A stretch of 57,750 nucleotides of DNA, from assembly GCA_012840065.1 (NCBI GenBank), contig DUMD01000024.1, positions 1 through 57,750 of the forward strand. The letters are read 5' to 3'. Source of the stretch: Clostridia bacterium (lineage in GTDB: Bacteria; Bacillota; DUMD01). Positions 1 to 57,750 of the stretch are shown piece after piece. Below the pieces are notes generated by a model. It did not search any database and was not told where the DNA came from. It worked only from the letters and a program-made list of their open reading frames with translations. A program made the position numbers and the translations under genes. Numbering within the stretch: the stretch's first letter is position 1; the number at the start of each line of letters is the position of its first letter.

Positions 1-602
1 ACTCCGCCTGTTGAAGTAAAATCCTGAGTAACCATTGTAGAAAGTTTTCTCTCTAATACCTGTTCAACTTCTCTAATAACCTCCGGAGAAGTTCTATCCA
101 TAAGTGCAATTCTCTTGGCCACATCAATCTGTCTTTCCGGCGGCAAACCAGACATAACAATTGCAGCCTGTTCAGGACTGAGATAAGCAAGTATAAGGGC
201 TATAGTTTGAGGGTGTTCCCCCTGAATAAAATTAAGTAATTGGGCAGGATCAGTTTTTCGTACAAAGTCAAAGGGCCTAACCTGCAAATTAACAGTAAGT
301 CGATTAATTATTTCTGCCGCTTTTTGCGGACCCAAGGCTTTTTCTAAAACCTCTCTAGCATACTGGATGCCGCCCTGGGACAAATATTGCTGGGCAGTAC
401 ATAGCTGCTGAAACTCTTCAAACACCTTGTCCCTTATATCGTCAGGGAAACGTCTCATATTGGCAATTTCTAAAGTCAACTGTTCAATTTCATCATCCCG
501 CATATGTTTCAATATTTTAGAAGACATTTCCGGCCCCAAAGATATAAGCAGAACCGCAGCTTTTTGTAATCCTGTTAATTCTCTCCTGTTTTGACGCGAC
601 AT
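1..602 (-). CDS. fliG: Flagellar motor switch protein FliG (5' part only; C-terminus lies beyond the window start)
   Basis: My own minus-strand translation from ATG at 602 gives MSRQNRRELTGLQKAAVLLISLGPEMSSKILKHMRDDEIEQLTLEIANMR..., a typical FliG N-terminus. An RBS-like GGGGTGA lies upstream and the gene follows fliF directly. It is missing from the ORF track because it runs off the edge. Confidence 0.85.
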   Translation of the reverse strand, partial: MSRQNRRELTGLQKAAVLLISLGPEMSSKILKHMRDDEIEQLTLEIANMRRFPDDIRDKVFEEFQQLCTAQQYLSQGGIQYAREVLEKALGPQKAAEIINRLTVNLQVRPFDFVRKTDPAQLLNFIQGEHPQTIALILAYLSPEQAAIVMSGLPPERQIDVAKRIALMDRTSPEVIREVEQVLERKLSTMVTQDFTSTGG

Positions 603-615
603 TTCATTTTCACCC

Positions 616-2160
616 CTATTCCTCTGCCAACCAAGTCCTTATAACTTGAGCTGCGTTTTCCGGTTTCTGCTTGATTAGTTTTTCTATTTCTTCCCTTAAC
701 TGTTTCTTTTCCATCTCTTCTGCACTTAGTACTGGTTCAGATTCTATTGCACTTACTGCAACCTCTTCCCCAATGACATAATCAAGGGTGCTTTCTTTCT
801 TTTTCCTTCTATTTATTATTAACCAGGTTAACAGTCCAGCCCCACCTATGCCAGCAATGAGCAATTTTAACAATAATGGGAAACTACTTTCAGGCTGTTG
901 TAAATCTTCTCTTAGCATATCTGCTAGGGTTTGATCAAAATCCAATCCCGTTACAGATATGAAGTCCCCTCTATTCTCATCAAGTCCAATAGAAGCCGCT
1001 ACCGTATTTTCCAAAGCAGCTTGTTTTTGGGGATCTAATTCTCCATTTACTACTACTGCTACACTAAGTCTTTTTACGCTCCCCTGAGAAACAACTAATT
1101 TCTCCTTAATTTCATTTATTTCATAATTAACAACCCGTCTATGTGTTTCCTGATTCGTTTGACCAGTATTATCTGGACTTGTATATGTGGGTATATTAGA
1201 TTCCGTGCCTGGCACACCACCAGCTGGCGACTCAGTACCAGTAAAAGACTCCCTTAATTCTTCTATGTTTCTAATTATTCCTGACTCGTCAACAACAGGT
1301 TCAAACAATCTCTTTTCCGTTTCCAGTTGATTAAAATCTAAAACCGCATTTACTCTAACCTGCACATTACCCGGCCCCAATACCTGCTCCAAGAGGGTTT
1401 GTACACTGTGTTCCAAATCTTTTTGAAATCCTTTTTGAATTTCTAATTGTGCCATAGTAATATTATTGTTATTAGTACCCTGGGTATCACCCGAAGCTGA
1501 AATTATATTTCCATTTGTATCTAATACAGTCACATTTTCAACAGTAAGATTTTCTACACTATTAGCAACCAAATGAACAACGCCGTCCACCGCATTGGAA
1601 TCAAGCTTAAAACCAGGCTCAAGCTCTACTACCACTGCTGCTTTTGCAGGAGTCTCTTCAGAAACAAAAACTGATGATTTTGCTTCTGTTATATGAACCC
1701 GAGCATTTTTTACCCCTTTTAAATGGCTTATCGTCCTAGATAATTCCCCTTCTAATGCCTTATGATAAAGCATTTTAAGCTGAGTATCTGTAGTGCCAAA
1801 TGGTAGATCCTGCAAAGATTCAAAACCAATCACCCCTTCACTTGGCAATCCATCCGCTGCCAAGCTATTTCTAAGTTCATATACTTTTTCAAGGGGCTGG
1901 GCAACAGCAATGGTACTTCCATTGTCACTGAGTTTATAAGGAATTTTACTTTCTTTAAGTTTTTGGGTTATAGCTGATGCATCTTGAGGTTCAAGATTGC
2001 TAAATAAAATATTATATTCTTCTTTCCCCATCATAGAACTAAAAATAGTTATGATTATAAGCACAATAAGAGCTGAAGAAGCCAAAATAATTTTTTGTTT
2101 TTTAGAAAACTTATCTAATATTTCTTTAGATTGTTGCTTTAACTTCTGCACAAATTCCAT
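616..2160 (-). CDS. fliF: Flagellar MS-ring protein FliF
   Basis: 514 aa with an N-terminal TM segment, a YscJ/FliF-like periplasmic region and a C-terminal TM followed by a charged tail. Lies in flgB-flgC-fliE-fliF-fliG order. Confidence 0.93.
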   Translation of the reverse strand: MEFVQKLKQQSKEILDKFSKKQKIILASSALIVLIIITIFSSMMGKEEYNILFSNLEPQDASAITQKLKESKIPYKLSDNGSTIAVAQPLEKVYELRNSLAADGLPSEGVIGFESLQDLPFGTTDTQLKMLYHKALEGELSRTISHLKGVKNARVHITEAKSSVFVSEETPAKAAVVVELEPGFKLDSNAVDGVVHLVANSVENLTVENVTVLDTNGNIISASGDTQGTNNNNITMAQLEIQKGFQKDLEHSVQTLLEQVLGPGNVQVRVNAVLDFNQLETEKRLFEPVVDESGIIRNIEELRESFTGTESPAGGVPGTESNIPTYTSPDNTGQTNQETHRRVVNYEINEIKEKLVVSQGSVKRLSVAVVVNGELDPQKQAALENTVAASIGLDENRGDFISVTGLDFDQTLADMLREDLQQPESSFPLLLKLLIAGIGGAGLLTWLIINRRKKKESTLDYVIGEEVAVSAIESEPVLSAEEMEKKQLREEIEKLIKQKPENAAQVIRTWLAEE

Positions 2161-2190
2161 CTTGCACTCACCTCAGCATATTTCTTGGTT

Positions 2191-2487
2191 TTATAATTGC
2201 ATCCGCATAATTTCGTGGTAAGCATCTACCAATTTATTCCGAATTTCTACAGTAAGCTGGAGTGCAAGACTAGCTTTTTCAGTTGCAATAGTTACCTGAT
2301 GAACATCTTCCACTTGACCAAGAGCTAACATTGAAGACAAACGTTCAGACTCTTTCTGGAGAGCATTTACATCATTTATGACTTGTGTGAAAATATTTTT
2401 AAAAGAAAAATTTTGCTCATTTTTTTTATTTTCCATTCCCTCAAAACTTGCTAGTCTTGGAATCTCAACTCTGCTTAAAATTTTCAT
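2191..2487 (-). CDS. fliE: Flagellar hook-basal body complex protein FliE
   Basis: 98 aa with the C-terminal motif ...VHQVTIATEKASLALQLTVEIRNKLVDAYHEIMRMQL typical of FliE; position between flgC and fliF. Confidence 0.9.
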   Translation of the reverse strand: MKILSRVEIPRLASFEGMENKKNEQNFSFKNIFTQVINDVNALQKESERLSSMLALGQVEDVHQVTIATEKASLALQLTVEIRNKLVDAYHEIMRMQL

Positions 2488-2508
2488 ACAACTATCCTCC
2501 TAGTTAAT

Positions 2509-2952
2509 CTATCTACTGATTTCTAAAGCTTTAAGAAACATAGCTTTTGCTGAATTAACAGCCGTAACATTAGCTTGATAAGCTCTTGTAGCTCCAATCA
2601 TATCTACCATTTCTTTAACCAAATCAACATTAGGATAGGCCACATAACCCTGTTCATTTGCATCTGGATGGTTAGGATCATAAATAAGTTTAGGTGGGCT
2701 TTGATCTTCTCTTATAGCTGCAACCCTAACTCCCCCAAATTTTGAACTAGTTTCCAAACTATTGTTAAGGTAAGATCTAAAACTTTTATCCTGTTCTATA
2801 GGAACAAAAACAGCCACCTGTCTTTTATAAGGGCCTCCTTGCTCGGTTCTTGTCGTTTGTGCATTGGCTATGTTATTTGAAATTATGTCCATTCTTAATC
2901 TTTGAGCGGTCAAACCGGAGGCACTAATTGCGAATGATGTAAATAAATTCAT
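2509..2952 (-). CDS. flgC: Flagellar basal-body rod protein FlgC
   Basis: N-terminal SASGLTAQRLRMDIISNNIANAQTT rod-protein motif and C-terminal YQANV...; 147 aa. Confidence 0.93.
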   Translation of the reverse strand: MNLFTSFAISASGLTAQRLRMDIISNNIANAQTTRTEQGGPYKRQVAVFVPIEQDKSFRSYLNNSLETSSKFGGVRVAAIREDQSPPKLIYDPNHPDANEQGYVAYPNVDLVKEMVDMIGATRAYQANVTAVNSAKAMFLKALEISR

Positions 2953-2954
2953 TT

Positions 2955-3350
2955 TTATCTCCCTCCACCATTAATTACTGTTTTCAATAACGCAAAATGC
3001 GCACCTACTTGTTGAGACAAGGCTTGATAATATAAAGTGTTTTGAGCAAGTTTTACCATTTCTTCATCCACATCAACGTTATTGCCGTCATTCCTCATAC
3101 TAGTTGTTTTTATTTCTCTGATAACATCTTCTTGTTTATTTTTAGCTAGTGGGTCTGTTGTTCCAATTCCATTAGAGTAATTAGCAAGGGCATCCTCTAA
3201 CAAGCCAGAAAAAGAAACTTCTTTCTTTTTATAACCGGGAGTTTCAGAATTAGCTATATTTTCGGAAATAATCCTATGACGCAAAGCGGAAAGATCTAAT
3301 CCTTTTTCCATTAATCTTATAGCTGGAATATTAAAGATATTTCTTATCAT
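2955..3350 (-). CDS. flgB: Flagellar basal-body rod protein FlgB
   Basis: LSALRHRIISENIANSETPGYKKKEVSF rod motif; first gene of the flagellar operon; RBS GAAAGGAAAGG upstream. Confidence 0.92.
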   Translation of the reverse strand: MIRNIFNIPAIRLMEKGLDLSALRHRIISENIANSETPGYKKKEVSFSGLLEDALANYSNGIGTTDPLAKNKQEDVIREIKTTSMRNDGNNVDVDEEMVKLAQNTLYYQALSQQVGAHFALLKTVINGGGR

Positions 3351-3445
3351 CTTACCTTACCTTTCCTTTCTTCTATAATTTTAAATATTTTTCAGCAAAA
3401 AACATTATTTTGAAGTAAACCACCGCATAAATTATCAATACATTT

Positions 3446-3592
3446 GCATAATAATACACAAATACCCTAGATAAAGCTAGGGTACGAACAAGTAGGACAA
3501 TCACAGCAACCGGCTGTCATAGACTTAAATAAGTCCTTAGACCCTTGGCTTTGCGTCCTGGGCTTTCGCCCAGTTTGCCTTTTTTGTACATC
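3446..3592 (-). promoter_or_regulatory. c-di-GMP-I (GEMM-I) riboswitch aptamer plus terminator-like expression platform in the flgB leader
   Basis: Minus strand reads GGCAAAC-UGGGC-GAAA-GCCCA-GGACGCAAAGCC-AAGGGUCUAAGGACUU-AUUU-AAGUCUAUGAC-AGCC. This shows the hallmark GGCAAAC, a GNRA-capped first hairpin, the ACGCAAAGCC junction and a second hairpin with CUAAG/UAUG tetraloop-receptor-like bulges. A hairpin ACCCUAG-CUUUAU-CUAGGGU (3464-3483) and a U-rich tract follow. Confidence 0.8.
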
Positions 3593-3597
3593 GTCTT

Positions 3598-3627
3598 AAC
3601 TTATTTTTTTGTAGATTCTTTCTTCAA
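3598..3627 (-). promoter_or_regulatory. Candidate sigma-A-type promoter driving the riboswitch/flgB transcript
   Basis: Minus strand TTGAAG (3627-3622), 18 nt, TAAGTT (3603-3598), just upstream of the aptamer. Match to consensus is only moderate. Confidence 0.3.
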
Positions 3628-3775
3628 CTTTTTAAATTTTTTAAGGTTTTATTTTTCTCCTATAACTTCGCTATGCTTCGCCAAATTCCTTCAAAAAATT
3701 TAACTAATTTTGGTTATTTAACATAAATTTGTTTATTAACATCCTATTTTTTGACAAATATTTTTTATGACATCA

Positions 3776-3806
3776 AATAAAAAAGTGGACTTTCTTGTCC
3801 ACTTTT
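3776..3806 (-). terminator. Intrinsic terminator after codY
   Basis: Perfect hairpin AGTGGAC-tttctt-GTCCACT (3784-3803) directly after the codY stop, followed on the minus strand by a U run. Confidence 0.8.
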
Positions 3807-4601
3807 TTATGAGTTTTTAATTTTGTTGTTTTTTTTCAATTCTTCTAAAAGACGTTCATTAAGTACTTTAATATAAGTACCCTTCATCCCCAAAGACTGG
3901 GATTCTATCACCCCAGCACTTTCAAATTTGCGGAGAGCATTAACAATAACCGAACGGGTAATCCCAACTCTATCGGCAATTTTGCTAGCAACAAGAAGGC
4001 CTTCATTTCCATCTAATTCTTCAAAAATATGAGTTACCGCCTCTAATTCGGAATAAGAAAGTGTACCAAGAGCTATCTGAACCGCTGCTTTTCTCCTCGC
4101 TTCTTCTTCAATCTTCTCCGCTTTAACTCTTAGAATTTCCATTCCAACAACCGTTGCTCCATATTCTGCTAAAATTAAATCTTCATCTGTAAATTCATCT
4201 TGAAACTTTGCTAAAATCAAAGTACCAAGCCGCTCGCCACCTCCCTTAATAGGGACAATGGTCATTAACTTGCCGTTAAATATACAATCCGTCTGCTCTT
4301 TAAATACGCAAAGCTGTTTATTTTGAGGAATGTTTGCCGATGTTTCTTCAAATTCTAAAATCCACTTATTATATTCTGGTGGAAACTTTTCCTTACGCAA
4401 AACCTCATCCTTCATAATTTCGCATTCAAAACCGTCTAAAAGTGCATAGCCCAAAATTTCTCCTGAATTATTAACAATATAGATGTTAGTTCCTATTAAC
4501 TCACTCAATACGGTAGACATTAATCCAAAATCAACTAAACTGCCGGCTGTTTTTAATAGCAGCTTATTAATTCTTCTTGTTCTTTCTAATAATGTCCTCA
4601 T
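3807..4601 (-). CDS. codY: GTP/BCAA-sensing pleiotropic repressor CodY
   Basis: GAF-like N-terminus and C-terminal w[47 protein letters not shown]; follows hslVU as in Bacillus. Confidence 0.95.
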
Positions 4602-4619
4602 ATCTTTCTCCTCCTGTCT

Positions 4620-6008
4620 TTACAAAATATACCTACTCAAATCCGCATTCTTTACTAATTCTCCTAATCTAGCTATTACATAATCCTTGTCAATCTCTAC
4701 ACTTTCAATAGATTGGTCAGGTATTATAAATAAAAGATCTTCTAGTAATTTTTCCATAACAGTATGCAACCGTCTAGCCCCAATGTTTTCTGTCTGTTCA
4801 TTTACTTCTTCAGCAATTCTTGCTATTTCTTCAATGGCCTCTTCCGTAAAAGAAAGTTTGACTCCTTCTGTAGCAAATAAAGCAATATATTGTTTAATTA
4901 AAGCATTTCTCGGTTCAACCAGTATTCTCTTAAAATCCTCCTTAGTTAAACTTTTTAGCTCAACCCTAATAGGAAATCTGCCTTGTAATTCAGGAATCAA
5001 ATCTGAAGGTTTTGAAATGTGAAAAGCACCAGCAGCAATAAAGAGAATATGATCGGTTTTAACAACTCCATACTTGGTTACAACCGAACTCCCTTCAACA
5101 ATAGGAAGTATGTCCCGTTGCACACCTTCCCTTGATACATCCGGACCACCGTAGCCGCTTTTACCTGCCACCTTATCAATCTCATCAATAAAAATAATTC
5201 CTGTTTCCTCAGCCATATTTATTGCTTCAGCAATAACAGCATCCATATCTATTAATTTTTGAGCTTCATCCTGAGTCAAAATTTTTCTGGCTTCAGCAAC
5301 GGTAACTTTTTTTCTTTTCTTTTTCTTAGGAACTAAGCCATTAAACATATCTTGAAAATTAGCTCCTAATTCATCTAAACCGGTGCTAGCAAACAATTCA
5401 ATCATAGGCGCAGATTGATCTTCCACTTCTATTTCAATTAATTTATCCTCATATTCCAAAGCACGCAATTTTCTAAGAATCTCTTCCCTTTCTTTAATCT
5501 GGTCCTCTGCTTTTTCTTCTTCCAAGTTATCCGAATTAACCTGACCAAATAAAAATCCTAAAGGATTGTTAACAGTATTGATGCTCCTTTTTCTCCCTGG
5601 CAAAAGATAATTTACAATCCTTTCTTCAGCTAATTTTTTGGCTTTTTCTTCAACCACAGCTAACTTTTTTTCTTTAACCATCCTAATTGCTGTTTCCACC
5701 AATTCCCTAACCATCGATTCTACATCTCTTCCAACATAACCAACCTCTGTAAATTTTGTAGCCTCTACTTTTATGAAAGGTGCACCTACCAATTTCGCTA
5801 AACGGCGGGCTATTTCTGTTTTTCCAACTCCAGTAGGACCGATCATAAGAATGTTTTTAGGAATAACCTCATCTCTAAGCTCAGGGGCAAGTTGTTTTCG
5901 CCTATACCTATTTCTAAGAGCAACAGCAACTGAGCGTTTTGCTTCTTTTTGACCAATTATATATTTATCCAACTCCTGAACGATTTGACTAGGTGTCAGA
6001 TTTTCCAA
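4620..6008 (-). CDS. hslU: ATP-dependent protease ATPase subunit HslU (ClpY)
   Basis: [34 protein letters not shown] and Walker [16 protein letters not shown]; 462 aa. Confidence 0.96.
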
Positions 6009-6026
6009 CTTTATTCCCCCTTCATT

Positions 6027-6569
6027 TTAATCAAGCTCTTCTAATGTTATGTTATGGTTAGTATAAACGCATATATCTGCAGCAATATGCAAAGACTTTT
6101 CAGCTATTTCTGCGGCAGATAGGTTAGTATTATCCAGTAAAGCTTTAGCCGCTGCCAAAGCATAGTTACCCCCAGAACCAATAGCAATAACCTGACCATC
6201 CGGCTCAATAACCTCGCCACTACCGGAAATAACCAAAATATTATTTAAATCTGCAACTAGTAATAAAGCCTCCAATCTTCTTAAAACTTTATCCAGACGC
6301 CATTCTTTCGCTAATTCAACAGCAGCCCTGGACAGATTTCCTCTATATTCTTCAAGTTTTCCTTCAAATTTTTCGAACAGGGTAAAAGCATCCGCTACTG
6401 AACCGGCAAACCCTGCCAAAACTTTGTTGTTGTACAAACGTCTAACTTTCTTAGCATTACTTTTCATTATTGTGTTTCCCGCAAAGGTTACCTGGCCATC
6501 ACCAGCCATTGCAACCTTTCCATTTTTTTTTACTGCAATAATGGTAGTTGCTTCAAACAAAGTCATCAC
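6027..6569 (-). CDS. hslV: ATP-dependent protease subunit HslV (ClpQ)
   Basis: N-terminal [21 protein letters not shown] (Thr nucleophile after Met processing); 180 aa; upstream of hslU. Confidence 0.95.
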
Positions 6570-6587
6570 TTCCTTTTTTAATGTAAA

Positions 6588-7517
6588 CTAAGCTCTAGGA
6601 TGGGTTTGATCATAAACAAATTTCATTTTTTCCTTAGTTACGTGAGTATAAATCTGAGTAGTAGATATATTAACGTGTCCAAGCAACTCCTGAACTGTTC
6701 TTAAATCTGCTCCGGCATTCAGTAAATGAGTAGCAAATGAATGACGAATTGAATGCGGTGTAATCTTTCTCTCCAAAGATACCTGCTTAATATATTTATC
6801 CACAATCCTTCTTATACTCCGAATCGAAAGTCTAGTCCCATTTTTATTAAGAAAAATTGCTTTAGTATTATCTTTTATTAACTGGGGTCTTGCATAATTT
6901 AAATATTTTTCTAAAGCATTAAGCGCCTGCCTTCCAATAGGAACAATTCTTTCCCTCGATCCCTTGCCTAAAACTTTCACATATCCAACCGTAAAATCTA
7001 GATCTCCCAGATCCAAACCTGCCAATTCGCCTATTCTCAATCCTGCAGCATAAAATAATTCCAATATTGCCCGATCCCGGCAACCTAAAATAGTAGTTTG
7101 ATCGGGAGCTTCAACCAACATCTTAGCTTCTTCAAGGTACAAAAATTCAGGTAATTTTTTTTGTTGCTTAGGAGTTGCTATATGGGCCGCAGGATTATCC
7201 TGCAGATATCCTTCCCGGCACATATAACGAAAAAAAGAACGAACCGCCGCAAGCTTCCGGGCAATTGAAGAACGACTATAGCCTTCCGATTGCAGAAAGG
7301 CTAAAAACCCCCTTACATCTAAGTGCTTAACGACGGACAATCCTGATAAATCGGTAATCTCTTTTTGTTTTTGTTTTTTTATAAAATCACTGAACTGTGC
7401 AAGATCTACTTTATAAGCTGTCAAAGTATGATCTGATACATTTTTTTCTAGTTTAAGATAAGCATAAAATTCGGTTAGTAAGTTATTCATCCATACCATC
7501 AACCCATATATCTTCAT
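6588..7517 (-). CDS. xerC: Tyrosine recombinase XerC/CodV
   Basis: Phage-integrase fold with ...HSIRHSFATHLL...LLGHVNISTTQIYTHV catalytic region. The true start may be the internal MNNLLTEFYAYL (7490); no clear RBS at any candidate. Confidence 0.88.
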   Translation of the reverse strand: MKIYGLMVWMNNLLTEFYAYLKLEKNVSDHTLTAYKVDLAQFSDFIKKQKQKEITDLSGLSVVKHLDVRGFLAFLQSEGYSRSSIARKLAAVRSFFRYMCREGYLQDNPAAHIATPKQQKKLPEFLYLEEAKMLVEAPDQTTILGCRDRAILELFYAAGLRIGELAGLDLGDLDFTVGYVKVLGKGSRERIVPIGRQALNALEKYLNYARPQLIKDNTKAIFLNKNGTRLSIRSIRRIVDKYIKQVSLERKITPHSIRHSFATHLLNAGADLRTVQELLGHVNISTTQIYTHVTKEKMKFVYDQTHPRA

Positions 7518-7548
7518 ATTATTTTCATACTAACACAACCTAAATGTT

Positions 7549-8883
7549 TTATGCAAGTAAAAAATCTAAATTTTCTTTAAATTCCACCAGGCTATTAATT
7601 GCCCTTTCCCCTAATTTAAGTCGTTTTTCTTTTTTGCTCCCCCTACCTTTTTTCAATTTTTCCTCTAACTCTGGTAAAAGACCAAAATTAATATTCATAG
7701 GTTGAAAGTTTTGGGGATCAGCTGATGTAATGTAATTAGACAAAGCCCCCAAACAAGTTGTTTTAGGGAAAATAAAAGGCTCTAAACCACGGATTAAACA
7801 AACTGCATTTATACCTGCCACCAAACCAGATGCAGTTGATTCAACATAACCCTCAACTCCAGTTATTTGTCCTGCAAAAAAGATATTCTTATTGCTCTTT
7901 AACTGATAAGTAGGTTCTAATAAAACAGGAGAATTAATATAGGTATTCCTATGCATCACGCCATGCCTAACAAATTCGGCCCGTTCTAAACCGGGAATCA
8001 TGCGAAAAATTTTATCCTGGTCCCCCCATTTTAACTGGGTTTGAAAACCAACTAAATTATAGAGGGTTCCTTCCCGGTTATCTTGGCGAAGCTGGACCAC
8101 AGCATAAGGTTGCTTATTTGTTTTTGGATCGATAAGCCCTACAGGCTTAAGAGGACCAAATAAAAGAGTATTCCTTCCTCTTTCAGCCATCTCTTCAATC
8201 GGCATACACCCTTCAAAAACAATTTTTTTTTCAAATTCCTTGGGCTGATATTTTTCAGCCTTGATCAAAGCCTCATAAAAATGATTAAATTCTTCCTCAG
8301 TCATAGGACAGTTAAGATAATCATCTGTTCCCTTCCCATATCTAGATGCTCTAAACACTTTATCCAGATTTATAGAATCATAAGTAACAATAGGAGCAGC
8401 AGCATCATAAAAATATAAATATTCCTCACCGGTAAAATTTTTAATGGATTGGGCCATACGGTCAGATGTTAGCGGTCCGGTTGCCAAAATAACCACACCA
8501 GAACTAGGAATTTCAGTCACTTCTTTATTAATTAGGGTAATATTAGGATGGTTACAAATTAAATCGGTAACCATCCGGGAAAATTCCTCCCGATCAACGG
8601 CAAGCGCACCCCCAGCGGGGATTCTGCATCTATCAGCACAATACATGATCAGAGAATTCATCAAACGCATTTCTTCCTTCAAAACACCAACTGCATTTTC
8701 CATGCTATCTGACCTTAGTGAATTACTACATACTAATTCTGCCAGTAAACCAGTATGATGGGCAGGAGTACTAACTTGGGGTCTCATTTCATATAATTCT
8801 ACTTTTATTCCTCGTTGAGCTGCTTGCCAGGCAGCTTCAGATCCAGCTAATCCTCCTCCAATAATCGTTAACTGTGCATCCAT
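7549..8883 (-). CDS. trmFO: Methylenetetrahydrofolate-tRNA-(U54) methyltransferase TrmFO (Gid)
   Basis: FAD motif [21 protein letters not shown] start it at the internal ATG (8883) because the longer ORF overlaps the topA 3' end; synteny topA-trmFO-xerC. Confidence 0.92.
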
Positions 8884-8942
8884 TTTCTGACCTCCATAAA
8901 ACCAATTAGCTATTTTTATAGTTCTAGAAAAATAACCTAACT

Positions 8943-11030
8943 TTAATCCACTGTCTTTTGCTCTCCACAATCAGGATTATTACAAATTATTTTAAAGTCT
9001 CCTCCCCGACTTCTTTTTTCAACCAAAAGATGTCCACAATTCGGGCATAATTGTTGCACAGGCTTATCCCAGCTCACGAAATCACAATCCGGATACCTCA
9101 TACAGCCATAAAATTTCTTTCCTTTCTTACTCTTCCTTTCCACAATTTCACTGCTACATTTAGGACACAATACCCCTATTCCCTGGATAATAGGTTTGGT
9201 ATATCTACATTCCGGAAATCCAGGACAAGCCAAAAATTTACCGTATCTACCATGTTTTACAACCAAATTTCGTCCGCATTTTTCACATAACTCATCTGTT
9301 ACTTCATCAGGAATCACAACCTCTTTAATTTTTTCTTCTGCCAATTTTAAGCTCTCAGCAAATGGTTTATAAAAATCTGCCAGAACTTTAACCCAATCAT
9401 CATTTCCCTCTTCTACCCTATCTAAATTTCCTTCCATTTCCGCAGTAAATTCTTCATCTATAATTTTAGGAAAGTATTTAGATAACATATCTACAACCAT
9501 AAAACCTAACTCAGTAGGCTTAAATCTTCTATCTTCTTTTACCACATATCCCCGCTGTTGAATAGTTTCAATAATTGGTACATAGGTACTAGGCCTACCT
9601 ATTCCTTTTTCTTCCAAAACCTTTATTAGCATTGCCTCACTATAACGGGGTGGTGGCTGGGTAAAATGCTGTTTTGGGTCTAATTCTTTTAATTCAAGTT
9701 CTTGGTTCTGTTCTAATTTAGGCAAACTTTTATTTTCATCCTCTTCCTTCTTCTCATCCAAAGTTTCTTCATAAACAACCGTAAAACCAGGGAATTTTAA
9801 ATTAGATCCAGAGGCTTTAAATAAATAATCCCCTGCTTTTACTTCCACAGTTAAAACATTTAAAACTGCTGAACTCATCTGACTGGCAATAAACCGCTCC
9901 CAGATCAATTTATAAAGCTTATATTGATCCTTTGTCAGATACTCTTTAATTAAATCCGGTTCTCTCTCCACTCCCGTAGGTCTAATTGCCTCATGGGCAT
10001 CCTGGGCACCTTTCTTTTCTTTGTATTTTCTGGGCTGTTTAGGGAGATATTCCTTCCCATATTTAGTTAGAATATAATTTTTAGCCTCTTCCTGAACACT
10101 CTCGGCTATTCTAGTAGAATCCGTTCTAATATAAGTTATAAGACCAATTGTTCCTTCCTTGCCCACCGATAGACCTTCATATAATTCCTGGGCTAGTTTC
10201 ATTGTTTTTTTAGGGGTAAAATTTAATTTACGAGATGCTTCCTGCTGCAAACTACTCGTAGTAAATGGAGGAGAAGGATTTCTCAATCTTTCTTTTTCCT
10301 CTATTGAATAAACAAAAAACTTTTTGCCTTTTAAATCTTCAATAACAGCTCGTATTTCCTGTTCACTTTTTAATTCTATTTTTTGAGAACCTTTTTTAAC
10401 CAGTTTAGCCCAAAATAAATCATTCTTTTTACTACCTTGTAAAAAAGCCCGAAGAGACCAATACTCCTCAATTTTAAAATTCTGAATCTCCTTCTCCCGA
10501 TCGCAAATTAATTTCACTGCTACCGATTGGACTCTTCCAGCACTCAACCCTTTTTTAATCTTCCGCCAGAGTAAGGGACTAAGTTTGTACCCCACTATTC
10601 TATCTAAAATTCTTCTGGCTTGCTGAGCATTAACTTTAGCAAGGTTAATTGGGCGGGGATTTTTTAAAGCCCTTTGAATCGCACCCTTTGTAATTTCATT
10701 AAACTCAATTCTGCAAGAACTACTAGGATCAATACCGAGACTTTTGGCTAAATGCCAAGATATTGCTTCCCCCTCCCGATCCGGGTCAGAAGCTAAAAAA
10801 ACTTTATCTGCTGCTTTGGCAGCATCTTTTAGCTCTTTTAAAATTTGTCCTTTTCCTCTAATAGTAATATATTTAGGTTCAAAGTTATGCTCCAGATCTA
10901 CCCCAAATTGACTTTTAGGCAAATCTCTTATATGTCCCATAGAGGCTTTTACCGTGTACTTTTTGCCGGCAAATTTACTAATGGTTCTAGCCTTAGCTGG
11001 TGATTCGACAATAATTAAAGATTTTCCCAC
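8943..11030 (-). CDS. topA: DNA topoisomerase I
   Basis: Toprim [11 protein letters not shown], catalytic region and C-terminal Cys4 zinc ribbons. GTG start at 11030 is preceded by GGAGGTG; the longer ORF extension lacks an RBS. Confidence 0.95.
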
Positions 11031-11092
11031 ATTAACACCTCCAGGTCTTCTGCCTTCAGCAAATCTTACTTTCAATTTTTAGTTTATTTAGC

Positions 11093-12205
11093 CTAAGTTC
11101 TCTTGATAAAATATTTTCCTGGCAACTGGCAAACAAATCCTTTCAGTTCAAGATATAGAAGACCACTTATTACCTTATCCAATTCTAAATCACTCTGTTG
11201 AATTATTTCTTCTAAAGAAATAGGTTCGTAATCAATGCAAGAAAGTAATATTTTTTCACTTTCTTCTAATTCTAGATTACTTTTATCCTGTCTATTTCTA
11301 CTAACATGATTATTATTGACAACTTGCCCATATTCTTCCAAAATATCATTTACTTCTGTTACCAATTTCGCCCCTTGTTTTAAGAGATTATTCGTTCCTT
11401 TGCTAAGAGGATTGTTAATATTCCCAGGCAAAGCAAATACATCTCTCCCCTGTTCCAGAGCAAAATCCGCTGTTATTAAAGCTCCACTTTTTTCAGCTGC
11501 TTCCACAACAAGAACCCCCATTGATAAACCGCTTATTATTCTGTTGCGACGGGGAAAATTTTCGGCATTAGGGGGTGTATCTAAAGGATACTCACTTAGG
11601 ATTAAACCGGTTTCCTCAATTCTTGATGCAATTTTTTTATTTTCCCTTGGATAAATTATATTTAAACCACTGCCTAAAACTGCTACCGTTCTGCCGCCAT
11701 TATCAAGGGCAGCTTTGTGGGCAACAGTATCTATGCCTCTTGCCAACCCACTAATAATAGAAAAACCATATTCAACTAAACCTTTAGTTATTTGTTCTGC
11801 TGCTTTCATTCCTGAATAGCTAGCCTTTCTGGAACCGACAACCGCCAGGGAATAATTATCCTGATTAGATAAACTGCCTTTATAATATAAGATTACCGGC
11901 GGATTGTAAATATGTTTAAGGTTTTCCGGATATTGGTCAGAATAAATACTAACTATTCTAGTATTGTGTTTTAAAAGTTTTTCCCATTCCCTTTCTAAAT
12001 AAATTTTTTTTCGTTCCCTAACAATTTGCTTAGCTATCTCTTCTCCAATTCCTGGAACAAGCAATAAACTGTCGTATTCAGCTAACCAGGCACTTTTAAA
12101 ATCACCAAAATAATCAACCATCCTTCTTATCCTTATATTGCCCAGACCAGGAATTAAAGTTAAACCAAGCAAATATTGTGAACAGTTTTCATTCACCCAG
12201 AACAC
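11093..12205 (-). CDS. dprA: DNA processing protein DprA (Smf)
   Basis: Rossmann-like core VVGSRKASYSGMKAAEQI...GLARGIDTVAHKAAL...GALITADFALEQGRDVFALPG; upstream of topA as in Bacillus. Confidence 0.92.
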   Translation of the reverse strand: MFWVNENCSQYLLGLTLIPGLGNIRIRRMVDYFGDFKSAWLAEYDSLLLVPGIGEEIAKQIVRERKKIYLEREWEKLLKHNTRIVSIYSDQYPENLKHIYNPPVILYYKGSLSNQDNYSLAVVGSRKASYSGMKAAEQITKGLVEYGFSIISGLARGIDTVAHKAALDNGGRTVAVLGSGLNIIYPRENKKIASRIEETGLILSEYPLDTPPNAENFPRRNRIISGLSMGVLVVEAAEKSGALITADFALEQGRDVFALPGNINNPLSKGTNNLLKQGAKLVTEVNDILEEYGQVVNNNHVSRNRQDKSNLELEESEKILLSCIDYEPISLEEIIQQSDLELDKVISGLLYLELKGFVCQLPGKYFIKRT

Positions 12206-12271
12206 CTCTTTTCAAAACCAAATTGCTAAAGAAAAAGGTAATCGGATTTCCGATCACCTTTAATATTAATC

Positions 12272-13606
12272 TTAGATATTACTTAAATATAAATCGTTTT
12301 CCGAATCCTGTAGATACACGAAATCGGATTTTTCATTTTTCTTCAGTTTATGAAACTCCTCAAGACCAACTTCTTGACAACTACGACAAGCATGATGGGG
12401 TATCAGAACAATATGGGCAGTTTGTTTTCTCCCTGTAAATAGCCTAGCCTTAGAAGTTATCAGACGGTAACCGGTACACTCAGAACAGCGATATATCTTC
12501 TCCTTTTGCTCTTCCTGAATTCCATCGGTATCGTAATATATTCTTCTATAACGTTCATAATATCTTCCTTTTCCAAAAATCTTATTTAGATCTACTGAAT
12601 TTCTTTTACTCCAAATTGTCTGCAATTGTTCCACAGTCCTTTTTATCTGTTCCGTAACCCGATCACTCTGCAAACGACGTTCAGGATAATAATCAGGTTC
12701 CTTTACATAGCTATAATCAATTCCAGCCATAGCAAGAATTATACCCACATTTACATAAGGAAGTGCCCCTTCAATAGAATATCCTCCCTGCAAAACTGCA
12801 ATGTCAGGTTTCAACTTTTCATTTAGCTGTGCATATCCCTGGGCTGATATTTTCATGTTTGTTAAAGGATCGGTATAATGATTATCCTGACCAGCAGCAT
12901 TAATAACCAAATCCGGCTTAAATTCTTCCAATACCGGTAGCACAAAATTATCCAACACATAATGTAATCCTTCATCAGTAGTATTTGGCGGAAGAGGAAC
13001 ATTAAGAGTGGAAGCAAAAGCACCTGGTCCACCTAATTCATCCACAAAACCTGTTCCTGGATATAATGTTCTTCCATCCTGATGAATAGAAATATGTAGC
13101 ACCTCAGGATCGTTATAATAAATATCCTGGGTTCCATCGGCATGATGGGCATCAGTGTCTACAAAAGCGATTTTTAAGTGGTTTCCATATTTTTTTCTAA
13201 TATATTCTACCATGATCGACTCATTATTAATATTGCAAAAACCTCTTGCACCATGTACAACCCTCATTGCATGGTGTCCGGGAGGACGAACTAAAGCAAA
13301 TGCGTTTTTAACCTCTCCTTGTAAAACTGCATCAGCAGCGGCAATTGCTCCTCCTGCTGAGATTAAATGCGACTCGGTAGCCACCGCCGAAACATTAGGT
13401 ACACAAATATGTACCCTCTGGACATCTTTTTCACTGGCTATTCCTGCTCTATATTCCTTAATATTTGGCAGATCCATAATCCCCTCTTCAAAAATTTGAT
13501 CCCTTGTATATAACAACCTTTCTTCCCGTTCAGGATGAGTAGCTGAAATTGCCCAGTCAAAAGCAGGAAAGAAAACTAGTCCAGTACCTTTATTAGCTCT
13601 TTTCAT
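12272..13606 (-). CDS. Histone deacetylase/acetoin-utilization (AcuC/Aph)-family Zn hydrolase with extra C-terminal CxxC...CxxC zinc-ribbon tail
   Basis: Catalytic motifs RPPGHHA, FVDTDAHHADGTQ and LQGGYS are present. The last ~100 aa contain CSECTGY...HHACRSCQ. The ATG overlaps the stop of the upstream gene (ATGA). Confidence 0.8.
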   Translation of the reverse strand: MKRANKGTGLVFFPAFDWAISATHPEREERLLYTRDQIFEEGIMDLPNIKEYRAGIASEKDVQRVHICVPNVSAVATESHLISAGGAIAAADAVLQGEVKNAFALVRPPGHHAMRVVHGARGFCNINNESIMVEYIRKKYGNHLKIAFVDTDAHHADGTQDIYYNDPEVLHISIHQDGRTLYPGTGFVDELGGPGAFASTLNVPLPPNTTDEGLHYVLDNFVLPVLEEFKPDLVINAAGQDNHYTDPLTNMKISAQGYAQLNEKLKPDIAVLQGGYSIEGALPYVNVGIILAMAGIDYSYVKEPDYYPERRLQSDRVTEQIKRTVEQLQTIWSKRNSVDLNKIFGKGRYYERYRRIYYDTDGIQEEQKEKIYRCSECTGYRLITSKARLFTGRKQTAHIVLIPHHACRSCQEVGLEEFHKLKKNEKSDFVYLQDSENDLYLSNI

Positions 13607-15300
13607 TTTGACACCGCCTCTTTATCTATAGATATCATGCTTGAAATTCCAGGTTTAATCTGTGCTGTTATATCCATAATCCGCCCAACAGTATAAAAAC
13701 CATCTACAACATTAAAACTTTGACTCTCAGTTATTTCAACATCTAAATCAGATCTAGGAATACTCATTTCGGAAGCTTTCTTACGAATCCAATCCACAGC
13801 CATAGCTTCAGCTTCATTAATTGTAATCCTACTACTACTGCTTAATGTTTCCCTGTAACTATATTCAGGAATACTTAAAAATCCCTCTGCAGTATCAACC
13901 CTAAGAGTTATAATAGCCGTGGTTCTTGCACAGCCAGCACCAATAGCATTAGCAACTGTCGTATCCTTAGGTATGCTATAAAGCCAATTAAGCTCCGAAG
14001 CAATTAAAGGAATAATAAGGTGAGCAGGTCCTCCAATTCCAATTAAGAGATCAGGATTTAAAGTAAAATTTTCTAAAAGTTCGTGAATTGTATATACAGG
14101 TTGATCCTTAAATTCATTAATAGCTTCATTAATATGTCCAATAATTATCTTCTTAACTTTATCCAGTACCATCTCTGCTACTTCTTTCACTTCTAAACCA
14201 AGTGAATTTGCTATTCCCTGATAAGCAGCAACGGCTAATTCCCTTTTACCTAAATCAGTAAGATTTAGAACAGAAAAAGCATCGGTAGGAGTAGGACAGG
14301 GACCACCTAGGCAAGCAGCAGGCCCCATTCTTTCCGGGCCAATCTTTAATTGATCACCAACTAGACTAACCACGCTGTCCCCACCTAAACCAAAAGACTT
14401 TGTATACAAAGCCCTTACTAAAGTTTTATAATCCCCAATAATCGCCCCCTTAGGCTGAAAAAGTGGAACATTATCAACTAAAATAGCTAAATCCGTGGTA
14501 GTTCCACCTATATCCAAAACAATAGCAGTACCATTATAATCTACCAAACTAATTGCCCCCATAATGCTGGCAGCCGGTCCAGACAAAGCCGTTTCTACCG
14601 GCTTGTGCAATGAATTAATTAATTCTACCGTACCACCATCAGCCTTTAATAAATAAACAGGAGCAGAAATATTTCTAATCTTTAAAGCATCCTGAATTGA
14701 ATAAACAAAATTCTTATGTATTTTTTTGATTTTAGTACTTAAATAAGCTGTTGCAACTCTTCTAGGAAAGTTTAAACTCCCAGAAAGAGTATGGCCTAAT
14801 ACTACGTCTTCTATCTGAGGATAATTCTTTCTGATTATTCTCTCCACAGCCAATTCATGCTTGTTATTACGGGTTGAAAATTTACCTACAACTGCGATAT
14901 ACTTAATATTCTTTTCCTTTAATTTTTCAATCCCTCGAATAATTTCCTCTTCATAAATAGGCGCTACTTCTCTTCCTCGATGATCAATATATCCTGAAAG
15001 AATTACATTTTCTTCCCCAATAAGCAAAGTTTGAGGATTAATGCCAGGACCAGGCAAAATAAATAACCCTACTTTTTCCCCCTTATTTTCTACAATTGCG
15101 TTAGTTGTCAGTGTAGTACTTAAATTTACTTTTTCTATCTGCTCAACAGGACAACCTTGAATTACTTGATCAATAGCCTGCAACACACATTCTAAAAGAT
15201 CCTCCTTTTTAGTTGGCACTTTAGCTGATCCAACAACACCCGTTGAATCCAATAACACGGCATCAGTGTGGGTTCCCCCAACATCAATAGCTAGGATCAT
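13603..15300 (-). CDS. Hydantoinase/oxoprolinase (HyuA-type, actin-fold ATPase) family protein
   Basis: MILAIDVGGTHTDAVLLD N-terminal phosphate-1 motif and DIGGTTTDLA second motif. ATG at 15300 is preceded by GGAGGCG; no HyuB partner in the window. Confidence 0.78.
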   Translation of the reverse strand: MILAIDVGGTHTDAVLLDSTGVVGSAKVPTKKEDLLECVLQAIDQVIQGCPVEQIEKVNLSTTLTTNAIVENKGEKVGLFILPGPGINPQTLLIGEENVILSGYIDHRGREVAPIYEEEIIRGIEKLKEKNIKYIAVVGKFSTRNNKHELAVERIIRKNYPQIEDVVLGHTLSGSLNFPRRVATAYLSTKIKKIHKNFVYSIQDALKIRNISAPVYLLKADGGTVELINSLHKPVETALSGPAASIMGAISLVDYNGTAIVLDIGGTTTDLAILVDNVPLFQPKGAIIGDYKTLVRALYTKSFGLGGDSVVSLVGDQLKIGPERMGPAACLGGPCPTPTDAFSVLNLTDLGKRELAVAAYQGIANSLGLEVKEVAEMVLDKVKKIIIGHINEAINEFKDQPVYTIHELLENFTLNPDLLIGIGGPAHLIIPLIASELNWLYSIPKDTTVANAIGAGCARTTAIITLRVDTAEGFLSIPEYSYRETLSSSSRITINEAEAMAVDWIRKKASEMSIPRSDLDVEITESQSFNVVDGFYTVGRIMDITAQIKPGISSMISIDKEAVSK

Positions 15301-15421
15301 TAAATCGCCTCCATCCAACATTAACAATATTGTTTTCCAGAATTATCTAACAACTATTTATTTAAGGTTAACACTGATATTAATCTTCGTCAAGCTAGCC
15401 GCTCTTATCTTCTTTCAAAAC

Positions 15422-15454
15422 AAAAAAAGAGCGGACTTAAATCGCTCTTTTTTT
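15422..15454 (-). terminator. Intrinsic (bidirectional-looking) terminator downstream of tRNA-Arg
   Basis: A7-AGAGCG-gacttaaat-CGCTCT-T7. Confidence 0.75.
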
Positions 15455-15497
15455 AATATAAAAAATATACCTATTTTTAACTTATAAACCTCTTGTA

Positions 15498-15572
15498 TGG
15501 TGCGCCTGGCAGGAATCGAACCTGCGCACCTGGCTCCGGAGGCCAGTGCTCTATCCACTGAGCTACAGGCGC
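15498..15572 (-). tRNA. tRNA-Arg (anticodon CCG)
   Basis: Reverse complement GCGCCTGTAGCTCAGTGGATAGAGCACTGGCCTCCGGAGCCAGGTGCGCAGGTTCGATTCCTGCCAGGCGCACCA folds as a cloverleaf: 7-bp acceptor, D arm GCTC/GAGC, anticodon loop CUCCGGA, T arm GCAGG/CCTGC with TTCGATT, encoded CCA. Confidence 0.95.
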
Positions 15573-15689
15573 AATTAAGACAATAAGTATTATAACACGA
15601 TCATTTTGAAAAAACAAGTATTTATGATCTTTAAACTTAAAAACCAGAACAAGGTGAAATTAAATTCATAAGCTCAAGAACTTTATAAC

Positions 15690-15914
15690 TTATTCATTTT
15701 GTTCATGTTGAAAAATTCTAATAAGTTTTTCTACCATTTCATTTTTTTCCTGATATGATTCCTCCCGGTCTGTGGTTACTAAAAAATTTATTACATCTCC
15801 TACAATTACCCCTTTAGGCAAAAGAGCAATAGGAAGATTCACCTTAATTTCATTTTCACCTACTAGCAATACAGCATATTCATTTTCTATACTCTGAACA
15901 ATTGCCTTCATCAT
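15690..15914 (-). CDS. DUF3006-like small protein
   Basis: 74 aa. N-terminal beta-rich part (EYAVLLVGENEIKVNLPIALLPKGVIVGDVINF) resembles the second DUF3006-type ORF at 30415-30627. Confidence 0.6.
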   Translation of the reverse strand: MMKAIVQSIENEYAVLLVGENEIKVNLPIALLPKGVIVGDVINFLVTTDREESYQEKNEMVEKLIRIFQHEQNE

Positions 15915-16084
15915 TCCGCCCCCATCTTGTCTTTTATAATATTATACTTTATTATTATTTTTTAAACAATATAACCTAGTCTTGCAACAATATTCAAAAA
16001 ATTTAGACAACCGCAAAATTCTGCAATATCCATCAAAATTTGTACTTTATAATAAATTTAAATGAGGTTAAGGAAGTGATAAAG

Positions 16085-16168
16085 ATGTCCTACTTTACAA
16101 CTGTATTACTAGGCACTTGCGGACTGTTATCCATTTTATTGCTAGCATGCAGATTTCTCAAATCCTAA
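16085..16168 (+). CDS. Candidate 27-aa hydrophobic peptide (MSYFTTVLLGTCGLLSILLLACRFLKS)
   Basis: Found by reading the intergenic region: RBS AAGGAAG 7 nt before the ATG, a single predicted TM helix with a basic C-terminus, and a strong hairpin terminator 85 nt downstream. Below the ORF-track size cutoff. Confidence 0.3.
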   Translation: MSYFTTVLLGTCGLLSILLLACRFLKS

Positions 16169-16251
16169 GACAATTAAAAGCTAGAGAATTTGGGATAACG
16201 GCATTTATTGTAAATGAGTATTTTCTTTGTTAAAAACATCTAAGACTATTT

Positions 16252-16278
16252 AAAAAGTCTCCCTGAGGGAGACTTTTT
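16252..16278. terminator. Bidirectional intrinsic terminator between convergent genes
   Basis: AAAAA-GTCTCCC-tga-GGGAGAC-TTTTT. Confidence 0.8.
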
Positions 16279-16305
16279 AAATTCTTCGCCTATATAAAAC
16301 TTTGA

Positions 16306-16644
16306 TTAATTTTTTCTATTGTCTCGAGAAGACTTATCAACACAGTTGATAGGTTTCCTTGCCAGACCGGTTTTATACAAAGCCTCAAAAATAACATTGC
16401 TTCCACCTGCTATAAACAGCCCTGTTAAAATTTGATCGGCCCATACCCAGCGGACTTCAAAACCAATTTTATTTAAAATACCAGCTTTAGATACAAATGC
16501 CACAATAAGACCTACTGCAATTGCAATAATCCCACTATATTTATCACCAATAACCCGTTTTATATTATGGGTTATTACCTGTGCTACTGCAGCTAATAAG
16601 AATAATCCTAAAAAATGAATCGTAATCCCTGCATCCTCAAACAA
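16306..16644 (-). CDS. Small three-TM membrane protein, holin-like (A118 Hol-type pattern)
   Basis: 112 aa, TTG start after GGGGTGA. The pattern ...AVAQVITHNIKRVIGDKYSGIIAIAVGLIVAF... and ...ILTGLFIAGGSNVIFEALYK plus a charged tail resembles listerial A118-type holins by eye. Confidence 0.45.
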   Translation of the reverse strand: MFEDAGITIHFLGLFLLAAVAQVITHNIKRVIGDKYSGIIAIAVGLIVAFVSKAGILNKIGFEVRWVWADQILTGLFIAGGSNVIFEALYKTGLARKPINCVDKSSRDNRKN

Positions 16645-16735
16645 CCACTATCACCCCTAACCATAACTCAAATATAGAGCACTTCTAATCTATTATATGC
16701 AGAGACATGCAGGAATTTTTTATTTTATTAAAAAA

Positions 16736-16771
16736 ACTAAAAACCTTTCACCTCCAAGTGAAAGGTTTTTA
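16736..16771 (-). terminator. Intrinsic terminator after the PG-binding/LysM gene
   Basis: AAACCTTTCAC-ctccaa-GTGAAAGGTTT, an 11-bp stem flanked by A/T runs. Confidence 0.75.
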
Positions 16772-16783
16772 TCAACTGATTAG

Positions 16784-17779
16784 TTATTCTCCAGCTGCCT
16801 TCCGTACCATTGCTTGATGATTAGGATCAACTTTATTTGAACTATGAGTTTTACTACCTAAAAAGTGAAGATCAAAATGTCCATCCATTCCATTACCTTT
16901 TACTTTGTCTAAATTAGTTCCTGTTCCATAACCCCCACTTCTACCACTTACATTTACTCCGTAAGGTTTATCATCCCTCCCAGCATGAGGCATTCCAGCC
17001 ATAGATGCTGCAATTCTCCTGCCATTAACTGTAACAACTACTGCCCGCCTATTCCAACTCCAATTTCCTCCGTATATCCTCTTCATAATTTGTGTATCTT
17101 GCAAAGAAAGAGGTTCACAGTCTGCATGATTATAACCACCTGTTCTCCTAATTTGAAAACTCAGTCCAGTTTCTAAATCTGTTATAGTAGCTATACCATC
17201 CCGAGGAAAAATATTCTCGACTTGTCCAAACCAAGGAAGTAATTCCCCATAGCCTGGCTTTACTCTTTCTCCTCTGGAAACCTGACTGTCAGAAGGAACG
17301 ACAAGCTTCTGCCCAACTTGAAGCATAGTAGATTGTAAACCATTCAATTGGGATAAAGTGTCTACATCAGTATTAAATTTTTGAGCAATTAGCCAAAGAG
17401 TATCACCTTTTTCAACTATGTAATATGTAGTTTCCGATCTGTTTCCTCCCCTAGATGCTAAGTTGCTTTCTCCCGCGTTTTCTAATTTTTTCCAGGTTTG
17501 GGAACCAACAATTCCATCCACTTTCAACCCGTTGGCCCTTTGAAACTCCTTTACTGCCTCCAGAGTAATTGTTCCAAAATAAGCAGTTGGTTCAACGCGG
17601 AAATAATTTAATTCCCGCAGTCTTTCCTGTAAAATTTGGACATTTGTCCCTCTCATCCCAAACTTTAATAACTGCTGAGGAGCACTAAAGTTTGCTGCCA
17701 CAGCTTGTCCACCATGAAGACATGTAAAAAAAATAGACATATTTAAGCCTGCTACAATTAAAGATTTCTTAAAATTCAT
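16784..17779 (-). CDS. Secreted peptidoglycan-binding protein (PG_binding_1 + LysM + uncharacterised C-terminal domain), putative cell-wall hydrolase
   Basis: Signal peptide; PG_binding_1 repeat (GTNVQILQERLRELNY...FQRANGLKVDGIVGSQTWKKL); LysM (YYIVEKGDTLWLIAQKFNTDVDTLSQLNGL...GQKLVVP). The C-terminal ~170 aa contain His/Asp-rich GHFDLHF. Confidence 0.8.
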   Translation of the reverse strand: MNFKKSLIVAGLNMSIFFTCLHGGQAVAANFSAPQQLLKFGMRGTNVQILQERLRELNYFRVEPTAYFGTITLEAVKEFQRANGLKVDGIVGSQTWKKLENAGESNLASRGGNRSETTYYIVEKGDTLWLIAQKFNTDVDTLSQLNGLQSTMLQVGQKLVVPSDSQVSRGERVKPGYGELLPWFGQVENIFPRDGIATITDLETGLSFQIRRTGGYNHADCEPLSLQDTQIMKRIYGGNWSWNRRAVVVTVNGRRIAASMAGMPHAGRDDKPYGVNVSGRSGGYGTGTNLDKVKGNGMDGHFDLHFLGSKTHSSNKVDPNHQAMVRKAAGE

Positions 17780-17799
17780 AAAAACACTCCTCTCTTTAA

Positions 17800-17924
17800 G
17801 CCTACGAGGTTAGTTGACGGGTTCGGGAAAAGAGTAACCCGGCCGTAAAATACGGCTTCACCCCTGATCATAAGATCCTTATCCCCCGCTCCTTTAATAA
17901 GGATTCGGCATAAAACCCATGTGC
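17800..17924 (-). promoter_or_regulatory. ydaO/yuaA-type c-di-AMP riboswitch
   Basis: Minus strand reads ...GCCGAAUCC...AGGAGCGGGGGAUAAGGAUC...AGGGGUGAAGCCGUAUUUUACGGCCGGGUUACUCUUUUCCCGAACCCGUCAACUAACCUCGUAGGC. It carries the family signatures GAGCGGGGGA, GGGGUGAA and CCCGAACCCGUCAxCUAACCUCGUAxGC, and ends ~20 nt before the ATG. Confidence 0.85.
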
Positions 17925-17926
17925 CT

Positions 17927-17956
17927 ACTATATCAATTTGCGCCACATTATGTCAA
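17927..17956 (-). promoter_or_regulatory. Candidate sigma-A promoter for the riboswitch-LysM transcript
   Basis: Minus strand TTGACA (17956-17951), 18 nt, TATAGT (17932-17927), immediately 5' of the aptamer. Confidence 0.5.
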
Positions 17957-18263
17957 TCGAAAAATGTCGTTTTCTTAAATAAAAATAAAATTTTTGTTAA
18001 TTTGGTTAATAATTATAAACTAAATAATTTTTAACAAACCATATTAATTAAATAAATTTTAAACTATCAAAAAAATAATTATAAATAATCATAAATCTCT
18101 AAATTAATTATTTGTTCTAAATTATTTCAAACCACCAAAGGATATTTCTCAAATTCTCCTTTACTAATTAAGTCTGTTTAGTTTCTTAAGAATAACTCAT
18201 TTTCATTTCTGGTTTTACTAGTAAGGTTGTTATATAATACTAAAAATAGAGGTGGTAAAATAA

Positions 18264-18839
18264 ATGAAAAATCAACTAAGAAAAATAATTCTCCAACGAA
18301 GAGACAATTTAAAACCTGAAGAAAGACTTTCTTTAAGCAAACAAATCTGGACTTCTTTATTTACTCTCCCTGAATTTCTAAAAGCAAAACATATAATGAT
18401 TTATTTAAACTTCGGTAGTGAAGTAGAAACAATCCCATTTATTGACGATTTATTCTCTCAGAATAAAAATGTTTATGCTCCGGTTACAAACACTAAAAAC
18501 AAATCTCTAACAATTTATCCTATAATAAAGGATAAAACTAAATTGTTTAAAGGATCCTATGGAATTCCGGAACCGGAAAAAGTTAATGGTCCAATTAACC
18601 CCTCTCAAATTGATCTTATTATTGTCCCGGGGGTTGTTTTTGACTTTGACTGCCAGCGTATTGGCTATGGGGCAGGCTATTACGATCGTTTTCTGCAGTC
18701 TGTTAGCCCTTCTGCAACAATTCTGGGTATCGCTTATGACTTGCAATTAGTGAAGAAAATAAAGACAGACAAACATGACTTACCGATGGATCTAGTGGTA
18801 ACCGAAAAAAGAATTATCAACAGAAAAAATAAATCCTAG
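18264..18839 (+). CDS. 5-formyltetrahydrofolate cyclo-ligase
   Basis: 191 aa with the LR..ILQRRDNL start, ...VYAPV... and C-terminal GYGAGYYDRFL motif. Confidence 0.88.
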   Translation: MKNQLRKIILQRRDNLKPEERLSLSKQIWTSLFTLPEFLKAKHIMIYLNFGSEVETIPFIDDLFSQNKNVYAPVTNTKNKSLTIYPIIKDKTKLFKGSYGIPEPEKVNGPINPSQIDLIIVPGVVFDFDCQRIGYGAGYYDRFLQSVSPSATILGIAYDLQLVKKIKTDKHDLPMDLVVTEKRIINRKNKS

Positions 18840-19320
18840 AATCAATTCTTTTTACAGTATTTCCCAGGCAATTTTTTACTATTTTACCCCTTACTTTCCA
18901 TTAATATACCATTTTAATAAATAATGTATAAATAAATACTGTACATTAATAATTAATTTTCCTGCAAATCGCTAAAGTTAAATAATATTTACTAATTCTT
19001 GGAATAATACCCCTTGTTTTTATAAAAACTTCATATATAATATAATGATTGAAACAAACCTTCCCCAGCTAGCTTTATTTAAATTGCTAACTGTACACAA
19101 TAGAAAAGGAAGAAACTTTTAATTAAGATACTCAGAAATAAAAATATTCCCTAATATTAAAATAAATTCTATGGAGACAAATCATAAAAATTAACAAATG
19201 CAAAAATATTTGGATTATATTTATATATAACGATCCCTAAGTAAGTCTTCTTACCTGGGGCCTAATTTTTTATTATCCAAAAAAACAAACAAACTTACTT
19301 AGTAAAAAAGGAGGACAATT

Positions 19321-22041
19321 ATGAAAAAAGAAAAATGGTACACCCTTCCTACTCAAAAGATCGTTGAAACTATAGGCACCCATTTAAATAATGGACTCAG
19401 TAGTGAAGAAGCACAAGAACGGCTTAAAAAATATGGGCTTAATGAGCTTAAAGGAAAAGAACCACCAACAATTTGGCAACTTTTAATGGAACAATTTAAG
19501 GATTTTTTAGTACTTATTTTAATTGCTGCAGCCTTAATTTCTGGTCTTTTAGGTGAATGGGTGGATACAGGAGCAATTATTTTAATCGTAATTATTAACG
19601 CCATTTTGGGAGTTAGTCAGGAAATAAAAGCAAACAAAGCTTTGGAAGCCCTGCAAAAGATGGCTGCTCCTACTGCTAAGGTTATTAGAGATGGTCAACA
19701 TATCGAGATTCCCGGCAGAGAACTGGTGCCAGGCGATATCGTTTTATTGGAAGCTGGAGATTATGTTCCTGCCGATATTCGTTTAACCGAAAGTGTAAAT
19801 TTAAAAATTGATGAAGCAGCCTTAACAGGAGAATCAGTACCAGCAGAAAAAAACGCTGAAATAATATTTGACAGAGAAATACCCCTGGGGGATAGAGAAA
19901 ATACTGCCTATATGGGGACAGTCATAACCTATGGAAGAGGGCAGGGAATAGTTGTGGCCACAGGAATGAACACAGAAATCGGACTAATTGCAGAAATGCT
20001 CGAATCTTATGAAGAAGGAGACACCCCTCTTCAACAAAAATTGTCAGCATTAGGTAAAACTCTGGGAATTGCAGTTTTAGTTATTTGTGCCATCGTTTTT
20101 GTTACAGGACTTCTAAGAGGAGAAAAACCACTGAATATGTTTTTAACAGCTGTCAGTCTAGCTGTTGCAGCAATCCCTGAAGGGCTACCTGCTATTGTTA
20201 CAATAGTTTTAGCCTTGGGTATGCAAAGAATGGTTGCTGTTAATGCTATTGTAAAAAAGCTACATGCAGTGGAAACACTGGGTTCAACCACAGTAATCTG
20301 CTCAGACAAAACTGGAACGCTCACTCAAAACAAAATGATGGTCGTCCGTCTTTACACTGATAATAAAATCATTGATGTTGACGGTAAAGGCTATAACCCC
20401 CAAGGAAATTTCACTATTAACGGTGGGAAAATTGATCCCAATAGTGACCCTAATCTCTCTCTACTTTTAAAAGCAGGCGTTTTATGCAATGATTCCAGAA
20501 TGGAAAAATCAGGGGAAAGCATCGATGGTAAAGAGCAATGGAGAATTATCGGTGACCCTACAGAAGGAGCTTTAATTGTAGCAGGTGCAAAGGCTGGATT
20601 ATTCAGGGAAGAATTAAATCAAAAAAATCCAAGAAAACAAGAGATACCATTTGATTCAGACCGCAAAATGATGACCACATTTAATGATAAAGGTAGTGGT
20701 AAAGGATATTATGCTTTTACCAAAGGTGCACCGGACATAATGTTGGCACTAAGCACCAAAATTTTGGATCATGGCAGGGTAAGAGAATTAACTTCCGAAG
20801 ACCGGGAAGCTATAATGAAGGTTAATAGCGATATGTCCAATCAAGCTCTAAGAGTGTTAGCTTTTGCCTATAAAGAATATGAAGAAATTCCAGCAGATTT
20901 ATCACCTGAAAATGTAGAGAAGGATTTAATTTTTATTGGCCTCATGGGAATGATCGACCCAGCAAGACCTGAAGCCAAAGAAGCTATAGAAATTTGTAAG
21001 CGTGCCGGTATTCGTCCAATTATGATAACCGGGGACTATAAAAACACAGCTGTGGCAATAGCTAAAGAATTAGGCTTAACCCAAGGCGAAAATAAGGTAA
21101 TGGAGGGCGCTCAACTTGATAAAATCTCTGATGATGAACTAATAAATAAAGTAGAAGATATTGATGTATATGCCAGAGTATCTCCCATACACAAAATGAA
21201 AATCATTGAAGCTCTCAAAGCCAAAAATCACATTGTCGCTATGACTGGAGACGGTGTTAATGACGCTCCTGCTCTTAAGCGGGCGGATATCGGAGTGGCC
21301 ATGGGAATAACCGGTACCGATGTGGCTAAAGAAACAGCTGAAATGATTCTGACCGACGATAATTTTGCCAGTATTGTATCTGCCGTTAAAGAAGGTAGGA
21401 TTATTTATTCCAACATTCGCAAATTTGTATTTTTCCTCCTTTCCTGTAATATTGGAGAAGTGTTGATTATATTTGTCTCGATTCTTTTAAATCTACCAAT
21501 TCCTTTAGTACCTATTCAACTTCTTTGGATAAATTTATTAACCGACGCCTTCCCTGCTTTAGCTTTAGGAATGGAAAAAGCAGAACCTGATATAATGAAC
21601 GTTCCTCCTCGGGATCCTTCTGCACCAATACTGAGCAGAAAAATGTCAATAGGGATTGTTATTCAAAGTATAGTGCTAACAATTGCCACTTTAGGTGCTT
21701 ATCTCTATGGTTTAAATACTTACGGTTTCACTGGAGAAGGTCTGAAAGAAGCACGTACAATCGCTTTCCTTACCTTAACTATCGGAGAATTATTAAGAGC
21801 ATTTTCTAATCGTTCAGAAAGATTTTCAGTATTTAAAATCGGATTTTTCTCCAATAAGTTCATGAATTTAGGAACAGGACTATCCTTTATACTAATCATT
21901 ATAACTGTTCTTATTCCTCCTCTTAGAACAATATTTGAAACTGTTCCTCTGAATCTTGAAGAAATTGAAATAATTATCGGCTTTGCTTTATTACCCTTTA
22001 TTGTAACAGAAGTAAGCAAGATATTTTTAAAAAATGATTAA
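19321..22041 (+). CDS. P-type (P2A, SERCA/YloB-like) cation-transporting ATPase, probably Ca2+
   Basis: 906 aa. Cation_ATPase_N start, TGES actuator motif, phosphorylation site CSDKTGTLT, hinge [12 protein letters not shown], 10 TM pattern; strong RBS AAAGGAGG. Confidence 0.92.
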
Positions 22042-22043
22042 CT

Positions 22044-22091
22044 AAAAAAGGAATAATCCTTCCGTTATTTTGGAAGGATTATTCCTTTTTT
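22044..22091. terminator. Bidirectional intrinsic terminator between the convergent ATPase and mtnA-like genes
   Basis: AAAAAAGGAATAATCCTTCC-gttatttt-GGAAGGATTATTCCTTTTTT, a 14-bp perfect stem with flanking A/T runs. Confidence 0.85.
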
Positions 22092-22101
22092 AGTTATCCT
22101 T

Positions 22102-23151
22102 TTATTTATCTTCTATTAGTTTTTTAAGGTTCATCTCATAATTAGGATAAACTATTCCTTTTTCTGTTACAATAGCAGTAATCAGGTCATGGGGAGTTAC
22201 ATCAAAAGCAGGATTGTATACTTTTATTCCATCTGGAGCAATTTTTTTTCCATACCAATCAGTAACTTCCAAATGGCTCCTTTCTTCTATAGGAATTTCG
22301 CTTCCACTTGGTGTAGATAAATCAATAGTAGATGTGGGAGCTGCAATATAGAAAGGTATTCCAAATTGTTTTGCTAAAACAGCTAAAGTCATTGTGCCAA
22401 TCTTATTTGCTGTATCACCATTTGCTGCTACCCGATCAGCCCCCGTAATCACAGCATCAACCTTACCCTGGGACATTACAAAACCAGCCATATTATCACA
22501 GATTAAAGTTACATCTATTCCTACCTGACTAAGTTCATAAGCAGTCAAACGAGCACCTTGGAGATAAGGCCTGGTTTCATCCACATAAACCTTTATGTTC
22601 ATCCCTTTTTCCCTTGCCAGATACAAAGGTGAAGTGGCAGTACCATATTTTGAAGTTGCCAAACTCCCGGCGTTACAATGAGTTAAAATAGTCATACCGT
22701 CTTCTAATAGGGACAAAAGATTAATCCCAATTTTTTTATTAATTTCTTCATCTTCCAGATGAATTTTACGGGCTTCAGCTAATAAAATTCTCTTTTTATT
22801 TTCTAAACTCTCTCCGGCCAAACTACTAGCCTTATCAATCATCCTCTGAATTGCCCAAAAAAGATTAATTGCAGTTGGACGAGATTTTGCAAGAAAATCA
22901 CCGTTCTGCCTCATGACTTCCATAAATTCATCATGGTCATTCGTTGTCAAATCTTTAATTCCTAGATACATTCCATAGGCCGCAGCAATTCCAATCAAAG
23001 GCGCTCCTCGAAGTTCCATATCTTTAATAGCTTGAAATACTTCTTCAATTGTTCTTTTGGGATTAATTTCAGTTACTTCAGGCAGCTTAAGTTGGTTTAA
23101 AACATATAAAACATCATCTTTCCATTCTATTGGTTCAATAAATTGGATCAT
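22102..23151 (-). CDS. mtnA: S-methyl-5-thioribose-1-phosphate / 5-deoxyribose-1-phosphate isomerase (MtnA/DrdI family)
   Basis: eIF-2B alpha/beta/delta-like fold; LRGAPLIGIAAAYG; ...GADRVAANGDTANKIGT.... Confidence 0.9.
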   Translation of the reverse strand: MIQFIEPIEWKDDVLYVLNQLKLPEVTEINPKRTIEEVFQAIKDMELRGAPLIGIAAAYGMYLGIKDLTTNDHDEFMEVMRQNGDFLAKSRPTAINLFWAIQRMIDKASSLAGESLENKKRILLAEARKIHLEDEEINKKIGINLLSLLEDGMTILTHCNAGSLATSKYGTATSPLYLAREKGMNIKVYVDETRPYLQGARLTAYELSQVGIDVTLICDNMAGFVMSQGKVDAVITGADRVAANGDTANKIGTMTLAVLAKQFGIPFYIAAPTSTIDLSTPSGSEIPIEERSHLEVTDWYGKKIAPDGIKVYNPAFDVTPHDLITAIVTEKGIVYPNYEMNLKKLIEDK

Positions 23152-23163
23152 AACCTGCCCCCC

Positions 23164-24366
23164 TTAAAACAGCCTGTCCTTAACAAGACCTGTTACTTCA
23201 TTTATATTAGCAAATTTATTTCTGGAAAGCAGCAACTCTTCTGCTAACTCCAAAACTAAAATTTGGACATCCCTGCGTCTTTCTAAATCTTCTATCCCAT
23301 CTACATCGATATTATGGGCCAGGCCATGCATTCTCCTAATCATAGCCATACAAGCATAGCCAATAGTATCAACAAACATATTTCGCATATAATGTTCTTT
23401 ATAGCCAGGAACCCTAGCTCTGATGTCACGGGCATCTTTATCCCAGTTATCAATAAATTTTTTCTCAAATAGAGTATAAAGCTCGTTAACAGTAGTTAAT
23501 AAATATTGACGGTAATCTTTTATTTTTTCCGGTTTTTCATCTTTTCCACTCCAAGAAACATAATTGATAAATATATTGCCAATTAGTAGTCCGGGATCAA
23601 ACGCAGATGGTCCTACAAAAGCAAATTCAGTATCAAAAACCTTCGTTTCATTTTCCCCTACAAAGATTGACCCAGTATGCAAATCACCATGAATTAAACT
23701 CTGAGCTTCCGTCAAGAATTTATATTTCAAGATACAGGCTTCCAAAAAAAGATTCGACTTTTTCCAAAACACCTTTTCCAGGTAAGGTTTAAGAGCCGGA
23801 TTAATAACATTTCTTTCCGCATCATAATATGGTTCTGTAAAAATAAGTTCTTCTGTCAATTGGCAAAGGTCAGGATTGGTAAATCTTTTAACTAATTCTT
23901 TTTTATCCTTCGAATCCATGTATAGATCAGAGGTATAAAAAAGCAAATTAGCTAAAAAAGTAGAAATATGCTCTGCAAACAAAGGGTATTTTTTCATCTT
24001 AATTGTCCCTTGCCTCATAACTTCCAGGTAAGAAAGATCCTCCATAATAAAAAGAGCTAATTCATCATCTCTATGTAATAATTTGGGAACCAAGCCAGCT
24101 GCTAATCTGTTCTGCACTTCCAATGCATCCGCTTCAATCTTTGTTCGCCCCACGCTTAAAGGCCAACTTTCCCCCACAATTTTCGCATAAGGCAGCGCTT
24201 GTTTAATAATAACTGACTTTCCAGATTCAGCATCTTGAATCTTAAAAACAAGGTTTAAGTTACCGTCTCCGATTTCTTTAGCTTGAAGCTTGGCCTCTTG
24301 AGGAAAGAAACCCTGTTCTTTTACATAGGCCATTGCTTTTCCCTCATCAAGTTTGTAATATCCCAC
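23164..24366 (-). CDS. mtnK: Methylthioribose / 5-deoxyribose kinase (MtnK/DrdK family)
   Basis: 400 aa; GDGNLNLVFKI glycine loop and HGDLHTGSIFV catalytic loop of the APH-like MtnK family. Confidence 0.9.
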   Translation of the reverse strand: MGYYKLDEGKAMAYVKEQGFFPQEAKLQAKEIGDGNLNLVFKIQDAESGKSVIIKQALPYAKIVGESWPLSVGRTKIEADALEVQNRLAAGLVPKLLHRDDELALFIMEDLSYLEVMRQGTIKMKKYPLFAEHISTFLANLLFYTSDLYMDSKDKKELVKRFTNPDLCQLTEELIFTEPYYDAERNVINPALKPYLEKVFWKKSNLFLEACILKYKFLTEAQSLIHGDLHTGSIFVGENETKVFDTEFAFVGPSAFDPGLLIGNIFINYVSWSGKDEKPEKIKDYRQYLLTTVNELYTLFEKKFIDNWDKDARDIRARVPGYKEHYMRNMFVDTIGYACMAMIRRMHGLAHNIDVDGIEDLERRRDVQILVLELAEELLLSRNKFANINEVTGLVKDRLF

Positions 24367-24384
24367 CTAGATACCTCCTCTATT

Positions 24385-25032
24385 TTATAAAATATGTTTG
24401 CTATAACTGTTTAAATAATTTTTCCTCATAATCTCTATTTCTCCTTCATTCATTGGTTCTAAATTAGGAGAAAGTGTTCTAACTAAATAAGCCAGATTAG
24501 CAGATTTTTCTGCAACCTCTGCAACCATAAAGGCCTCTTTCAAAGATCTCCCTACACTTACTAATCCATGTTTTGCCATTAAAGCAGCATATTTACCGGT
24601 TTTTAACACGGCTGTTACATTATAACCCAATTCATAACTACCGGGAAGCGCATAAGAAGCAACAGGAATACTCCCACCAATAATCTGCGCTTGGTCTTCT
24701 GTGTAACAAGGAACTTCCTCTCCAAGGGCAGCAAAAGCACTTGCATAAAGGCTGTGGGTATGAACAATACCGTTAATCCTATCAAAAATCCTATAGATCG
24801 AAATATGTAAGGGCAATTCACTGGAAGCTTTTAATCTTCCTCCCACCTGTTCGCCAGATTTCAAATCTACCACAGCAATATCCTCAACAGTAAGCTCTTC
24901 ATAGGGAGTACCTGAGGGGGTAATTAATAATCTATTATCCTGCCTCACACTAATATTTCCCCAAGTTCCCCTAACCAAACCACTTTGAACCATTTTAAGT
25001 GCAGTTTTAATAATTCCCTCTTTTAAATCCAC
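24385..25032 (-). CDS. Class II aldolase/adducin-family protein (MtnB-like dehydratase or DrdA/Ald2-type aldolase)
   Basis: GTWGNISVR, HTHS metal ligands, ~215 aa. I prefer GTG at 25032 (RBS AGAGGG 7 nt upstream) over the RBS-less TTG at 25050. Confidence 0.82.
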   Translation of the reverse strand: MDLKEGIIKTALKMVQSGLVRGTWGNISVRQDNRLLITPSGTPYEELTVEDIAVVDLKSGEQVGGRLKASSELPLHISIYRIFDRINGIVHTHSLYASAFAALGEEVPCYTEDQAQIIGGSIPVASYALPGSYELGYNVTAVLKTGKYAALMAKHGLVSVGRSLKEAFMVAEVAEKSANLAYLVRTLSPNLEPMNEGEIEIMRKNYLNSYSKHIL

Positions 25033-25156
25033 ATTCTTACCCTCTTTCAACTAAATTACTTTTCGAAACATATTGTACAGTAATGAAAAACCAATTTCAA
25101 CAAACACCCAAATTTCTGAGAGTTGTTCTATTTTACCAGAACAAAAACACAATAAA

Positions 25157-25186
25157 AGGAAAAAAGAGCCCATTCTAAGGGCTCTT
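25157..25186 (-). terminator. Intrinsic terminator after the radical SAM gene
   Basis: AGAGCCC-attctaa-GGGCTCT with a U run on the minus strand; it separates the radical SAM gene from the aldolase operon. Confidence 0.75.
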
Positions 25187-25226
25187 CCTGCTCTTAAGTT
25201 CTTTGCTTAATCTACTCAAGTATAAA

Positions 25227-26600
25227 TTATTCTTTAGCTGCTGCAACAGCTTCTTTGGCTTTCATTCTTTCTGCCCAAAGCCGGTCTGCCGTCACTGCCC
25301 ATTTCCTAGCTGCTTCCTCGGTTTTAGCAGTTAAAACATCCACATCCTCCTCATCCAAAGGTTGAGTAGAATGGGCATTAGCTTTATGAACCATTTCTCT
25401 AAGTTTTTCCGGATTATCCAAAAGCGGACATGGTCTTAAGTGATTTTCGTTAAATGGTTGATTTTCTCTATACTGCATAAATAACGGAGATTTAAGTGCC
25501 TCCAATAAGCTTACATCTTTAATATTTACATTGGAATAATGGATAAAAGCACAGGGTTCAACATCGCCATTGGCATTAATATGAATATAGTTCCTTCCAC
25601 CGGCAATACAACCATGGACATATTCACCGTCATTCCAGAAATCCATAAGAAAGATTGGTTTTGTCTGCCGGAACTCCCTAATCTTATGGTACATATATTC
25701 TCTCTGTTCCGGCGTTACCAACAAATCTAATACCGCATCTTTTCCTAAAGGCATGTAAGTAAAATACCAACCAAACATGCAACCTTTTTCAATCATTAAA
25801 TCAATATACTCTTCGGAACCAACCACATCATAGTTTTTGCTGTGATAGCAGGTAGAAAAGCCAAAACCAACACCTTCTGCTTTAAGATAATCCATTGCCT
25901 TCATTACTTTTTGGAATGTTCCTTTGCCCCGTCTCATATCAGTTTCCTCTTCAAAACCTTCAACACTAATTGCTAAAAGTAAATTACCAACCCGGGCCAG
26001 TTCCTTTGCAAATTCCTCATCCACCAAGGTAGCATTAGTAAATGATAGGAACATACAATCATCATGAACTTCAGCCAATTTAATTAAATCATCTTTACGC
26101 ACCAGCGGCTCTCCACCGGAATAGATATACATATAGATACCTAATTCTTTACCTTCTCTAATAATCCTATCTAACATCTCATAGCTTAATCCATCTTTTT
26201 TATCATATTCTGCTGCCCAGCAGCCAACGCATTTTAAATTACATGCTGCTGTAGGATCCATAAGGATTGCCCATGGTATATTACAATTATGTTTTTCTTT
26301 CATTTTCTCGATTATAGGTTGGCCAGCCATCCCTGCATTTACCATATAATTAATTAAAAACTTTTGGCGGGTATTAGAGTTGATCTCCTCTAAAATTCTT
26401 CTGATAAAAATACCCCAATTATTGTCAGGATCTTCGCTAGCATCTTTAATTAGTTTGAAAATTTTCTTATGGTTTTCTTTAGTAAGCAGCTTTTCTGCCC
26501 AATTAAGAAGTTTAGGGAAATTTTCAACCGGGTTCTTGTCAATGTATTTCATGCCTTCTTTTAATATGATCGAGCTAACCAATTGTTTAGCAGACTTCAT
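25227..26600 (-). CDS. Radical SAM enzyme with ~110-aa N-terminal helical extension and C-terminal Cys-containing (twitch/SPASM-like) region; substrate unknown
   Basis: CNLKCVGC (CxxxCxxC) cluster motif, SGGEPL, then GCIAGGRNYIHINANGDVEPCAF...LRPCP. ATG at 26600 is preceded by AAAGGGGAG; the upstream ORF extension lacks an RBS. Confidence 0.82.
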   Translation of the reverse strand: MKSAKQLVSSIILKEGMKYIDKNPVENFPKLLNWAEKLLTKENHKKIFKLIKDASEDPDNNWGIFIRRILEEINSNTRQKFLINYMVNAGMAGQPIIEKMKEKHNCNIPWAILMDPTAACNLKCVGCWAAEYDKKDGLSYEMLDRIIREGKELGIYMYIYSGGEPLVRKDDLIKLAEVHDDCMFLSFTNATLVDEEFAKELARVGNLLLAISVEGFEEETDMRRGKGTFQKVMKAMDYLKAEGVGFGFSTCYHSKNYDVVGSEEYIDLMIEKGCMFGWYFTYMPLGKDAVLDLLVTPEQREYMYHKIREFRQTKPIFLMDFWNDGEYVHGCIAGGRNYIHINANGDVEPCAFIHYSNVNIKDVSLLEALKSPLFMQYRENQPFNENHLRPCPLLDNPEKLREMVHKANAHSTQPLDEEDVDVLTAKTEEAARKWAVTADRLWAERMKAKEAVAAAKE

Positions 26601-26875
26601 ATTAATCTCCCCTTTAACAAATAGTTTTCTAACAACAAAATCTGCTAGCATAATTAGGAGGTACAGCTTACAAATCCTGTTAAATTAATTGCAAAGGTAG
26701 ATAAATATAGGTAACTTGCACTTAATACAAATTTACTTAATTACCTGAAACTAGTCAAGCCTCCAAACTTCGACAAAATACGTCATTTTTTTGGATAATT
26801 GCTGAAAATCAGCCTTTACCTTCCACATTTTTAAAATACAGATTTTAACTGGACATTAAAGAAAAAACAGATAAA

Positions 26876-27163
26876 TTAAGTTGGTGCCTGTCGACTCCTA
26901 AATGTATTCGGAAAAATAACAATCTCCAAACTTAAAAACCTAGGCTTGACTAGATTAAAAATAGAAACAAACAATCCCAACGAAAATCCAGATAGGTTAA
27001 TCCTTGCCTTTATACTTTTTAAAACCATTCTAATCCCATTTGTTAAAACTTTATAATCAGCATGTAAAGCAATAAGTGTCAATAAGACAATAAATTCTAT
27101 TTCAGTGCATAATTGCATAACTAAATCACTCAATCTAAAAAACCTTATCAGGTTTTTTTTCAT
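26876..27163 (-). CDS. Hypothetical 95-aa ORF of doubtful coding status
   Basis: Only support is the ORF plus a GGAGG ~13 nt upstream. No family recognised, and the 3' part overlaps an inverted/direct repeat pair (see findings). Confidence 0.25.
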   Translation of the reverse strand: MKKNLIRFFRLSDLVMQLCTEIEFIVLLTLIALHADYKVLTNGIRMVLKSIKARINLSGFSLGLFVSIFNLVKPRFLSLEIVIFPNTFRSRQAPT

Positions 27164-27529
27164 TTAACCTATCAACCTCCTTTCAAGACTATTCTATTTA
27201 TAAAAATTAGTTTAATATAACCTAGATTAAATTTTTTAAACATTTTACTTAAATATTCCTTTTTTTATGCATTTTACCATTTAGATATAATAAAGTCAAT
27301 TTTTACTCTTCTAAGCGCTTCAACCTAAGGTTAAAGTATTATTTAAGATTTTCTTGAAATTTACTTTATTTCCATAAAATATAAAATATTTGTTATTAAC
27401 AATTAAAAATAAATCTTCTTATTTTGTTCTATGTTGCGTGTTTCCGGATAAATACAGTTACTGTCCAAACTACCCAAAAGCCCTGGATTCAACTTATTTA
27501 CATTCTCATTTGTAATGATTTTCCGTACG

Positions 27530-27582
27530 ATTAAAAATAATAAACTATTTTCTAGAGCAAAGAATGCATTAGAAAATAGTTT
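27530..27582 (-). terminator. Intrinsic terminator after typA
   Basis: 13-bp perfect stem AAACTATTTTCTA / TAGAAAATAGTTT (27542-27554 / 27570-27582) with a 15-nt loop and a U-rich tract on the minus strand. Confidence 0.65.
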
Positions 27583-27595
27583 ATAAATAGGCGGA

Positions 27596-29410
27596 TTATT
27601 TTTTACTTTTTTCGTATTTTTCTCTATCTGCTTTTCTTAAAAGTTTTTTTCTTAACCTGATTGATTTAGGTGTAACTTCTAAATATTCATCATCATCTAG
27701 ATAAGCTAATGCCTGTTCCAAAGATAAAATACGGGGAGCCTTCAGCTTAACAGTTTCTTCTTTTGTAGAAGAACGTACATTGGTTAATGCCTTTTGTTTA
27801 CAAACATTTACTGTTATATCCTGTTCCCTGTTATTCTCCCCGACAATCATACCTTCATATACCTCTGTCCCCGGAGTTATAAACAATACTCCTCTATCCT
27901 CTACCGACATAAGACCATAAGTAGTTGCAGTTCTAGTTTCATGAGCAATGAGAACACCATTCCTTCGCTGTATAATTTCCCCCTTATAAGGTCTATAGGA
28001 ATCAAAACTGTGATTCATACTACCATAACCTCTGGTATCAGTGAGAAATTCTGTACGGAAACCTACAAGCCCCCGGGCAGGTATAATATATTCCAGTCTA
28101 ACTTGACCAGAGGTGTTTACCATATTTAACAAATCTCCCTTTCGAGCACCTAATTTCTCCATAACTGAGCCCACGTATTCTTCGGGCACATCCACAATAA
28201 GATGCTCAAAAGGTTCGAACAACTCCCCGTTTATTTCTTTATAAATTACCTGGGGTTTAGAAACTTGAAATTCGATACCTTCTCGGCGCATAGTTTCTAT
28301 CAAAATAGCCAAATGGAGCTCCCCTCTTCCTGAAACCAAAAAAATTTCAGGACTGTCAGTCTCTTCTACTCTTAAGGAAACATCAGTTTCCATCTCCTTT
28401 TTTAATCTTGCTCCCAGTTTTCTAGAAGTAAGAGGTTCACCTTCCAGACCTGCAAAAGGTGAATCATTAACAATAAAACTCATTTGTAAGGTCGGTTCAC
28501 TAATTTTTAATAAAGGTAAGGCTTCCAGACAGTCCGGAGAGCAAATTGTTTCTCCTATGCTGATTTCCCCAAGACCTGCTAGGGCAACTATATCTCCCAT
28601 CGCTGCACTGTCAACCTCAATTCGTTTTAAACCACTAAAACTATAAAGCTTGTTAATACGGTAATATTCCACCTGGCCACTGCGTTTAATAACTGCAACC
28701 TGTTCCCCATTCCTAATTACACCGCGATTGATACATCCTATAGCAATCCGACCAAGATAATCATTGTAGTCAAGTAAAGTAACTTGCATTTGCAAAGGCC
28801 CTTCCAATTGGCCTTCAGGAGCAGGTATATGGTCTATAATTGATTGGAAAATTGGCTCAAAATCTAAATTTCCACCATCAGGCTGATAATCAGCCACTCC
28901 TTTGAGTGCAGAAGCATAAATTATTGGGAAATCAAGTTGTTCTTCATTGGCTCCTAAATCTATAAATAAATCTAGCACTTCGTCAACTACTTCTTTAGGT
29001 CGTGCATTTTCTCTATCCATTTTATTAATAACAACAATAGGTATCAAATTTTCTTCTAATGCTTTCCTTAAGACAAATCTTGTTTGAGGCATGCAGCCTT
29101 CAAAAGCATCCACAACTAAAAGTACGCCGTTCACCATTTTCATAATTCTTTCAACTTCACCGCTAAAATCAGCATGACCAGGAGTATCAACAATATTTAT
29201 TACATAATCTTTATATTTTATTGAAGTATTTTTAGCTAAAATTGTAATACCTTTTTCCCGCTCAAGATCATTAGAATCCATTACTCTTTCCACAACCTGT
29301 TCATTTGCTCTAAATACTCCAGCATAAGACAGCATTTTATCAACTAAAGTTGTTTTACCATGGTCTACATGGGCTATAATGGCAATATTGCGAATATTAT
29401 CACGTTTCAT
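27596..29410 (-). CDS. typA: Translational GTPase TypA/BipA
   Basis: IRNIAIIAHVDHGKTTLVD G1 motif, DTPGHADF, NKMD. ATG at 29410 is preceded by GAAGGAGGAG; the longer ORF start is a TTG inside the RBS. Confidence 0.95.
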   Translation of the reverse strand: MKRDNIRNIAIIAHVDHGKTTLVDKMLSYAGVFRANEQVVERVMDSNDLEREKGITILAKNTSIKYKDYVINIVDTPGHADFSGEVERIMKMVNGVLLVVDAFEGCMPQTRFVLRKALEENLIPIVVINKMDRENARPKEVVDEVLDLFIDLGANEEQLDFPIIYASALKGVADYQPDGGNLDFEPIFQSIIDHIPAPEGQLEGPLQMQVTLLDYNDYLGRIAIGCINRGVIRNGEQVAVIKRSGQVEYYRINKLYSFSGLKRIEVDSAAMGDIVALAGLGEISIGETICSPDCLEALPLLKISEPTLQMSFIVNDSPFAGLEGEPLTSRKLGARLKKEMETDVSLRVEETDSPEIFLVSGRGELHLAILIETMRREGIEFQVSKPQVIYKEINGELFEPFEHLIVDVPEEYVGSVMEKLGARKGDLLNMVNTSGQVRLEYIIPARGLVGFRTEFLTDTRGYGSMNHSFDSYRPYKGEIIQRRNGVLIAHETRTATTYGLMSVEDRGVLFITPGTEVYEGMIVGENNREQDITVNVCKQKALTNVRSSTKEETVKLKAPRILSLEQALAYLDDDEYLEVTPKSIRLRKKLLRKADREKYEKSKK

Positions 29411-29752
29411 TAAGGACTCCTCCTTCAAAAATCTACTTTTGTATTGTATTCTTTACAAATAAAAAAAACAAGAAGAAAGAAAAACAATTTCTCCAGAAAA
29501 TATTTAATTCTAGGCATCAGAATGAACAAAAATTTTACTTAATACTACATTTTTCTAGATCTAAGATTATAAAACAGGTTTAGAAAGCCGTCCAAAAAAA
29601 CGGTCACCTAGTTTGGTTATAAATACCCTCTTATAAATTAGCTTTTTAAATGGTATAATCGTTTAGTAAAAACTTTATTATTTTATGCTCATTTTGGAAA
29701 AGCTTTTAACATAAATTAACCTTGTTTTTTAGAAAAATTGATTTAGAAAGAA

Positions 29753-30364
29753 GTGATTTTAGTGCAACCAAATACTCATGCACTCATGGCTCAAATTATT
29801 TATAGAATAGTCAATAATGATCACTCAAGTTTAGACCTAAATTATAAAAGTTTCCGGCACGGATGTATTAGGCCAGATTTTATACCTAAACCATTAAAAG
29901 TTCCGCACTATAAAAGAAAATCCTTTGAATATCTCCTTAGCAAAATAGAAAAAATCCAACAAGAATTTCTTCCTGATTCTGATAAAAACTTGAAAAGATT
30001 TTCTGTTAAACTAGGTATAATAACCCATTATTTAGCTGACTATTTTTGTCTTGCTCATAATGATCCTAAATACAATTTTTTTCCTCTCCACTTTGCTTAT
30101 GAGAAAAAATTATCTCAGCAATTTTCTCAACTAAATGAAACCAGTCTTAAAATAATTCAAGATAGATGCTTTTCAACAATTAATGAAAATAATGTAACCA
30201 GAGCAAACTGGCTAGGAGATTATATAAATAAAAAACACCAGGAATACCTGGATTGTCCCGAAACCTTATCCAAGGACACTATGTACAGCTTAGAAGTATG
30301 CCTGACAGCCATATTAGTAATTATCAAAAAAATTTTTTCTAACCTAGAAAAAGCAGCAGCCTAA
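29753..30364 (+). CDS. Zinc-dependent phospholipase C-like family protein (small, cytoplasmic type)
   Basis: His/Asp pattern NTHALMA..., HGCIRPD, HYLADYFCLAHND resembles Zn_dep_PLPC-fold proteins common in Clostridia; GTG start. Confidence 0.5.
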   Translation: MILVQPNTHALMAQIIYRIVNNDHSSLDLNYKSFRHGCIRPDFIPKPLKVPHYKRKSFEYLLSKIEKIQQEFLPDSDKNLKRFSVKLGIITHYLADYFCLAHNDPKYNFFPLHFAYEKKLSQQFSQLNETSLKIIQDRCFSTINENNVTRANWLGDYINKKHQEYLDCPETLSKDTMYSLEVCLTAILVIIKKIFSNLEKAAA

Positions 30365-30401
30365 ATTAAAGCAGGAACTGGCAGCCAGTTCCTGCTTTAA
30401 T
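30365..30401. terminator. Bidirectional intrinsic terminator between convergent genes
   Basis: ATTAAAGCAGGAACTGG-cag-CCAGTTCCTGCTTTAAT, a long perfect palindrome. Confidence 0.85.
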
Positions 30402-30414
30402 TTTGTAAGGTACC

Positions 30415-30627
30415 CTATTTAATTAAATCGTTAAACAATTTCTCTATTTCCTTTTTTCGAATTTCAGTCTCTTCTTTGTCAATGATAAAAATACCGTCTT
30501 CAAAAATCAATACATCCCCTTCTTGCACATTGGAAGGAAGTTCATTTCTTTTTAAATTTGTGGTCCGTCCATTTTCATCTTCACAGACAGCATAATCCCC
30601 TTCGAATCTATCCAGAATATATTTCAT
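30415..30627 (-). CDS. DUF3006 family protein
   Basis: MKYILDRFEGDYAVCEDENGRTTNLKRNELPSNVQEGDVLIFEDG... is the canonical DUF3006 pattern; 15 nt downstream of the GH3 gene. Confidence 0.75.
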   Translation of the reverse strand: MKYILDRFEGDYAVCEDENGRTTNLKRNELPSNVQEGDVLIFEDGIFIIDKEETEIRKKEIEKLFNDLIK

Positions 30628-30642
30628 AACACCAGTCCTTTC

Positions 30643-31890
30643 TTAATTTAAATATAAATCTAAAACAGTATTAATTTTGCTGTTTATTTTTTCTAGATCG
30701 ACAGATTTTATTTGCTTATCACTTAAATTATATTTTGATTTTAATTTTAAAATCCTAGTTACGCTCTCATCCACCCTTTCTTTTGAAATACTGCCTTCTT
30801 CAACAGCTTTTTTTAAAGCACCAATCACTGACAACTCATTATTGTAACCATGGCAAACCAAAATAATATCACTTCCCGCATTCACAGCTTTAACCGCCGC
30901 ATCTTCCAGGCTATAATTTTTAGTAATGGCTCCCATGGTGAGATCATCAGTAATCACAATTCCATCAAAATTCAATTCCTTTCTCAAAAGATCTGTAACT
31001 ATCCTTTTTGACAAAGAAGCTGGATTTTCTTTGTCTACTTTATTTAAAAGAATATGAGCAATCATTACCGCATCAGCTTGATTATTAATCGCATCTTTAA
31101 AAGGAATCAACTCAAAATTATGAAGCCTTTCTAAACTATGATTAAGGGAAGGTAAACCTATATGGGAATCAACCACCGTATCCCCATGCCCGGGGAAATG
31201 TTTTACCACCGGAATTACCACACCCGCTTGAATACCTTTCATAACCTGGATACCAAGCCGACTTACGATTCCCGGATCAGAACTAAAAGCCCTATCACCT
31301 ATCACAGGATTTTTAGGATTGCTGTCAATATCTAAAACTGGTGCAAAATTCAAATTAAAACCAAAAGACTTAATTTCTTCCGCTAAAATACCGCCAATCT
31401 GATAGGCAAACTCCTCATTATTCACTCTTCCAATCCTTTTATTTGTAGGAAGTTTTTTAAGTTGGTTAGGCATCCTACTAATCCTTCCTCCCTCTTCATC
31501 CACCGAAATAAAGAGAGGAACTTTGTTATTTGTATTCGCAGTCTTTAATGAATTAATCAGAGCAAGAAGTTGAACTGGATCTTTTATATTTCTACCAAAC
31601 AAAATTAAACCACCAACATGATGTTTTTCAATTAACTCTTTGATCTTATCATCAAGAGTATAACCTTCAAAACCGACTATAACCATTTGCCCAATTTTTT
31701 CTTCCAAAGTCATGTTATTAACCTGTTCTGTTATCGGATCAGGTTTTGTTGAAGGGAATTTTTCCTCTGCTTTCTCCTCCATACCCTGATTATTGTTTAG
31801 AGATTTATTCTGAAATCGAGTGCATCCAGTTAAAAAGACCATTAGGCTAGCCAGCAGCAACATTACAATGATTAAAGTTTTTGCCCTCAT
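30643..31890 (-). CDS. nagZ: Glycoside hydrolase family 3 beta-N-acetylhexosaminidase (NagZ-like) lipoprotein
   Basis: Lipobox LTGCT; GH3 motifs ...SVDEEGGRISR..., KHFPGHGDTVVDSH, ...IVITDDLTMGA.... Confidence 0.85.
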   Translation of the reverse strand: MRAKTLIIVMLLLASLMVFLTGCTRFQNKSLNNNQGMEEKAEEKFPSTKPDPITEQVNNMTLEEKIGQMVIVGFEGYTLDDKIKELIEKHHVGGLILFGRNIKDPVQLLALINSLKTANTNNKVPLFISVDEEGGRISRMPNQLKKLPTNKRIGRVNNEEFAYQIGGILAEEIKSFGFNLNFAPVLDIDSNPKNPVIGDRAFSSDPGIVSRLGIQVMKGIQAGVVIPVVKHFPGHGDTVVDSHIGLPSLNHSLERLHNFELIPFKDAINNQADAVMIAHILLNKVDKENPASLSKRIVTDLLRKELNFDGIVITDDLTMGAITKNYSLEDAAVKAVNAGSDIILVCHGYNNELSVIGALKKAVEEGSISKERVDESVTRILKLKSKYNLSDKQIKSVDLEKINSKINTVLDLYLN

Positions 31891-31975
31891 TTTTCAACCT
31901 CCAAGATTATGACAATTTTCTTTCTAGATGATTATAAGCCAATCTATCCATATTGTAACCTAAAATTAACTACTA

Positions 31976-32006
31976 TAAAAGAAATGCAGTAGGTATTACC
32001 TACTGC
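31976..32006 (-). terminator. Intrinsic terminator after the sigma/anti-sigma operon
   Basis: GCAGTAGG-tatta-CCTACTGC followed by a U-rich run on the minus strand. Confidence 0.6.
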
Positions 32007-32025
32007 CTGATCGAGATAATAATTT

Positions 32026-33696
32026 TTATTGTTTATCCACAGGGTCATAACCAACTACCGTCCATATTCCTGTACTATCTTGTCTAATCAGCCGTTTTAA
32101 GTAGACCCTTCTTATAGGAGTTTTATCCCCGCTTATCTCTACAATAGCCTCTTTACCGGTATTCTGAATAATTTGCAAATCTCCTTCTTTAATCGGATAC
32201 TCACCCTGAATACCGTCGGGGAAAATTTTTAAGCTGACAAAAACTTGAGCTACATAAGCCGGATCAAGTTTCCAGGGTGAATGGCCTCCATCCACGCTTT
32301 TTTGTTCATTTTCTTCTATTTCCAGATCAACCGAAACTTCAATTTCTGGTTTCTGCATTCCACCCTCTGCTGGAATTTGAACTTCTCCATCGGTAAAGCC
32401 TTTAACGAATAGAACTAATTCTTCTAAGGAAGCATTACCAACCACAGCATATTCAAATCCTCCCTCTTGCCAACGGATAGATTTTATATCTGTTACCCCT
32501 GCATATTCTCCCCCACCAGCAAGAATTCCTAAATTTCCTTCAATTGGAGATTGAATTTCAGCAATGTTATCATTTATCTTGCCTAAAACTGCCCTTGTTC
32601 CAGGCTCAAATTTGCTAACTGCTTTTCCCTGTAAAATAACAACTTTATTCTCTTTATCCTGGGATACATAATAAATTTTTATAATTTTTTGCTGGGTATC
32701 AACAGCTAACAAATCTCTTTCATATCCCGCCGGTACACTGGTAATCAACTTAGGAGTAAAACCAACAATTTCTCCAGCCTCTTCCAAGCTGGTTACTAAT
32801 TGTTCCGGATTCGTATCTACTTCCTCAAAACCAGTGGGTAAACTATACGCAATTAATTCAACTGGTACAGCATCGACAAAATCAATTTCCTTATAAGCTA
32901 CCCGATATTGAAGTCCATTCTGAATTCCACTTTGTTTCTGTAAAGGTAGATTAGTTCCTTGATCAATCCAAATTCGGTAAGGTACTCCTCCCGCAGGTGA
33001 TACCTCAAGAATAGAAGTTTTCCTTCCTGAAATTACTTCTTCTCCTATTATTTTAGTCTCCAAGGCATTCTTTACTTCCCTTATTTCTTTTCCTAATTCA
33101 AAAGTAAAACGGTGTGGATCAGGAAAAGCCGGGAAAATATATACTTGTCTTTCCCCTGGCCGTACTTGCCACTTCTTTTGACCGTTATTTACCGTAACTA
33201 AACCTGGGTTCAACCCTTCAATTTCTTTAAGATAATAACGTCCTTCCTTATCGGCCCATACTTCCAACTGTGCTTGTCTAGTTTTTTTTCCTTCGGCATT
33301 AATTTCCACAATTTCAAGAATGCCGTGATATGCCTTTACTTCCTGATAAGCTTCTTCCATAGCATGAACGATATTGTTTCTATTAAATAGCAAATTGAAA
33401 TTTAGCATAGCAGCTAGCATGATAACCGCGGCAGCTGCTGCCAATGTAGCAACCCATCTTTTTTTAGGCTTAGGAGCAGAGCCCTTTTCTTTGATTTGCT
33501 TATGCACAACCCGGACTAATCTCCGGTGGTAATCTTCATCTGGAAAAGTAGGTTCCTTTAAAGTTCGCACCATTCTTACTACAGCAAAAAGTTCTTCCAA
33601 TTCTGGTGAATCTGAAAAATCTTCATGTACATCAGGCTTCTTTTCTGCATTCAATTGGTCAATATAATCCGACAATTTATTTTCAATCCCATCCAT
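32026..33696 (-). CDS. Membrane anti-sigma factor with large extracytoplasmic region (LolA/RseB-like + DUF4367-like)
   Basis: Start MDGIENK at 33696 with RBS AAGGAGGTAAGAGG. Short cytoplasmic N-domain, one TM (WVATLAAAAAVIMLAAML) and ~430-aa outside domain; 13 nt after the sigma stop. Confidence 0.7.
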   Translation of the reverse strand: MDGIENKLSDYIDQLNAEKKPDVHEDFSDSPELEELFAVVRMVRTLKEPTFPDEDYHRRLVRVVHKQIKEKGSAPKPKKRWVATLAAAAAVIMLAAMLNFNLLFNRNNIVHAMEEAYQEVKAYHGILEIVEINAEGKKTRQAQLEVWADKEGRYYLKEIEGLNPGLVTVNNGQKKWQVRPGERQVYIFPAFPDPHRFTFELGKEIREVKNALETKIIGEEVISGRKTSILEVSPAGGVPYRIWIDQGTNLPLQKQSGIQNGLQYRVAYKEIDFVDAVPVELIAYSLPTGFEEVDTNPEQLVTSLEEAGEIVGFTPKLITSVPAGYERDLLAVDTQQKIIKIYYVSQDKENKVVILQGKAVSKFEPGTRAVLGKINDNIAEIQSPIEGNLGILAGGGEYAGVTDIKSIRWQEGGFEYAVVGNASLEELVLFVKGFTDGEVQIPAEGGMQKPEIEVSVDLEIEENEQKSVDGGHSPWKLDPAYVAQVFVSLKIFPDGIQGEYPIKEGDLQIIQNTGKEAIVEISGDKTPIRRVYLKRLIRQDSTGIWTVVGYDPVDKQ

Positions 33697-33709
33697 TCCT
33701 CTTACCTCC

Positions 33710-34246
33710 TTAAACAATTTTATCTTTAAGAATTGCAGCAAGTTTTTGTAATGCTCGATATTGCAGCACCCGAATGCTGCTCTCATTTTTTTTCATCATT
33801 ATTGCAGTTTCAGCTACTGAATACCCTTTTAAAATCCTAAGTTCAACTACTCTTTTCTGTTCTTCATTAAGTTTATCCAGTGCATTTCGAACCAGAGTTT
33901 GCAATATGGTAATTTCTGTACTATCTTCAATTGCCATTTTTTCCGGATTTATTGTTTCCAAATTGACGCTCACCCCCCGGCGTTTATTTCGGCGCCACCT
34001 ATCCCTCAAAATATTTAAAGAAACGGTTTTTAGAAAACTATCATATTTATCAACTTTTATCTTATTTCTTTGGAAATAAGAGATGGCTTTAACATAGGTT
34101 TCTTGCGTAATGTCTTCCGCTTCTTCCCGGTTTTGAACTCTAAAATAAACAAAGCGATACACCGATTCCCATGTAGAAGAACATATCTCTTCTATTATTT
34201 TTAAATCACCATCTTGTGCTCTTTTTATCTTTTCCTTGTCAAACAT
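33710..34246 (-). CDS. ECF-type RNA polymerase sigma-70 family factor
   Basis: 178 aa; region 2 (EEAEDITQETYVKA) and region 4 HTH (GYSVAETAIMMKKNESSIRVLQYRALQKL). Confidence 0.88.
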   Translation of the reverse strand: MFDKEKIKRAQDGDLKIIEEICSSTWESVYRFVYFRVQNREEAEDITQETYVKAISYFQRNKIKVDKYDSFLKTVSLNILRDRWRRNKRRGVSVNLETINPEKMAIEDSTEITILQTLVRNALDKLNEEQKRVVELRILKGYSVAETAIMMKKNESSIRVLQYRALQKLAAILKDKIV

Positions 34247-34328
34247 GTTCGCTCTGCTCCTTTTTTCTGGCCAGAATGTTTAAATAACATCTTCACTAAT
34301 AAGGACGTTTTTAATCTTCTAATCGTTA

Positions 34329-34368
34329 CAAAAAAAACAGCCCTTAGGATAATAGATTATCCCTTGGG
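34329..34368 (-). terminator. Intrinsic terminator after the MBL lipoprotein gene
   Basis: Imperfect hairpin CCCAAGGGATAAT...ATTATCCTAAGGG followed by CTGTTTTTTTT on the minus strand. Confidence 0.6.
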
Positions 34369-34404
34369 CGTAAATTTCATAAAAAATTTTTTTTGGTTAA
34401 TAAT

Positions 34405-35319
34405 TCACTCTCTTTCTTTTAAATAACTCCCCGGTTCAACATTGAAAGAAATATTTTTGCCATCGGAGGAACAAACTATGGTTCCAGATTCGTCTGTTCT
34501 GTAAACCTTAATCCCTTTATTTTTTAATCTATTCATTGTCTCCCTATGAGGATGTCCATAACTATTTCCTTTCCCACACATTATAACCGCATATTGGGGA
34601 TTAACTTTGTTCAAAAAATCTTCTGTCGTAGAAAAACTACTCCCATGGTGACCTATTTTCAAAACATCAGCAGTTAGATCATATCCCTTTTTAAGCATCT
34701 CTGTCTCAGACTCCTTTTCTGCATCCCCAGTAAATAAAAAGACAGTATCGCCATATTCCACCTTTATAACAATAGAATAATTATTTAAATCCTCATAACT
34801 ATCACTATTAGGAGCAAGAATCGTACATGCTCCTTCTCCTAAGTTAAAAGTTGTACCAGGCATAGGAAGAGTAATTTTCAAATCTTTTTTTCGAATTGCT
34901 TCAACTACATCGAAAAATGTTTTTGTTGTATGGGGCACATTGGGCAGATAAACCTGGCCAATTGCAAAATTGTCAATTACAGCATCAAGCCCTCCAATAT
35001 GATCCTCATGAGGATGGGTGCCTATCACATAGTCTAACTTTGAAATACCCTGTTCTTTTAAATAATCTACAACCAATTTTTCATCATCATTGTTACCGGC
35101 ATCTATTAACATAGATTGAGAACCATTCATGATAAGTATACTATCTGCTTGACCAACATCAATAAAATGAACTTTTAATTCGGATGAAGCAGTCTGTGAA
35201 TCCTTTTCAGTAGGCACATGAACAGAAATTCCACAACCTGCTAAAAAAGTAAAAAATAAAGCCAATAAAATTACTATTACTGCAAAATTATTTCGGATTT
35301 TTTGTTTCAAATTTTCCAT
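34405..35319 (-). CDS. Metallo-beta-lactamase fold lipoprotein (ComEC C-terminal-domain-like)
   Basis: Lipobox LAGCG; HFIDVGQADS; GTHPHEDHIGG (HxHxDH); KIGHHGS. Confidence 0.85.
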   Translation of the reverse strand: MENLKQKIRNNFAVIVILLALFFTFLAGCGISVHVPTEKDSQTASSELKVHFIDVGQADSILIMNGSQSMLIDAGNNDDEKLVVDYLKEQGISKLDYVIGTHPHEDHIGGLDAVIDNFAIGQVYLPNVPHTTKTFFDVVEAIRKKDLKITLPMPGTTFNLGEGACTILAPNSDSYEDLNNYSIVIKVEYGDTVFLFTGDAEKESETEMLKKGYDLTADVLKIGHHGSSFSTTEDFLNKVNPQYAVIMCGKGNSYGHPHRETMNRLKNKGIKVYRTDESGTIVCSSDGKNISFNVEPGSYLKERE

Positions 35320-35475
35320 CTCCTTTTTTCGCTAATTCTCTTAGTCAACATCATTTGCAGCTGAAACCATTATAACAAAAATCAGAAATAAAGACATCAC
35401 TACTAAATACTCTTTTAAAGGAAAAGGAAAATTTATGGAGAATTATAGGAAAAAATCAAATTAAGGAGAGAAAAA

Positions 35476-37014
35476 ATGTTAGCGAAGGTTTTAAGTTCCA
35501 CTCTCAGCGGTTTAAAAGGCAAAATAATTGAAGTTGAAGTTGACATTTCAAGCGGGCTACCCGCCTTTGATTTAGTTGGTCTACCCGATAATGCCGTTCG
35601 GGAAGCTAAGGAAAGGGTTAGAGCTGCCATTCGCAACTCCGGTTTCGATTTTCCTATGAAAAGAATAACTGTTAATTTAGCACCAGCTAATACAAGAAAA
35701 GAAGGTTCAGGATTTGATTTAGCCATTGCTTTAGGTATCCTCATTGCCAGTAAACAACTAGAAAGCAAACTAGAATATCCTGACTTTATTTTTCTTGGAG
35801 AACTTTCTTTAGATGGAACATTACGACCTATTCATGGGATATTACCTATAGTAACCGAACTGGTTGATCAGGGAATAAAAAATATTGTTCTCCCTGCAGG
35901 CAATGCACGGGAAGGAGCACTAATTAAAGAAGCCAAAATTTATCCAGTTTCCGAGCTTAAAGAAATAGTTGGCTTTTTGCAGGGGGAATTTGGGATTACA
36001 CCTTTTATCTATGATCTAGACGAGATTATGAAAACTTACGAAGAAAAACAGGATTTGGATTTTTCCGAAATCAGAGGCCAGAGTCAAGTAAAAAGAGCAG
36101 TAGAGGTAGCTGCTGCTGGAGGTCATAACTTAATCATGATCGGTCCACCAGGCTCAGGAAAGACAATGATTGCACAAAGAATACCAACTATCCTTCCTCC
36201 CCTAACCTATTCCGAAGCTATTGAGGTCACCAAAATCTACAGCATAGCTGGTATGCTACCAGAAAATACTAGCATTATTTTATCTCGGCCATTTAGGACC
36301 CCTCATTACACAATATCAACATCGGGGTTAGTAGGAGGAGGAAAGAATCCAAAACCGGGAGAAATAAGTCTTGCACACAAAGGAGTCTTATTTTTAGATG
36401 AACTACCAGAATTTCATCGTGACGCTTTGGAAGTACTTAGACAACCATTAGAAGACAATCAGGTCACCATAGCCAGAGTAGGAGGAAAAGTAACTTATCC
36501 GGCTGACTTTATGTTTATTAGCAGCATGAATCCTTGTCCCTGCGGTTTTTTGGGAGATCCAAATAACCAATGTAATTGCAGCCCTTATCAAATTCAAAAA
36601 TATATGAACAAAATATCTGGTCCCCTATGGGATAGAATTGATATTCATATAGAAGTAGGAAGGTTGGAATATAAGGATCTTAGCAGTAAGATTGAAGGAG
36701 AAAAATCAGCTGAGATAAAAAAAAGAGTGGTTAAAGCCCGCGAAATTCAAAAAAATAGATTTAAAAAGAGTAAAATCCTAACCAATTCTCAAATGACAGT
36801 CAAGCAAATCAACAAATACTGTCAATTGACTCCCGAGGGAGAAAAACTTTTAAAAGATGCCTATGCCAAACTTAACTTAAGTGCCCGGGGATATAATAAA
36901 ATTTTAAAAGTTGCCCGCACTATTGCTGACTTAGCCGATTCCGAAATAATTGAACCTACCCATTTAGCTGAAGCTATTCAATATAGAAGCTTAGATCGCA
37001 AATATCAATTCTAA
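35476..37014 (+). CDS. comM: Mg-chelatase-like AAA+ protein YifB/ComM
   Basis: Lon-protease-like N-domain (GLPAFDLVGLPDNAVREAKERVRAAI), Walker A GPPGSGKTM, FLDELPEF, C-terminal Mg_chelatase_C. Confidence 0.93.
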   Translation: MLAKVLSSTLSGLKGKIIEVEVDISSGLPAFDLVGLPDNAVREAKERVRAAIRNSGFDFPMKRITVNLAPANTRKEGSGFDLAIALGILIASKQLESKLEYPDFIFLGELSLDGTLRPIHGILPIVTELVDQGIKNIVLPAGNAREGALIKEAKIYPVSELKEIVGFLQGEFGITPFIYDLDEIMKTYEEKQDLDFSEIRGQSQVKRAVEVAAAGGHNLIMIGPPGSGKTMIAQRIPTILPPLTYSEAIEVTKIYSIAGMLPENTSIILSRPFRTPHYTISTSGLVGGGKNPKPGEISLAHKGVLFLDELPEFHRDALEVLRQPLEDNQVTIARVGGKVTYPADFMFISSMNPCPCGFLGDPNNQCNCSPYQIQKYMNKISGPLWDRIDIHIEVGRLEYKDLSSKIEGEKSAEIKKRVVKAREIQKNRFKKSKILTNSQMTVKQINKYCQLTPEGEKLLKDAYAKLNLSARGYNKILKVARTIADLADSEIIEPTHLAEAIQYRSLDRKYQF

Positions 37015-37035
37015 AATCGCTTTAAAATTGTAAAC

Positions 37036-37061
37036 GGCAGACAGCTTTTCTACTGTCTGCC
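37036..37061. terminator. Hairpin between convergent comM and livG (probable terminator)
   Basis: GGCAGACAG-cttttcta-CTGTCTGCC; flanking T runs are weak. Confidence 0.5.
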
Positions 37062-37210
37062 AGATTATTAAGAAAACATATACCCTTATATTACTAACGA
37101 ATTTAATTTGTTTTCTTAATATTAACTTTCTCCATATTACCTTCTTCAATGGTGGATACAACAGGGTAAAATGTTTTCGGAGAATTCTAGCCCAAAAACA
37201 TTAAGACTTT

Positions 37211-37972
37211 TTAATCAGGGTCACCCAAATATGCCTTAATTACGCGACTGTTTTCTCTTATTTCCTTAGGAGTGCCATCAGCAATTTTCTTTCCGTAATC
37301 AAGAACAACTATTCGATCACAAATTCCCATTACTAGTTTCATGTCATGCTCAATGAGCAAAATTGTTTTGCCCATCTGCCTAATTTGTTTAATCAAATCA
37401 ATTAAATCATTAGTTTCCTGCGGATTCATACCAGCTGCAGGTTCATCCAATAGTAATAGCTCAGGATCAGTAGCCAATGCACGAGCGATCTCCAATCTTC
37501 TCTGTTCCCCATAGGGAAGATTTTTTGCTTTTTCGTTTTTCTTTTCTAATAACCCTACAAATTTAAGAAGTTCTTCCGCTTTTTCTCTCGCATTTTCTTC
37601 TTCTTTCTTTACACTGCCCAATCTAGTTATCGCACCGAATAATCCAGTTTTTGTGCGACAGTGCTGACCTATAAGAACATTTTCCAAAACAGTCATAGCA
37701 CCGAACAATCTAATGTTTTGAAATGTTCTTGCAATACCTTTTTTAGTAACTTCATAGGTCTTATATCCTCTCAAATTTTCGCCCTTAAACAAAATCTCCC
37801 CAGATGTCGGTTGATAAATACCTGTCAAAAGATTAAAACAGGTTGTTTTTCCGGCTCCATTGGGACCAATAAGACCCAGAATTTCACCTTGTTCAATATT
37901 AAAACTGACACTGTCTACAGCCATTAACCCCCCAAAGGTCATCGTTAATTTTTTTGCTTCAAGAAGAGCCAT
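37211..37972 (-). CDS. livG: Branched-chain amino acid ABC transporter ATP-binding protein LivG
   Basis: Walker A GPNGAGKTT, signature LPYGEQRRLEIARAL, Walker B LLLLDEPAAG, LivG-type insert. Confidence 0.93.
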   Translation of the reverse strand: MALLEAKKLTMTFGGLMAVDSVSFNIEQGEILGLIGPNGAGKTTCFNLLTGIYQPTSGEILFKGENLRGYKTYEVTKKGIARTFQNIRLFGAMTVLENVLIGQHCRTKTGLFGAITRLGSVKKEEENAREKAEELLKFVGLLEKKNEKAKNLPYGEQRRLEIARALATDPELLLLDEPAAGMNPQETNDLIDLIKQIRQMGKTILLIEHDMKLVMGICDRIVVLDYGKKIADGTPKEIRENSRVIKAYLGDPD

Positions 37973-38012
37973 TCTAAAATCACCTTTTCCCCTTTTTTTG
38001 GATACCTTCGTT

Positions 38013-38858
38013 CTAAGAATTCTTATTTAAAAGTTTTTCTAACTTACGTTGAATAGGTATTTTTACATCAACATCTCCTAAGATGCCTTCAGGTCTTACA
38101 ATCATCATTACAACCAAAAGAATTCCATAAATTAATTGCCGGTAGGCAGAAATAGATCTTAAAAGTTCCGGTGCAGCTGTCAATACTGCTGCTCCCACTA
38201 TTGAACCTGATATTTTCCCCATCCCGCCTAAAACAACCATGGAAAGAATTTCTATTGAACGCGAAAAACCAAAACTATTGGGATTTATATAACGATAAAA
38301 ATGAGCAAATAAACCACCAGCAATCCCTGCAAAAAAAGCAGCTACAGCAAAAGCTAAAACTTTATATTTTGCTGTATCTATCCCCATTGCTTCAGCGGCA
38401 ACTTCATCTTCTCTAATCGCAATAAAAGACCTTCCTACTCTGGATTTCATAATCCTATAGATAATAAAAATCGTTATAACCACTGCAACTGAAACAACCC
38501 AAATATTAGTCTCCTGTCTTATACCTCTTAAACCAACTGTTCCTCCGGTTATCTTTAAATTCAATTCAATTATTTTAAGGATTTCACCAAAACCAAGAGT
38601 CGCTATGGCTAAATAATCACCCTTTAACCTTAAAGTGGGAATACCTATAATAACCCCAAAAATAGCAGCTAGGATTCCTCCCAGCAAAAGAGCCGGTAAA
38701 AAAGGAATGCTTGCTTTAAGGGTTAAAATGGCAGAAGTATAAGCTCCTATTCCCATGAAAGCAGCGTGTCCAAGGGATAATTGTCCGGTAAAGCCAGTGA
38801 CTAGGTTCAAACTGATAGCTAAAATGATATTAATAAAAACTAAAACCAGTACTTGCAA
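38013..38858 (-). CDS. livM: Branched-chain amino acid ABC permease LivM (set 1)
   Basis: NLVTGFTGQLSLGHAAFMGIGAYT motif; 8-9 TM; follows livH. The start is non-ATG and uncertain. Confidence 0.9.
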   Translation of the reverse strand: MQVLVLVFINIILAISLNLVTGFTGQLSLGHAAFMGIGAYTSAILTLKASIPFLPALLLGGILAAIFGVIIGIPTLRLKGDYLAIATLGFGEILKIIELNLKITGGTVGLRGIRQETNIWVVSVAVVITIFIIYRIMKSRVGRSFIAIREDEVAAEAMGIDTAKYKVLAFAVAAFFAGIAGGLFAHFYRYINPNSFGFSRSIEILSMVVLGGMGKISGSIVGAAVLTAAPELLRSISAYRQLIYGILLVVMMIVRPEGILGDVDVKIPIQRKLEKLLNKNS

Positions 38859-38883
38859 ATGATACGCGCTAATGGCTAATCAC

Positions 38884-39756
38884 CTACACTTTCTCGCGGA
38901 CATTAACGCCCATAATACCTGATGGTTTAACTAATAAAATAATGATCAAAACAGCAAATGCAATCGCATCTCTATAGGCTGAAGATATATAAGCAGCACC
39001 TAAAGTTTCGATTACACCTAAAATTACACCACCGAGCATAGCTCCCGGAATGTTACCAATTCCCCCTAATACAGCAGCAACAAAGCCTTTTAAACCAGGC
39101 ATCGACCCCATTAAGGGTGAAACTGAATTAAAATATAAACCAATAAGTACACCAGCTGCAGCACCTAATGCAGAACCAATAGCAAAAGTTATAGTAATGA
39201 TCCTATTTACATTAATTCCCATTAAATATGCTGCATCTTTATCCAACGCTGTAGCCCTCATTGCTTTACCAACTTTTGTGTTTTTAACAAGCAAATGTAA
39301 AGCTACCATTAAAATTATAGAAACTATTAAAATTATAATCTGTAAAATATCTATTTTTATAGCCCCTAAATTAACATAATAAGAACGAATACTTCGTGGG
39401 AAAGGACGAGTTGCAGGCCCCATAATAAGTATTCCTAAATTTTGCAGAAAGATAGAAACACCTATTGCACTAATTAAAGCCGTAATCCTGGTTGATTTCC
39501 GCAGTGGTCGATAAGCAATCATCTCAATGCCCATCCCCAGAAGCGACGAAAGTAGCATTGATATTATAAATGCCGGGATAATGGACAAGCGAAAGGTAGT
39601 TACCATGATCATACCTACAAATGCGCCAAACATATAAATTTCCCCATGGGCAAAATTTATTAGTTTTAAGACTCCATACACCATTGTATAACCTAAAGCT
39701 ATTAGTGCATAGGTACTACCTAAGGTTATTCCGTTAATTAATTGTTGAAAAAACAT
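38884..39756 (-). CDS. livH: Branched-chain amino acid ABC permease LivH (set 1)
   Basis: MFFQQLINGITLGSTYALIALGYTMVYG...NFAHGE hallmark N-terminus. Confidence 0.93.
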   Translation of the reverse strand: MFFQQLINGITLGSTYALIALGYTMVYGVLKLINFAHGEIYMFGAFVGMIMVTTFRLSIIPAFIISMLLSSLLGMGIEMIAYRPLRKSTRITALISAIGVSIFLQNLGILIMGPATRPFPRSIRSYYVNLGAIKIDILQIIILIVSIILMVALHLLVKNTKVGKAMRATALDKDAAYLMGINVNRIITITFAIGSALGAAAGVLIGLYFNSVSPLMGSMPGLKGFVAAVLGGIGNIPGAMLGGVILGVIETLGAAYISSAYRDAIAFAVLIIILLVKPSGIMGVNVREKV

Positions 39757-39834
39757 GAACCAGCACTCCTATTCCACCAAAACTCGATAGTAAGTGGGCA
39801 AAAAGTTTTTGCCCACTTTCTACCTTTAGCTAAA

Positions 39835-40977
39835 TTATCTAATCCGTTTAAATGCACCATTTTCTACTTTTAAAATCAGAATATCTTTTACAGCATCACC
39901 ATTTTCGGTAAATGAAGTTTTACCTGTAATGCCAGGGAAATCTTTGGTTTTAGCCAATTCAGCCTGAATAGCTGCTGGATCTGTTGTACCTGCCTTTTTA
40001 ATTGCTTCAATAAGAATCATAGCTGCATCATAAGCCTGAGCTGCAAACATATCAGGATCTTCATTAAATTTAGCTTTGTAAGCAGCTACAAATTTTTGAA
40101 CGTTTTCATCAGGGTCTTTATCATAAAATCCTGCGGTAAAGATAACACCTTCAACAGCATCTCCGCCAAGTTCTAAAAGTTTAGGAGAATAGAATCCGTC
40201 GCCACCAAGGAAGATCACTTCTAAACCTTTTTGTTTTGCTTGTTGAGCAATTTTAGCAGCTTCTGTATAATAACCACCAACATAAATTGCTTGCGGTTTT
40301 TGGGCAGCTATTTTAGTAATCTGAGCACTGAAATCATTGTCACCATCCACATAACTTTCCACTACCAAAGGTTCTTTATCTAAGCTTTTCAATGTTTCGA
40401 CAAAAGTGTCCTTTAATGCTTCACCGTAATCATTTTTAGTATATAGCACTGCAAATTTATCTAAGTTAAGCTCTTTTACTGCATATTCCGCTAATTGAGC
40501 AGCTTGAACCTGGTCAGCAATACAATTGCGGAAAATAAAAGGACCTACATCAGGGACGCCAGGCGCTGTAGCGGAAGAAGAAATCATAGGAATTCCCGCA
40601 TCATTAGCAATTGGAGCAGCTGCAAGTGTTTCTGAACTTAGAACTGCACCTATAATAGCAGATACATTATCTTGAGAAATTAATTTTTGAGTTGCATTAG
40701 CTGCTTCAGCTTGATCGCCTTTAGAATCTTGAGGAATTAAAGTAATTTTCTTTCCGTTAATACCACCACTATTATTTATTTCCTCAATTGCAATTTCAAC
40801 ACCGTTTTTAGTACTTACACCATAGGTTGCTGTATCCCCGGAAAGAGGACCTACCGTACCGATTTTAATTGTTTCTTCATCTTGTTTGGAAGTTTCTCCC
40901 TGCTGGCCACAGCCAGTGAAAACTAAAACAACCATTAGTAATAAAGATATCCATACTAGTTTTCTAAGCTTTTGCAT
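39835..40977 (-). CDS. livJ: Branched-chain amino acid ABC substrate-binding lipoprotein LivJ/K-like (set 1)
   Basis: Lipobox FTGCG; periplasmic-binding type I pattern IKIGTVGPLSGDTATYG. Confidence 0.9.
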   Translation of the reverse strand: MQKLRKLVWISLLLMVVLVFTGCGQQGETSKQDEETIKIGTVGPLSGDTATYGVSTKNGVEIAIEEINNSGGINGKKITLIPQDSKGDQAEAANATQKLISQDNVSAIIGAVLSSETLAAAPIANDAGIPMISSSATAPGVPDVGPFIFRNCIADQVQAAQLAEYAVKELNLDKFAVLYTKNDYGEALKDTFVETLKSLDKEPLVVESYVDGDNDFSAQITKIAAQKPQAIYVGGYYTEAAKIAQQAKQKGLEVIFLGGDGFYSPKLLELGGDAVEGVIFTAGFYDKDPDENVQKFVAAYKAKFNEDPDMFAAQAYDAAMILIEAIKKAGTTDPAAIQAELAKTKDFPGITGKTSFTENGDAVKDILILKVENGAFKRIR

Positions 40978-41122
40978 TAAAAATTACCTCCTTTTCTCTG
41001 TATAATTATTAATAATGGTGGCAAATTAATTACATATTATAACTATTTCACCTCGCTTTCGGCAATAGGTTAAAATTATTTAATATTGTAGCATATTAAT
41101 CTACTTACTAAAAGTAGATTAA

Positions 41123-41986
41123 TCAATTGTTAGTTTCTAAATTTCTCCTTTTTCTTGTTGATAACATTTTTGTTAAACTAACCCCACCTAATAAACCATT
41201 GGGACGGAATATCATCAGGAATATTAAAACTACACCATAAAATAGCATTCGATAATCCTGAACAAAGCGTAGCATTTCAGGAACTACAGTTAAAATTAAT
41301 GCTCCCAAGACTGAGCCTGGAATACTTCCCATTCCTCCTAAAACAACCATATTTAATATTTCTATTGATTTAAGAAAACCAAAATCCGTTGGATTTATAT
41401 AAGTAAGATAGTGAGCATACAACCCCCCGCCTAAACCAGCTAAAAAAGAACCAATAGCAAAAGCCATTATCTTATAGCGGGTAATCGGTATGCCTGTTGC
41501 TTCAGCAGCTATTTCATCTTCCCTTATCGCCTGAAACGCCCTACCAACTCTAGAATTAATCAAACGGATTAAAGCAAAGACAACAACTATAACTAGAACA
41601 TAAACGTTATAAACATTAGCTTTTTGAGGTATACCAGCCAACCCAAGAGCTTTACCCGCACTCTCCATATTTAATAAAACTACTTTTGTAATTTCCGCAA
41701 AGCCTAAAGTTGTAATAGCTAAATAATCACCACTCAATCTTAAAGTAGGAAAACCAAGTATTATTCCAAAAAATGCAGCCATAAAAGCACCACTAAGTAA
41801 AACTACCGCAAAAGGAAGCTGATACTTAAGGGATAAAATAGCAGAAGTATATGCACCAATGCTCATAAAAGCTGCATGTCCTAGGGACAACTGTCCTGTA
41901 ATCCCAGTAATAAGGTTTAGCCCAAGAGCTAATATAGTATTTATTCCCACAACTACTAGTACTTGTAAATAATAAGCATTAAACAT
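41123..41986 (-). CDS. livM: Branched-chain amino acid ABC permease LivM (set 2)
   Basis: NLITGITGQLSLGHAAFMSIGAYT; paralogue of 38013-38858. Confidence 0.9.
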   Translation of the reverse strand: MFNAYYLQVLVVVGINTILALGLNLITGITGQLSLGHAAFMSIGAYTSAILSLKYQLPFAVVLLSGAFMAAFFGIILGFPTLRLSGDYLAITTLGFAEITKVVLLNMESAGKALGLAGIPQKANVYNVYVLVIVVVFALIRLINSRVGRAFQAIREDEIAAEATGIPITRYKIMAFAIGSFLAGLGGGLYAHYLTYINPTDFGFLKSIEILNMVVLGGMGSIPGSVLGALILTVVPEMLRFVQDYRMLFYGVVLIFLMIFRPNGLLGGVSLTKMLSTRKRRNLETNN

Positions 41987-41992
41987 CTTTTA

Positions 41993-42865
41993 CTACACCT
42001 TCTTTTGAATAGGCTTTCCTAATAACCCCGTTGGTTTAATTAATAATACTAAAATAAGAATACTAAAAGCGATAGCATCCCGATAAGAAGATGATAAATA
42101 TGCTACCCCGAAAACCTCGGCAATACCTAAAAACAAACCACCTAAAACAGCCCCTGGAATACTGCCGATACCTCCTAACACTGCTGCTGAAAAGGCTTTC
42201 ATTCCTGCCATCATTCCCATAGTAGGAAAAACCGCATTAAAATAAATACCTACTAAAACTCCTCCCGCAGCTGCCAAAGCAGAACCTAGAGCAAAAGTCA
42301 GCGAAATAATTTTTTCTACAGATATCCCCATTAAACGAGCTGCATCCTGATCTTGGGCACAGGCACGCATCGCTTTTCCAACCTTAGTTTTCTGCACTAT
42401 TAAATGAAGAGCTATCATTAAAATAGCAGAAATAATCATGATTAAAATTTGTAAATTAGAAATTTTCGCTGGTCCCACCTGATATAAAACTATTTTAAAC
42501 ATCTGAGGATAACTGGTTGTCTGAGGCCCCCTAATTAAAACCACCAAAGTAGATAAAAATATAGATACCCCAATTGCACTTATCAAAGCTGACAATCTTG
42601 AAGAACCTTGTAGTGGACGGTATGCTATTCTTTCTATTAAAACCCCGAGCAACATACAGCAGATCATAGCCCCTAAAATAGCTAGAGCAATATTGGCTCC
42701 AAACATATTTACAAATATTAGTCCGGTAAATGCACCAACCATATATACTTCTCCATGGGCAAAGTTAATTAACTGGATAATTCCATAGACCATAGTATAG
42801 CCAAGTGCGATTAAAGCATAAGTACTGCCAAGAGTAATACCATTAATGAGCTGCTGTAAAAACAT
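41993..42865 (-). CDS. livH: Branched-chain amino acid ABC permease LivH (set 2)
   Basis: MFLQQLINGITLGSTYALIALGYTMVYG...NFAHGE; paralogue of 38884-39756. Confidence 0.93.
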   Translation of the reverse strand: MFLQQLINGITLGSTYALIALGYTMVYGIIQLINFAHGEVYMVGAFTGLIFVNMFGANIALAILGAMICCMLLGVLIERIAYRPLQGSSRLSALISAIGVSIFLSTLVVLIRGPQTTSYPQMFKIVLYQVGPAKISNLQILIMIISAILMIALHLIVQKTKVGKAMRACAQDQDAARLMGISVEKIISLTFALGSALAAAGGVLVGIYFNAVFPTMGMMAGMKAFSAAVLGGIGSIPGAVLGGLFLGIAEVFGVAYLSSSYRDAIAFSILILVLLIKPTGLLGKPIQKKV

Positions 42866-42940
42866 TTTATCTCCTCCAAAGTGAATTAAAAAGATAGCAG
42901 CATAGCAGTCGAAGCATTTTGCTGCTATCCAATTTTAAGC

Positions 42941-44113
42941 CTATTGTTCTAGCTTAACCGGAAGTTTAGCCTGTAAAGTAAATTTACCATCTTTTACAGT
43001 TAAAAGATATACTGGACTCTTTATAGGTTCCCGGTTTTCTCTGAAAGTAGTAACACCGGAAACTCCGGGAAAATTTTTAGTTTGGGCTAATGCATCTCTA
43101 AATACTTTAGGATCTATACTATTAGCTTTTTCCATTGCAGCGGCTAAAATTTTAACCGCATCATACCCCTGAGCCACAAACATATCCGGTTCTTCATTAT
43201 ATTTTCCCTTTACAGCCTCGATAAATTTTTGGGTTTCGGCTGTTGGTTGATCAGGTGAAAAACCACAGTACACAAACGAACCCTCAACTGCATCGCCGCC
43301 CAGTTTAATCAAGTCAGGAGAAAGACAACCATCGCCAGCAACCATCTTTGCCTCTAGTCCTTGCCTACGGGCTTCTTGTAAGAATAATGCCGCTTCAGTA
43401 TAATAACCTGTAAAAATGATAACTTCCGGATTAGCCTCTTTAATCTTAGTTACCTGCGCACTAAAATCCGTATCCCCATCCTGAATACTTTCTTCAATGA
43501 CAATCTCTCCACCAAGCTCTTTTATAGCTTTAGCAAAAATTTTACTCAATCCCACACTAAAATCATTATTCAGTGATGTAACTAAAGCCGCTTTATCCCA
43601 TTTTAATTCTTCAATAACATATTTTGCCGTGATAGGAGCAGCAACTGAATCGAGCAAAGTATTTCTAAAAATATAATCGCCTATTTCTACAACTCCTTCC
43701 CCGGCTGCACCTGCCGATAAAAGAACAACCTGATTAGACTGGGCAATCGGTGCCGCAACCTTAGTCCCACCGGTGGTAGGGTCTCCAATAACAGCAACAA
43801 CCTTATCCTTAGTTATAAATTTCTGCATTATATTAGCAATTTCAGTGCGGTCGCCTCTATTATCAGCTTCAATTATTTCAATTTTCTTTCCTAATACACC
43901 GCCGGCATTGTTTATCTCTTCCGCCGCCAACTTCATTCCTTTTAAAGTATTAATCCCATAAGTAGCAACATTTCCGGTTTTTGCTCCTAAAAAGCCAATT
44001 TTTATTGTATCGCCTGTACTACCATTTTCTGATGGCTGAGAAGAACATCCACTTATTAGACCTATTAACAATACTGCAATTAAAAAAATACCTCCTAATT
44101 TTTTTCCTTTCAT
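42941..44113 (-). CDS. livJ: Branched-chain amino acid ABC substrate-binding lipoprotein (set 2)
   Basis: Lipobox ISGCS; IKIGFLGAKTGNVATYG; same fold pattern as set 1 but clearly diverged. Confidence 0.9.
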   Translation of the reverse strand: MKGKKLGGIFLIAVLLIGLISGCSSQPSENGSTGDTIKIGFLGAKTGNVATYGINTLKGMKLAAEEINNAGGVLGKKIEIIEADNRGDRTEIANIMQKFITKDKVVAVIGDPTTGGTKVAAPIAQSNQVVLLSAGAAGEGVVEIGDYIFRNTLLDSVAAPITAKYVIEELKWDKAALVTSLNNDFSVGLSKIFAKAIKELGGEIVIEESIQDGDTDFSAQVTKIKEANPEVIIFTGYYTEAALFLQEARRQGLEAKMVAGDGCLSPDLIKLGGDAVEGSFVYCGFSPDQPTAETQKFIEAVKGKYNEEPDMFVAQGYDAVKILAAAMEKANSIDPKVFRDALAQTKNFPGVSGVTTFRENREPIKSPVYLLTVKDGKFTLQAKLPVKLEQ

Positions 44114-44282
44114 CTCGCCCTATTCTCCTTTCCCTAACTCAAAAAAATTGCTCTAAAACTAAGAGCATTTTTGTAAAACACAAAAAGTTATATCTCTCTT
44201 TTATTCGTCTTTTTATTAAAAATTCCTGCATGATTATAGAAAAAACCCAAAATGTTTTTAAGGAAAAGATTTTTGTCTTTAC

Positions 44283-44972
44283 TCAATAGACTAAAAATTC
44301 ATACCCACAATTATTACATCTTTGGCTGTAGCCCTTAGTATCTTCCGTTAAAAATTGCCTGCCAATCTGTTCCACCTCATCCTCACCGCAGCATGGACAA
44401 TAAAAATCCCAACAAATTCCCCATTCTTCATATGAAATCTTTTTTATTTTCGGCGGTTGTTCAGGTCTTCCTCCAAAATAATGATAGTAAAGCCAATTGT
44501 TCAGATTAATTTTCTGTTGTCGGCAGTTAAAAAGCCTGCAGGATGTAGGTTTAACAGGATGAATGATACACTTATGCGACCTATCATCCCAGAATATACA
44601 ATGTCCCCCGGCAGCAGTTATCTGTGAAACCACAAAGGGGTATTTATCTTGAGAACAATAAATTTTTTGAGAGTCTTCCCGATAGAAATCCCCATTTTTA
44701 TTAGAAAGAGGAACAAGGCGTTTACCTTCCTTAGAAATAACTGCCGGCGTCCAAAACCAGTATTTCTCCCCAAAAGGCTGCCTATAATCCATAACTAAGT
44801 ACTTACTTGTTAAAGCACTTTCATCAATTCCTAAAAAACGAGCTAATTTTTGAATAGCTTCATCATCGCCGGGCAAAAAGAAACCTGGCAAATTCCGACA
44901 GCATTTGCCGCATCTATTACACTCAAAACTTTCCTGTAACTTAAAAACAGATTCTAAGTTTAAATCAAACAT
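44283..44972 (-). CDS. YkgJ-family (CxxCxxCC) zinc/iron-chelating Cys-cluster protein with additional C-terminal zinc-ribbon
   Basis: N-terminal CNRCGKCC motif, central HCIFWD...CIIHPVKPTSCRLFNC, C-terminal CPCCG...CNNCG. Confidence 0.65.
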   Translation of the reverse strand: MFDLNLESVFKLQESFECNRCGKCCRNLPGFFLPGDDEAIQKLARFLGIDESALTSKYLVMDYRQPFGEKYWFWTPAVISKEGKRLVPLSNKNGDFYREDSQKIYCSQDKYPFVVSQITAAGGHCIFWDDRSHKCIIHPVKPTSCRLFNCRQQKINLNNWLYYHYFGGRPEQPPKIKKISYEEWGICWDFYCPCCGEDEVEQIGRQFLTEDTKGYSQRCNNCGYEFLVY

Positions 44973-44993
44973 AAAATCTTCTACCCTTCTGGC

Positions 44994-45827
44994 CTAAATT
45001 AAATTTAATATTTTTGCCGCATTTCTGCCTAAAATCTTCTTCTTACTTTCCTCTGATAGAGGCAATTGTCTAATTGTTTTTATATTCTCCGCAATATCAG
45101 GCATACCAGGCCAGTCTGAACCAAAAATTATTTTATCAGCATTTCTTTCGAATTCTGGGAAATAGGTTAATAATTTTTGAGGTGGTAAGCCAGATATTTC
45201 CATAAAAACATTTTCATGAAGTTTAGCCAAGAAAAAAGCCCGGTCATACCAAAAACCTCTCCCGCTATGCACAATAATAATTTTTAGATCAGGAAAATCT
45301 ACAGCAACATCGTCCAAATAAAGAGGATCACCATATTTTAAACGAGAACCTTTAAATATTGAGGAGCCCATGTGCAGCATAACCGGTATTTGATACTCTT
45401 CAGCAACTGCATAAATAGGATAGATAGAAGAATCATTAGGATAATAATGTTGATAAGTAGGATATAGTTTCAGCCCCTTAAATCCATATTGCGTAATTAA
45501 ACGTTTAAGCTCTTTAGCCGGATTAGGCAACAAAAAGGGATTTATACTGGCAAAAGGAATCAACTCTTCATAATCTGAACAAAACTCTGCTACTTTCTCA
45601 TTAGTTATAATCCCCGTAGTTATGGGACTTTGCTCTGCCAAAACAACTCCGTAATCAACTCCAGATTCTTTTAAATGCTGAACAAATTTTGCTGGATCAG
45701 AATAAGTATCTAAGCTCAATCTAGGTTGTTTTTGATATGAACTGTTAATCCATTCCATAACCCAAGGTTGAACCGGGTCATATTCGCTCATAATATGGAT
45801 ATGGAAATCTATCACCAAATCTTTCAT
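44994..45827 (-). CDS. Amidohydrolase_2 (TIM-barrel metal-dependent hydrolase/decarboxylase) family protein
   Basis: DFHIHIMS (HxH), ...MLHMGSS..., IIIVHSGRG, FGSDWPG metal-ligand pattern. Confidence 0.78.
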   Translation of the reverse strand: MKDLVIDFHIHIMSEYDPVQPWVMEWINSSYQKQPRLSLDTYSDPAKFVQHLKESGVDYGVVLAEQSPITTGIITNEKVAEFCSDYEELIPFASINPFLLPNPAKELKRLITQYGFKGLKLYPTYQHYYPNDSSIYPIYAVAEEYQIPVMLHMGSSIFKGSRLKYGDPLYLDDVAVDFPDLKIIIVHSGRGFWYDRAFFLAKLHENVFMEISGLPPQKLLTYFPEFERNADKIIFGSDWPGMPDIAENIKTIRQLPLSEESKKKILGRNAAKILNLI

Positions 45828-45865
45828 AATCTAAGCCTCCTTTATTTTCCCAATAATTAGTGCGT

Positions 45866-46267
45866 TTACAAATAATATCCGCAGGAAGTACTATCAAAAG
45901 CTCCTTTTATTAATTCTATCAATTCATTACCCGGCAACTGCTGAGGTGAGGAAACTATACTAATTACATCAAAGCGGCAATTGACATCCTTTAAACCTTT
46001 TTCCTTGATATAATTAAGAGAAGTCTGGATTATTTTTCTTTTTTTCAAGCCAGTAATAGCTTCTGAAGGGTAACTAAAAGCTAAACTACTCCTTGTTTTT
46101 ACCTCAATAAACACCAAACATTTTTTATCATAAGCGATCAAATCAATTTCCCCATATTTGCAGCGATAATTCCTATCCACAATTTTATATCCCTTTTGCT
46201 TTAAAAAACCTTCAGCTAAAGATTCTCCATATCTACCAAAAAAATTTTTAGACAAATTATCACCCAC
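45866..46267 (-). CDS. yraN: YraN family (UPF0102) endonuclease-like protein
   Basis: GESLAEGFLKQKGYKIVDRNYRCKYGEIDLIAYDKKCLVFIEVKTR canonical motif; GTG start abuts the stop of the HD-GYP gene. Confidence 0.88.
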   Translation of the reverse strand: MGDNLSKNFFGRYGESLAEGFLKQKGYKIVDRNYRCKYGEIDLIAYDKKCLVFIEVKTRSSLAFSYPSEAITGLKKRKIIQTSLNYIKEKGLKDVNCRFDVISIVSSPQQLPGNELIELIKGAFDSTSCGYYL

Positions 46268-47317
46268 CTATATTTCAATCACCTCAGTAATAAGCACATT
46301 TAAGTGCTTAGTCAAATCAATTTCTTCTTCACTATCAATGATTCTCACAATCGGTCTGGAATTAGCGCCTCTATTTTGATCAACAACTATTCCTACTTGT
46401 CCCGTAGTAAGTCGCACAATTGATCCATTAGGATAGAGAGCAATGTTTCTCAGAAAAGTAGTTACTATCTTTTCCTCCAAATGGGTTCCACTACTGGCCA
46501 TAATAATTTCAGCCGCTTCGTGCGGTAAAATTCCCTTTCGATATGGTCTATCCGTTACTAAGGCATCATAAACGTCGGTTAAAGCAACAATTTTAGCAAA
46601 TTCATGAATATCTTTACCACTAAGACTTCGAGGATATCCTGTTCCATCTACGTGCTCATGATGCTGGTAAGCAACATGAGCAACTAAACTGCTAATTTCA
46701 TCATGCTGTCGAATAATATTAAATCCTTCTTCAGGGTGGGTCTTTATCAGCTCAAATTCTTCTTTAGTTAAAGTACCAGGTTTATTAATCAATTCTTTAG
46801 GAATTTTACACTTTCCCACATCGTGAAGTATGGCACCTAAAGCTAAATCCCTTAACCTTAGTTGATTATATCCTAAGGCAATACCAATAACTGTAGACAT
46901 CACGCAAACATTTACACTATGTCCGTAAGTATACTCATCTACCGCTCTAATATCGGATAATCCTATAAGCACACCCTTATTATACAGAATCTCATCAACA
47001 ATATCATTAACTATTTTTTTTATTTGTTTAAGGTCTTTGCTAGTTAATTTACCATTTAACTGAACGTTCTTTAAACTTTCTCTCATTATTCTTACTGACT
47101 CAATGCGGGTTGTTTCTTGAACTAAATCCGGAACCACAATTCCTTCCGATATACTATCTTCAATATATACATACGGTATTCCAAAATCCTTCAGTCTTTT
47201 AATATACCTCTCTTTAAGCTGGATTCCCGCACTTAAAAGCACTGTTCCATCTGCCCCGTATATGGTTTTAGCCAGTTTTTCGCCTGGTTTAACCAAAGCC
47301 ATTGCAACCTTTCTCAT
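46268..47317 (-). CDS. HD-GYP domain protein (putative c-di-GMP phosphodiesterase)
   Basis: HSVNV...LHDVGK...HPEEG...HHEHVDGTGYP...DVYDALVTDRPYR; N-terminal ~120-aa uncharacterised domain. Confidence 0.88.
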   Translation of the reverse strand: MRKVAMALVKPGEKLAKTIYGADGTVLLSAGIQLKERYIKRLKDFGIPYVYIEDSISEGIVVPDLVQETTRIESVRIMRESLKNVQLNGKLTSKDLKQIKKIVNDIVDEILYNKGVLIGLSDIRAVDEYTYGHSVNVCVMSTVIGIALGYNQLRLRDLALGAILHDVGKCKIPKELINKPGTLTKEEFELIKTHPEEGFNIIRQHDEISSLVAHVAYQHHEHVDGTGYPRSLSGKDIHEFAKIVALTDVYDALVTDRPYRKGILPHEAAEIIMASSGTHLEEKIVTTFLRNIALYPNGSIVRLTTGQVGIVVDQNRGANSRPIVRIIDSEEEIDLTKHLNVLITEVIEI

Positions 47318-47340
47318 TTCCTACCCTCCGCAAACAAAAA

Positions 47341-47631
47341 CTAGTCTGTTTTATCTTTTAGCCCGTCCTCTAGGGTAAAAATAAAACTAAATATTTCAGC
47401 AATAACCCGGTAAAACTCAGGTGGCACTTCCTCACCTAATTGAAGTTTTAATAATTTATCAACTAATTCTTTATCTTTATGTACTGTAATTCCATATTCT
47501 TCAGCAATACTAATAATTTTTTCTGCTATGATCCCTTTACCTAAAGCAACAACCCTTGGTGCATTATCAGTCTCAGAATCATAGGACAATGCCACTGCTT
47601 TACGATAAAATGATTGATTATCATTAGTCAT
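47341..47631 (-). CDS. FlhB C-terminal-domain-like protein (EscU/YscU/HrcU switch-domain family, YlqH-like)
   Basis: 96 aa. KAVALSYDSETDNAPRVVALGKGIIAEKIISIAEEYGITVHKDKELVDKLL...EVPPEFYRVIAEIFSFIF aligns by eye to the FlhB segment immediately after the NPTH autocleavage site. No TM region and no NPTH. Confidence 0.85.
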   Translation of the reverse strand: MTNDNQSFYRKAVALSYDSETDNAPRVVALGKGIIAEKIISIAEEYGITVHKDKELVDKLLKLQLGEEVPPEFYRVIAEIFSFIFTLEDGLKDKTD

Positions 47632-47667
47632 TTTCTCGACCTCTTTGACTCAATTTTGACTTAATAA

Positions 47668-49107
47668 TTAAACCGAAAGATCAATCCAATTATACTGTAT
47701 TTTATCCGGGTCATCTAGCCTTTTCTCAAGACCATCTGAAAATTTCATTTCTGTACAATAAATTTTATTGTTAAAATAACCAAGCTTATTAAAAACGCTG
47801 TTTAAACCAGGCAATGATTGTCTTAACAATTCCAGATATTCTTTATTTTTTAAACCAAAATGAATTATAAGCTCTTTTTGATCATTACAACTAATATTTA
47901 TTTGTATAAACCCCAATCTATCTAATTCTAGTTGCATAGTCACCCTAAAAACATTTTGCTGTCCACTGTTTTTAATCCTTTTTTTAAATTTCAACTCTAT
48001 TTTTGCTTCTCTTTCCTTAAATTCATAATAAAATGGGATAACAAACACAAGCTGATTCCAATCATCTTTGATTCCTGTTTTTAATGGAGGAAGATTAATC
48101 AATTTTTGGGCAAATAAATGTTCGATAATTTGTTTGATTATTTTTTCTGAAGCTTGTTCTTGCTCTGGATTGCTCATTTTCCAAACTGCCGAGGTTTCAT
48201 TTAAAACATCAATAAGAACAGATAACAACTGTTTTTCTACCTGTTTTTCTACCTGTTTTTCTACCTGCTTTTCTACCCTTCTTTCCCTCTCCATCAAATT
48301 TTGAATTTCACTAACAGTCTGATCTTCATTAGAAATAATCCCTAATATCTTTAGTTTAGTCTTAAAATTTTCTGCCTTTGGCTCGAAGGTATCGATCAAT
48401 TCTTTTAAAAGCCAGTTGAGTTCATCCATTGCAGAATTATTTTTTACTTTATCTATCTGTGATTCTAAAAATAAGACCTTCTTAAGCACAGCTAACGATG
48501 AAGCCAGATTGGTTTTATTATTTTTAACTTCGTTTATTAAGCTAAGCAACTTACTATTTAAAGGTATTCCTCTTTCTTGGCAGAAAGCCAAAGTTTGAAT
48601 TAATTCTTTCAAATAACTGTCGTCATGCCTACTGTTTTTAACAGCACAACGGGCAACTAGTGATATGTTGTCCCTCATTAAAGGCATTTTACTATTGTAC
48701 ATCAACTCCACTATTTTTTTAGTTAAATCATTGTCAGGCAAATCCAAAGTTTTAAGAACCTGGTTAAAATCACTTTGCCCCCTAGTGTTTTTCAGAAAAT
48801 CAAGCGCAGAATTATTAGCCTGCCCAAGTCCCAAGTCATCTAATATCCGCACCATAACCTGACCTTGCCGGTTAATACCAGTAACGATAGCAAAAAACTT
48901 CTTACCGGGAAAAAAGTCTTTTCCTTCAATAAATCCAGTTACTTGGGCAGAAAATACCAACCCTTTCAAACTTAAAAGAATTTTTTCACCTTCAACCTCT
49001 AAAATAGTTAAGGATACCGGCTGGTTTACATATTTAAAAAGAAGGTCATAATTATCTGTTGAATTGAAAATCTGGCCGGTAAAAACTAAATTCAGTGAAT
49101 TTATCAT
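47668..49107 (-). CDS. FliK-like (flagellar hook-length control, Flg_hook-type C-terminal domain) protein
   Basis: 479 aa. The C-terminal ...RVTMQLELDRLGFIQINISCNDQKELIIHFGLKNKEYLELLRQSLPGLNSVFNKLGY matches the L.L.P..LG.v.v.i...l.v.f......l...l..L...L...G pattern; internal (VEKQ)4 repeat. Confidence 0.6.
   Translation of the reverse strand: MINSLNLVFTGQIFNSTDNYDLLFKYVNQPVSLTILEVEGEKILLSLKGLVFSAQVTGFIEGKDFFPGKKFFAIVTGINRQGQVMVRILDDLGLGQANNSALDFLKNTRGQSDFNQVLKTLDLPDNDLTKKIVELMYNSKMPLMRDNISLVARCAVKNSRHDDSYLKELIQTLAFCQERGIPLNSKLLSLINEVKNNKTNLASSLAVLKKVLFLESQIDKVKNNSAMDELNWLLKELIDTFEPKAENFKTKLKILGIISNEDQTVSEIQNLMERERRVEKQVEKQVEKQVEKQLLSVLIDVLNETSAVWKMSNPEQEQASEKIIKQIIEHLFAQKLINLPPLKTGIKDDWNQLVFVIPFYYEFKEREAKIELKFKKRIKNSGQQNVFRVTMQLELDRLGFIQINISCNDQKELIIHFGLKNKEYLELLRQSLPGLNSVFNKLGYFNNKIYCTEMKFSDGLEKRLDDPDKIQYNWIDLSV
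48229..48276 (-). repeat. In-frame 12-nt tandem repeat x4 (CTGTTTTTCTAC; last unit has 1 mismatch) encoding (VEKQ)4
   Basis: Read directly: ctgtttttctac ctgtttttctac ctgtttttctac ctgcttttctac. Confidence 0.95.
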
Positions 49108-49255
49108 AAATTCACCACCTTTGGTAAACCTAATCTTTAATATCTAGGGCAAAATAAAAAATTTATCTGGCAGCAGGAAAATTTATTTAAAGATATGATT
49201 CACCCCCCTCTTAAAATGAAGGGGGATGAAATCATTAACAGCCGACGAATAAATT

Positions 49256-50077
49256 TTATGTATTGCTGACAGTTTTTGAGTTCAATATTTGTTGTACAGG
49301 CTCATAACTTTTGCGATGGATAGGACTCACTCCCAACCTTTTAAGAGCTAAGAGATGTTCTTTAGTACCATACCCTTTATGGCGGGCAAATCCATACCCC
49401 GGATAAAGGAGGTCCATTTTTTCCATAATTCTATCCCTTGTTACCTTTGCCAAAATTGAAGCAGCAGCAATACTTGCACTTTTTTGATCCCCTTTTATAA
49501 TCCCCTTTTGAGCGATACAAAGACCGGGAATTGTTAAACCATCAACCAATAAATATTCAGGATAAATTTTTAAGTTATTTATTGCTTTTTCCATAGCTAA
49601 ATAAGTAGCTTGAACAATATTAATCTGGTCAATAATTTCATGACTAACCTGGCCAATACCATAAGCAATGGCATTTTCAATGATTTCAATATAAAGCTTA
49701 TCTCTTTGGCGAGGAGTTAATTTTTTAGAATCATTCAAATTCTCGATTAGACAATCCTGAGGAAGAATCACTGCAGCAGCAATTAGAGGACCAGCTAGAG
49801 GTCCCCGGCCTGCTTCATCCACTCCTGCGATAATTTTATAACCGCGCTGTTTAACTTCAGCTTCATATCTATAAAGATGATGCAGACGTTCACTTTCCAG
49901 TAGTTTTTTTTTCAACTCTTTTTCCCACTGCTTAGCCAGATTTTTAACGCCGCACCTGGGATCGGATCTCAACCGACCAAGGATTGCAGTTGTAATTCTA
50001 AAAGAATTTTGGTTTAACCACTCCTTTATTTCCTTCACCGTCATCATATCAAAATTCTGCATACAATCTTCCCCCAT
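49256..50077 (-). CDS. rnhB: Ribonuclease HII
   Basis: IAGVDEAGRGPLAGPL active-site motif, ...DSKKL..., ...VDG...; follows rbgA as in Bacillus. Confidence 0.93.
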   Translation of the reverse strand: MGEDCMQNFDMMTVKEIKEWLNQNSFRITTAILGRLRSDPRCGVKNLAKQWEKELKKKLLESERLHHLYRYEAEVKQRGYKIIAGVDEAGRGPLAGPLIAAAVILPQDCLIENLNDSKKLTPRQRDKLYIEIIENAIAYGIGQVSHEIIDQINIVQATYLAMEKAINNLKIYPEYLLVDGLTIPGLCIAQKGIIKGDQKSASIAAASILAKVTRDRIMEKMDLLYPGYGFARHKGYGTKEHLLALKRLGVSPIHRKSYEPVQQILNSKTVSNT

Positions 50078-50165
50078 TTTATTAGCTGGTTTTGTATCTA
50101 TGTTATCATTTAAAGCTCTCGATGACTACTAAAAAATACAAAAGATTTTCTTTTAACAGACAAAA

Positions 50166-50198
50166 ACTAACCTCATCACCGTAAGCAATGAGGTTAGT
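50166..50198 (-). terminator. Intrinsic terminator after rbgA
   Basis: ACTAACCTCAT-caccgtaagca-ATGAGGTTAGT followed by TTTTTG on the minus strand. Confidence 0.65.
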
Positions 50199-50215
50199 AG
50201 GAAAATAATTATTTT

Positions 50216-51064
50216 TTATTTTTTAGGTTGTTCTAAGGTAATACGACCTAATTTGCCTTTCTGAAAATCAAGTAGAAAATTCCGTGCTGACTTGTCTAAG
50301 TCTACTTCTCCTCCCTGCATCAGAAAACCTCTAGATTTTCCAAAGCTAGTCAAAAGAGTTGTTATGTCTACCTGATCTTTACCTGTTAGATCATACTGTT
50401 TCAGAATTTCCTCTTTTTGCTGAGTAGGAAGATATAAAATAAGATGATTTATCATTTCAACCGGATCAAATAAATGAGAAGCAATAGCACCGGTCAAAGC
50501 TAATTTATATCCTACCTCCTCTTCTTCAAACTTAGGCCAAAGTATGCCAGGAACATCTAATAATTCCAAATCACCGGAAAATTTAATCCACTGCAATCCC
50601 TTAGTAATCCCGGGTCTATCACCTATCTTTGCACTTTTCTTTTTAGCAAAGCGATTTATTAATGAAGATTTACCTACATTAGGAATACCCAAAACCATAG
50701 CTCTAAAAGCCCTGGGTTTTCTCCCTCTTTTTTTCCAATATTCTAATTTATCTTTCATTAAATTTTTTATTTGTTTAGTAAGCATATTTAAGCCTATTCC
50801 ACGCTGGGAATCAACAGGAACAGCAATTAACGATTGTTTTTGAAAATATTCTATCCATTCTTCTGTAATCTCTGGAGAAGCTAAATCAGCTTTATTAAGC
50901 ACAATTATCCGTGGTTTTTTTTCTGTAATACTTGCAATATCAGGATTTTGACTGCTATAAGGAATTCTAGCATCCAATAGCTCAATCACCAAATCAACCA
51001 ATTTAAGATGTTCCTGAATATTCCTTTTTGCTTTAGCCATATGCCCCGGATACCATTGAATCAA
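50216..51064 (-). CDS. rbgA: Ribosome biogenesis GTPase A (RbgA/YlqF)
   Basis: MIQWYPGHMAKAKR start; circularly permuted GTPase motifs NKADL ... GIPNVGKSSLIN ... DVPG. Confidence 0.95.
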   Translation of the reverse strand: MIQWYPGHMAKAKRNIQEHLKLVDLVIELLDARIPYSSQNPDIASITEKKPRIIVLNKADLASPEITEEWIEYFQKQSLIAVPVDSQRGIGLNMLTKQIKNLMKDKLEYWKKRGRKPRAFRAMVLGIPNVGKSSLINRFAKKKSAKIGDRPGITKGLQWIKFSGDLELLDVPGILWPKFEEEEVGYKLALTGAIASHLFDPVEMINHLILYLPTQQKEEILKQYDLTGKDQVDITTLLTSFGKSRGFLMQGGEVDLDKSARNFLLDFQKGKLGRITLEQPKK

Positions 51065-51109
51065 ATTCAGGCCACCACCTAAACAATATATTTTATTACA
51101 CTTTACTTA

Positions 51110-51634
51110 TTATAGCTTTTTCATCGAACTTAAAGGCCAAAAAACAAAGAAAGCTTTCCCCTCAATAGCTTCTGGATTAATAAAACCTACCTGAGGAAAT
51201 CTACTATCCGAACTATGATTGCGGTTATCTCCCAAGACAAAATATTTTCCTTCCGGAACCGTTACCGGTCCATAATGACCAAGGGTTTGCTCTGCAATGT
51301 AGGGTTCATATCTAGGTTTTCCATCCACCAATACTTGTCCATTCTTTATTTCAACAGTTTGTCCACCGATAGCAATTATTCTTTTAACAAAATCTTTTTC
51401 TTCGTCTCCAGCGAATTTAAAAACAATAATTTCATCCACTCTAGGTTCTCTAAAACGGTAAATAAATTTGTTTACAAATAAATATTCATTATCATCCAAA
51501 GTTGGATACATTGAAGTACCATCAACCAAATAGATCTCTAAAACAAACATTCTGACAAAAAGTGCTATCATAACCGCTATAACAATTGTCTTTACAAATT
51601 CCTTTGCCTGATTCTGTTGTTCATGTAACCCCAT
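51110..51634 (-). CDS. lepB: Signal peptidase I (copy 1)
   Basis: DGTSMYPTL (Ser box), KRIIAIGGQTVE (Lys box), VLGDNRNHSSDSR. ATG at 51634 is preceded by GAGGGGAG. Confidence 0.9.
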   Translation of the reverse strand: MGLHEQQNQAKEFVKTIVIAVMIALFVRMFVLEIYLVDGTSMYPTLDDNEYLFVNKFIYRFREPRVDEIIVFKFAGDEEKDFVKRIIAIGGQTVEIKNGQVLVDGKPRYEPYIAEQTLGHYGPVTVPEGKYFVLGDNRNHSSDSRFPQVGFINPEAIEGKAFFVFWPLSSMKKL

Positions 51635-51732
51635 TTTGGTATTCTCCCCTCGTAGTAAAGTTACTACTATCAGTGATAGCGGCAATAAATCAGAAAAGTT
51701 ACTATCTTAGTTTACCACTAATTTAATAAGTA

Positions 51733-52269
51733 CTACAACATCCTTACAGATTTTAAAGGCCAATAAACAAAGAAAGCTTTCCCCCTTATAGCTTCTGAGG
51801 AAACAAAACCTATTTCAGAAGAACGACTATCCATGCTGTAATTTCTATTATCACCTAAAACAAAATAGTGATCTGGTGGAACCGTTTTTGGTCCATATTC
51901 TCCAACGGTTTGTTCAATTAAATAGGGTTCAATAAACTCTTTTCCATCAACATATAATCGGCCATTTTTAATTTCCACGGTTTGACCGCCAACAGCAACA
52001 ATTCTTTTAAGTGTAACTATACCATATCGAGCCCTAGGTTCAGTTATAATTACTGAAACAAGGTCTCCAGGTTGAGGTTTGCCGGAAATATAAGCCAATC
52101 TATTTATAATTAAATGTTCTTCCGGTTTTAAAGTAGGCTCCATTGAACTGTCTTGGACGATACTAAGATCTAAAACAGTACCTCTAACTAGAAGTAATAA
52201 CATAAGAATAATGCCAATAGAAAAGAACCTTAAATCTGACACAGTTTCACTTCTTTTCGCTTCCTCCAT
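51733..52269 (-). CDS. lepB: Signal peptidase I (copy 2)
   Basis: QDSSMEPTL, KRIVAVGGQTVE, VLGDNRNYSMDSR; tandem paralogue of copy 1. Confidence 0.9.
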   Translation of the reverse strand: MEEAKRSETVSDLRFFSIGIILMLLLLVRGTVLDLSIVQDSSMEPTLKPEEHLIINRLAYISGKPQPGDLVSVIITEPRARYGIVTLKRIVAVGGQTVEIKNGRLYVDGKEFIEPYLIEQTVGEYGPKTVPPDHYFVLGDNRNYSMDSRSSEIGFVSSEAIRGKAFFVYWPLKSVRML

Positions 52270-52384
52270 TATTTTACCCCTCCACTCCTAATAGCTTTGT
52301 TTCTATTATATTTACGCCTTATTTATAAGCTTTCCCTTGTTTTTTACAACTATTAATTTAATTATTTCATTCTAGATGCAAATG

Positions 52385-52414
52385 TCAAAAAAGGGACTGA
52401 TTAGCAGTCCCTTT
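52385..52414 (-). terminator. Intrinsic terminator after rplS
   Basis: AAGGGACTG-attag-CAGTCCCTT with TTTTTT on the minus strand. Confidence 0.8.
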
Positions 52415-52438
52415 CAACCTTTTAAGTTATTTAACTAC

Positions 52439-52786
52439 CTAATTACTACGTTTTTCCTTGATTCTTGCTGCTTTGCCCCTTAATCCTCTTAAATAGTACA
52501 ATTTAGCCCTTCTTACTAGACCTTCTTTAACCAGCTCAATTTTATCAATCATAGGGGAGTGAAGTAGGAAGGTTCTCTCAACACCCACACCATAAGACAC
52601 ACGACGTACCGTAAACGTACTGTTAATACCAGCATTTTTGCGGCGGATTACAATCCCCTCAAACACCTGGATACGTTGTCTATTACCTTCCACAACCTTT
52701 ACGTGTACTTTTACAGTATCACCTGCTTTAAAATTTGGAATATCGTTTTTCAAATGCTCCTGTTCAACCATTTTTACAAGATCCAC
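52439..52786 (-). CDS. rplS: 50S ribosomal protein L19
   Basis: ...[47 protein letters not shown].... GTG start after GGAGGAAGGAGGG; an ATG five codons in is the alternative. Confidence 0.96.
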
Positions 52787-52863
52787 TAAAATTCCCTCCT
52801 TCCTCCTAGACGTTCATAATCGTTTCAGCACGAACAGCGGACCGCCCGTTTTCAACATTTTGT

Positions 52864-52892
52864 ATTATAGCATAAATTGAAAATGTTTACAA
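52864..52892 (-). promoter_or_regulatory. Candidate sigma-A promoter for rplS, located just after the trmD stop
   Basis: Minus strand TTGTAA (52892-52887), 17 nt, TATAAT (52869-52864). Confidence 0.5.
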
Positions 52893-52893
52893 T

Positions 52894-53679
52894 CTATATA
52901 TTTTCCTTCTTCCTTGATTCATTATTACTTGCTGTTCCCTTTATTTTTAATTTTTTTAAAAACTCTATATCTTCTTTAGTAAGCTCACAATTTTCTAACA
53001 TCTCAGGCCGCCTTTTTAGGGTTCTGAGTAAAGATTGTTCCCGACGCCATCTGGCAATTTCCTTGTGATTGCCTGACAAAAGCACATCAGGAACCAAATA
53101 TCCTCTAAAATCCCGTGGTCTTGTATATTGGGGATACTCTAACAACCCCCTGGAAAAAGAATCCTCTTCTGTTGCTTCACTGTTTCCTAAAACACCAGGC
53201 AGTAATCTCACTACTGAATCTACCACTACCATAGCAGGTAATTCTCCACCCGTTAAGACATAATCTCCTATAGATATTTCTTCTTCTGCCAAGTATTCCC
53301 TTATTCTTTCATCAAAACCTTCATAGTGTCCGCATAGAATAATTAAATGATCATAATGACTTAATTCGACTGCTTTTTTTTGATTAAACCTTTCGCCTTG
53401 AGGACTCATCAGAATTATCTTTCCTCTTGGTAAAAAAAGGTTACGGTTAACCTGCTTTATATGTTCAACAGCACGGAAAAAGGGTTCCGGAGCAAGTATC
53501 ATTCCTCCTCCCCCACCAAAAGGATAGTCATCCACCGTTTTATGCTTGTTTGTACTAAAATCCCTTAAATTCCAAATCGTGATATCGACAATTTTATTTT
53601 TTCTGGCCCGGCCAATTATACTTTCTGAAAAAGGTTTTTCAAACATAGTCGGAAATAAGGTTATAATATCAATTTTCAT
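52894..53679 (-). CDS. trmD: tRNA (guanine37-N1)-methyltransferase TrmD
   Basis: [14 protein letters not shown]..., ...[11 protein letters not shown]..., [16 protein letters not shown]. Confidence 0.96.
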
Positions 53680-53701
53680 ACAAATCGCTCCAGGTCAAAA
53701 T

Positions 53702-54241
53702 CTATCTTAACTCCTCAGGGAAATTAAGATAGATTTTTTTATTTTCCAAATCTATCTTTTCAACTAAAGACTTTAAAGCAGGGAACAAAAGTTCTTTAGG
53801 TTTTCCTGATTTCGTCAGTTCATTAGTTTTAATCACATACACGTCATTACTTCCTGTTCGAAAGATATCCGTTATCACACCCAGTACCTCTTCATTCCTG
53901 TTTATTGCGGTTAAACCAATAATCTGATCATAATAATAAGTCCCTGGGGGAAGAGGAAATCTCTCTTGGGGTAAAATGCAAAGATAATTACCTCTTAAAC
54001 TTTGGGCTGTATCCGGATCATCTATTCCTTTAAACTTCATAATAAGAAATTGTTTATGCAACCTAAAAGACTCAATTTCAACCCTCGACAATTTTTCTTC
54101 CAAATTTTTCTCAAATTTTGTTAAAAAAACTGATCTTAAACTATTAAATCTTTCCAAATAATCTGTTAGAGGTACAACTTTAACTTCTCCTTTAATTCCA
54201 TGAGGAGCAACGATCTCTCCTATTTTGATTAGTGTTTCCAA
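53702..54241 (-). CDS. rimM: 16S rRNA processing protein RimM
   Basis: IKIGEIVAPHGIKGEVKV start and PRC-barrel C-terminus; synteny with trmD. Confidence 0.93.
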   Translation of the reverse strand: METLIKIGEIVAPHGIKGEVKVVPLTDYLERFNSLRSVFLTKFEKNLEEKLSRVEIESFRLHKQFLIMKFKGIDDPDTAQSLRGNYLCILPQERFPLPPGTYYYDQIIGLTAINRNEEVLGVITDIFRTGSNDVYVIKTNELTKSGKPKELLFPALKSLVEKIDLENKKIYLNFPEELR

Positions 54242-54253
54242 TCATTCTCCCCC

Positions 54254-54658
54254 TCACTTAATTTCTATTACTTTCCCATCTTCAATAATAATTTCTGATT
54301 TCATTATCCTATCCCAGTCGTCTCCTTCTTTTACTTCGACCAAACTTTCCATAGTGCCTTCAATGACTTCCAAACCTATTTCCCATTTTTTTACTTCTTC
54401 TATCTTTTCTAGGAGTTTAGTTTTTAACTCCAAGCGTTTTTTCTTCTCTTCTTCCATTTGCTGTCTCAAATTCAAGTACCGTTGTTTTAACTGTTTTTCC
54501 GCATTATAAGATATTCTTTTTTCCTGAAACTCAATTTGCTCTATTTCTAAATTTACCCTCTCCAAAGCTTTTTCTATCTGCTCAATAGTTTCGGATTTAA
54601 ATTTTTCAGTAACCTTTATTTTTATTATAACCGGCCTTTTAATAGTTATATTAGGCAC
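54254..54658 (-). CDS. ylqD: YlqD family protein
   Basis: 134 aa, coiled-coil-rich, in the ylqC-ylqD-rimM position of the Bacillus-type operon; GTG start after GGAGGGAGG. Confidence 0.7.
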   Translation of the reverse strand: MPNITIKRPVIIKIKVTEKFKSETIEQIEKALERVNLEIEQIEFQEKRISYNAEKQLKQRYLNLRQQMEEEKKKRLELKTKLLEKIEEVKKWEIGLEVIEGTMESLVEVKEGDDWDRIMKSEIIIEDGKVIEIK

Positions 54659-54867
54659 GGAATCCTCCCTCCAAGCAATTAGGAACTATAAAAACAATGA
54701 AAAATTCTTAACACCAAGCCTAAATTTCCTTAGCTATCAACAAAAATTTCTTGGCCATAACTACAATATCATAGTAAACAAAAATAAAAAATCAGCCTTA
54801 AACTAACTAAAAATTATCCTTTATAAAAAACATAAAAAATTCACTACCGAGTAAAAGAGTTATTATC

Positions 54868-54906
54868 TTAAAAAGGTTAGAAGGGGTAAACCTTCTAACC
54901 TTTTTA
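54868..54906 (-). terminator. Intrinsic terminator after the KH-domain gene
   Basis: AGGTTAGAAGG-ggtaaa-CCTTCTAACCT with flanking A/T runs. Confidence 0.75.
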
Positions 54907-54907
54907 A

Positions 54908-55138
54908 TTACTGTACAATCTCCACAATAACTTTTTTACCTTTTTTGGCAGCAGCAGCTTTAACAACTGTTCTAATTGCTTTTGCTATTCTGCCTTGTTT
55001 ACCAATTATCTTTCCCATATCCTCCTGGGCTACTTTTAGCTCAAGGATTAGTGTTTTCTCACCTTCTACCTCAGATATAACTACTTCCTCTGGTTTATCA
55101 ACCAAAGACTGGGCAATCAACTTTACCAATTCTTTCAC
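54908..55138 (-). CDS. ylqC: KH-domain RNA-binding protein (UPF0109, YlqC-like)
   Basis: VKELVKLIAQSLVDKPEEV...GKIIGKQGRIAKAIRTV. GTG at 55138 is preceded by AGGAGGTG. Confidence 0.88.
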   Translation of the reverse strand: MKELVKLIAQSLVDKPEEVVISEVEGEKTLILELKVAQEDMGKIIGKQGRIAKAIRTVVKAAAAKKGKKVIVEIVQ

Positions 55139-55162
55139 CAGGAACACCTCCTAAACGGTGAC

Positions 55163-55444
55163 CTACTCTTGAACTATCTTCTGTTTAGATGCATAAAATT
55201 TTTCCATAATACCAGCCTTTTTAAGTAAGCTTTTCACAGTATCTGAAGGTTGTGCACCATCATTCAACCATTGTAAAGCTTTTTCCTCGTCGATTTTAAT
55301 AACCGGCGGTTCAGCGATTGGATTATAATATCCCAATTCCTCTACAAAACGGCCGTCTCGAGGAAATCTAGAATCTGATACAACCAATCTATAGAATGGT
55401 CTTTTCTTTGCTCCCATTCTTTTCAATCTTATTTTTACTGCCAT
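55163..55444 (-). CDS. rpsP: 30S ribosomal protein S16
   Basis: [26 protein letters not shown].... Confidence 0.97.
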
Positions 55445-55483
55445 TATTTCACCTCCTTCTTAATCTAAATACAAATATAACAG

Positions 55484-56824
55484 TTATCTAAAAAAGGGAA
55501 ATCCCCCTCGTTTAGCTATTTTATCCCGATTTTGAGAAAACTGTTTCATTAGCTTTTTAGTCTGTTCAAATTGTTTTAACAGTCTATTCACATCCTGTAC
55601 TTTTGTTCCGCTACCCATAGCAATTCTTTTTCTTCTACTTCCAGTTATTATAGAAGGATTTCGTCTTTCTTCTTTAGTCATCGAATTGATAATAGCTTCT
55701 ATTTTTATCATTTCTTTCTCGTTAAAGGATAGGTCCTGTCCTTTAGATATTTTACTCATTCCGGGAATCATTCCCATAAGTTGATCTAAAGGCCCCATCT
55801 TCTTGACCTGTTGTAACTGATCTAAAAAATCCTCTAAAGTAAATTCCTGATTACGTAATTTTTTTTCTAAACTTTGTGCTTTTTCCAAATCAATACTAGC
55901 TTGAGCTTTTTCAATTAAAGACAGCATATCTCCCATGCCCAAAATTCTTGAAGCCATCCTATCGGGATGAAATGGTTCTAAGGCATCAAGTTTTTCTCCC
56001 ATTCCTGCAAATTTTATCGGCTTGCCGGTAATAGCTTTGACTGATAAAGCAGCTCCTCCCCTGGAATCTCCATCTAATTTGGTCATGATTATGCCGTCAA
56101 TTCCAAGCTTGGCATGAAAAGATTCTGCAACATTTACTGCATCCTGCCCGGTCATTGCATCCACTACCAATAAAATCTCATGAGGTTTAACAGTTTGCTT
56201 AATAAGCAATAATTCTTCCATTAACTCCTCATCAATATGAAGCCGACCTGCGGTATCTAAAATAACCAAATCATGTCCCCGGGACTTGGCATATTCTATT
56301 CCTGCTTTAGCAATATCAACAGGATTAGTTTGAGTCCCCATTGTAAAGACAGGCACCTCTGCCTGTTCTCCTACCACCTGCAATTGTTTAATGGCAGCAG
56401 GACGATAGATATCAGCAGCAATAAGGCAGGGATTTTTACCTTGTTTTTTAAGATAATTAGCCAATTTACCTGCTGTAGTAGTTTTTCCTGCCCCTTGTAA
56501 ACCCACCAACATAATAATCGTTGGAGGTTTAGAAACAATATTTAATTTGCTTTGGCTTCCACCCATTAACTCGGTTAATTCCTCATAAACTATCTTTATA
56601 ACCTGCTGAGCCGGGGTAAGACTGTTAAGAACTTCTTGTCCTACAGCTTTTTCCTGTACCCTGGCAATAAAATCTTTAGCCACCTTAAAATTAACATCTG
56701 CTTCTAATAAAGATAATCTCACTTCACGAAGAGCAGTTTTTACATCCTGCTCCGTTAGCTTACCCTTATTCTTTAATTTACGAAAGGTTTCCTGCAATTT
56801 TGCGGCCAAACCTTCAAATAGCAT
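55484..56824 (-). CDS. ffh: Signal recognition particle protein Ffh
   Basis: MLFEGLAAKLQETF start (RBS GGGAGG), GLQGAGKTTT, DTAGRL, TKLDGDSRGGAALS, Met-rich M domain. Confidence 0.96.
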   Translation of the reverse strand: MLFEGLAAKLQETFRKLKNKGKLTEQDVKTALREVRLSLLEADVNFKVAKDFIARVQEKAVGQEVLNSLTPAQQVIKIVYEELTELMGGSQSKLNIVSKPPTIIMLVGLQGAGKTTTAGKLANYLKKQGKNPCLIAADIYRPAAIKQLQVVGEQAEVPVFTMGTQTNPVDIAKAGIEYAKSRGHDLVILDTAGRLHIDEELMEELLLIKQTVKPHEILLVVDAMTGQDAVNVAESFHAKLGIDGIIMTKLDGDSRGGAALSVKAITGKPIKFAGMGEKLDALEPFHPDRMASRILGMGDMLSLIEKAQASIDLEKAQSLEKKLRNQEFTLEDFLDQLQQVKKMGPLDQLMGMIPGMSKISKGQDLSFNEKEMIKIEAIINSMTKEERRNPSIITGSRRKRIAMGSGTKVQDVNRLLKQFEQTKKLMKQFSQNRDKIAKRGGFPFFR

Positions 56825-56853
56825 TATTTTACCTCCCTGCAACTATTAAACCC

Positions 56854-57225
56854 TCATTCAATAGCTTCACGAACCAAATCAGTTAGAAGACCTTTTATCG
56901 CATTTATTTGAACAAGCTGAGACTCGGACAATAAATCCCCGACTTGAAGCAGGAGTTTATTAACTAGCTGTAAAGCCTCATCCAATTTTTTCTGCTGCTT
57001 TTGAAATCTTTCTACTAGTCTTAATTTTTCTTCATATTCTTCTAAACTTTTTTCCGCCCTTTTCAGAATATCAAAGACAGCTTGCTTACTTATTTTAAAT
57101 TCTTGAGCAATTTCCGTAAGTGACAAATCATCACTGTAATACATATCAATTAATTTTTTCTGCTTCTCCGTCAATAATTCTCCATAAAAATCAGCTAACA
57201 AGCCGATCCTAAACACTTTATCCAT
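56854..57225 (-). CDS. ylxM: YlxM/p13-like putative helix-turn-helix protein
   Basis: ...LLADFYGELLTEKQKKLIDMYYSDDLSLTEIAQEFKISKQAVFD...; between ftsY and ffh. Confidence 0.88.
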   Translation of the reverse strand: MDKVFRIGLLADFYGELLTEKQKKLIDMYYSDDLSLTEIAQEFKISKQAVFDILKRAEKSLEEYEEKLRLVERFQKQQKKLDEALQLVNKLLLQVGDLLSESQLVQINAIKGLLTDLVREAIE

Positions 57226-57307
57226 TATAAGTTCACCACCGGCTGTCAAGTAATTACACTTGACGTGGATATTTTAACCTAACCATTTTTCTTTGTCAAT
57301 GCAAAAT

Positions 57308-57750
57308 TTAAGCAAATAAAGCATCTACGAACTCATTAGGATCAAATTCTTTTATGTCATTTATTTTTTCCCCTAGACCGATATATTTTACCGGTATCTT
57401 CAACTCATTACCAATTGCAATGGTTATCCCGCCTTTAGCTGTACCATCCAATTTGGAAAGAATTAAACCACTAACCCCAACTGCTCCTGTAAACATTTTT
57501 GCTTGGGCTAAACCATTTTGACCAGTTGTAGCATCTAAGACTAAAAGAACTTCATGAGGAGCATCCGGAATTTCACGCTTAATAACTCGCTCAATCTTTT
57601 TCATTTCTTCCATTAGATTAGTTTTTGTATGCAGCCTACCAGCTGTATCGATAATTAATAAATCCGCCTTTCTAGCTTTCGCCGCCTGAATCGCATCAAA
57701 AGCAACAGCAGCCGGATCTGCTCCAGGATGATGTTTTATCAACTCTATAC
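57308..57750 (-). CDS. ftsY: Signal recognition particle receptor FtsY (3' part; N-terminus beyond window end)
   Basis: ...LLIIDTAGRLHTKTNLMEEMKKI..., SKLDGTAKGG..., PVKYIGLGEKINDIKEFDPNEFVDALF; the ORF is open to the window edge. Confidence 0.93.
   Translation of the reverse strand, partial: IELIKHHPGADPAAVAFDAIQAAKARKADLLIIDTAGRLHTKTNLMEEMKKIERVIKREIPDAPHEVLLVLDATTGQNGLAQAKMFTGAVGVSGLILSKLDGTAKGGITIAIGNELKIPVKYIGLGEKINDIKEFDPNEFVDALFA

Follow-up and report, generated by a model that had tools for sequence, protein, structure and literature searches.

Introduction

Among the RNA elements found in front of flagellar genes, GEMM elements upstream of flgB, flgC, fliE and fliF were tabulated by Weinberg et al in 2007 (PMC1950547). 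In that work, the first hairpin of the family was described as made up of two stems (2-bp and 6-bp), a conserved internal loop of 3 nt and a GNRA tetraloop, with AAA joining it to the second hairpin (PMC1950547). Upstream of flgB of Clostridioides difficile, the riboswitch Cd1 has been demonstrated by experiment to be an OFF switch acting through a terminator (PMC6366702). The aptamer and terminator folds of Cd1 coexist, and its antiterminator is only transiently stable (PMC9262584). In the present study, we analyzed a putative riboswitch of this kind between codY and flgB in a stretch of 57,750 nucleotides, the whole of which is called the window here. A preliminary description of the window had compared this site with Cd1, and the comparison proved apt (PMC6366702).

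Results

The gap between codY and flgB covers 3351-3806 (456 nt), and the genes flanking it all lie on the minus strand. The coordinates of the features are collected in Table 1. Downstream of the gap lie the first genes of the flagellar operon, with fliG listed after fliF on the parent contig, and hslU, hslV, xerC, trmFO and topA lie upstream of codY; the NCBIfam matches gave the same hslVU-codY-flgB order as the preliminary description. The setting, called "Bacillus-like" there, is not special: codY followed by flgB is usual in the nearest relatives (at least 44 of the 80 fetched loci). The gap had also been said to hold no open reading frame; a single one, of 52 aa with a TTG start, is in fact listed (3545-3703), on the opposite strand and over the aptamer, and it is very probably spurious. 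The hairpin at the end of codY probably limits read-through from codY, in which case a promoter inside the gap would be needed. When the gap was scanned against Rfam at permissive settings, no credible second RNA element was found.

Table 1. Coordinates of the features discussed in the text
Feature	Position	Strand	Elements	Basis or remark
Promoter-like block	3650..3695	-	AGGAATT 3690-3684, 17 nt, GAAG 3668-3665	conserved with locus L165; motif scan across loci
c-di-GMP-I (GEMM-I) aptamer	3502..3589	-		RF01051
Closing helix (extended P1), 5' strand	3585..3605	-	AAUAAGU 3605-3599, GACGAU 3595-3590, UACA 3588-3585	minimum-energy folds
Closing helix, 3' strand	3487..3505	-	UGUG 3505-3502, AUUGUC 3501-3496, ACUUGUU 3493-3487	folds
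Terminator-like hairpin	3462..3485	-	GUACCCUAG 3485-3477, loop CUUUAU 3476-3471, CUAGGGUAU 3470-3462	terminator scan
U-rich, interrupted tail	3446..3461	-	UUGUGUAUUAUUAUGC	UUAUUAUG part also kept in L165
flgB ribosome-binding region	3355..3368	-	AGGAAAGGUAAGG	ahead of ATG at 3350
codY terminator hairpin	3777..3810	-	AAAAAAGUGGAC-AAGAAA-GUCCACUUUUUU	
codY, upstream neighbour	3807..4601	-		NCBIfam NF003170, 392 bits
Operon start flgB-flgC-fliE-fliF	616..3350	-		NCBIfam equivalog matches
flgB	2955-3350	-		NCBIfam
flgC	2509-2952	-		NCBIfam
fliE	2191-2487	-		NCBIfam
fliF	616-2160	-		NCBIfam
HD-GYP-type phosphodiesterase gene	46268..47317	-	HDVGK and HHEHVDGTGYP motifs	PF13487 HD_5, 2.3e-32

The element in the gap is a c-di-GMP-I riboswitch aptamer. 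By cmscan with Rfam 15, it matched RF01051 at 82.5 bits (gathering score 35), and the alignment spans the entire model, positions 1-87 of 87. The E-value was 9e-15 for the whole window and 8.5e-17 for the codY-flgB gap alone. The GEMM-I assignment of the preliminary description was therefore confirmed by a wide margin with the very family named there, and the minus-strand sequence quoted in it was found exactly as written. RF01051 was also the best family in clan CL00126 under Rfam clan competition, and the aptamer scored 87.7 bits with model R1, which was built in the present analysis. The RF01051 alignment contains a single non-canonical pair, which results from a 1-nt deletion, and all the strongly conserved consensus positions are matched with the exception of a C close to the 3' end. 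Lying on the coding strand of flgB in a 5' regulatory configuration, the aptamer ends 152 nt upstream of the flgB ATG.

GGCAAAC is present in it, as are the hairpin CUGGGC-GAAA-GCCCAG and the junction ACGCAAAGCC, and the P2 hairpin contains CUAAG/UAUG, a motif resembling a tetraloop receptor. The first hairpin and junction read GC-AAA-CUGGGC-GAAA-GCCCAG-GAC-GC-AAA-GCC, in which every pair is canonical, and this fits the family description given above. In the second hairpin, UCUAAG...UAUGA aligns with the consensus CUAAg...AuGa, the predicted receptor for the GAAA tetraloop. G3579 is the equivalent of G20 of Vc2 (position equivalence from PMC9262584) and A3552 that of A47, and both match the consensus G and A. 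The A47 position was located by comparing the RF03167 consensus GCGAA with GCAAA; the position that defines this variant is the first A of CAAAG, and it is A in the window, which is assigned to RF01051. There is also a C at the expected 3' position, within UUGCU, which is probably the equivalent of C92 of Vc2. With such features, the aptamer would be expected to bind c-di-GMP.

In the minimum-energy folds, the aptamer is closed by a 17-bp helix with a duplex energy of -13.3 kcal/mol. This value was equalled by 0.6-1.6% of the shuffles and thus exceeds chance. The helix ends 1 nt before the terminator-like hairpin, which together with its U-rich tail starts 17 nt beyond the aptamer. A hairpin of 7 bp (ACCCUAG/CUAGGGU, 3483..3464) and a U-rich tract ~95 nt before the flgB ATG had been reported; both are present, the hairpin in fact extending to 9 bp with -11.6 kcal/mol, and the tail (UUGUGUAUUAUUAUG), which is rich in U and not continuous, ending ~96 nt upstream of the ATG. 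A scan of 3300-3900 for terminator-like sites found three, compared with 0.2 expected from shuffles, and this hairpin was the sole one on the minus strand.

Upstream of the aptamer, the promoter-like block is kept in the related locus L165 while its flanks diverge. It is an imperfect SigH-type motif, the SigH consensus being AGGA, 17-18 nt and GAAT (PMC12456013), and it also holds TGGCGAA-gca-TAGCGAA. The latter was considered as a pair of Spo0A boxes, and this was rejected since matches to TGNCGAA in the window (15) show no enrichment over expectation (14.6). The putative SigH-type reading (AGGA, 17 nt, GAAT) suits the spacing better than Spo0A boxes. The riboswitch-flgB transcript probably arises from this block, its putative start being near 3657. 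In 3300-3900, a scan for sigma-70-like promoters gave no minus-strand site, and a hand-picked TTGAAG-N18-TAAGTT (3627-3598) was discarded as weak and in clash with the significant closing helix.

A classical antiterminator acting at equilibrium was sought by folding the RNA under constraints and as prefixes and by Boltzmann sampling, with several positions assumed for the transcription start. By these methods, none was found in the window. The base-pair probability of the hairpin was 0.87-1.0 whether the aptamer was enforced, free or disabled, none of 3000 sampled full-length structures was without the hairpin, and the best fold lacking it was ~11 kcal/mol worse (-41.9 vs -52.9). Two candidate antiterminators of the nascent state were rejected as indistinguishable from chance in the shuffle tests: pairing of the aptamer core AAAGC..AGGGUC with ACCCU.GCUUU (-11.4 kcal/mol, equalled by 15% of shuffles) and a register-shifted closing helix (equalled by 27-36%). 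For the better of the two to be the minimum-energy fold of the nascent RNA, transcription has to start downstream of ~3596, whereas the 17-bp closing helix and the promoter-like block conserved near 3690-3664 point to a start farther upstream. In the modelled nascent transcripts, before the 3' arm of the hairpin is made, an aptamer-competent helix was present in 12% of the sampled structures, and at least 4 of the 9 nt of the hairpin 5' arm were paired elsewhere in 86%; these predicted ensembles do favour aptamer-incompatible folds. As to translational control, the mean unpaired probability from the ribosome-binding site to the AUG was 0.53 with the aptamer either free or enforced and 0.35-0.38 when part of the 5' leader was made unavailable, and with no evident sequestering element this possibility was rejected.

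Related Bacillota loci were then compared. Of the 80, eight (L006, L007, L009, L021, L025, L028, L031 and L048) have a c-di-GMP-I aptamer between codY and flgB, and L165, whose contig stops short of codY, has a further one upstream of flgB. L007 is Thermosediminibacter litoriperuensis, and L006 and L009 are from related Thermosediminibacter/Tepidanaerobacter-like genomes. FlgB identity to the window protein is 59% in L165 and 37-41% in L006, L007 and L009, and CodY identity in the relatives is 67-69%. All four carry the aptamer on the same strand, with 150-180 nt left to flgB, and a hairpin with a U-tail comes after it; in L165 these are at the equivalent place with a different hairpin sequence. 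The U-tract of the window is interrupted (UUGUGUAUUAUU), whereas L006, L007 and L009 have runs of U5-U9. Forcing P1 in folding raised the terminator probability from 0.04 to 1.0 in L007, from 0 to 0.97 in L009, from 0 to 1.0 in L006 and from 0.52 to 0.995 in L165. According to these models, the four relatives are classic OFF designs, in which P1, antiterminator and terminator switch at equilibrium, and the window, with no such platform, is an outlier. The position of the SigH-type motif also differs: in L006, L007 and L009 a strong one lies downstream, between the riboswitch terminator and flgB, whereas the window and L165 have the equivalent block upstream of the riboswitch. The Bacillaceae loci have their aptamer and terminator 430-455 nt upstream of flgB.

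Close relatives for covariation of the platform were sought by a metagenome scan with FlgB, which gave no relative above 45% identity, and in a large protein collection. From the latter, L163 has an intergenic region identical to that of the window and is uninformative for covariation, the contigs of L164 and L166 are too short upstream, and L165 was useful. For the orthologous Bacillaceae sites, the c-di-GMP-I-GGC variant (RF03167) was also weighed and was rejected in two of them, as its defining A-to-G change (GACGCGAA) is absent. In L048, RF03167 was the best clan match (63.8 bits vs 59), yet the A47-equivalent position has GACGCAAA; in L025, this position has GACGCAAAGCC in alignment A1.

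HD-GYP enzymes degrade c-di-GMP, and a gene of this type is present near 46.3 kb in the window, as the preliminary description had stated. Its neighbours had been taken for flagellar-switch paralogues; they are instead a 96-aa protein resembling the C-terminal part of FlhB and a FliK-like protein, with rnhB and a GTPase gene adjoining, presumably corresponding to ylqF-rnhB-ylqG-ylqH of Bacillus. The gene is outside the riboswitch unit. Its presence indicates that the organism turns over c-di-GMP; the further idea that c-di-GMP controls motility at two levels was not upheld, as an enzyme degrading c-di-GMP is not a second motility effector.

Discussion

We consider that the element is most likely a class-I c-di-GMP riboswitch of the OFF type in the flgB-flgC-fliE-fliF-fliG leader, with a probability of about 55%. 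At high c-di-GMP, the ligand would lock the aptamer together with the closing helix, the 5' arm of the hairpin would be left free to pair with its 3' arm, and RNA polymerase would then terminate in the U-rich tract ~100 nt before flgB. At low c-di-GMP, the nascent leader would be mostly in alternative, aptamer-incompatible folds engaging the 5' arm of the hairpin, with more polymerases reading through into flgB. Homology with the relatives and their clear OFF platforms, along with the kinetic precedent of Cd1 (PMC9262584), argues for this reading. Ligand-dependent OFF termination had been proposed in the preliminary description; the succession of aptamer and terminator-like hairpin agrees with it, and the presence of the hairpin in every modelled state with no antiterminator above chance does not. 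Since the hairpin always forms at equilibrium, ligand dependence in the window could be kinetic only.

The constant presence of the hairpin also leaves room for the reading, which we regard as rather unlikely, that the aptamer senses c-di-GMP with an output other than ligand-gated intrinsic termination. The hairpin would then serve for constitutive attenuation, for pausing or for stabilising the 3' end, and bound ligand would work on RNA stability or processing, on Rho access or on translation, in the manner reported for the class-I riboswitches of Vibrio cholerae. An aptamer pre-organised by the above-chance closing helix and a weak U-tract are in keeping with such an output, and neither V. 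cholerae class-I riboswitch uses termination, the regulatory attributes not being transferable between species (PMC6366702). Against it, all the relatives of the same layout show a clear terminator/antiterminator design, the ribosome-binding site's modelled accessibility did not change with the aptamer and was only lowered when the 5' leader was withdrawn, and the permissive Rfam scan revealed no other platform element in the gap. The aptamer and the constitutive hairpin could also make up a short transcript of their own or a platform that has decayed; flgB would then be transcribed mainly from a promoter downstream of 3462, with little control by the riboswitch. The downstream SigH-type motifs of L006, L007 and L009 and the distant aptamers of Bacillaceae make transcripts that bypass the riboswitch plausible in the relatives. 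For the window we judge this quite improbable, because the conserved promoter-like block is upstream of the aptamer there and in L165, 3300-3900 has no minus-strand sigma-70-like site, the AT-rich stretch from the hairpin to flgB is only ~112 nt long, and the aptamer sequence is fully intact.

An ON switch, or a sensor of another cyclic dinucleotide such as 3',3'-cGAMP, as in GEMM-Ib riboswitches, is very improbable in our opinion. Class-I ON switches do exist, e.g. Bc2 of B. thuringiensis (PMC6366702), and the aptamer fold is common to cGAMP sensors (PMC9262584). However, the closing helix and the hairpin of the window do not overlap, so ligand binding cannot block the hairpin, and flagella turned on at high c-di-GMP would be contrary to the usual physiology. 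For cGAMP, the specificity position equivalent to G20 of Vc2 is G, and clan competition chose RF01051. A separate and doubtful suggestion is that the window, with L163, carries a rearranged flgB riboswitch, in which the aptamer lies downstream of the conserved SigH-like block of the clade, not upstream of it, has a 17-bp clamp and is followed by an equilibrium-constitutive hairpin. If this is true and c-di-GMP regulates flgB, a purely kinetic route or one without a classical antiterminator would be needed, such as ligand-dependent stacking or folding speed altering the efficiency of the terminator, or control of RNA stability. The window would then be a natural mechanistic variant beside relatives of textbook design.

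The placing of a c-di-GMP riboswitch before the flgB operon has been known since 2007 and has been proven in C. difficile, and the present finding is solid but ordinary. It adds a deep-branching uncultured group of Bacillota to those in which c-di-GMP riboswitches are linked with the early flagellar operon, and the closest genome representatives of this group have just the CodY identity given above. The sporadic presence of the riboswitch in the codY-flgB region over Thermosediminibacter-like bacteria and Bacillaceae is useful for annotation and for inferring lower flagellar synthesis as c-di-GMP rises, and it opens no new question. The copy in the window, without the obvious antiterminator of its relatives, may serve as a natural test case for kinetic control by a riboswitch.

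Among the known systems, Cd1 (Cdi-1-3) is like the window in its aptamer class, in flgB as the first regulated gene and in a hairpin with a U-tract well upstream of the start codon. In both, the aptamer fold is compatible with the terminator fold, and switching would have to be kinetic (PMC9262584), and the logic of Cd1, in which high c-di-GMP leads to less flagellum (PMC6366702), would be expected for the window too. The termination, truncated RNA and motility phenotype of Cd1 come from experiment, whereas the window is known from sequence and modelling. In Cd1, unfolding of the binding pocket is brought about by a defined antiterminator, whereas in the window no pairing exceeded chance. In addition, the window differs from Cd1 in its codY-flgB setting and in the 17-bp closing helix of its leader, and the flgB operon of C. 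difficile has an invertible flagellar switch upstream, according to PMC7446863 and PMC5386303, whereas nothing similar was noticed in the 456-nt gap of the window. Vc2 of the V. cholerae tfoY leader, the structural reference of class I, shares with the window the three-helix aptamer, the GAAA tetraloop with its receptor and the G20 and A47 equivalents; its gene context is other and its mechanism is reported as not termination (PMC6366702). Bc1 and Bc2 of the B. cereus/thuringiensis group are likewise class-I aptamers of Bacillota with terminator-type platforms, that of Bc1 being long with two terminators (PMC11218506). Both regulate other genes than the riboswitch of the window, and Bc2, which controls the collagen adhesin gene cap, is an ON switch.

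Results

The preliminary description had placed a c-di-GMP-I (GEMM-I) riboswitch ahead of flgB and had asked for a search with Rfam RF01051; its quoted sequence agreed exactly with minus strand 3627..3446, and the search was run and gave a score well over the gathering threshold (82.5 bits against 35, E = 9e-15 for the whole window). The match spans model positions 1-87 of 87, and all its pairs are canonical but one, at a point where the 3' strand of P2 has lost 1 nt. The Rfam 15 scan of the whole window returned three matches over the gathering score, RF01051 among them, while a permissive Rfam scan of the codY-flgB gap alone recovered the same element (E = 8.5e-17) and no other credible RNA element. 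The GEMM-I signatures named beforehand (GGCAAAC, the CUGGGC-GAAA-GCCCAG hairpin, the ACGCAAAGCC junction and the receptor-like CUAAG/UAUG bulges) were all found and aligned with the consensus; these are the defining features of GEMM according to Weinberg et al. 2007 (PMC1950547). In addition, the equivalent of G20 in Vc2, the class-I structural reference from Vibrio cholerae (G11 in Cd1, the riboswitch of the C. difficile flgB operon), a position influencing cyclic-dinucleotide selectivity (PMC9262584), is G (3579), and residue 3552, the leading A of CAAAG at which the Rfam 'GGC' variant departs, is A. These two residues mark the aptamer, by its sequence, as one of ordinary c-di-GMP type, and every sequence-testable feature of RF01051 membership was present. 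The gap had been described as free of ORFs; a single ORF of at least 50 aa is listed there, opposite the aptamer strand, and it is very probably not a gene.

Features of the window around the aptamer, the c-di-AMP riboswitch and the HD-GYP gene
Feature	Position	Strand	Basis
fliF	616-2160	-	NCBIfam
fliE	2191-2487	-	NCBIfam
flgC	2509-2952	-	NCBIfam
flgB	2955-3350	-	NCBIfam
codY-flgB gap, 456 nt	3351-3806		
Terminator-like hairpin	3485..3462	-	consensus scan
c-di-GMP-I aptamer	3589..3502	-	RF01051
52-aa TTG ORF	3545-3703	+	
Hairpin with U-run terminating codY	3777-3810		
codY	3807-4601	-	NCBIfam
hslU	4620-6008	-	NCBIfam
hslV	6027-6569	-	NCBIfam
xerC	6588-7517	-	NCBIfam
trmFO	7549-8970	-	NCBIfam
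topA	8943-11075	-	NCBIfam
tRNA-Arg (CCG), single gene	15498-15572	-	
ORF with PG_binding_1 and LysM domains	16784-17779	-	
c-di-AMP riboswitch	17785-17920	-	RF00379
UPF0102/YraN-like protein	45866-46267	-	
HD-GYP protein	46268-47317	-	
FlhB-C-terminal-like protein, 96 aa	47341-47631	-	
FliK-like protein	47668-49107	-	
RNase HII (rnhB)	49256-50077	-	
GTPase	50216-51064	-	

The window belongs to a 248-kb metagenome contig (JGI 3300012949), in which fliG comes next after fliF. The nearest genome representatives (Tepidanaerobacteraceae, Thermosediminibacter, Fervidicola) share only 67-69% CodY identity, and the JGI contig collection yielded no FlgB of more than 45% identity. Judging from these low identities, the host is an uncultured, deep-branching Bacillota lineage with a G+C content of ~35%.

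Downstream of the aptamer, after 17 nt, stands a hairpin of 9 bp (GUACCCUAG-CUUUAU-CUAGGGUAU, -11.6 kcal/mol) with the U-rich tail UUGUGUAUUAUUAUG. Three terminator-like sites were obtained between 3300 and 3900 against 0.2 expected, and this hairpin was the sole one on the minus strand. Since its U-tract is interrupted, it is a plausible intrinsic terminator, though not a textbook one. The closing helix around the aptamer (P1) comprises 17 bp (AAUAAGU/GACGAU/UACA with UGUG/AUUGUC/ACUUGUU; -13.3 kcal/mol, a value matched by only 0.6-1.6% of shuffles); it stops 1 nt short of the hairpin, so there is no competition between them.

For comparison, 80 codY loci, one genome per species, were fetched and scanned with Rfam and with R1, a covariance model built from confirmed aptamers. 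The aptamer lies between codY and flgB on the coding strand in 8 of the 80, namely three Thermosediminibacter-like loci (L006, L007, L009) and five Bacillaceae loci (L021, L025, L028, L031, L048; Bacillus sp. P14.5, B. salacetis, two Rossellomorea vietnamensis and one MAG), and in only 1 of 80 distant metagenomic flgB loci (L111); therefore, the arrangement is recurrent but sporadic. Closer FlgB relatives came from a large protein collection. L163 (FlgB 99%) has an intergenic region identical to that of the window, and L165 (FlgB 59%) carries an aptamer of 66.5 bits with R1 and the same 1-nt deletion. In L165 the upstream block is conserved and the downstream segment has diverged, but the latter still folds a hairpin (GACCUC-A-GC[AUCU]GC-A-GGGGUU, then UAUUUUAUUAUGG). 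That a hairpin and U-rich tail persist in this place although the sequence has changed favours a functional, terminator-like element in this lineage.

In the Bacillaceae loci, the aptamer (~3960-4059; 5021-5100 in L031) and a GCGAUC...GAUCGC terminator are located 428-455 nt before flgB, which leaves space for downstream promoters bypassing the aptamer. The aptamer directly follows codY except in L031, where ~1.25 kb is inserted. Rfam placed two of these elements, L025 3965-4059 and L048 3972-4059, in the GGC variant family RF03167 (62-64 bits, threshold 59). Since both retain the standard GACGCAAA, this assignment seems to reflect a short P2 hairpin, not an altered binding pocket. In a Candidatus Petromonas tenebris MAG (L015 3889-4438), the codY-flgB interval contains inserted domains of a group II intron (RF02001, RF00029).

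Discussion

In the Thermosediminibacter-like loci the switch design is textbook: the P1 5' strand UAUCCCU pairs with AGGGAUA, the P1 3' strand runs on into AGGGAUAGAA with UUCUAUCCC as alternative, antiterminator partner, and the terminator pairs UCUAUCCC with GGGAUAGA ahead of U5-U9. When P1 was enforced as a proxy of the ligand-bound state, the median terminator base-pair probability went from 0.04 to 1.0 in L007, from 0.0 to 0.97 in L009, from 0.0 to 1.0 in L006 and from 0.52 to 0.995 in L165. The preliminary description had proposed a terminator platform acting as an OFF switch in the window; the hairpin and U-rich tail are in place, but the terminator probability was 0.999 with or without P1 enforced and unchanged under either assumed transcription start, and ligand-dependent termination is what we infer here by analogy. 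Furthermore, none of 3000 Boltzmann-sampled structures of the full-length window RNA lacked the hairpin, and the best hairpin-less fold was ~11 kcal/mol worse.

A transient antiterminator was sought in the pairing of the aptamer core AAAGC-CA-AGGGUC (3552..3540) with G-U-ACCCU-A-GCUUU (3485..3473), which is the nascent minimum-energy fold only if transcription starts downstream of ~3596, and in a register-shifted closing helix (AAGUUA/UAGCUU, ACGA/UCGU, ACAA/UUGU, AGG/CCU). Neither candidate was better than chance, being equalled by 15% and 27-36% of shuffles, respectively. In the nascent RNA modelled without the hairpin 3' arm, the aptamer-competent helix appeared in only 12% of sampled structures and at least 4 of the 9 nt of the 5' arm were engaged in 86%; with these proportions, a ligand moving the nascent leader towards the aptamer fold could plausibly speed terminator formation. 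This kinetic scheme is of the kind established for Cd1, whose terminator can form alongside the folded aptamer and whose antiterminator is short-lived and in the end refolds into the terminator (PMC9262584). Based on this likeness, an OFF switch remains our preferred explanation, with a confidence of about 0.55. Control of flgB translation by the riboswitch looks unlikely, as modelled RBS accessibility was 0.53 in both the free and the aptamer-enforced states (0.35-0.38 with the 5' part of the leader made unavailable).

Because codY is closed off by a strong hairpin and U-run of its own, flgB transcription probably requires a promoter inside the gap. No sigma-70-like site passed the scan of minus strand 3300-3900. 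A block at ~3695-3650 (-), common to the window and L165 (70-115) with diverged flanks, reads AGGAATT, 17 nt, then GAAG in the window; the SigH-type consensus is AGGA, 17-18 nt, GAAT (PMC12456013). A perfect RNAGGAWWW-N11-RNNGAATWW is found 82-103 nt before flgB in L006 (4035-4063), L007 (4031-4059) and L009 (4037-4065), and the strict motif has only four matches in the 1.5 Mb of fetched sequence, three of them at this position. L004, L005 and L008, which lack the riboswitch, have looser versions 72-90 nt ahead of flgB, and the window and L165 have a degenerate copy (GAAG or GAAA). Our reading of the sequence is that a SigH-type promoter motif upstream of flgB is conserved across the clade. 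In B. subtilis the fla/che operon has sigma-A and sigma-D promoters; by comparison, it would be unusual for early flagellar genes to be transcribed from a SigH-type promoter. If the block is a promoter, transcription would start near 3657 with the closing helix within the transcript, and the riboswitch would lie downstream of it in the window and L165, whereas it lies upstream of the motif in L006, L007 and L009 (L007 also has a TGTTATAAT extended -10 element ahead of the aptamer). This difference in order suggests rearrangement or independent placement, and also that the riboswitch governs a different fraction of the flgB transcripts. Spo0A-box-like heptamers were seen at 3664-3683 (-) in the window (TGGCGAA-gca-TAGCGAA) and beside the RBS in L006, L007 and L009 (GTCGAAAA); TGNCGAA is not enriched in the whole window (15 matches against 14.6 expected), so this reading draws solely on conservation across loci.

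Two cyclic dinucleotides, c-di-GMP and c-di-AMP, each have a riboswitch in the window. The c-di-AMP element (86.6 bits; gathering score 38) is directly upstream of an ORF whose product, by its domains, is probably a cell-wall hydrolase, a pairing which we take to be a typical ydaO-type association. The HD-GYP gene reported earlier is genuine; its neighbours are FlhB-C-terminal-like and FliK-like proteins and not paralogues of the flagellar switch (FliG/FliM/FliN). It is inserted in a neighbourhood presumably equivalent to Bacillus ylqF-rnhB-ylqG-ylqH, a curious adjacency. HD-GYP enzymes break down c-di-GMP; the gene supports c-di-GMP signalling in the host, and the idea of a second level of motility control gained no support from it.

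The only unusual aspect of this riboswitch is a platform with no evident antiterminator, and it is improbable that this represents a truly different mode of action. The motif's discovery paper (PMC1950547, Table 2) already tabulated GEMM elements ahead of flgB, flgC, fliE, fliF and fliG, with multiple instances, and no c-di-GMP riboswitch has been better studied in its native context than Cd1, which precedes flgB in C. difficile (PMC6366702). What is new here is the lineage; the codY-flgB setting occurs in several other Bacillota as well.

Follow-up and report, generated by a model that had tools for sequence, protein, structure and literature searches.

A clostridial gene for a predicted secreted peptidoglycan-binding/LysM protein is preceded by a complete c-di-AMP riboswitch of the ydaO/yuaA class, which probably works as a standard translational OFF switch in which the aptamer doubles as the expression platform and its pseudoknot occludes the ribosome site. 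The window referred to throughout is the whole stretch of DNA that was analyzed, 57,750 nucleotides of contig DUMD01000024.1 from the Clostridia bacterium assembly GCA_012840065.1. [quoted passage not shown] The riboswitch class, its ligand, polarity, regulon and expression logic have all been published, and the finding is correct and already known.

Class, anatomy and promoter of the leader

Comparison with all of Rfam using cmscan gave an untruncated, full-length match to RF00379 (c-di-AMP/ydaO) on the minus strand (positions 1-134 of the 134 in the model; 86.6 bits, gathering score 38; E 7.5e-19), which is far above chance level. The initial annotation had called a ydaO-type c-di-AMP riboswitch and had proposed comparison with this Rfam family as the check; the call is correct, and the strings on which it had drawn, GAGCGGGGGA, GGGGUGAA and CCCGAACCCGUCAACUAACCUCGUAGGC, all lie on the minus strand where it had placed them, as do GGGUUACUCUUUUCCC (17840..17825) and AAAGAGAGGAG (17797..17787). 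The blocks of the pseudo-two-fold core, CGGGGGA ... GGGGUGAA ... CCCGAACCCG.CA.CUAACCUCG, are all present with posterior probability '*' in the cmscan alignment, and they are invariant in an alignment of 12 sequences (A2). The majority of the nested helices fit the RF00379 model, and the testable features of the family are found in the window apart from minor helix irregularities: P1 comprises three G-C pairs and a U.U mismatch, the latter flagged by cmscan, and the 2-bp model helix that follows GGGGGA is flagged as non-canonical, with a local GAUC/GAUC hairpin in its place. In the close relative L085 this replacement hairpin reads GACC/GGUC, a compensatory change which argues for purifying selection on the structure. 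Across an alignment of 44 homologous loci and the window (A3, 45 sequences), 91% of cells are paired in the nested helices and double-sided changes occur in 10 of 18 pairs, a count matched by none of 500 shuffles and far above that of slid controls.

Minimum free energy (MFE) folding of the leader was uninformative, with a z-score of -0.52 and a similar outcome for a second fold, since the RNA in its native state contains a pseudoknot and depends on ligand for its fold. A nested structure of the Rfam type was assigned -17.6 kcal/mol against -46.7 kcal/mol for the MFE structure, and nested-structure prediction, which cannot model the pseudoknotted fold, put the unpaired probability of the GGA of the SD at about 0.2 without ligand. 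A CCUC/GAGG hairpin present in the MFE structure was considered as a ligand-free trap for the SD and was rejected, as it has just 4 bp and a 13-nt loop and its CCUC belongs to a conserved helix of the aptamer. A 56-aa open reading frame (17946..17776) also overlaps the aptamer and is taken as a chance reading frame across structured RNA.

Upstream of the aptamer, the promoter TTGACA-18-TATAGT that had been proposed in the initial annotation is present on the minus strand, with a TG one base 5' of the -10 hexamer, and it is the top-scoring promoter-like site within 16000..18600 (11 of 12 positions). As a class, promoter-like sites show no enrichment over shuffled sequence in this A+T-rich stretch (13 sites, 10.0 +/- 3.6 expected), and the credibility of this site therefore rests on its position and its conservation. 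L081, the closest relative, keeps both hexamers 18 nt apart around a spacer that has diverged, and in L085 the TTGACA is kept and the -10 region differs. Transcription would start at about 17921..17919, and given a start near 17920 the leader would be some 140 nt long and would consist essentially of the aptamer alone. A terminator-like hairpin lies 3' of the gene, so that the unit is probably monocistronic (Table 1).

Table 1. Coordinates of the riboswitch leader, its sequence elements and the downstream gene in the window
Feature	Position	Strand	Basis or remark
Sigma-70-type promoter (putative)	17927..17956	-	11/12 matches, with TG
Promoter elements	-35 TTGACA 17956..17951; TG 17935..17934; -10 TATAGT 17932..17927	-	18-nt spacer
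c-di-AMP (ydaO/yuaA) riboswitch aptamer	17785..17920	-	Whole RF00379 model including purine-rich 3' tail
Helix P1, span	17799..17910	-	Structure line of the cmscan alignment
Helix P1, strands	5' UGCC 17910..17907; 3' GGCU 17802..17799	-	cmscan
Last aptamer hairpin, GGG-UUACUCUUUU-CCC	17825..17840	-	Loop holds pseudoknot 5' strand; aligns with GGGUUACUCCUUCGACCC of 4QLM
Pseudoknot 5' strand CUCUUU	17829..17834	-	Resembles an anti-Shine-Dalgarno; six Watson-Crick pairs with 17797..17792
Pseudoknot 3' strand AAAGAG	17792..17797	-	Pairing, 4QLM alignment, loop/tail co-variation
Shine-Dalgarno region AGAGAGGAG	17787..17795	-	Best pairing with Bacillus-type 16S 3' tail
SD core GGAG	17790..17787	-	7 nt before ATG
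Start codon ATG	17779..17777	-	
Regulated gene, 331 aa	16784..17779	-	PG_binding_1 43-99, LysM 120-162, unannotated conserved C-terminal domain ~176-331
Terminator-like hairpin 3' of gene	16738..16771	-	15-pair stem then T-run GTTTTTTT; sole such site in region

Layout, pseudoknot and mode of control

The distance from the last base of P1 (C17800) to the ATG is 20 nt, and no terminator-like site was found between the aptamer and the ATG (17920..17779); both observations agree with the initial annotation. The absence of a terminator had been called unusual there, but in this gene family the aptamer normally abuts the ribosome-binding site (RBS). A profile of 24 homologs (A1) yielded 80 loci among GTDB species representatives, almost all from Clostridia, and in 39 of the 80 an RF00379 match above the gathering score was found upstream on the same strand; a model built from 12 of these loci found 44 loci and the window. 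Among the 39 analyzable leaders the start codon follows P1 by 15-25 nt in 35, the window included, and the tail is always purine-rich, while the other four carry insertions of 57-136 nt, keep a AAGGAGAGGAG-like RBS and yielded no simple terminator in a search of their long spacers. Aptamers that abut the RBS are on record in Clostridia and in Actinobacteria as well (PMC9960051, PMC11963983 and PMC10907184). The closest protein among the GTDB species representatives is at most 46% identical to that of the window, and an identical protein with the same neighboring genes is encoded in JGI metagenome 3300012949.

The loop of the last aptamer hairpin and the tail of the leader can form six Watson-Crick pairs (C17834-G17792, U17833-A17793, C17832-G17794, U17831-A17795, U17830-A17796 and U17829-A17797). 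This complementarity had been pointed out in the initial annotation and holds, but the separate anti-RBS device that had been suggested on its basis does not: judged by alignment, CUCUUU/AAAGAG is the conserved long-range pseudoknot of the aptamer class itself, because it aligns with CUCCUUC/GAAGGAG of 4QLM and the Rfam consensus includes its 3' strand. The crystal construct from Thermoanaerobacter pseudethanolicus (4QLM) reads ...GGGUUACUCCUUCGACCC...GCAAGCGUCCGAAGGAGAA (PMC5393176), and its ACUCCUUC falls on ACUCUUU of the window and its GAAGGAG on the purine-rich tail AAAGAGAGGAG. The RF00379 consensus ends in 'uuaaaGaGaGgaaaa', which includes 'aaaGaGaGg', and gives the loop of the last hairpin as 'cuAcucUuuugg'.

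Loop and tail also change together in nature. A column-wise count of pseudoknot covariation was dropped, because both the model-based alignment A3 and the MAFFT alignment A6 leave the tails ungapped, so that the variable linkers displace the 3' strand from one column to another; it was replaced by a loop/tail permutation test and a run-length contingency test. Cognate loops and tails form longer Watson-Crick stems than swapped ones (mean 5.08 versus 4.70 +/- 0.10; reached in 4 of 10000 permutations), and of nine loops with at least three U after CUC, eight are accompanied by tails with at least three A before GAG, compared with 0 of 27 for the other loops (Fisher 3e-7), figures that are indicative and not formal probabilities because both tests ignore phylogenetic relatedness. 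The runs of loop U and tail A are U4/A3 in the window, U5/A4 in its two closest relatives, L081 and L085, and U7/A6 in L065; the two closest relatives thus differ from the window by one extra U in the loop together with one extra A in the tail.

The pseudoknot strand overlaps the first four (AGAG) of the nine nucleotides of the extended SD AGAGAGGAG, leaves the GGAG core unpaired and ends two bases short of that core, 13 nt from the AUG. The duplex of AGAGAGGAG with a Bacillus-type 16S 3' tail was calculated at -13.8 kcal/mol, and with everything up to G17792 unavailable the remaining AGGAGUG pairs with the 16S tail at -7.2 kcal/mol, so that the energy is roughly halved. Taken in isolation, the A/U-rich 6-bp helix CUCUUU/AAAGAG is weak (-3.8 kcal/mol versus -9.1 for the helix of 4QLM). 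Since only AGAG of the SD is covered and the GGAG core stays unpaired, repression may be partial or mainly steric, and a subclass with a free GGAG core might repress by a steric block of the 30S landing site instead of by SD pairing.

Translational rather than transcriptional control, as had been suggested in the initial annotation, is the best-supported reading of this arrangement, given the absence of a terminator, the 20 nt between P1 and the ATG, the recurrence of the layout in the homologous leaders and the Thermoanaerobacter precedent (PMC11963983). By analogy with that precedent, c-di-AMP would occupy both pockets of the pseudo-symmetric aptamer and thereby stabilize the conserved long-range pseudoknot, in which the loop CUCUUU would pair with the tail AAAGAG, the 5' part of the extended SD. 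As pseudoknot and SD share one purine tract, the 16S rRNA tail and the riboswitch loop would compete for it, and the compact folded aptamer would sit within the 30S landing site, lowering initiation. At high c-di-AMP the 30S subunit would thus lose its contact with the 5' half of the SD and find the ribosome site partly occluded, so that translation would fall, while at low c-di-AMP the pseudoknot would be dynamic, the site free and the wall-acting protein made. In physiological terms, and going by the known regulon, synthesis of a secreted wall-acting protein would be curbed when c-di-AMP is high.

It has been demonstrated that the T. pseudethanolicus riboswitch forms a pseudoknot between nt 83-88 and nt 125-130 that sequesters the SD, that no other element responds as sensitively to Mg2+ and c-di-AMP as this pseudoknot, that c-di-AMP made by DisA cut GFP about 6-fold in E. 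coli and that repression is disrupted by mutations in the pseudoknot and the SD; the T. tengcongensis homolog is likewise repressed by c-di-AMP, the reporter host for the Thermoanaerobacter work having been E. coli and not the native organism (PMC11963983, Sci Adv 2025). The T. pseudethanolicus and T. tengcongensis RNAs (4QLM/4QLN; 'riboCdA', PMC11963983) share with the window the Rfam class, the hairpin GGGUUACUC..., the pseudoknot register, a purine-rich pseudoknot 3' strand at the RBS, a start codon soon after it and the lack of a terminator. In the Thermoanaerobacter RNAs, however, the pseudoknot strand GAAGGAG is the SD itself and the helix is richer in G/C (-9.1 kcal/mol), whereas in the window the strand is AAAGAG (-3.8 kcal/mol), which overlaps the SD at its 5' flank only, GGAG staying free, a comparison that covers the RNAs and not the downstream genes. 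On sequence grounds, the window element fits the Thermoanaerobacter translational type and appears to differ from it in degree, with partial instead of complete overlap of the SD.

Other systems resemble the window in part. The Bacillus subtilis ydaO (kimA) riboswitch belongs to the same aptamer class, and its ligand c-di-AMP and OFF polarity (PMC9960051) are those assigned to the window by homology; it works through an intrinsic terminator and governs a K+ importer, whereas the window lacks a terminator, the defining feature of the transcriptional type, and has a cell-wall-binding protein downstream. Like the window, the elements of Corynebacterium glutamicum nlpC and Streptomyces coelicolor rpfA have no terminator and precede genes for cell-wall enzymes, and pairing of a CU-rich aptamer segment with the GGAG of the RBS has been proposed for them (PMC9960051); they differ from the window in being actinobacterial and G+C-rich. 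The C. glutamicum nlpC element is reported as translational, with a ligand-free stem added in the proposed mechanism, and effects at the transcript level are reported for rpfA (PMC9960051). In a 2024 review (PMC10907184) ydaO is listed among the riboswitches that occlude the RBS by docking, and preQ1-I/II/III, SAM-II and SAM/SAH riboswitches likewise use a ligand-stabilized pseudoknot or docking to occlude the RBS without a separate platform, as proposed here, their folds being unrelated, their ligands different and the likeness one of mechanism only.

Translational blocks and mRNA decay are often coupled, which counts in favor of a reading in which the riboswitch mainly lowers the mRNA level by non-canonical means, that is Rho-dependent termination, RNase attack or a direct effect on RNA polymerase, with occlusion of the SD secondary or absent. 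The S. coelicolor rpfA riboswitch, which affects transcript level without a terminator and for which a direct effect on RNA polymerase has been proposed, also favors it (PMC9960051), but the same source gives unchanged transcript levels for C. glutamicum, and the Thermoanaerobacter switches functioned with T7 transcription in E. coli (PMC11963983). Control at the mRNA level would furthermore leave unexplained why the pseudoknot strand and the SD coincide, in a conserved manner, so close to the start codon and at so constant a distance from it, a coincidence which points to initiation as the selected target, and we consider this reading unlikely, if the most serious of the rivals.

Less probable still is a shifted register of the pseudoknot, in which the loop UACUCUUUUC would pair with GAGAGGAGUG (17794..17785) through G.U pairs and bury the whole GGAG core. 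Such a register is ranked best by duplexfold (9-10 pairs and -8.2 kcal/mol, versus -3.8 kcal/mol for CUCUUU/AAAGAG) and is permitted by the AG repeats, many homologous tails having two overlapping purine motifs that would allow slippage; it needs three G.U pairs, however, and the opening of a stem pair of the hairpin (C17827), and both the co-variation of U and A runs (8/9 versus 0/27) and the alignment with the crystal construct favor AAAGAG.

Terminator-based control as in B. subtilis ydaO/kimA, in which ligand binding would allow formation of an intrinsic terminator and so end transcription ahead of the gene, was the mechanism first shown for the class, as summarized in PMC9960051, and a U5 run (17784..17780) does stand directly before the ATG. 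This hypothesis was rejected and is regarded as very improbable, since the interval from the aptamer to the ATG holds no terminator-like stem and T-run, the short stretch after P1 is filled by the SD and leaves no room for one, the pseudoknot helix ends 7 nt from the U5 run, which homologous tails lack, and the four long-spacer leaders lack a terminator-like site as well. Finally, a decayed aptamer or one of altered specificity, deaf to c-di-AMP and leaving the gene constitutively expressed from a strong promoter, is scarcely credible, since the short, mismatched P1 and the misfit of the helix after GGGGGA (two pairs flagged) that would suit it are outweighed by a score more than twice the gathering threshold, intact conserved core blocks throughout, the compensatory hairpin of L085 and nested helices that co-vary across the 45 family members.

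The regulated protein and its C-terminal domain

The product of the gene under the probable translational switch is predicted to be a secreted PG_binding_1/LysM protein, with a basic then hydrophobic, signal-peptide-like N-terminus followed by PG_binding_1 (E 4.5e-20) and LysM (E 3e-18) modules. Genes for cell-wall remodeling belong to the known regulon of c-di-AMP riboswitches (PMC7266159; PMC9960051), and the statement in the initial annotation that the family controls cell-wall hydrolases and K+/osmolyte transporters accords both with that literature and with the gene found here.

The remaining part of the protein, residues ~176-331, has no Pfam match even at E <= 10 and none in NCBIfam or PHROGs. 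Modeled alone from 16 sequences, it folds confidently (pLDDT 95.7, pTM 0.89), and Foldseek returned no relative of the model (best PDB match E 0.05, TM 0.30; best BFVD match E 0.14); a Foldseek search with the full-length model recovered the PG_binding_1 and LysM modules only, and a profile search of PDB sequences matched only the PG-binding module. Seven residues are invariant across 24 homologs, namely H218, D220, E222, H265, H305, H312 and H321, and the invariant His, Asp and Glu residues fall within the motifs NHADxE, MPHAG, RSGGYG, HFDxHF, SKTH and HQ. A profile search of 1.84 billion representatives of clusters at 50% identity gave 1,969 cluster representatives with E <= 0.001, and in the best 150 of these 1,969 matches the domain is C-terminal or nearly so, and it follows peptidoglycan-binding modules in those with recorded domains. 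Roughly half of the genes sampled stand behind a c-di-AMP riboswitch. Taken together, the C-terminal domain of about 155 residues could, as a tentative proposal that falls somewhat short of an even chance, be the catalytic module of an undescribed clostridial family of cell-wall enzymes, with synthesis coupled to c-di-AMP.

For riboswitch biology, the element adds one more member to a well-studied class, and one that Rfam would annotate automatically. The recognition that an aptamer serving as its own expression platform is the rule in a clostridial gene family is modestly useful, and the natural co-variation between loop and tail supports the pseudoknot/SD model, which until now has been based on two Thermoanaerobacter RNAs in E. 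coli. The more novel part is the regulated protein, which places a large, unannotated and confidently modeled domain family in the c-di-AMP regulon beside known wall hydrolases, and which provides a functional hypothesis for this domain family, namely that it may take part in a remodeling of the cell wall that would be shut down at high c-di-AMP.

Leader variants and peripheral helices of the c-di-AMP riboswitch

In four of the homologous loci of the regulated gene (L001, L002, L015 and L042), P1, the closing helix of the aptamer, is separated from the start codon by insertions of 57-136 nt, and a ribosome-binding site resembling AAGGAGAGGAG is kept in all four long-spacer leaders. A simple terminator scan of these same four leaders found none; on visual inspection, the L001 insert seems capable of folding into a branched hairpin with a U-rich stretch after it. 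In such leaders the pseudoknot may still extend to the remote SD, or a different expression platform may be at work.

A different departure is seen in the aptamer of the homologous locus L034 (1309..1479), which carries an insertion of ~35-40 nt within the CCCGUCAACUAACCUCG block, elsewhere invariant, and scores 40.4 bits against the Rfam model, barely over the gathering score. Its 3' end is still GGGAGAGGAGAGUAAGUG, adjoining the start codon, and L034 may represent a split or decaying member.

The aptamer of the window itself departs from the Rfam model in the peripheral hairpin 3' of GGGGGA (17862..17874, minus strand), which reads GAUC-UUAU-GAUC, while the equivalent hairpin at locus L085 (about 498..512), whose protein is 65% identical, reads GACC-UCUAU-GGUC. 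The two differ by a compensatory change from U-A to C-G, and the local variant helix after GGGGGA therefore appears to be maintained.

Clostridia-type copies of the gene were also encountered in metagenome-assembled genomes labelled as Caulobacteraceae (L023 and L038) and Ignavibacteriales (L065), with the c-di-AMP riboswitch present at L038 and L065 among these three loci. Their placement in Proteobacteria and Ignavibacteria bins is probably due to binning errors and not to gene transfer.

Neighbouring genes and a second riboswitch

Three features lie beyond the terminator of the regulated gene: an ORF of 112 aa, a DUF3006 protein and a tRNA-Arg (CCG), none of which has an evident link to the c-di-AMP riboswitch. 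The 112-aa ORF has no family match and is likewise called as a gene, beside the same regulated gene, in the source contig.

Elsewhere in the window, a c-di-GMP-I riboswitch precedes ORFs whose products comprise flagellar rod domains (FlgB/FlgC-like), FliE and FliF. The flgB operon of Clostridioides difficile is under known c-di-GMP control, and the arrangement in the window resembles it.

Coordinates of features in the window and in homologous leaders
Feature	Sequence	Position	Strand	Remark
112-aa ORF	window	16306..16644	-	
DUF3006 protein	window	15690..15914	-	
tRNA-Arg (CCG)	window	15498..15572	-	
Conserved C-terminal domain	window	16787..17254	-	residues ~176-331 of ORF 17779..16784
c-di-GMP-I riboswitch	window	3502..3589	-	RF01051, 82.5 bits
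Flagellar operon ORFs	window	3350..616	-	directly downstream of c-di-GMP-I riboswitch
CodY gene	window	4601..3807		just upstream of c-di-GMP-I riboswitch/flagellar operon
Long-spacer leader	L001	1413..1493		
Long-spacer leader	L002	1354..1489		
Long-spacer leader	L015	1300..1430		
Long-spacer leader	L042	1379..1435		

The C-terminal domain of the regulated protein

The conserved C-terminal domain has no match in Pfam, NCBIfam, PHROG or PDB sequences. AlphaFold models the domain with confidence (pLDDT 95.7, pTM 0.89), but when that model was searched with Foldseek, neither the PDB (best match at E 0.05, TM 0.30) nor BFVD yielded a relative. A profile search found the domain in 1,969 cluster representatives, and among the best 150 of these matches it is located at or near the protein C-terminus. 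Judging by its invariant motifs, NHADxE, MPHAG, RSGGYG, HFDxHF, SKTH and HQ, the domain may contain a catalytic or metal site; it is a candidate for a new cell-wall enzyme module.

Follow-up and report, generated by a model that had tools for sequence, protein, structure and literature searches.

A conserved fliK2-flhX gene pair between rnhB and yraN in a Clostridia contig, with an apparently lineage-specific HD-GYP gene inserted behind it

The widely conserved functional unit at this locus appears, from gene order across several phyla, to be a pair of genes, fliK2-flhX, and not the six-gene set in which it is found. The pair itself is already known, as an uncharacterised flagellar accessory; what is new in the window (the whole 57,750-nucleotide stretch of DNA that was analysed) is a gene-order variant in which an HD-GYP gene is inserted behind it. 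A preliminary description, which missed the prior naming of the pair as fliK2-flhX, had interpreted all six genes as one accessory module that couples the flagellar export switch to c-di-GMP turnover, and that interpretation is borne out in part. Its gene inventory stands: open reading frame and profile searches place six co-directional genes on the minus strand (44283-49107), with the domains that it had named, behind a conserved neighbour, rnhB.

49256-50077, minus strand: rnhB (RNase HII), Pfam RNase_HII; conserved upstream neighbour, outside the unit
47668-49107, minus strand: fliK2-type gene (ylqG-like), 479 aa, Flg_hook match
47341-47631, minus strand: flhX (ylqH-like), 96 aa, Bac_export_2 match at the C-terminal end only
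46268-47317, minus strand: predicted stand-alone HD-GYP phosphodiesterase, 349 aa, HD_5 match
45866-46267, minus strand: yraN (UPF0102), 133 aa, NF009154 match, predicted nuclease fold
44994-45827, minus strand: predicted metal-dependent hydrolase of the Amidohydro_2 family, 277 aa, lineage-specific
44283-44972, minus strand: CxxCxxCC (YkgJ-type) cysteine-cluster protein, 229 aa, lineage-specific

The product of the second gene appears to be a free-standing, soluble homologue of the post-cleavage CC fragment of FlhB only, so that the earlier label ‘FlhB-C-like’ holds for its kinship with FlhB and is too broad for the region covered. Its Bac_export_2 match (Pfam, E=5.7e-18) spans model positions 262-335 of 335, its alignment begins just past the NPTH of FlhB/SctU (the protein carries neither a TM domain nor the NPTH site), and its best PDB matches are the B chains of 3b1s (87 residues) and 3b0z (114 residues); TIGR00789 (flhB_rel) scores 105.7 bits, under its cutoff of 117.35. 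The first gene encodes a small N-terminal beta domain, a helical middle region and a C-terminal FliK-type (T3S4, Flg_hook) domain, the last matched in a Pfam search at aa 376-450 (E=1e-9, 38.5 bits vs a cutoff of 29.8). These profile matches uphold the proposal that the two proteins are soluble paralogues of FliK (through its C-terminal domain) and FlhB. The N-terminal and middle regions of FliK2 are unlike FliK, and BLAST found no similarity between FliK2 and the contig's own, genuine FliK (444 aa), which is encoded in the fla operon. As a query, FliK2 returned only 4 matches at E<1e-3 among 1.84 billion proteins, and its AlphaFold model (pLDDT 39.6) was too poor for use.

Examination of free-standing FlhX loci demonstrated that the gene directly upstream carries Flg_hook in 27 of 33 cases, spread over several phyla (Clostridia, Tepidanaerobacter, Halanaerobium, Thermotoga, Desulfobacterota and Oceanospirillaceae are represented); three of these FliK2-type neighbours also match Pfam HpaP. 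The order rnhB-fliK2-flhX (in some cases with rbgA ahead) recurs at ten Clostridia loci, with yraN directly next in nine and with gaps of 7-26 nt or overlaps, and the genes beyond yraN differ freely. The place of the pair between rnhB and yraN thus appears to be ancestral; in Clostridia, yraN accompanies rnhB/flhX by conserved synteny and is not a flagellar gene.

The remaining genes have a far narrower distribution. Among the loci examined, an HD-GYP gene between flhX and yraN is confined to the window and two related metagenome contigs (L010 and L044). At 80 other HD-GYP loci, flhX, fliK2, yraN and rnhB were never found as neighbours, and some 30 other FlhX loci lack the HD-GYP, Amidohydro_2 and CxxCxxCC genes altogether. 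The suggestion that the six genes form a co-conserved module fails on this point, and the proposed survey of the trio fliK2, flhX and HD-GYP gives a divided answer, with the first two travelling together across phyla and the third limited to three related contigs. The HD-GYP gene therefore looks like a lineage-specific insertion between flhX and yraN. Its product has an HD_5 match at E=2.3e-32, an intact HHEHVDGTGYP motif and 1383 homologues at E<=1e-30 (among the matches listed, the best align over nearly the full length and are mostly from Firmicutes); homologues of about 50% identity occur in unrelated contexts. The yraN product scores 121.7 bits against NF009154 (cutoff 109). The Amidohydro_2 match of the 277-aa protein is strong (E=4.6e-40); of the loci compared, L010 and L044 alone have homologues in the same place. 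The cysteine-cluster protein matches CxxCxxCC at 31.5 bits (cutoff 23), with no NCBIfam match, and its gene is confirmed only in L044, as L010 ends inside the amidohydrolase gene. Housekeeping proteins of the related contigs are only 56-76% identical, and the HD-GYP and amidohydrolase genes (with the cysteine-cluster gene in L044 only) are still in place; such retention across diverged contigs is compatible with selection for the arrangement.

The spacing given in the preliminary description was confirmed, at 36, 23, 0 (or 12), 38 and 21 nt, as was its observation that no internal gap of the run contains a terminator-like site. Shine-Dalgarno sequences are visible before every gene except yraN as annotated, for which N-terminal alignment with relatives makes a TTG at 46255 the more likely start (giving the 12-nt gap and a Shine-Dalgarno of GGTGGGTGA). 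One transcript may well cover all six genes, and in the two relatives, where the rnhB-fliK2 spacer is much shorter than the 148 nt found in the window, it probably also takes in rbgA-rnhB. Tight packing is itself uninformative for the six genes, because unrelated housekeeping genes in the window are spaced just as closely: 24 of 45 same-strand junctions measure 40 nt or less, and dprA-topA-trmFO-xerC-hslV-hslU-codY forms an equally tight run. The elements located in the two flanking spacers are as follows.

49199-49230, minus strand: terminator-like hairpin 3' of rnhB, 12-bp stem with 6 G-C pairs, weak T tail
49163-49189, minus strand: sigma-28-like element, TAAA-N15-CCAGATAA; differs from TAAA-N15-GCCGATAA at two positions, of which one falls within the CGA core
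44149-44167, minus strand: terminator-like hairpin and T run, in a 169-nt spacer ahead of liv-type ABC transporter genes; the transcription unit may end here

A connection to c-di-GMP had been drawn from the flagellar operon of the same contig, and the riboswitch on which it relied is clearly recognised, ahead of flgB-flgC-fliE-fliF...fliK.

3502-3589, minus strand: c-di-GMP-I riboswitch upstream of flgB, Rfam RF01051, 82.5 bits vs a gathering score of 35

Its presence indicates that flagellar transcription here is likely to respond to c-di-GMP. Elsewhere, the order PilZ-PilZ-fliK2-flhX in a deltaproteobacterial clade places c-di-GMP genes beside the pair in a second, independent lineage, and HD-GYP genes also occur near fliK2-flhX in Thermotoga. 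A loose c-di-GMP theme around the pair remains, and because of these two cases there is room for a real link.

The explanation that we prefer, at a probability of roughly 55%, is that an ancestral Firmicute array, rbgA-rnhB-fliK2-flhX-(yraN), has received an insertion in one lineage, with the pair acting at the export gate and the HD-GYP protein being an ordinary phosphodiesterase. The HD-GYP gene would have entered between flhX and yraN within a single narrow lineage of uncultured Bacillota from anaerobic digesters, in which the Amidohydro_2 and CxxCxxCC genes would also have joined the array behind yraN; yraN and the genes for the amidohydrolase and the cysteine-cluster protein are probably carried as passengers in a housekeeping stretch where genes are tightly packed. 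FliK addresses FlhB-C through its C-terminal T3S4 domain, the same domain that is present in FliK2, and by analogy FliK2 would most likely bind FlhX in the cytoplasm through that domain. Their site of action would then be the flagellar export gate, where they might serve as a spare or alternative FlhB-CC (as reported for FlhX of Helicobacter pylori) or as a non-secreted switch modulator, in the manner of Xanthomonas HpaC on HrcU-C. The HD-GYP protein, judged by its motifs, is most likely an ordinary c-di-GMP phosphodiesterase, which, if co-transcribed, would bring c-di-GMP down and relieve riboswitch control of the flgB operon. The genes would then be loosely grouped by a pro-motility effect, and the switch would not be physically coupled to c-di-GMP turnover.

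A tighter association, in which the six genes are a single sigma-28-driven late-flagellar module and the soluble FliK/FlhB-C pair senses or sets the state of the switch, coupled to c-di-GMP degradation by the HD-GYP protein, is in our estimation unlikely. It is favoured by the close spacing and uninterrupted gaps of the run, the riboswitch before flgB, the arrangement kept in L010 and L044, the PilZ genes ahead of the pair in the deltaproteobacterial clade, the FliA dependence of the pair in Pseudomonas putida, and the sigma-28-like element in the sole sizeable upstream spacer. That element is present much as reported (with an N15 spacer), but it is weak, given its two mismatches; matches of equal quality number 17 in the window vs 8.9 +/- 3.1 expected by chance, it is absent from both relatives, where fliK2 begins 25 and 55 nt after rnhB without the hairpin, and a scan of 30 loci showed no enrichment of such elements ahead of fliK2 (7 matches vs about 4.5 expected). 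Also contrary to a module are the variable genes behind yraN in Clostridia and the mutual absence of HD-GYP from all other FlhX loci and of FlhX from all other HD-GYP loci examined.

It is quite improbable that in Firmicutes the pair has taken on a housekeeping-linked role outside the flagellum, in co-expression with rbgA, rnhB and yraN, in which an N-terminal OB/S1-like barrel of FliK2 would bind a nucleic acid or another cytoplasmic ligand. The constant, tight placement between rnhB and yraN and the lack of a convincing SigD promoter would suit such a role, as would a weak S1/TOBE/OB-like signal in the conserved N-terminal domain, although its best single-domain E-value of 0.2 is below significance. 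Against it, the same family resides within flagellar clusters in other phyla (in Desulfatibacillum and at locus L128) and adjoins fliP in a Rickettsiaceae MAG, all named hosts checked are flagellated (for example, T. acetatoxydans), and in Bacillus-type genomes the stretch that holds the pair runs on into the fla/che operon. The notion that the pair is a decaying, functionless relic of a duplicated flagellar locus, clustered by accident, has very little to recommend it: FliK2 does evolve very fast (33% identical to its L010 and L044 orthologues, vs 56-76% for neighbours) and its full-length homologues are almost undetectable, but genuine FliK proteins are fast-evolving too, FlhX is 58-61% identical between relatives, and both reading frames are intact, with domain architecture kept, at every locus examined in several phyla.

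Among known systems, the closest is the fliK2-flhX operon of P. putida (PP_4328/PP_4329), which is FliA-dependent, of unknown function and situated within the flagellar cluster (bioRxiv 10.1101/2021.08.29.457346, which credits the name FlhX to Pallen et al. 2005). There, as in the window, a gene for a protein with only the FliK C-terminal domain directly precedes that of an FlhB-CC homologue of about 90 aa, the order seen at 27 of the 33 loci. The window differs in the location of its pair, which is 44 kb away from the fla operon and set between rnhB and yraN, in the lack of a convincing sigma-28 promoter, and in the HD-GYP gene inserted after the pair. In Bacillus sp. HNG, ylqG-ylqH lies at the same position, downstream of rbgA(ylqF)-rnhB, as the preliminary description had supposed; no functional study of the B. 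subtilis ylqG/ylqH genes was found in the literature searched, which agrees with its view of them as uncharacterised. Bacillus differs in having sucCD after ylqH (ylqH, BSU16080, adjoins sucC in B. subtilis; PMC4448311), without yraN or the HD-GYP, amidohydrolase and cysteine-cluster genes, and in strain HNG the protein upstream of ylqH is only 198 aa long.

The FlhX of H. pylori (HP1575) is likewise a free-standing FlhB-CC homologue, and is reported to sustain partial export in strains deleted for FlhB-CC (Wand 2006 and Smith 2009, as cited in bioRxiv 10.1101/2021.08.29.457346); in Campylobacterales, however, flhX follows a riboflavin-synthase-like gene instead of fliK2 at the 3 loci examined, with no HD-GYP linkage. 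For FliK2 acting on FlhX or FlhB-C, a working model, likened by function, is Xanthomonas HpaC, described as a switch protein that controls the choice of secreted substrates and binds the C-terminal domain of an FlhB/YscU-family protein, HrcU-C (PMC3040844); that system is an injectisome, and HrcU is a membrane-bound full-length protein, whereas FlhX is a soluble fragment. Finally, the prediction that the HD-GYP protein degrades c-di-GMP accords with its intact catalytic motifs, although its sequence does not fix the substrate and its best PDB match is a cGAMP-specific enzyme. It shares HD_5 and the HD and HHExxDGxGYP motifs with the stand-alone HD-GYPs PmGH (4mcw), Bd1817 (3tm8) and V-cGAP3 (5z7c), its motifs aligning to those of PmGH and V-cGAP3, and it differs from them in its position beside flhX, which is unique to this lineage.

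Positions 44283 to 49107 contain six consecutive open reading frames, all reading along the minus strand, with intergenic gaps of 36, 23, 0, 38 and 21 nt. The domains assigned to all six in the preliminary description were each confirmed by Pfam and NCBIfam. The gap lengths given there hold as well, and a scan for terminator-like sites found none in the internal gaps of the cluster, and placed one hairpin on either side of it.

Genes of the cluster and flanking hairpins, read along the minus strand
49230-49199, minus, hairpin flanking the cluster (terminator-like site scan)
47668-49107, minus, fliK2, a FliK-like (ylqG-like) gene of 479 aa; Flg_hook (PF02120) at aa 376-450, scoring 38.5 bits (cutoff 29.8; E=1e-9), is the sole domain recognisable in Pfam and NCBIfam
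47341-47631, minus, flhX, an FlhB-tail-like (ylqH-like) gene of 96 aa; matches FlhB/YscU over the final 74 model positions only
46268-47317, minus, HD-GYP gene of 349 aa; HD_5
45866-46267, minus, yraN; YraN/UPF0102 (Pfam/NCBIfam)
44994-45827, minus, Amidohydro_2 protein (Pfam/NCBIfam)
44283-44972, minus, CxxCxxCC protein (Pfam/NCBIfam)
44167-44149, minus, hairpin flanking the cluster (terminator-like site scan)

YraN scores above its curated cutoffs (121.7 versus 109 for NF009154, and 98.6 versus 23.6 for PF02021); its relatives have N-termini four residues downstream of the window's GTG start, and the more likely start codon is a TTG at 46255, located 12 nt past the HD-GYP stop and behind the Shine-Dalgarno-like GGTGGGTGA. 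Close packing of genes on one strand is, taken alone, no sign of a functional module in this genome. It is not special in the window (where 49 of 54 genes lie on the minus strand), because 24 of 45 same-strand junctions measure 40 nt or less and the functionally mixed dprA-topA-trmFO-xerC-hslV-hslU-codY run is packed as tightly as the six genes. The plus strand carries just five of the 54 called genes, among them comM (Mg_chelatase family, 35476-37014), opposite in strand to yraN and about 9 kb away from it.

The wider gene order was read on a 248-kb JGI metagenome contig that contains the window, and biogas-fermenter assemblies contain short contigs identical to the window sequence. Upstream, ffh-rpsP-rimM-trmD-rplS-lepB-rbgA-rnhB leads into the six genes; these are followed by liv-type transporter genes, further along by dprA-topA-trmFO-xerC-hslVU-codY, and after codY by flgB-flgC-fliE-fliF-fliG-fliH-fliI-fliJ-x-FliK-flgD-flgE. 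The genuine FliK, a Flg_hook protein of 444 aa (15746-17080 of L047) encoded on the same contig, stands ahead of flgD, which is its canonical place. This flagellar gene order identifies the organism as a flagellated member of the Bacillota with a FliK of its own.

The product of flhX covers positions 262-335 of the 335-position Bac_export_2 model, and this 96-aa protein lacks the N-terminal four-helix membrane domain of FlhB/SctU. Its alignment to FlhB/SctU begins immediately behind the NPTH autocleavage site; the motif itself is not found in the window's FlhX, which reads MTNDNQ where FlhB/SctU show TNPTH or TNPVH. The best PDB matches of the FlhX family profile are the B chains of 3b1s (87 residues) and 3b0z (114 residues), from the Aquifex and Salmonella FlhB-C crystal structures. 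Given the start of the alignment after NPTH and the matches to these short chains, the protein is a soluble copy of FlhB-CC, the C-terminal cleavage product of FlhB. Its best-scoring model is TIGR00789 flhB_rel (COG2257), at 105.7 bits, yet this lies below the cutoff of 117.35. Homologues of similar size number 71 and come from Bacillus, Thermotoga, Sulfurihydrogenibium, Desulfatibacillum and Epsilonproteobacteria. One preprint describes the FlhX of Helicobacter pylori as a partial stand-in for FlhB-CC (bioRxiv 10.1101/2021.08.29.457346), and FlhX appears among the flagellar components listed in other comparative papers.

BLAST finds no similarity between FliK2 and the 444-aa FliK of the same contig, and it is the latter, not FliK2, that occupies the ‘ruler’ position of the flagellar operon beside flgD/flgE. 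A word-index search returned a single full-length homologue, and an exhaustive HMMER search of 1.84 billion proteins returned four at E<1e-3. FliK2 diverges too much for a family to be built from its sequence, and the neighbours of FlhX were used instead; the proteins encoded upstream of FlhX follow a common plan, with a small beta domain at the N-terminus, then a helical middle region, and the T3S4 domain (the FliK C-terminal domain, Pfam Flg_hook) at the C-terminus. The N-terminal domain (window 48808-49107, FliK2 aa 1-100; pattern G..l.A.V......L...G......a......G..l.l.V) is common to 17 further loci from several phyla and was not found in genuine FliK. A conserved, folded N-terminal domain of this kind, unlike FliK, argues against a role as a secreted ruler. 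The domain may, on slight sequence resemblance, be a small barrel of the OB/S1/TOBE type: in Pfam, TOBE matches 3 of 18 members, and matches to S1 are marginal. A profile search of the PDB returned Rrp5 at E=7.9e-11, a value that sums many weak S1-repeat matches and beside which the best single-domain E is 0.2, and an Rrp5/S1 identity was therefore not built upon. The AlphaFold2 model of FliK2, which came from a two-sequence alignment and has a mean pLDDT of 39.6, was used for its outline of secondary structure only, and not for a fold search.

Between the window and L010 and L044 (two moderately related Logan metagenome contigs that share its arrangement), FliK2 is only 33% identical, versus 56-76% for the flanking proteins; judged by these identities, it diverges very fast, as is typical for FliK-type proteins. 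Within its helical middle, a four-fold 12-nt tandem repeat at about 48232-48279 of the window codes for VEKQVEKQVEKQVEKQ (FliK2 aa 277-292), and the FliK2 of L010 has a gap at that position.

Loci encoding FlhX were drawn from public genomes and assemblies, the genomes being scanned with a 10-sequence FlhX alignment, and in 27 of 33 the gene immediately upstream of flhX carries Flg_hook. In the window, likewise, fliK2 lies directly upstream and co-directional, across the 36-nt gap; the exceptions include three Campylobacterales, which have a riboflavin-synthase-like gene before flhX. The order (rbgA-)rnhB-fliK2-flhX recurs in ten Clostridia loci (two of them broken off upstream of rnhB), the sources being five Lachnospiraceae, Ruminiclostridium, two Epulonipiscium, and Bacillota, Clostridiaceae and Eubacteriales MAGs. 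Directly 3' of flhX, nine of the ten have yraN; gaps in this array are mostly 7-26 nt, with frequent flhX/yraN overlap, and the gene after yraN varies freely (response regulator, PgeF, rRNA methylase, M19 dipeptidase). In Bacillus sp. HNG the order is rbgA-rnhB-(198 aa)-flhX-sucCD-dprA-topA-xerC-hslVU. As gene order indicates, the place of the pair beside rnhB is ancestral in Firmicutes, and yraN is part of that synteny. The pair is free-standing in Tepidanaerobacter, Halanaerobium, Thermotoga and Oceanospirillaceae and lies within flagellar clusters in Desulfatibacillum and in comparison locus L128; in a Rickettsiaceae MAG, flhX adjoins fliP. The sole candidate for a non-flagellated host that was checked, Tepidanaerobacter acetatoxydans, proved to be flagellated. 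The pair, made of a T3S4-domain protein and an FlhB-CC copy, is thus ancient, cross-phylum and flagellum-associated.

The remainder of the cluster presents a different picture. It had been proposed that all six genes constitute a late-flagellar module, and co-occurrence of the two export-switch paralogues and the HD-GYP gene across genomes had been offered as a check; it is borne out for fliK2 and flhX and not for the HD-GYP gene, which is found between flhX and yraN only in the window, L010 and L044. L044 carries all six genes and then the same liv gene, and L010 breaks off within the amidohydrolase gene (identities to the window: RbgA 69%, RnhB 64-68%, FlhX 58-61%, HD-GYP 73-74%, YraN 56-63%, amidohydrolase 64-76%, CxxCxxCC protein 56%). 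The HD-GYP protein is one of a large group of HD-GYPs that stand alone in Firmicutes, with 1383 members scoring E<=1e-30, the next-closest of which, in Heliorestis convoluta and on a 104-kb contig, are about 50% identical and lie in unrelated neighbourhoods. A metagenome scan with a two-sequence HD-GYP alignment gave no confirmed locus and one with a 19-sequence alignment gave 80, and in these 80 (661 kb) no homologue of FlhX, FliK2, YraN, RnhB, Amidohydro_2 or the CxxCxxCC protein was found. In the other direction, a phmmer search of the other FlhX loci (about 30) with the HD-GYP of the window as query gave no homologue, with one exception in Thermotoga, where it lies three genes from flhX and is divergently transcribed. 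The six-gene arrangement is therefore absent from some 30 FlhX and 82 HD-GYP loci, and does not stand as a co-conserved module; the HD-GYP, amidohydrolase and Cys-cluster genes are, on this distribution, lineage-specific, as is the six-gene arrangement, a variant. A recent horizontal insertion of the HD-GYP gene is unsupported, its GC and GC3 resembling those of its neighbours. The CxxCxxCC family presumably bears a resemblance to FliB-type flagellin methylases, and such an identity for the sixth gene was dropped, no NCBIfam model having matched.

The sigma-28-like element is present at 49189-49163 (TAAA-N15-CCAGATAA), with two mismatches, one of them within the CGA core; matches of the same quality number 17 in the window, versus 8.9 +/- 3.1 in shuffles. 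The element and a strong hairpin lie in a 148-nt rnhB-fliK2 spacer (49108-49255), which is far longer than in the relatives, where fliK2 starts 25 (L010) and 55 nt (L044) after the rnhB stop and the spacer holds neither hairpin nor sigma-28-like element; either the spacer expanded locally in the window or it shrank in the relatives. Nor is the element enriched across 30 loci, in which 7 sigma-28 matches (at most two mismatches) fall within 300 nt upstream of fliK2, versus about 4.5 expected, the better ones being in proteobacterial loci, in agreement with the Pseudomonas data. The simplest reading of these sequences is that the Firmicute pair would be co-transcribed with rbgA-rnhB; the transcription unit in L010 and L044 probably extends upstream into rnhB, while in the window the hairpin at 49230-49199 could give the cluster partial insulation, and the sigma-28-like element, a weak one, may or may not act as a promoter. 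A scan for sigma-70-like promoters was uninformative (22 matches, fewer than the 27.6 in shuffles). Elsewhere in the window, a perfect sigma-28/SigD consensus, TAAAGGGTAATAAAGCAAAGCCGATAA, with 0 mismatches (21974-22000, minus strand), lies antisense within the 3'-terminal part of a gene for a P-type cation ATPase (19321-22041), with no obvious minus-strand ORF downstream; a perfect 12-base match is unlikely to occur by chance in 57.7 kb.

The HD-GYP protein contains the motifs LHDVGK and HHEHVDGTGYP, and its HD dyad and other histidine and aspartate ligands (H133, H165/D166, H194, H219/H220 and D248) line up with their counterparts in PmGH (4mcw) and V-cGAP3 (5z7c); it is probably active as a phosphodiesterase. 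Its best solved relative is a 3'3'-cGAMP-specific enzyme, and c-di-GMP would be a likelier substrate than cGAMP because the organism has a c-di-GMP riboswitch. The latter had been placed ahead of the flgB operon, and Rfam confirms it as a c-di-GMP-I riboswitch (RF01051, 82.5 bits) at 3502-3589 on the minus strand, just upstream of flgB. A c-di-AMP riboswitch (RF00379, 86.6 bits; 17785-17920, minus strand) lies directly 5' of a gene for a cell-wall protein with PG_binding_1 and LysM (16784-17779).

By analogy with the way in which FliK-C addresses FlhB-C, FliK2 would bind FlhX via its T3S4 domain. The action of the pair would take place at the export gate, in the cytoplasm, where it would serve either as a substitute CC fragment, for which H. 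pylori FlhX is a precedent, or as a non-secreted modulator, in the manner of HpaC on HrcU-C (PMC3040844). If co-expressed, the HD-GYP protein would reduce c-di-GMP and promote read-through at the flgB riboswitch. A loose, pro-motility grouping of the HD-GYP gene and the pair in this lineage is plausible on these grounds; of the direct coupling between export switch and c-di-GMP turnover that had been hypothesized, there is no indication. A residual hint of a c-di-GMP theme comes from nine deltaproteobacterial MAG loci (L004, L014, L018-L023 and L025) with the conserved order PilZ-PilZ-fliK2-flhX, in which two paralogous PilZ proteins of about 230 aa are encoded directly before fliK2, on the same strand and about 2.5 kb 5' of flhX; here the pair is associated, independently, with receptors for c-di-GMP. 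The 4 kb upstream of fliK2-flhX in Thermotoga sp. SG1 (L009, 2169-5546) include two HD_5 genes of HD-GYP type; one of them is fused to dCache, and one is on the opposite strand. The broadest reading would make the pair a cytoplasmic export-gate checkpoint repeatedly wired to c-di-GMP, in the present Bacillota lineage through an inserted HD-GYP and in a Desulfobacterota clade through a pair of PilZ (YcgR-sized) receptors ahead of it, such that expression of the pair here would lower c-di-GMP and feed back on flagellar transcription via the flgB c-di-GMP-I riboswitch; we regard this as doubtful, with roughly one chance in eight of being correct.

Few flagellum-associated genes that are widely conserved still lack a known function, FlhX and FliK2 being two of them, and FliK2 has an architecture that is its own (N-terminal beta barrel, helical middle and C-terminal FliK-type domain). 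The inserted HD-GYP gene and the PilZ-linked variant hint, without proving it, that the pair may have to do with c-di-GMP control of motility. The fixed position of the pair beside rnhB in Clostridia and Bacillus, with yraN on the other side in most Clostridia loci, offers a clear target for genetics in a tractable host, namely ylqG/ylqH of B. subtilis; literature searches found no functional study of either gene, as the preliminary description had supposed. For work on the role of FliK2-FlhX, B. subtilis or Pseudomonas offers a better system than the window locus.

The fliK2-flhX (ylqG-ylqH) pair itself is already known, and the core of the window's cluster is a further member. In Pseudomonas putida, PP_4328/PP_4329 correspond to fliK2-flhX and form an operon of class IV that depends on FliA and whose function is not known (bioRxiv 10.1101/2021.08.29.457346). 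In the window, the possible counterpart of such a FliA-dependent promoter is the two-mismatch sigma-28-like element; a Flg_hook-domain gene stands right before flhX in both systems.
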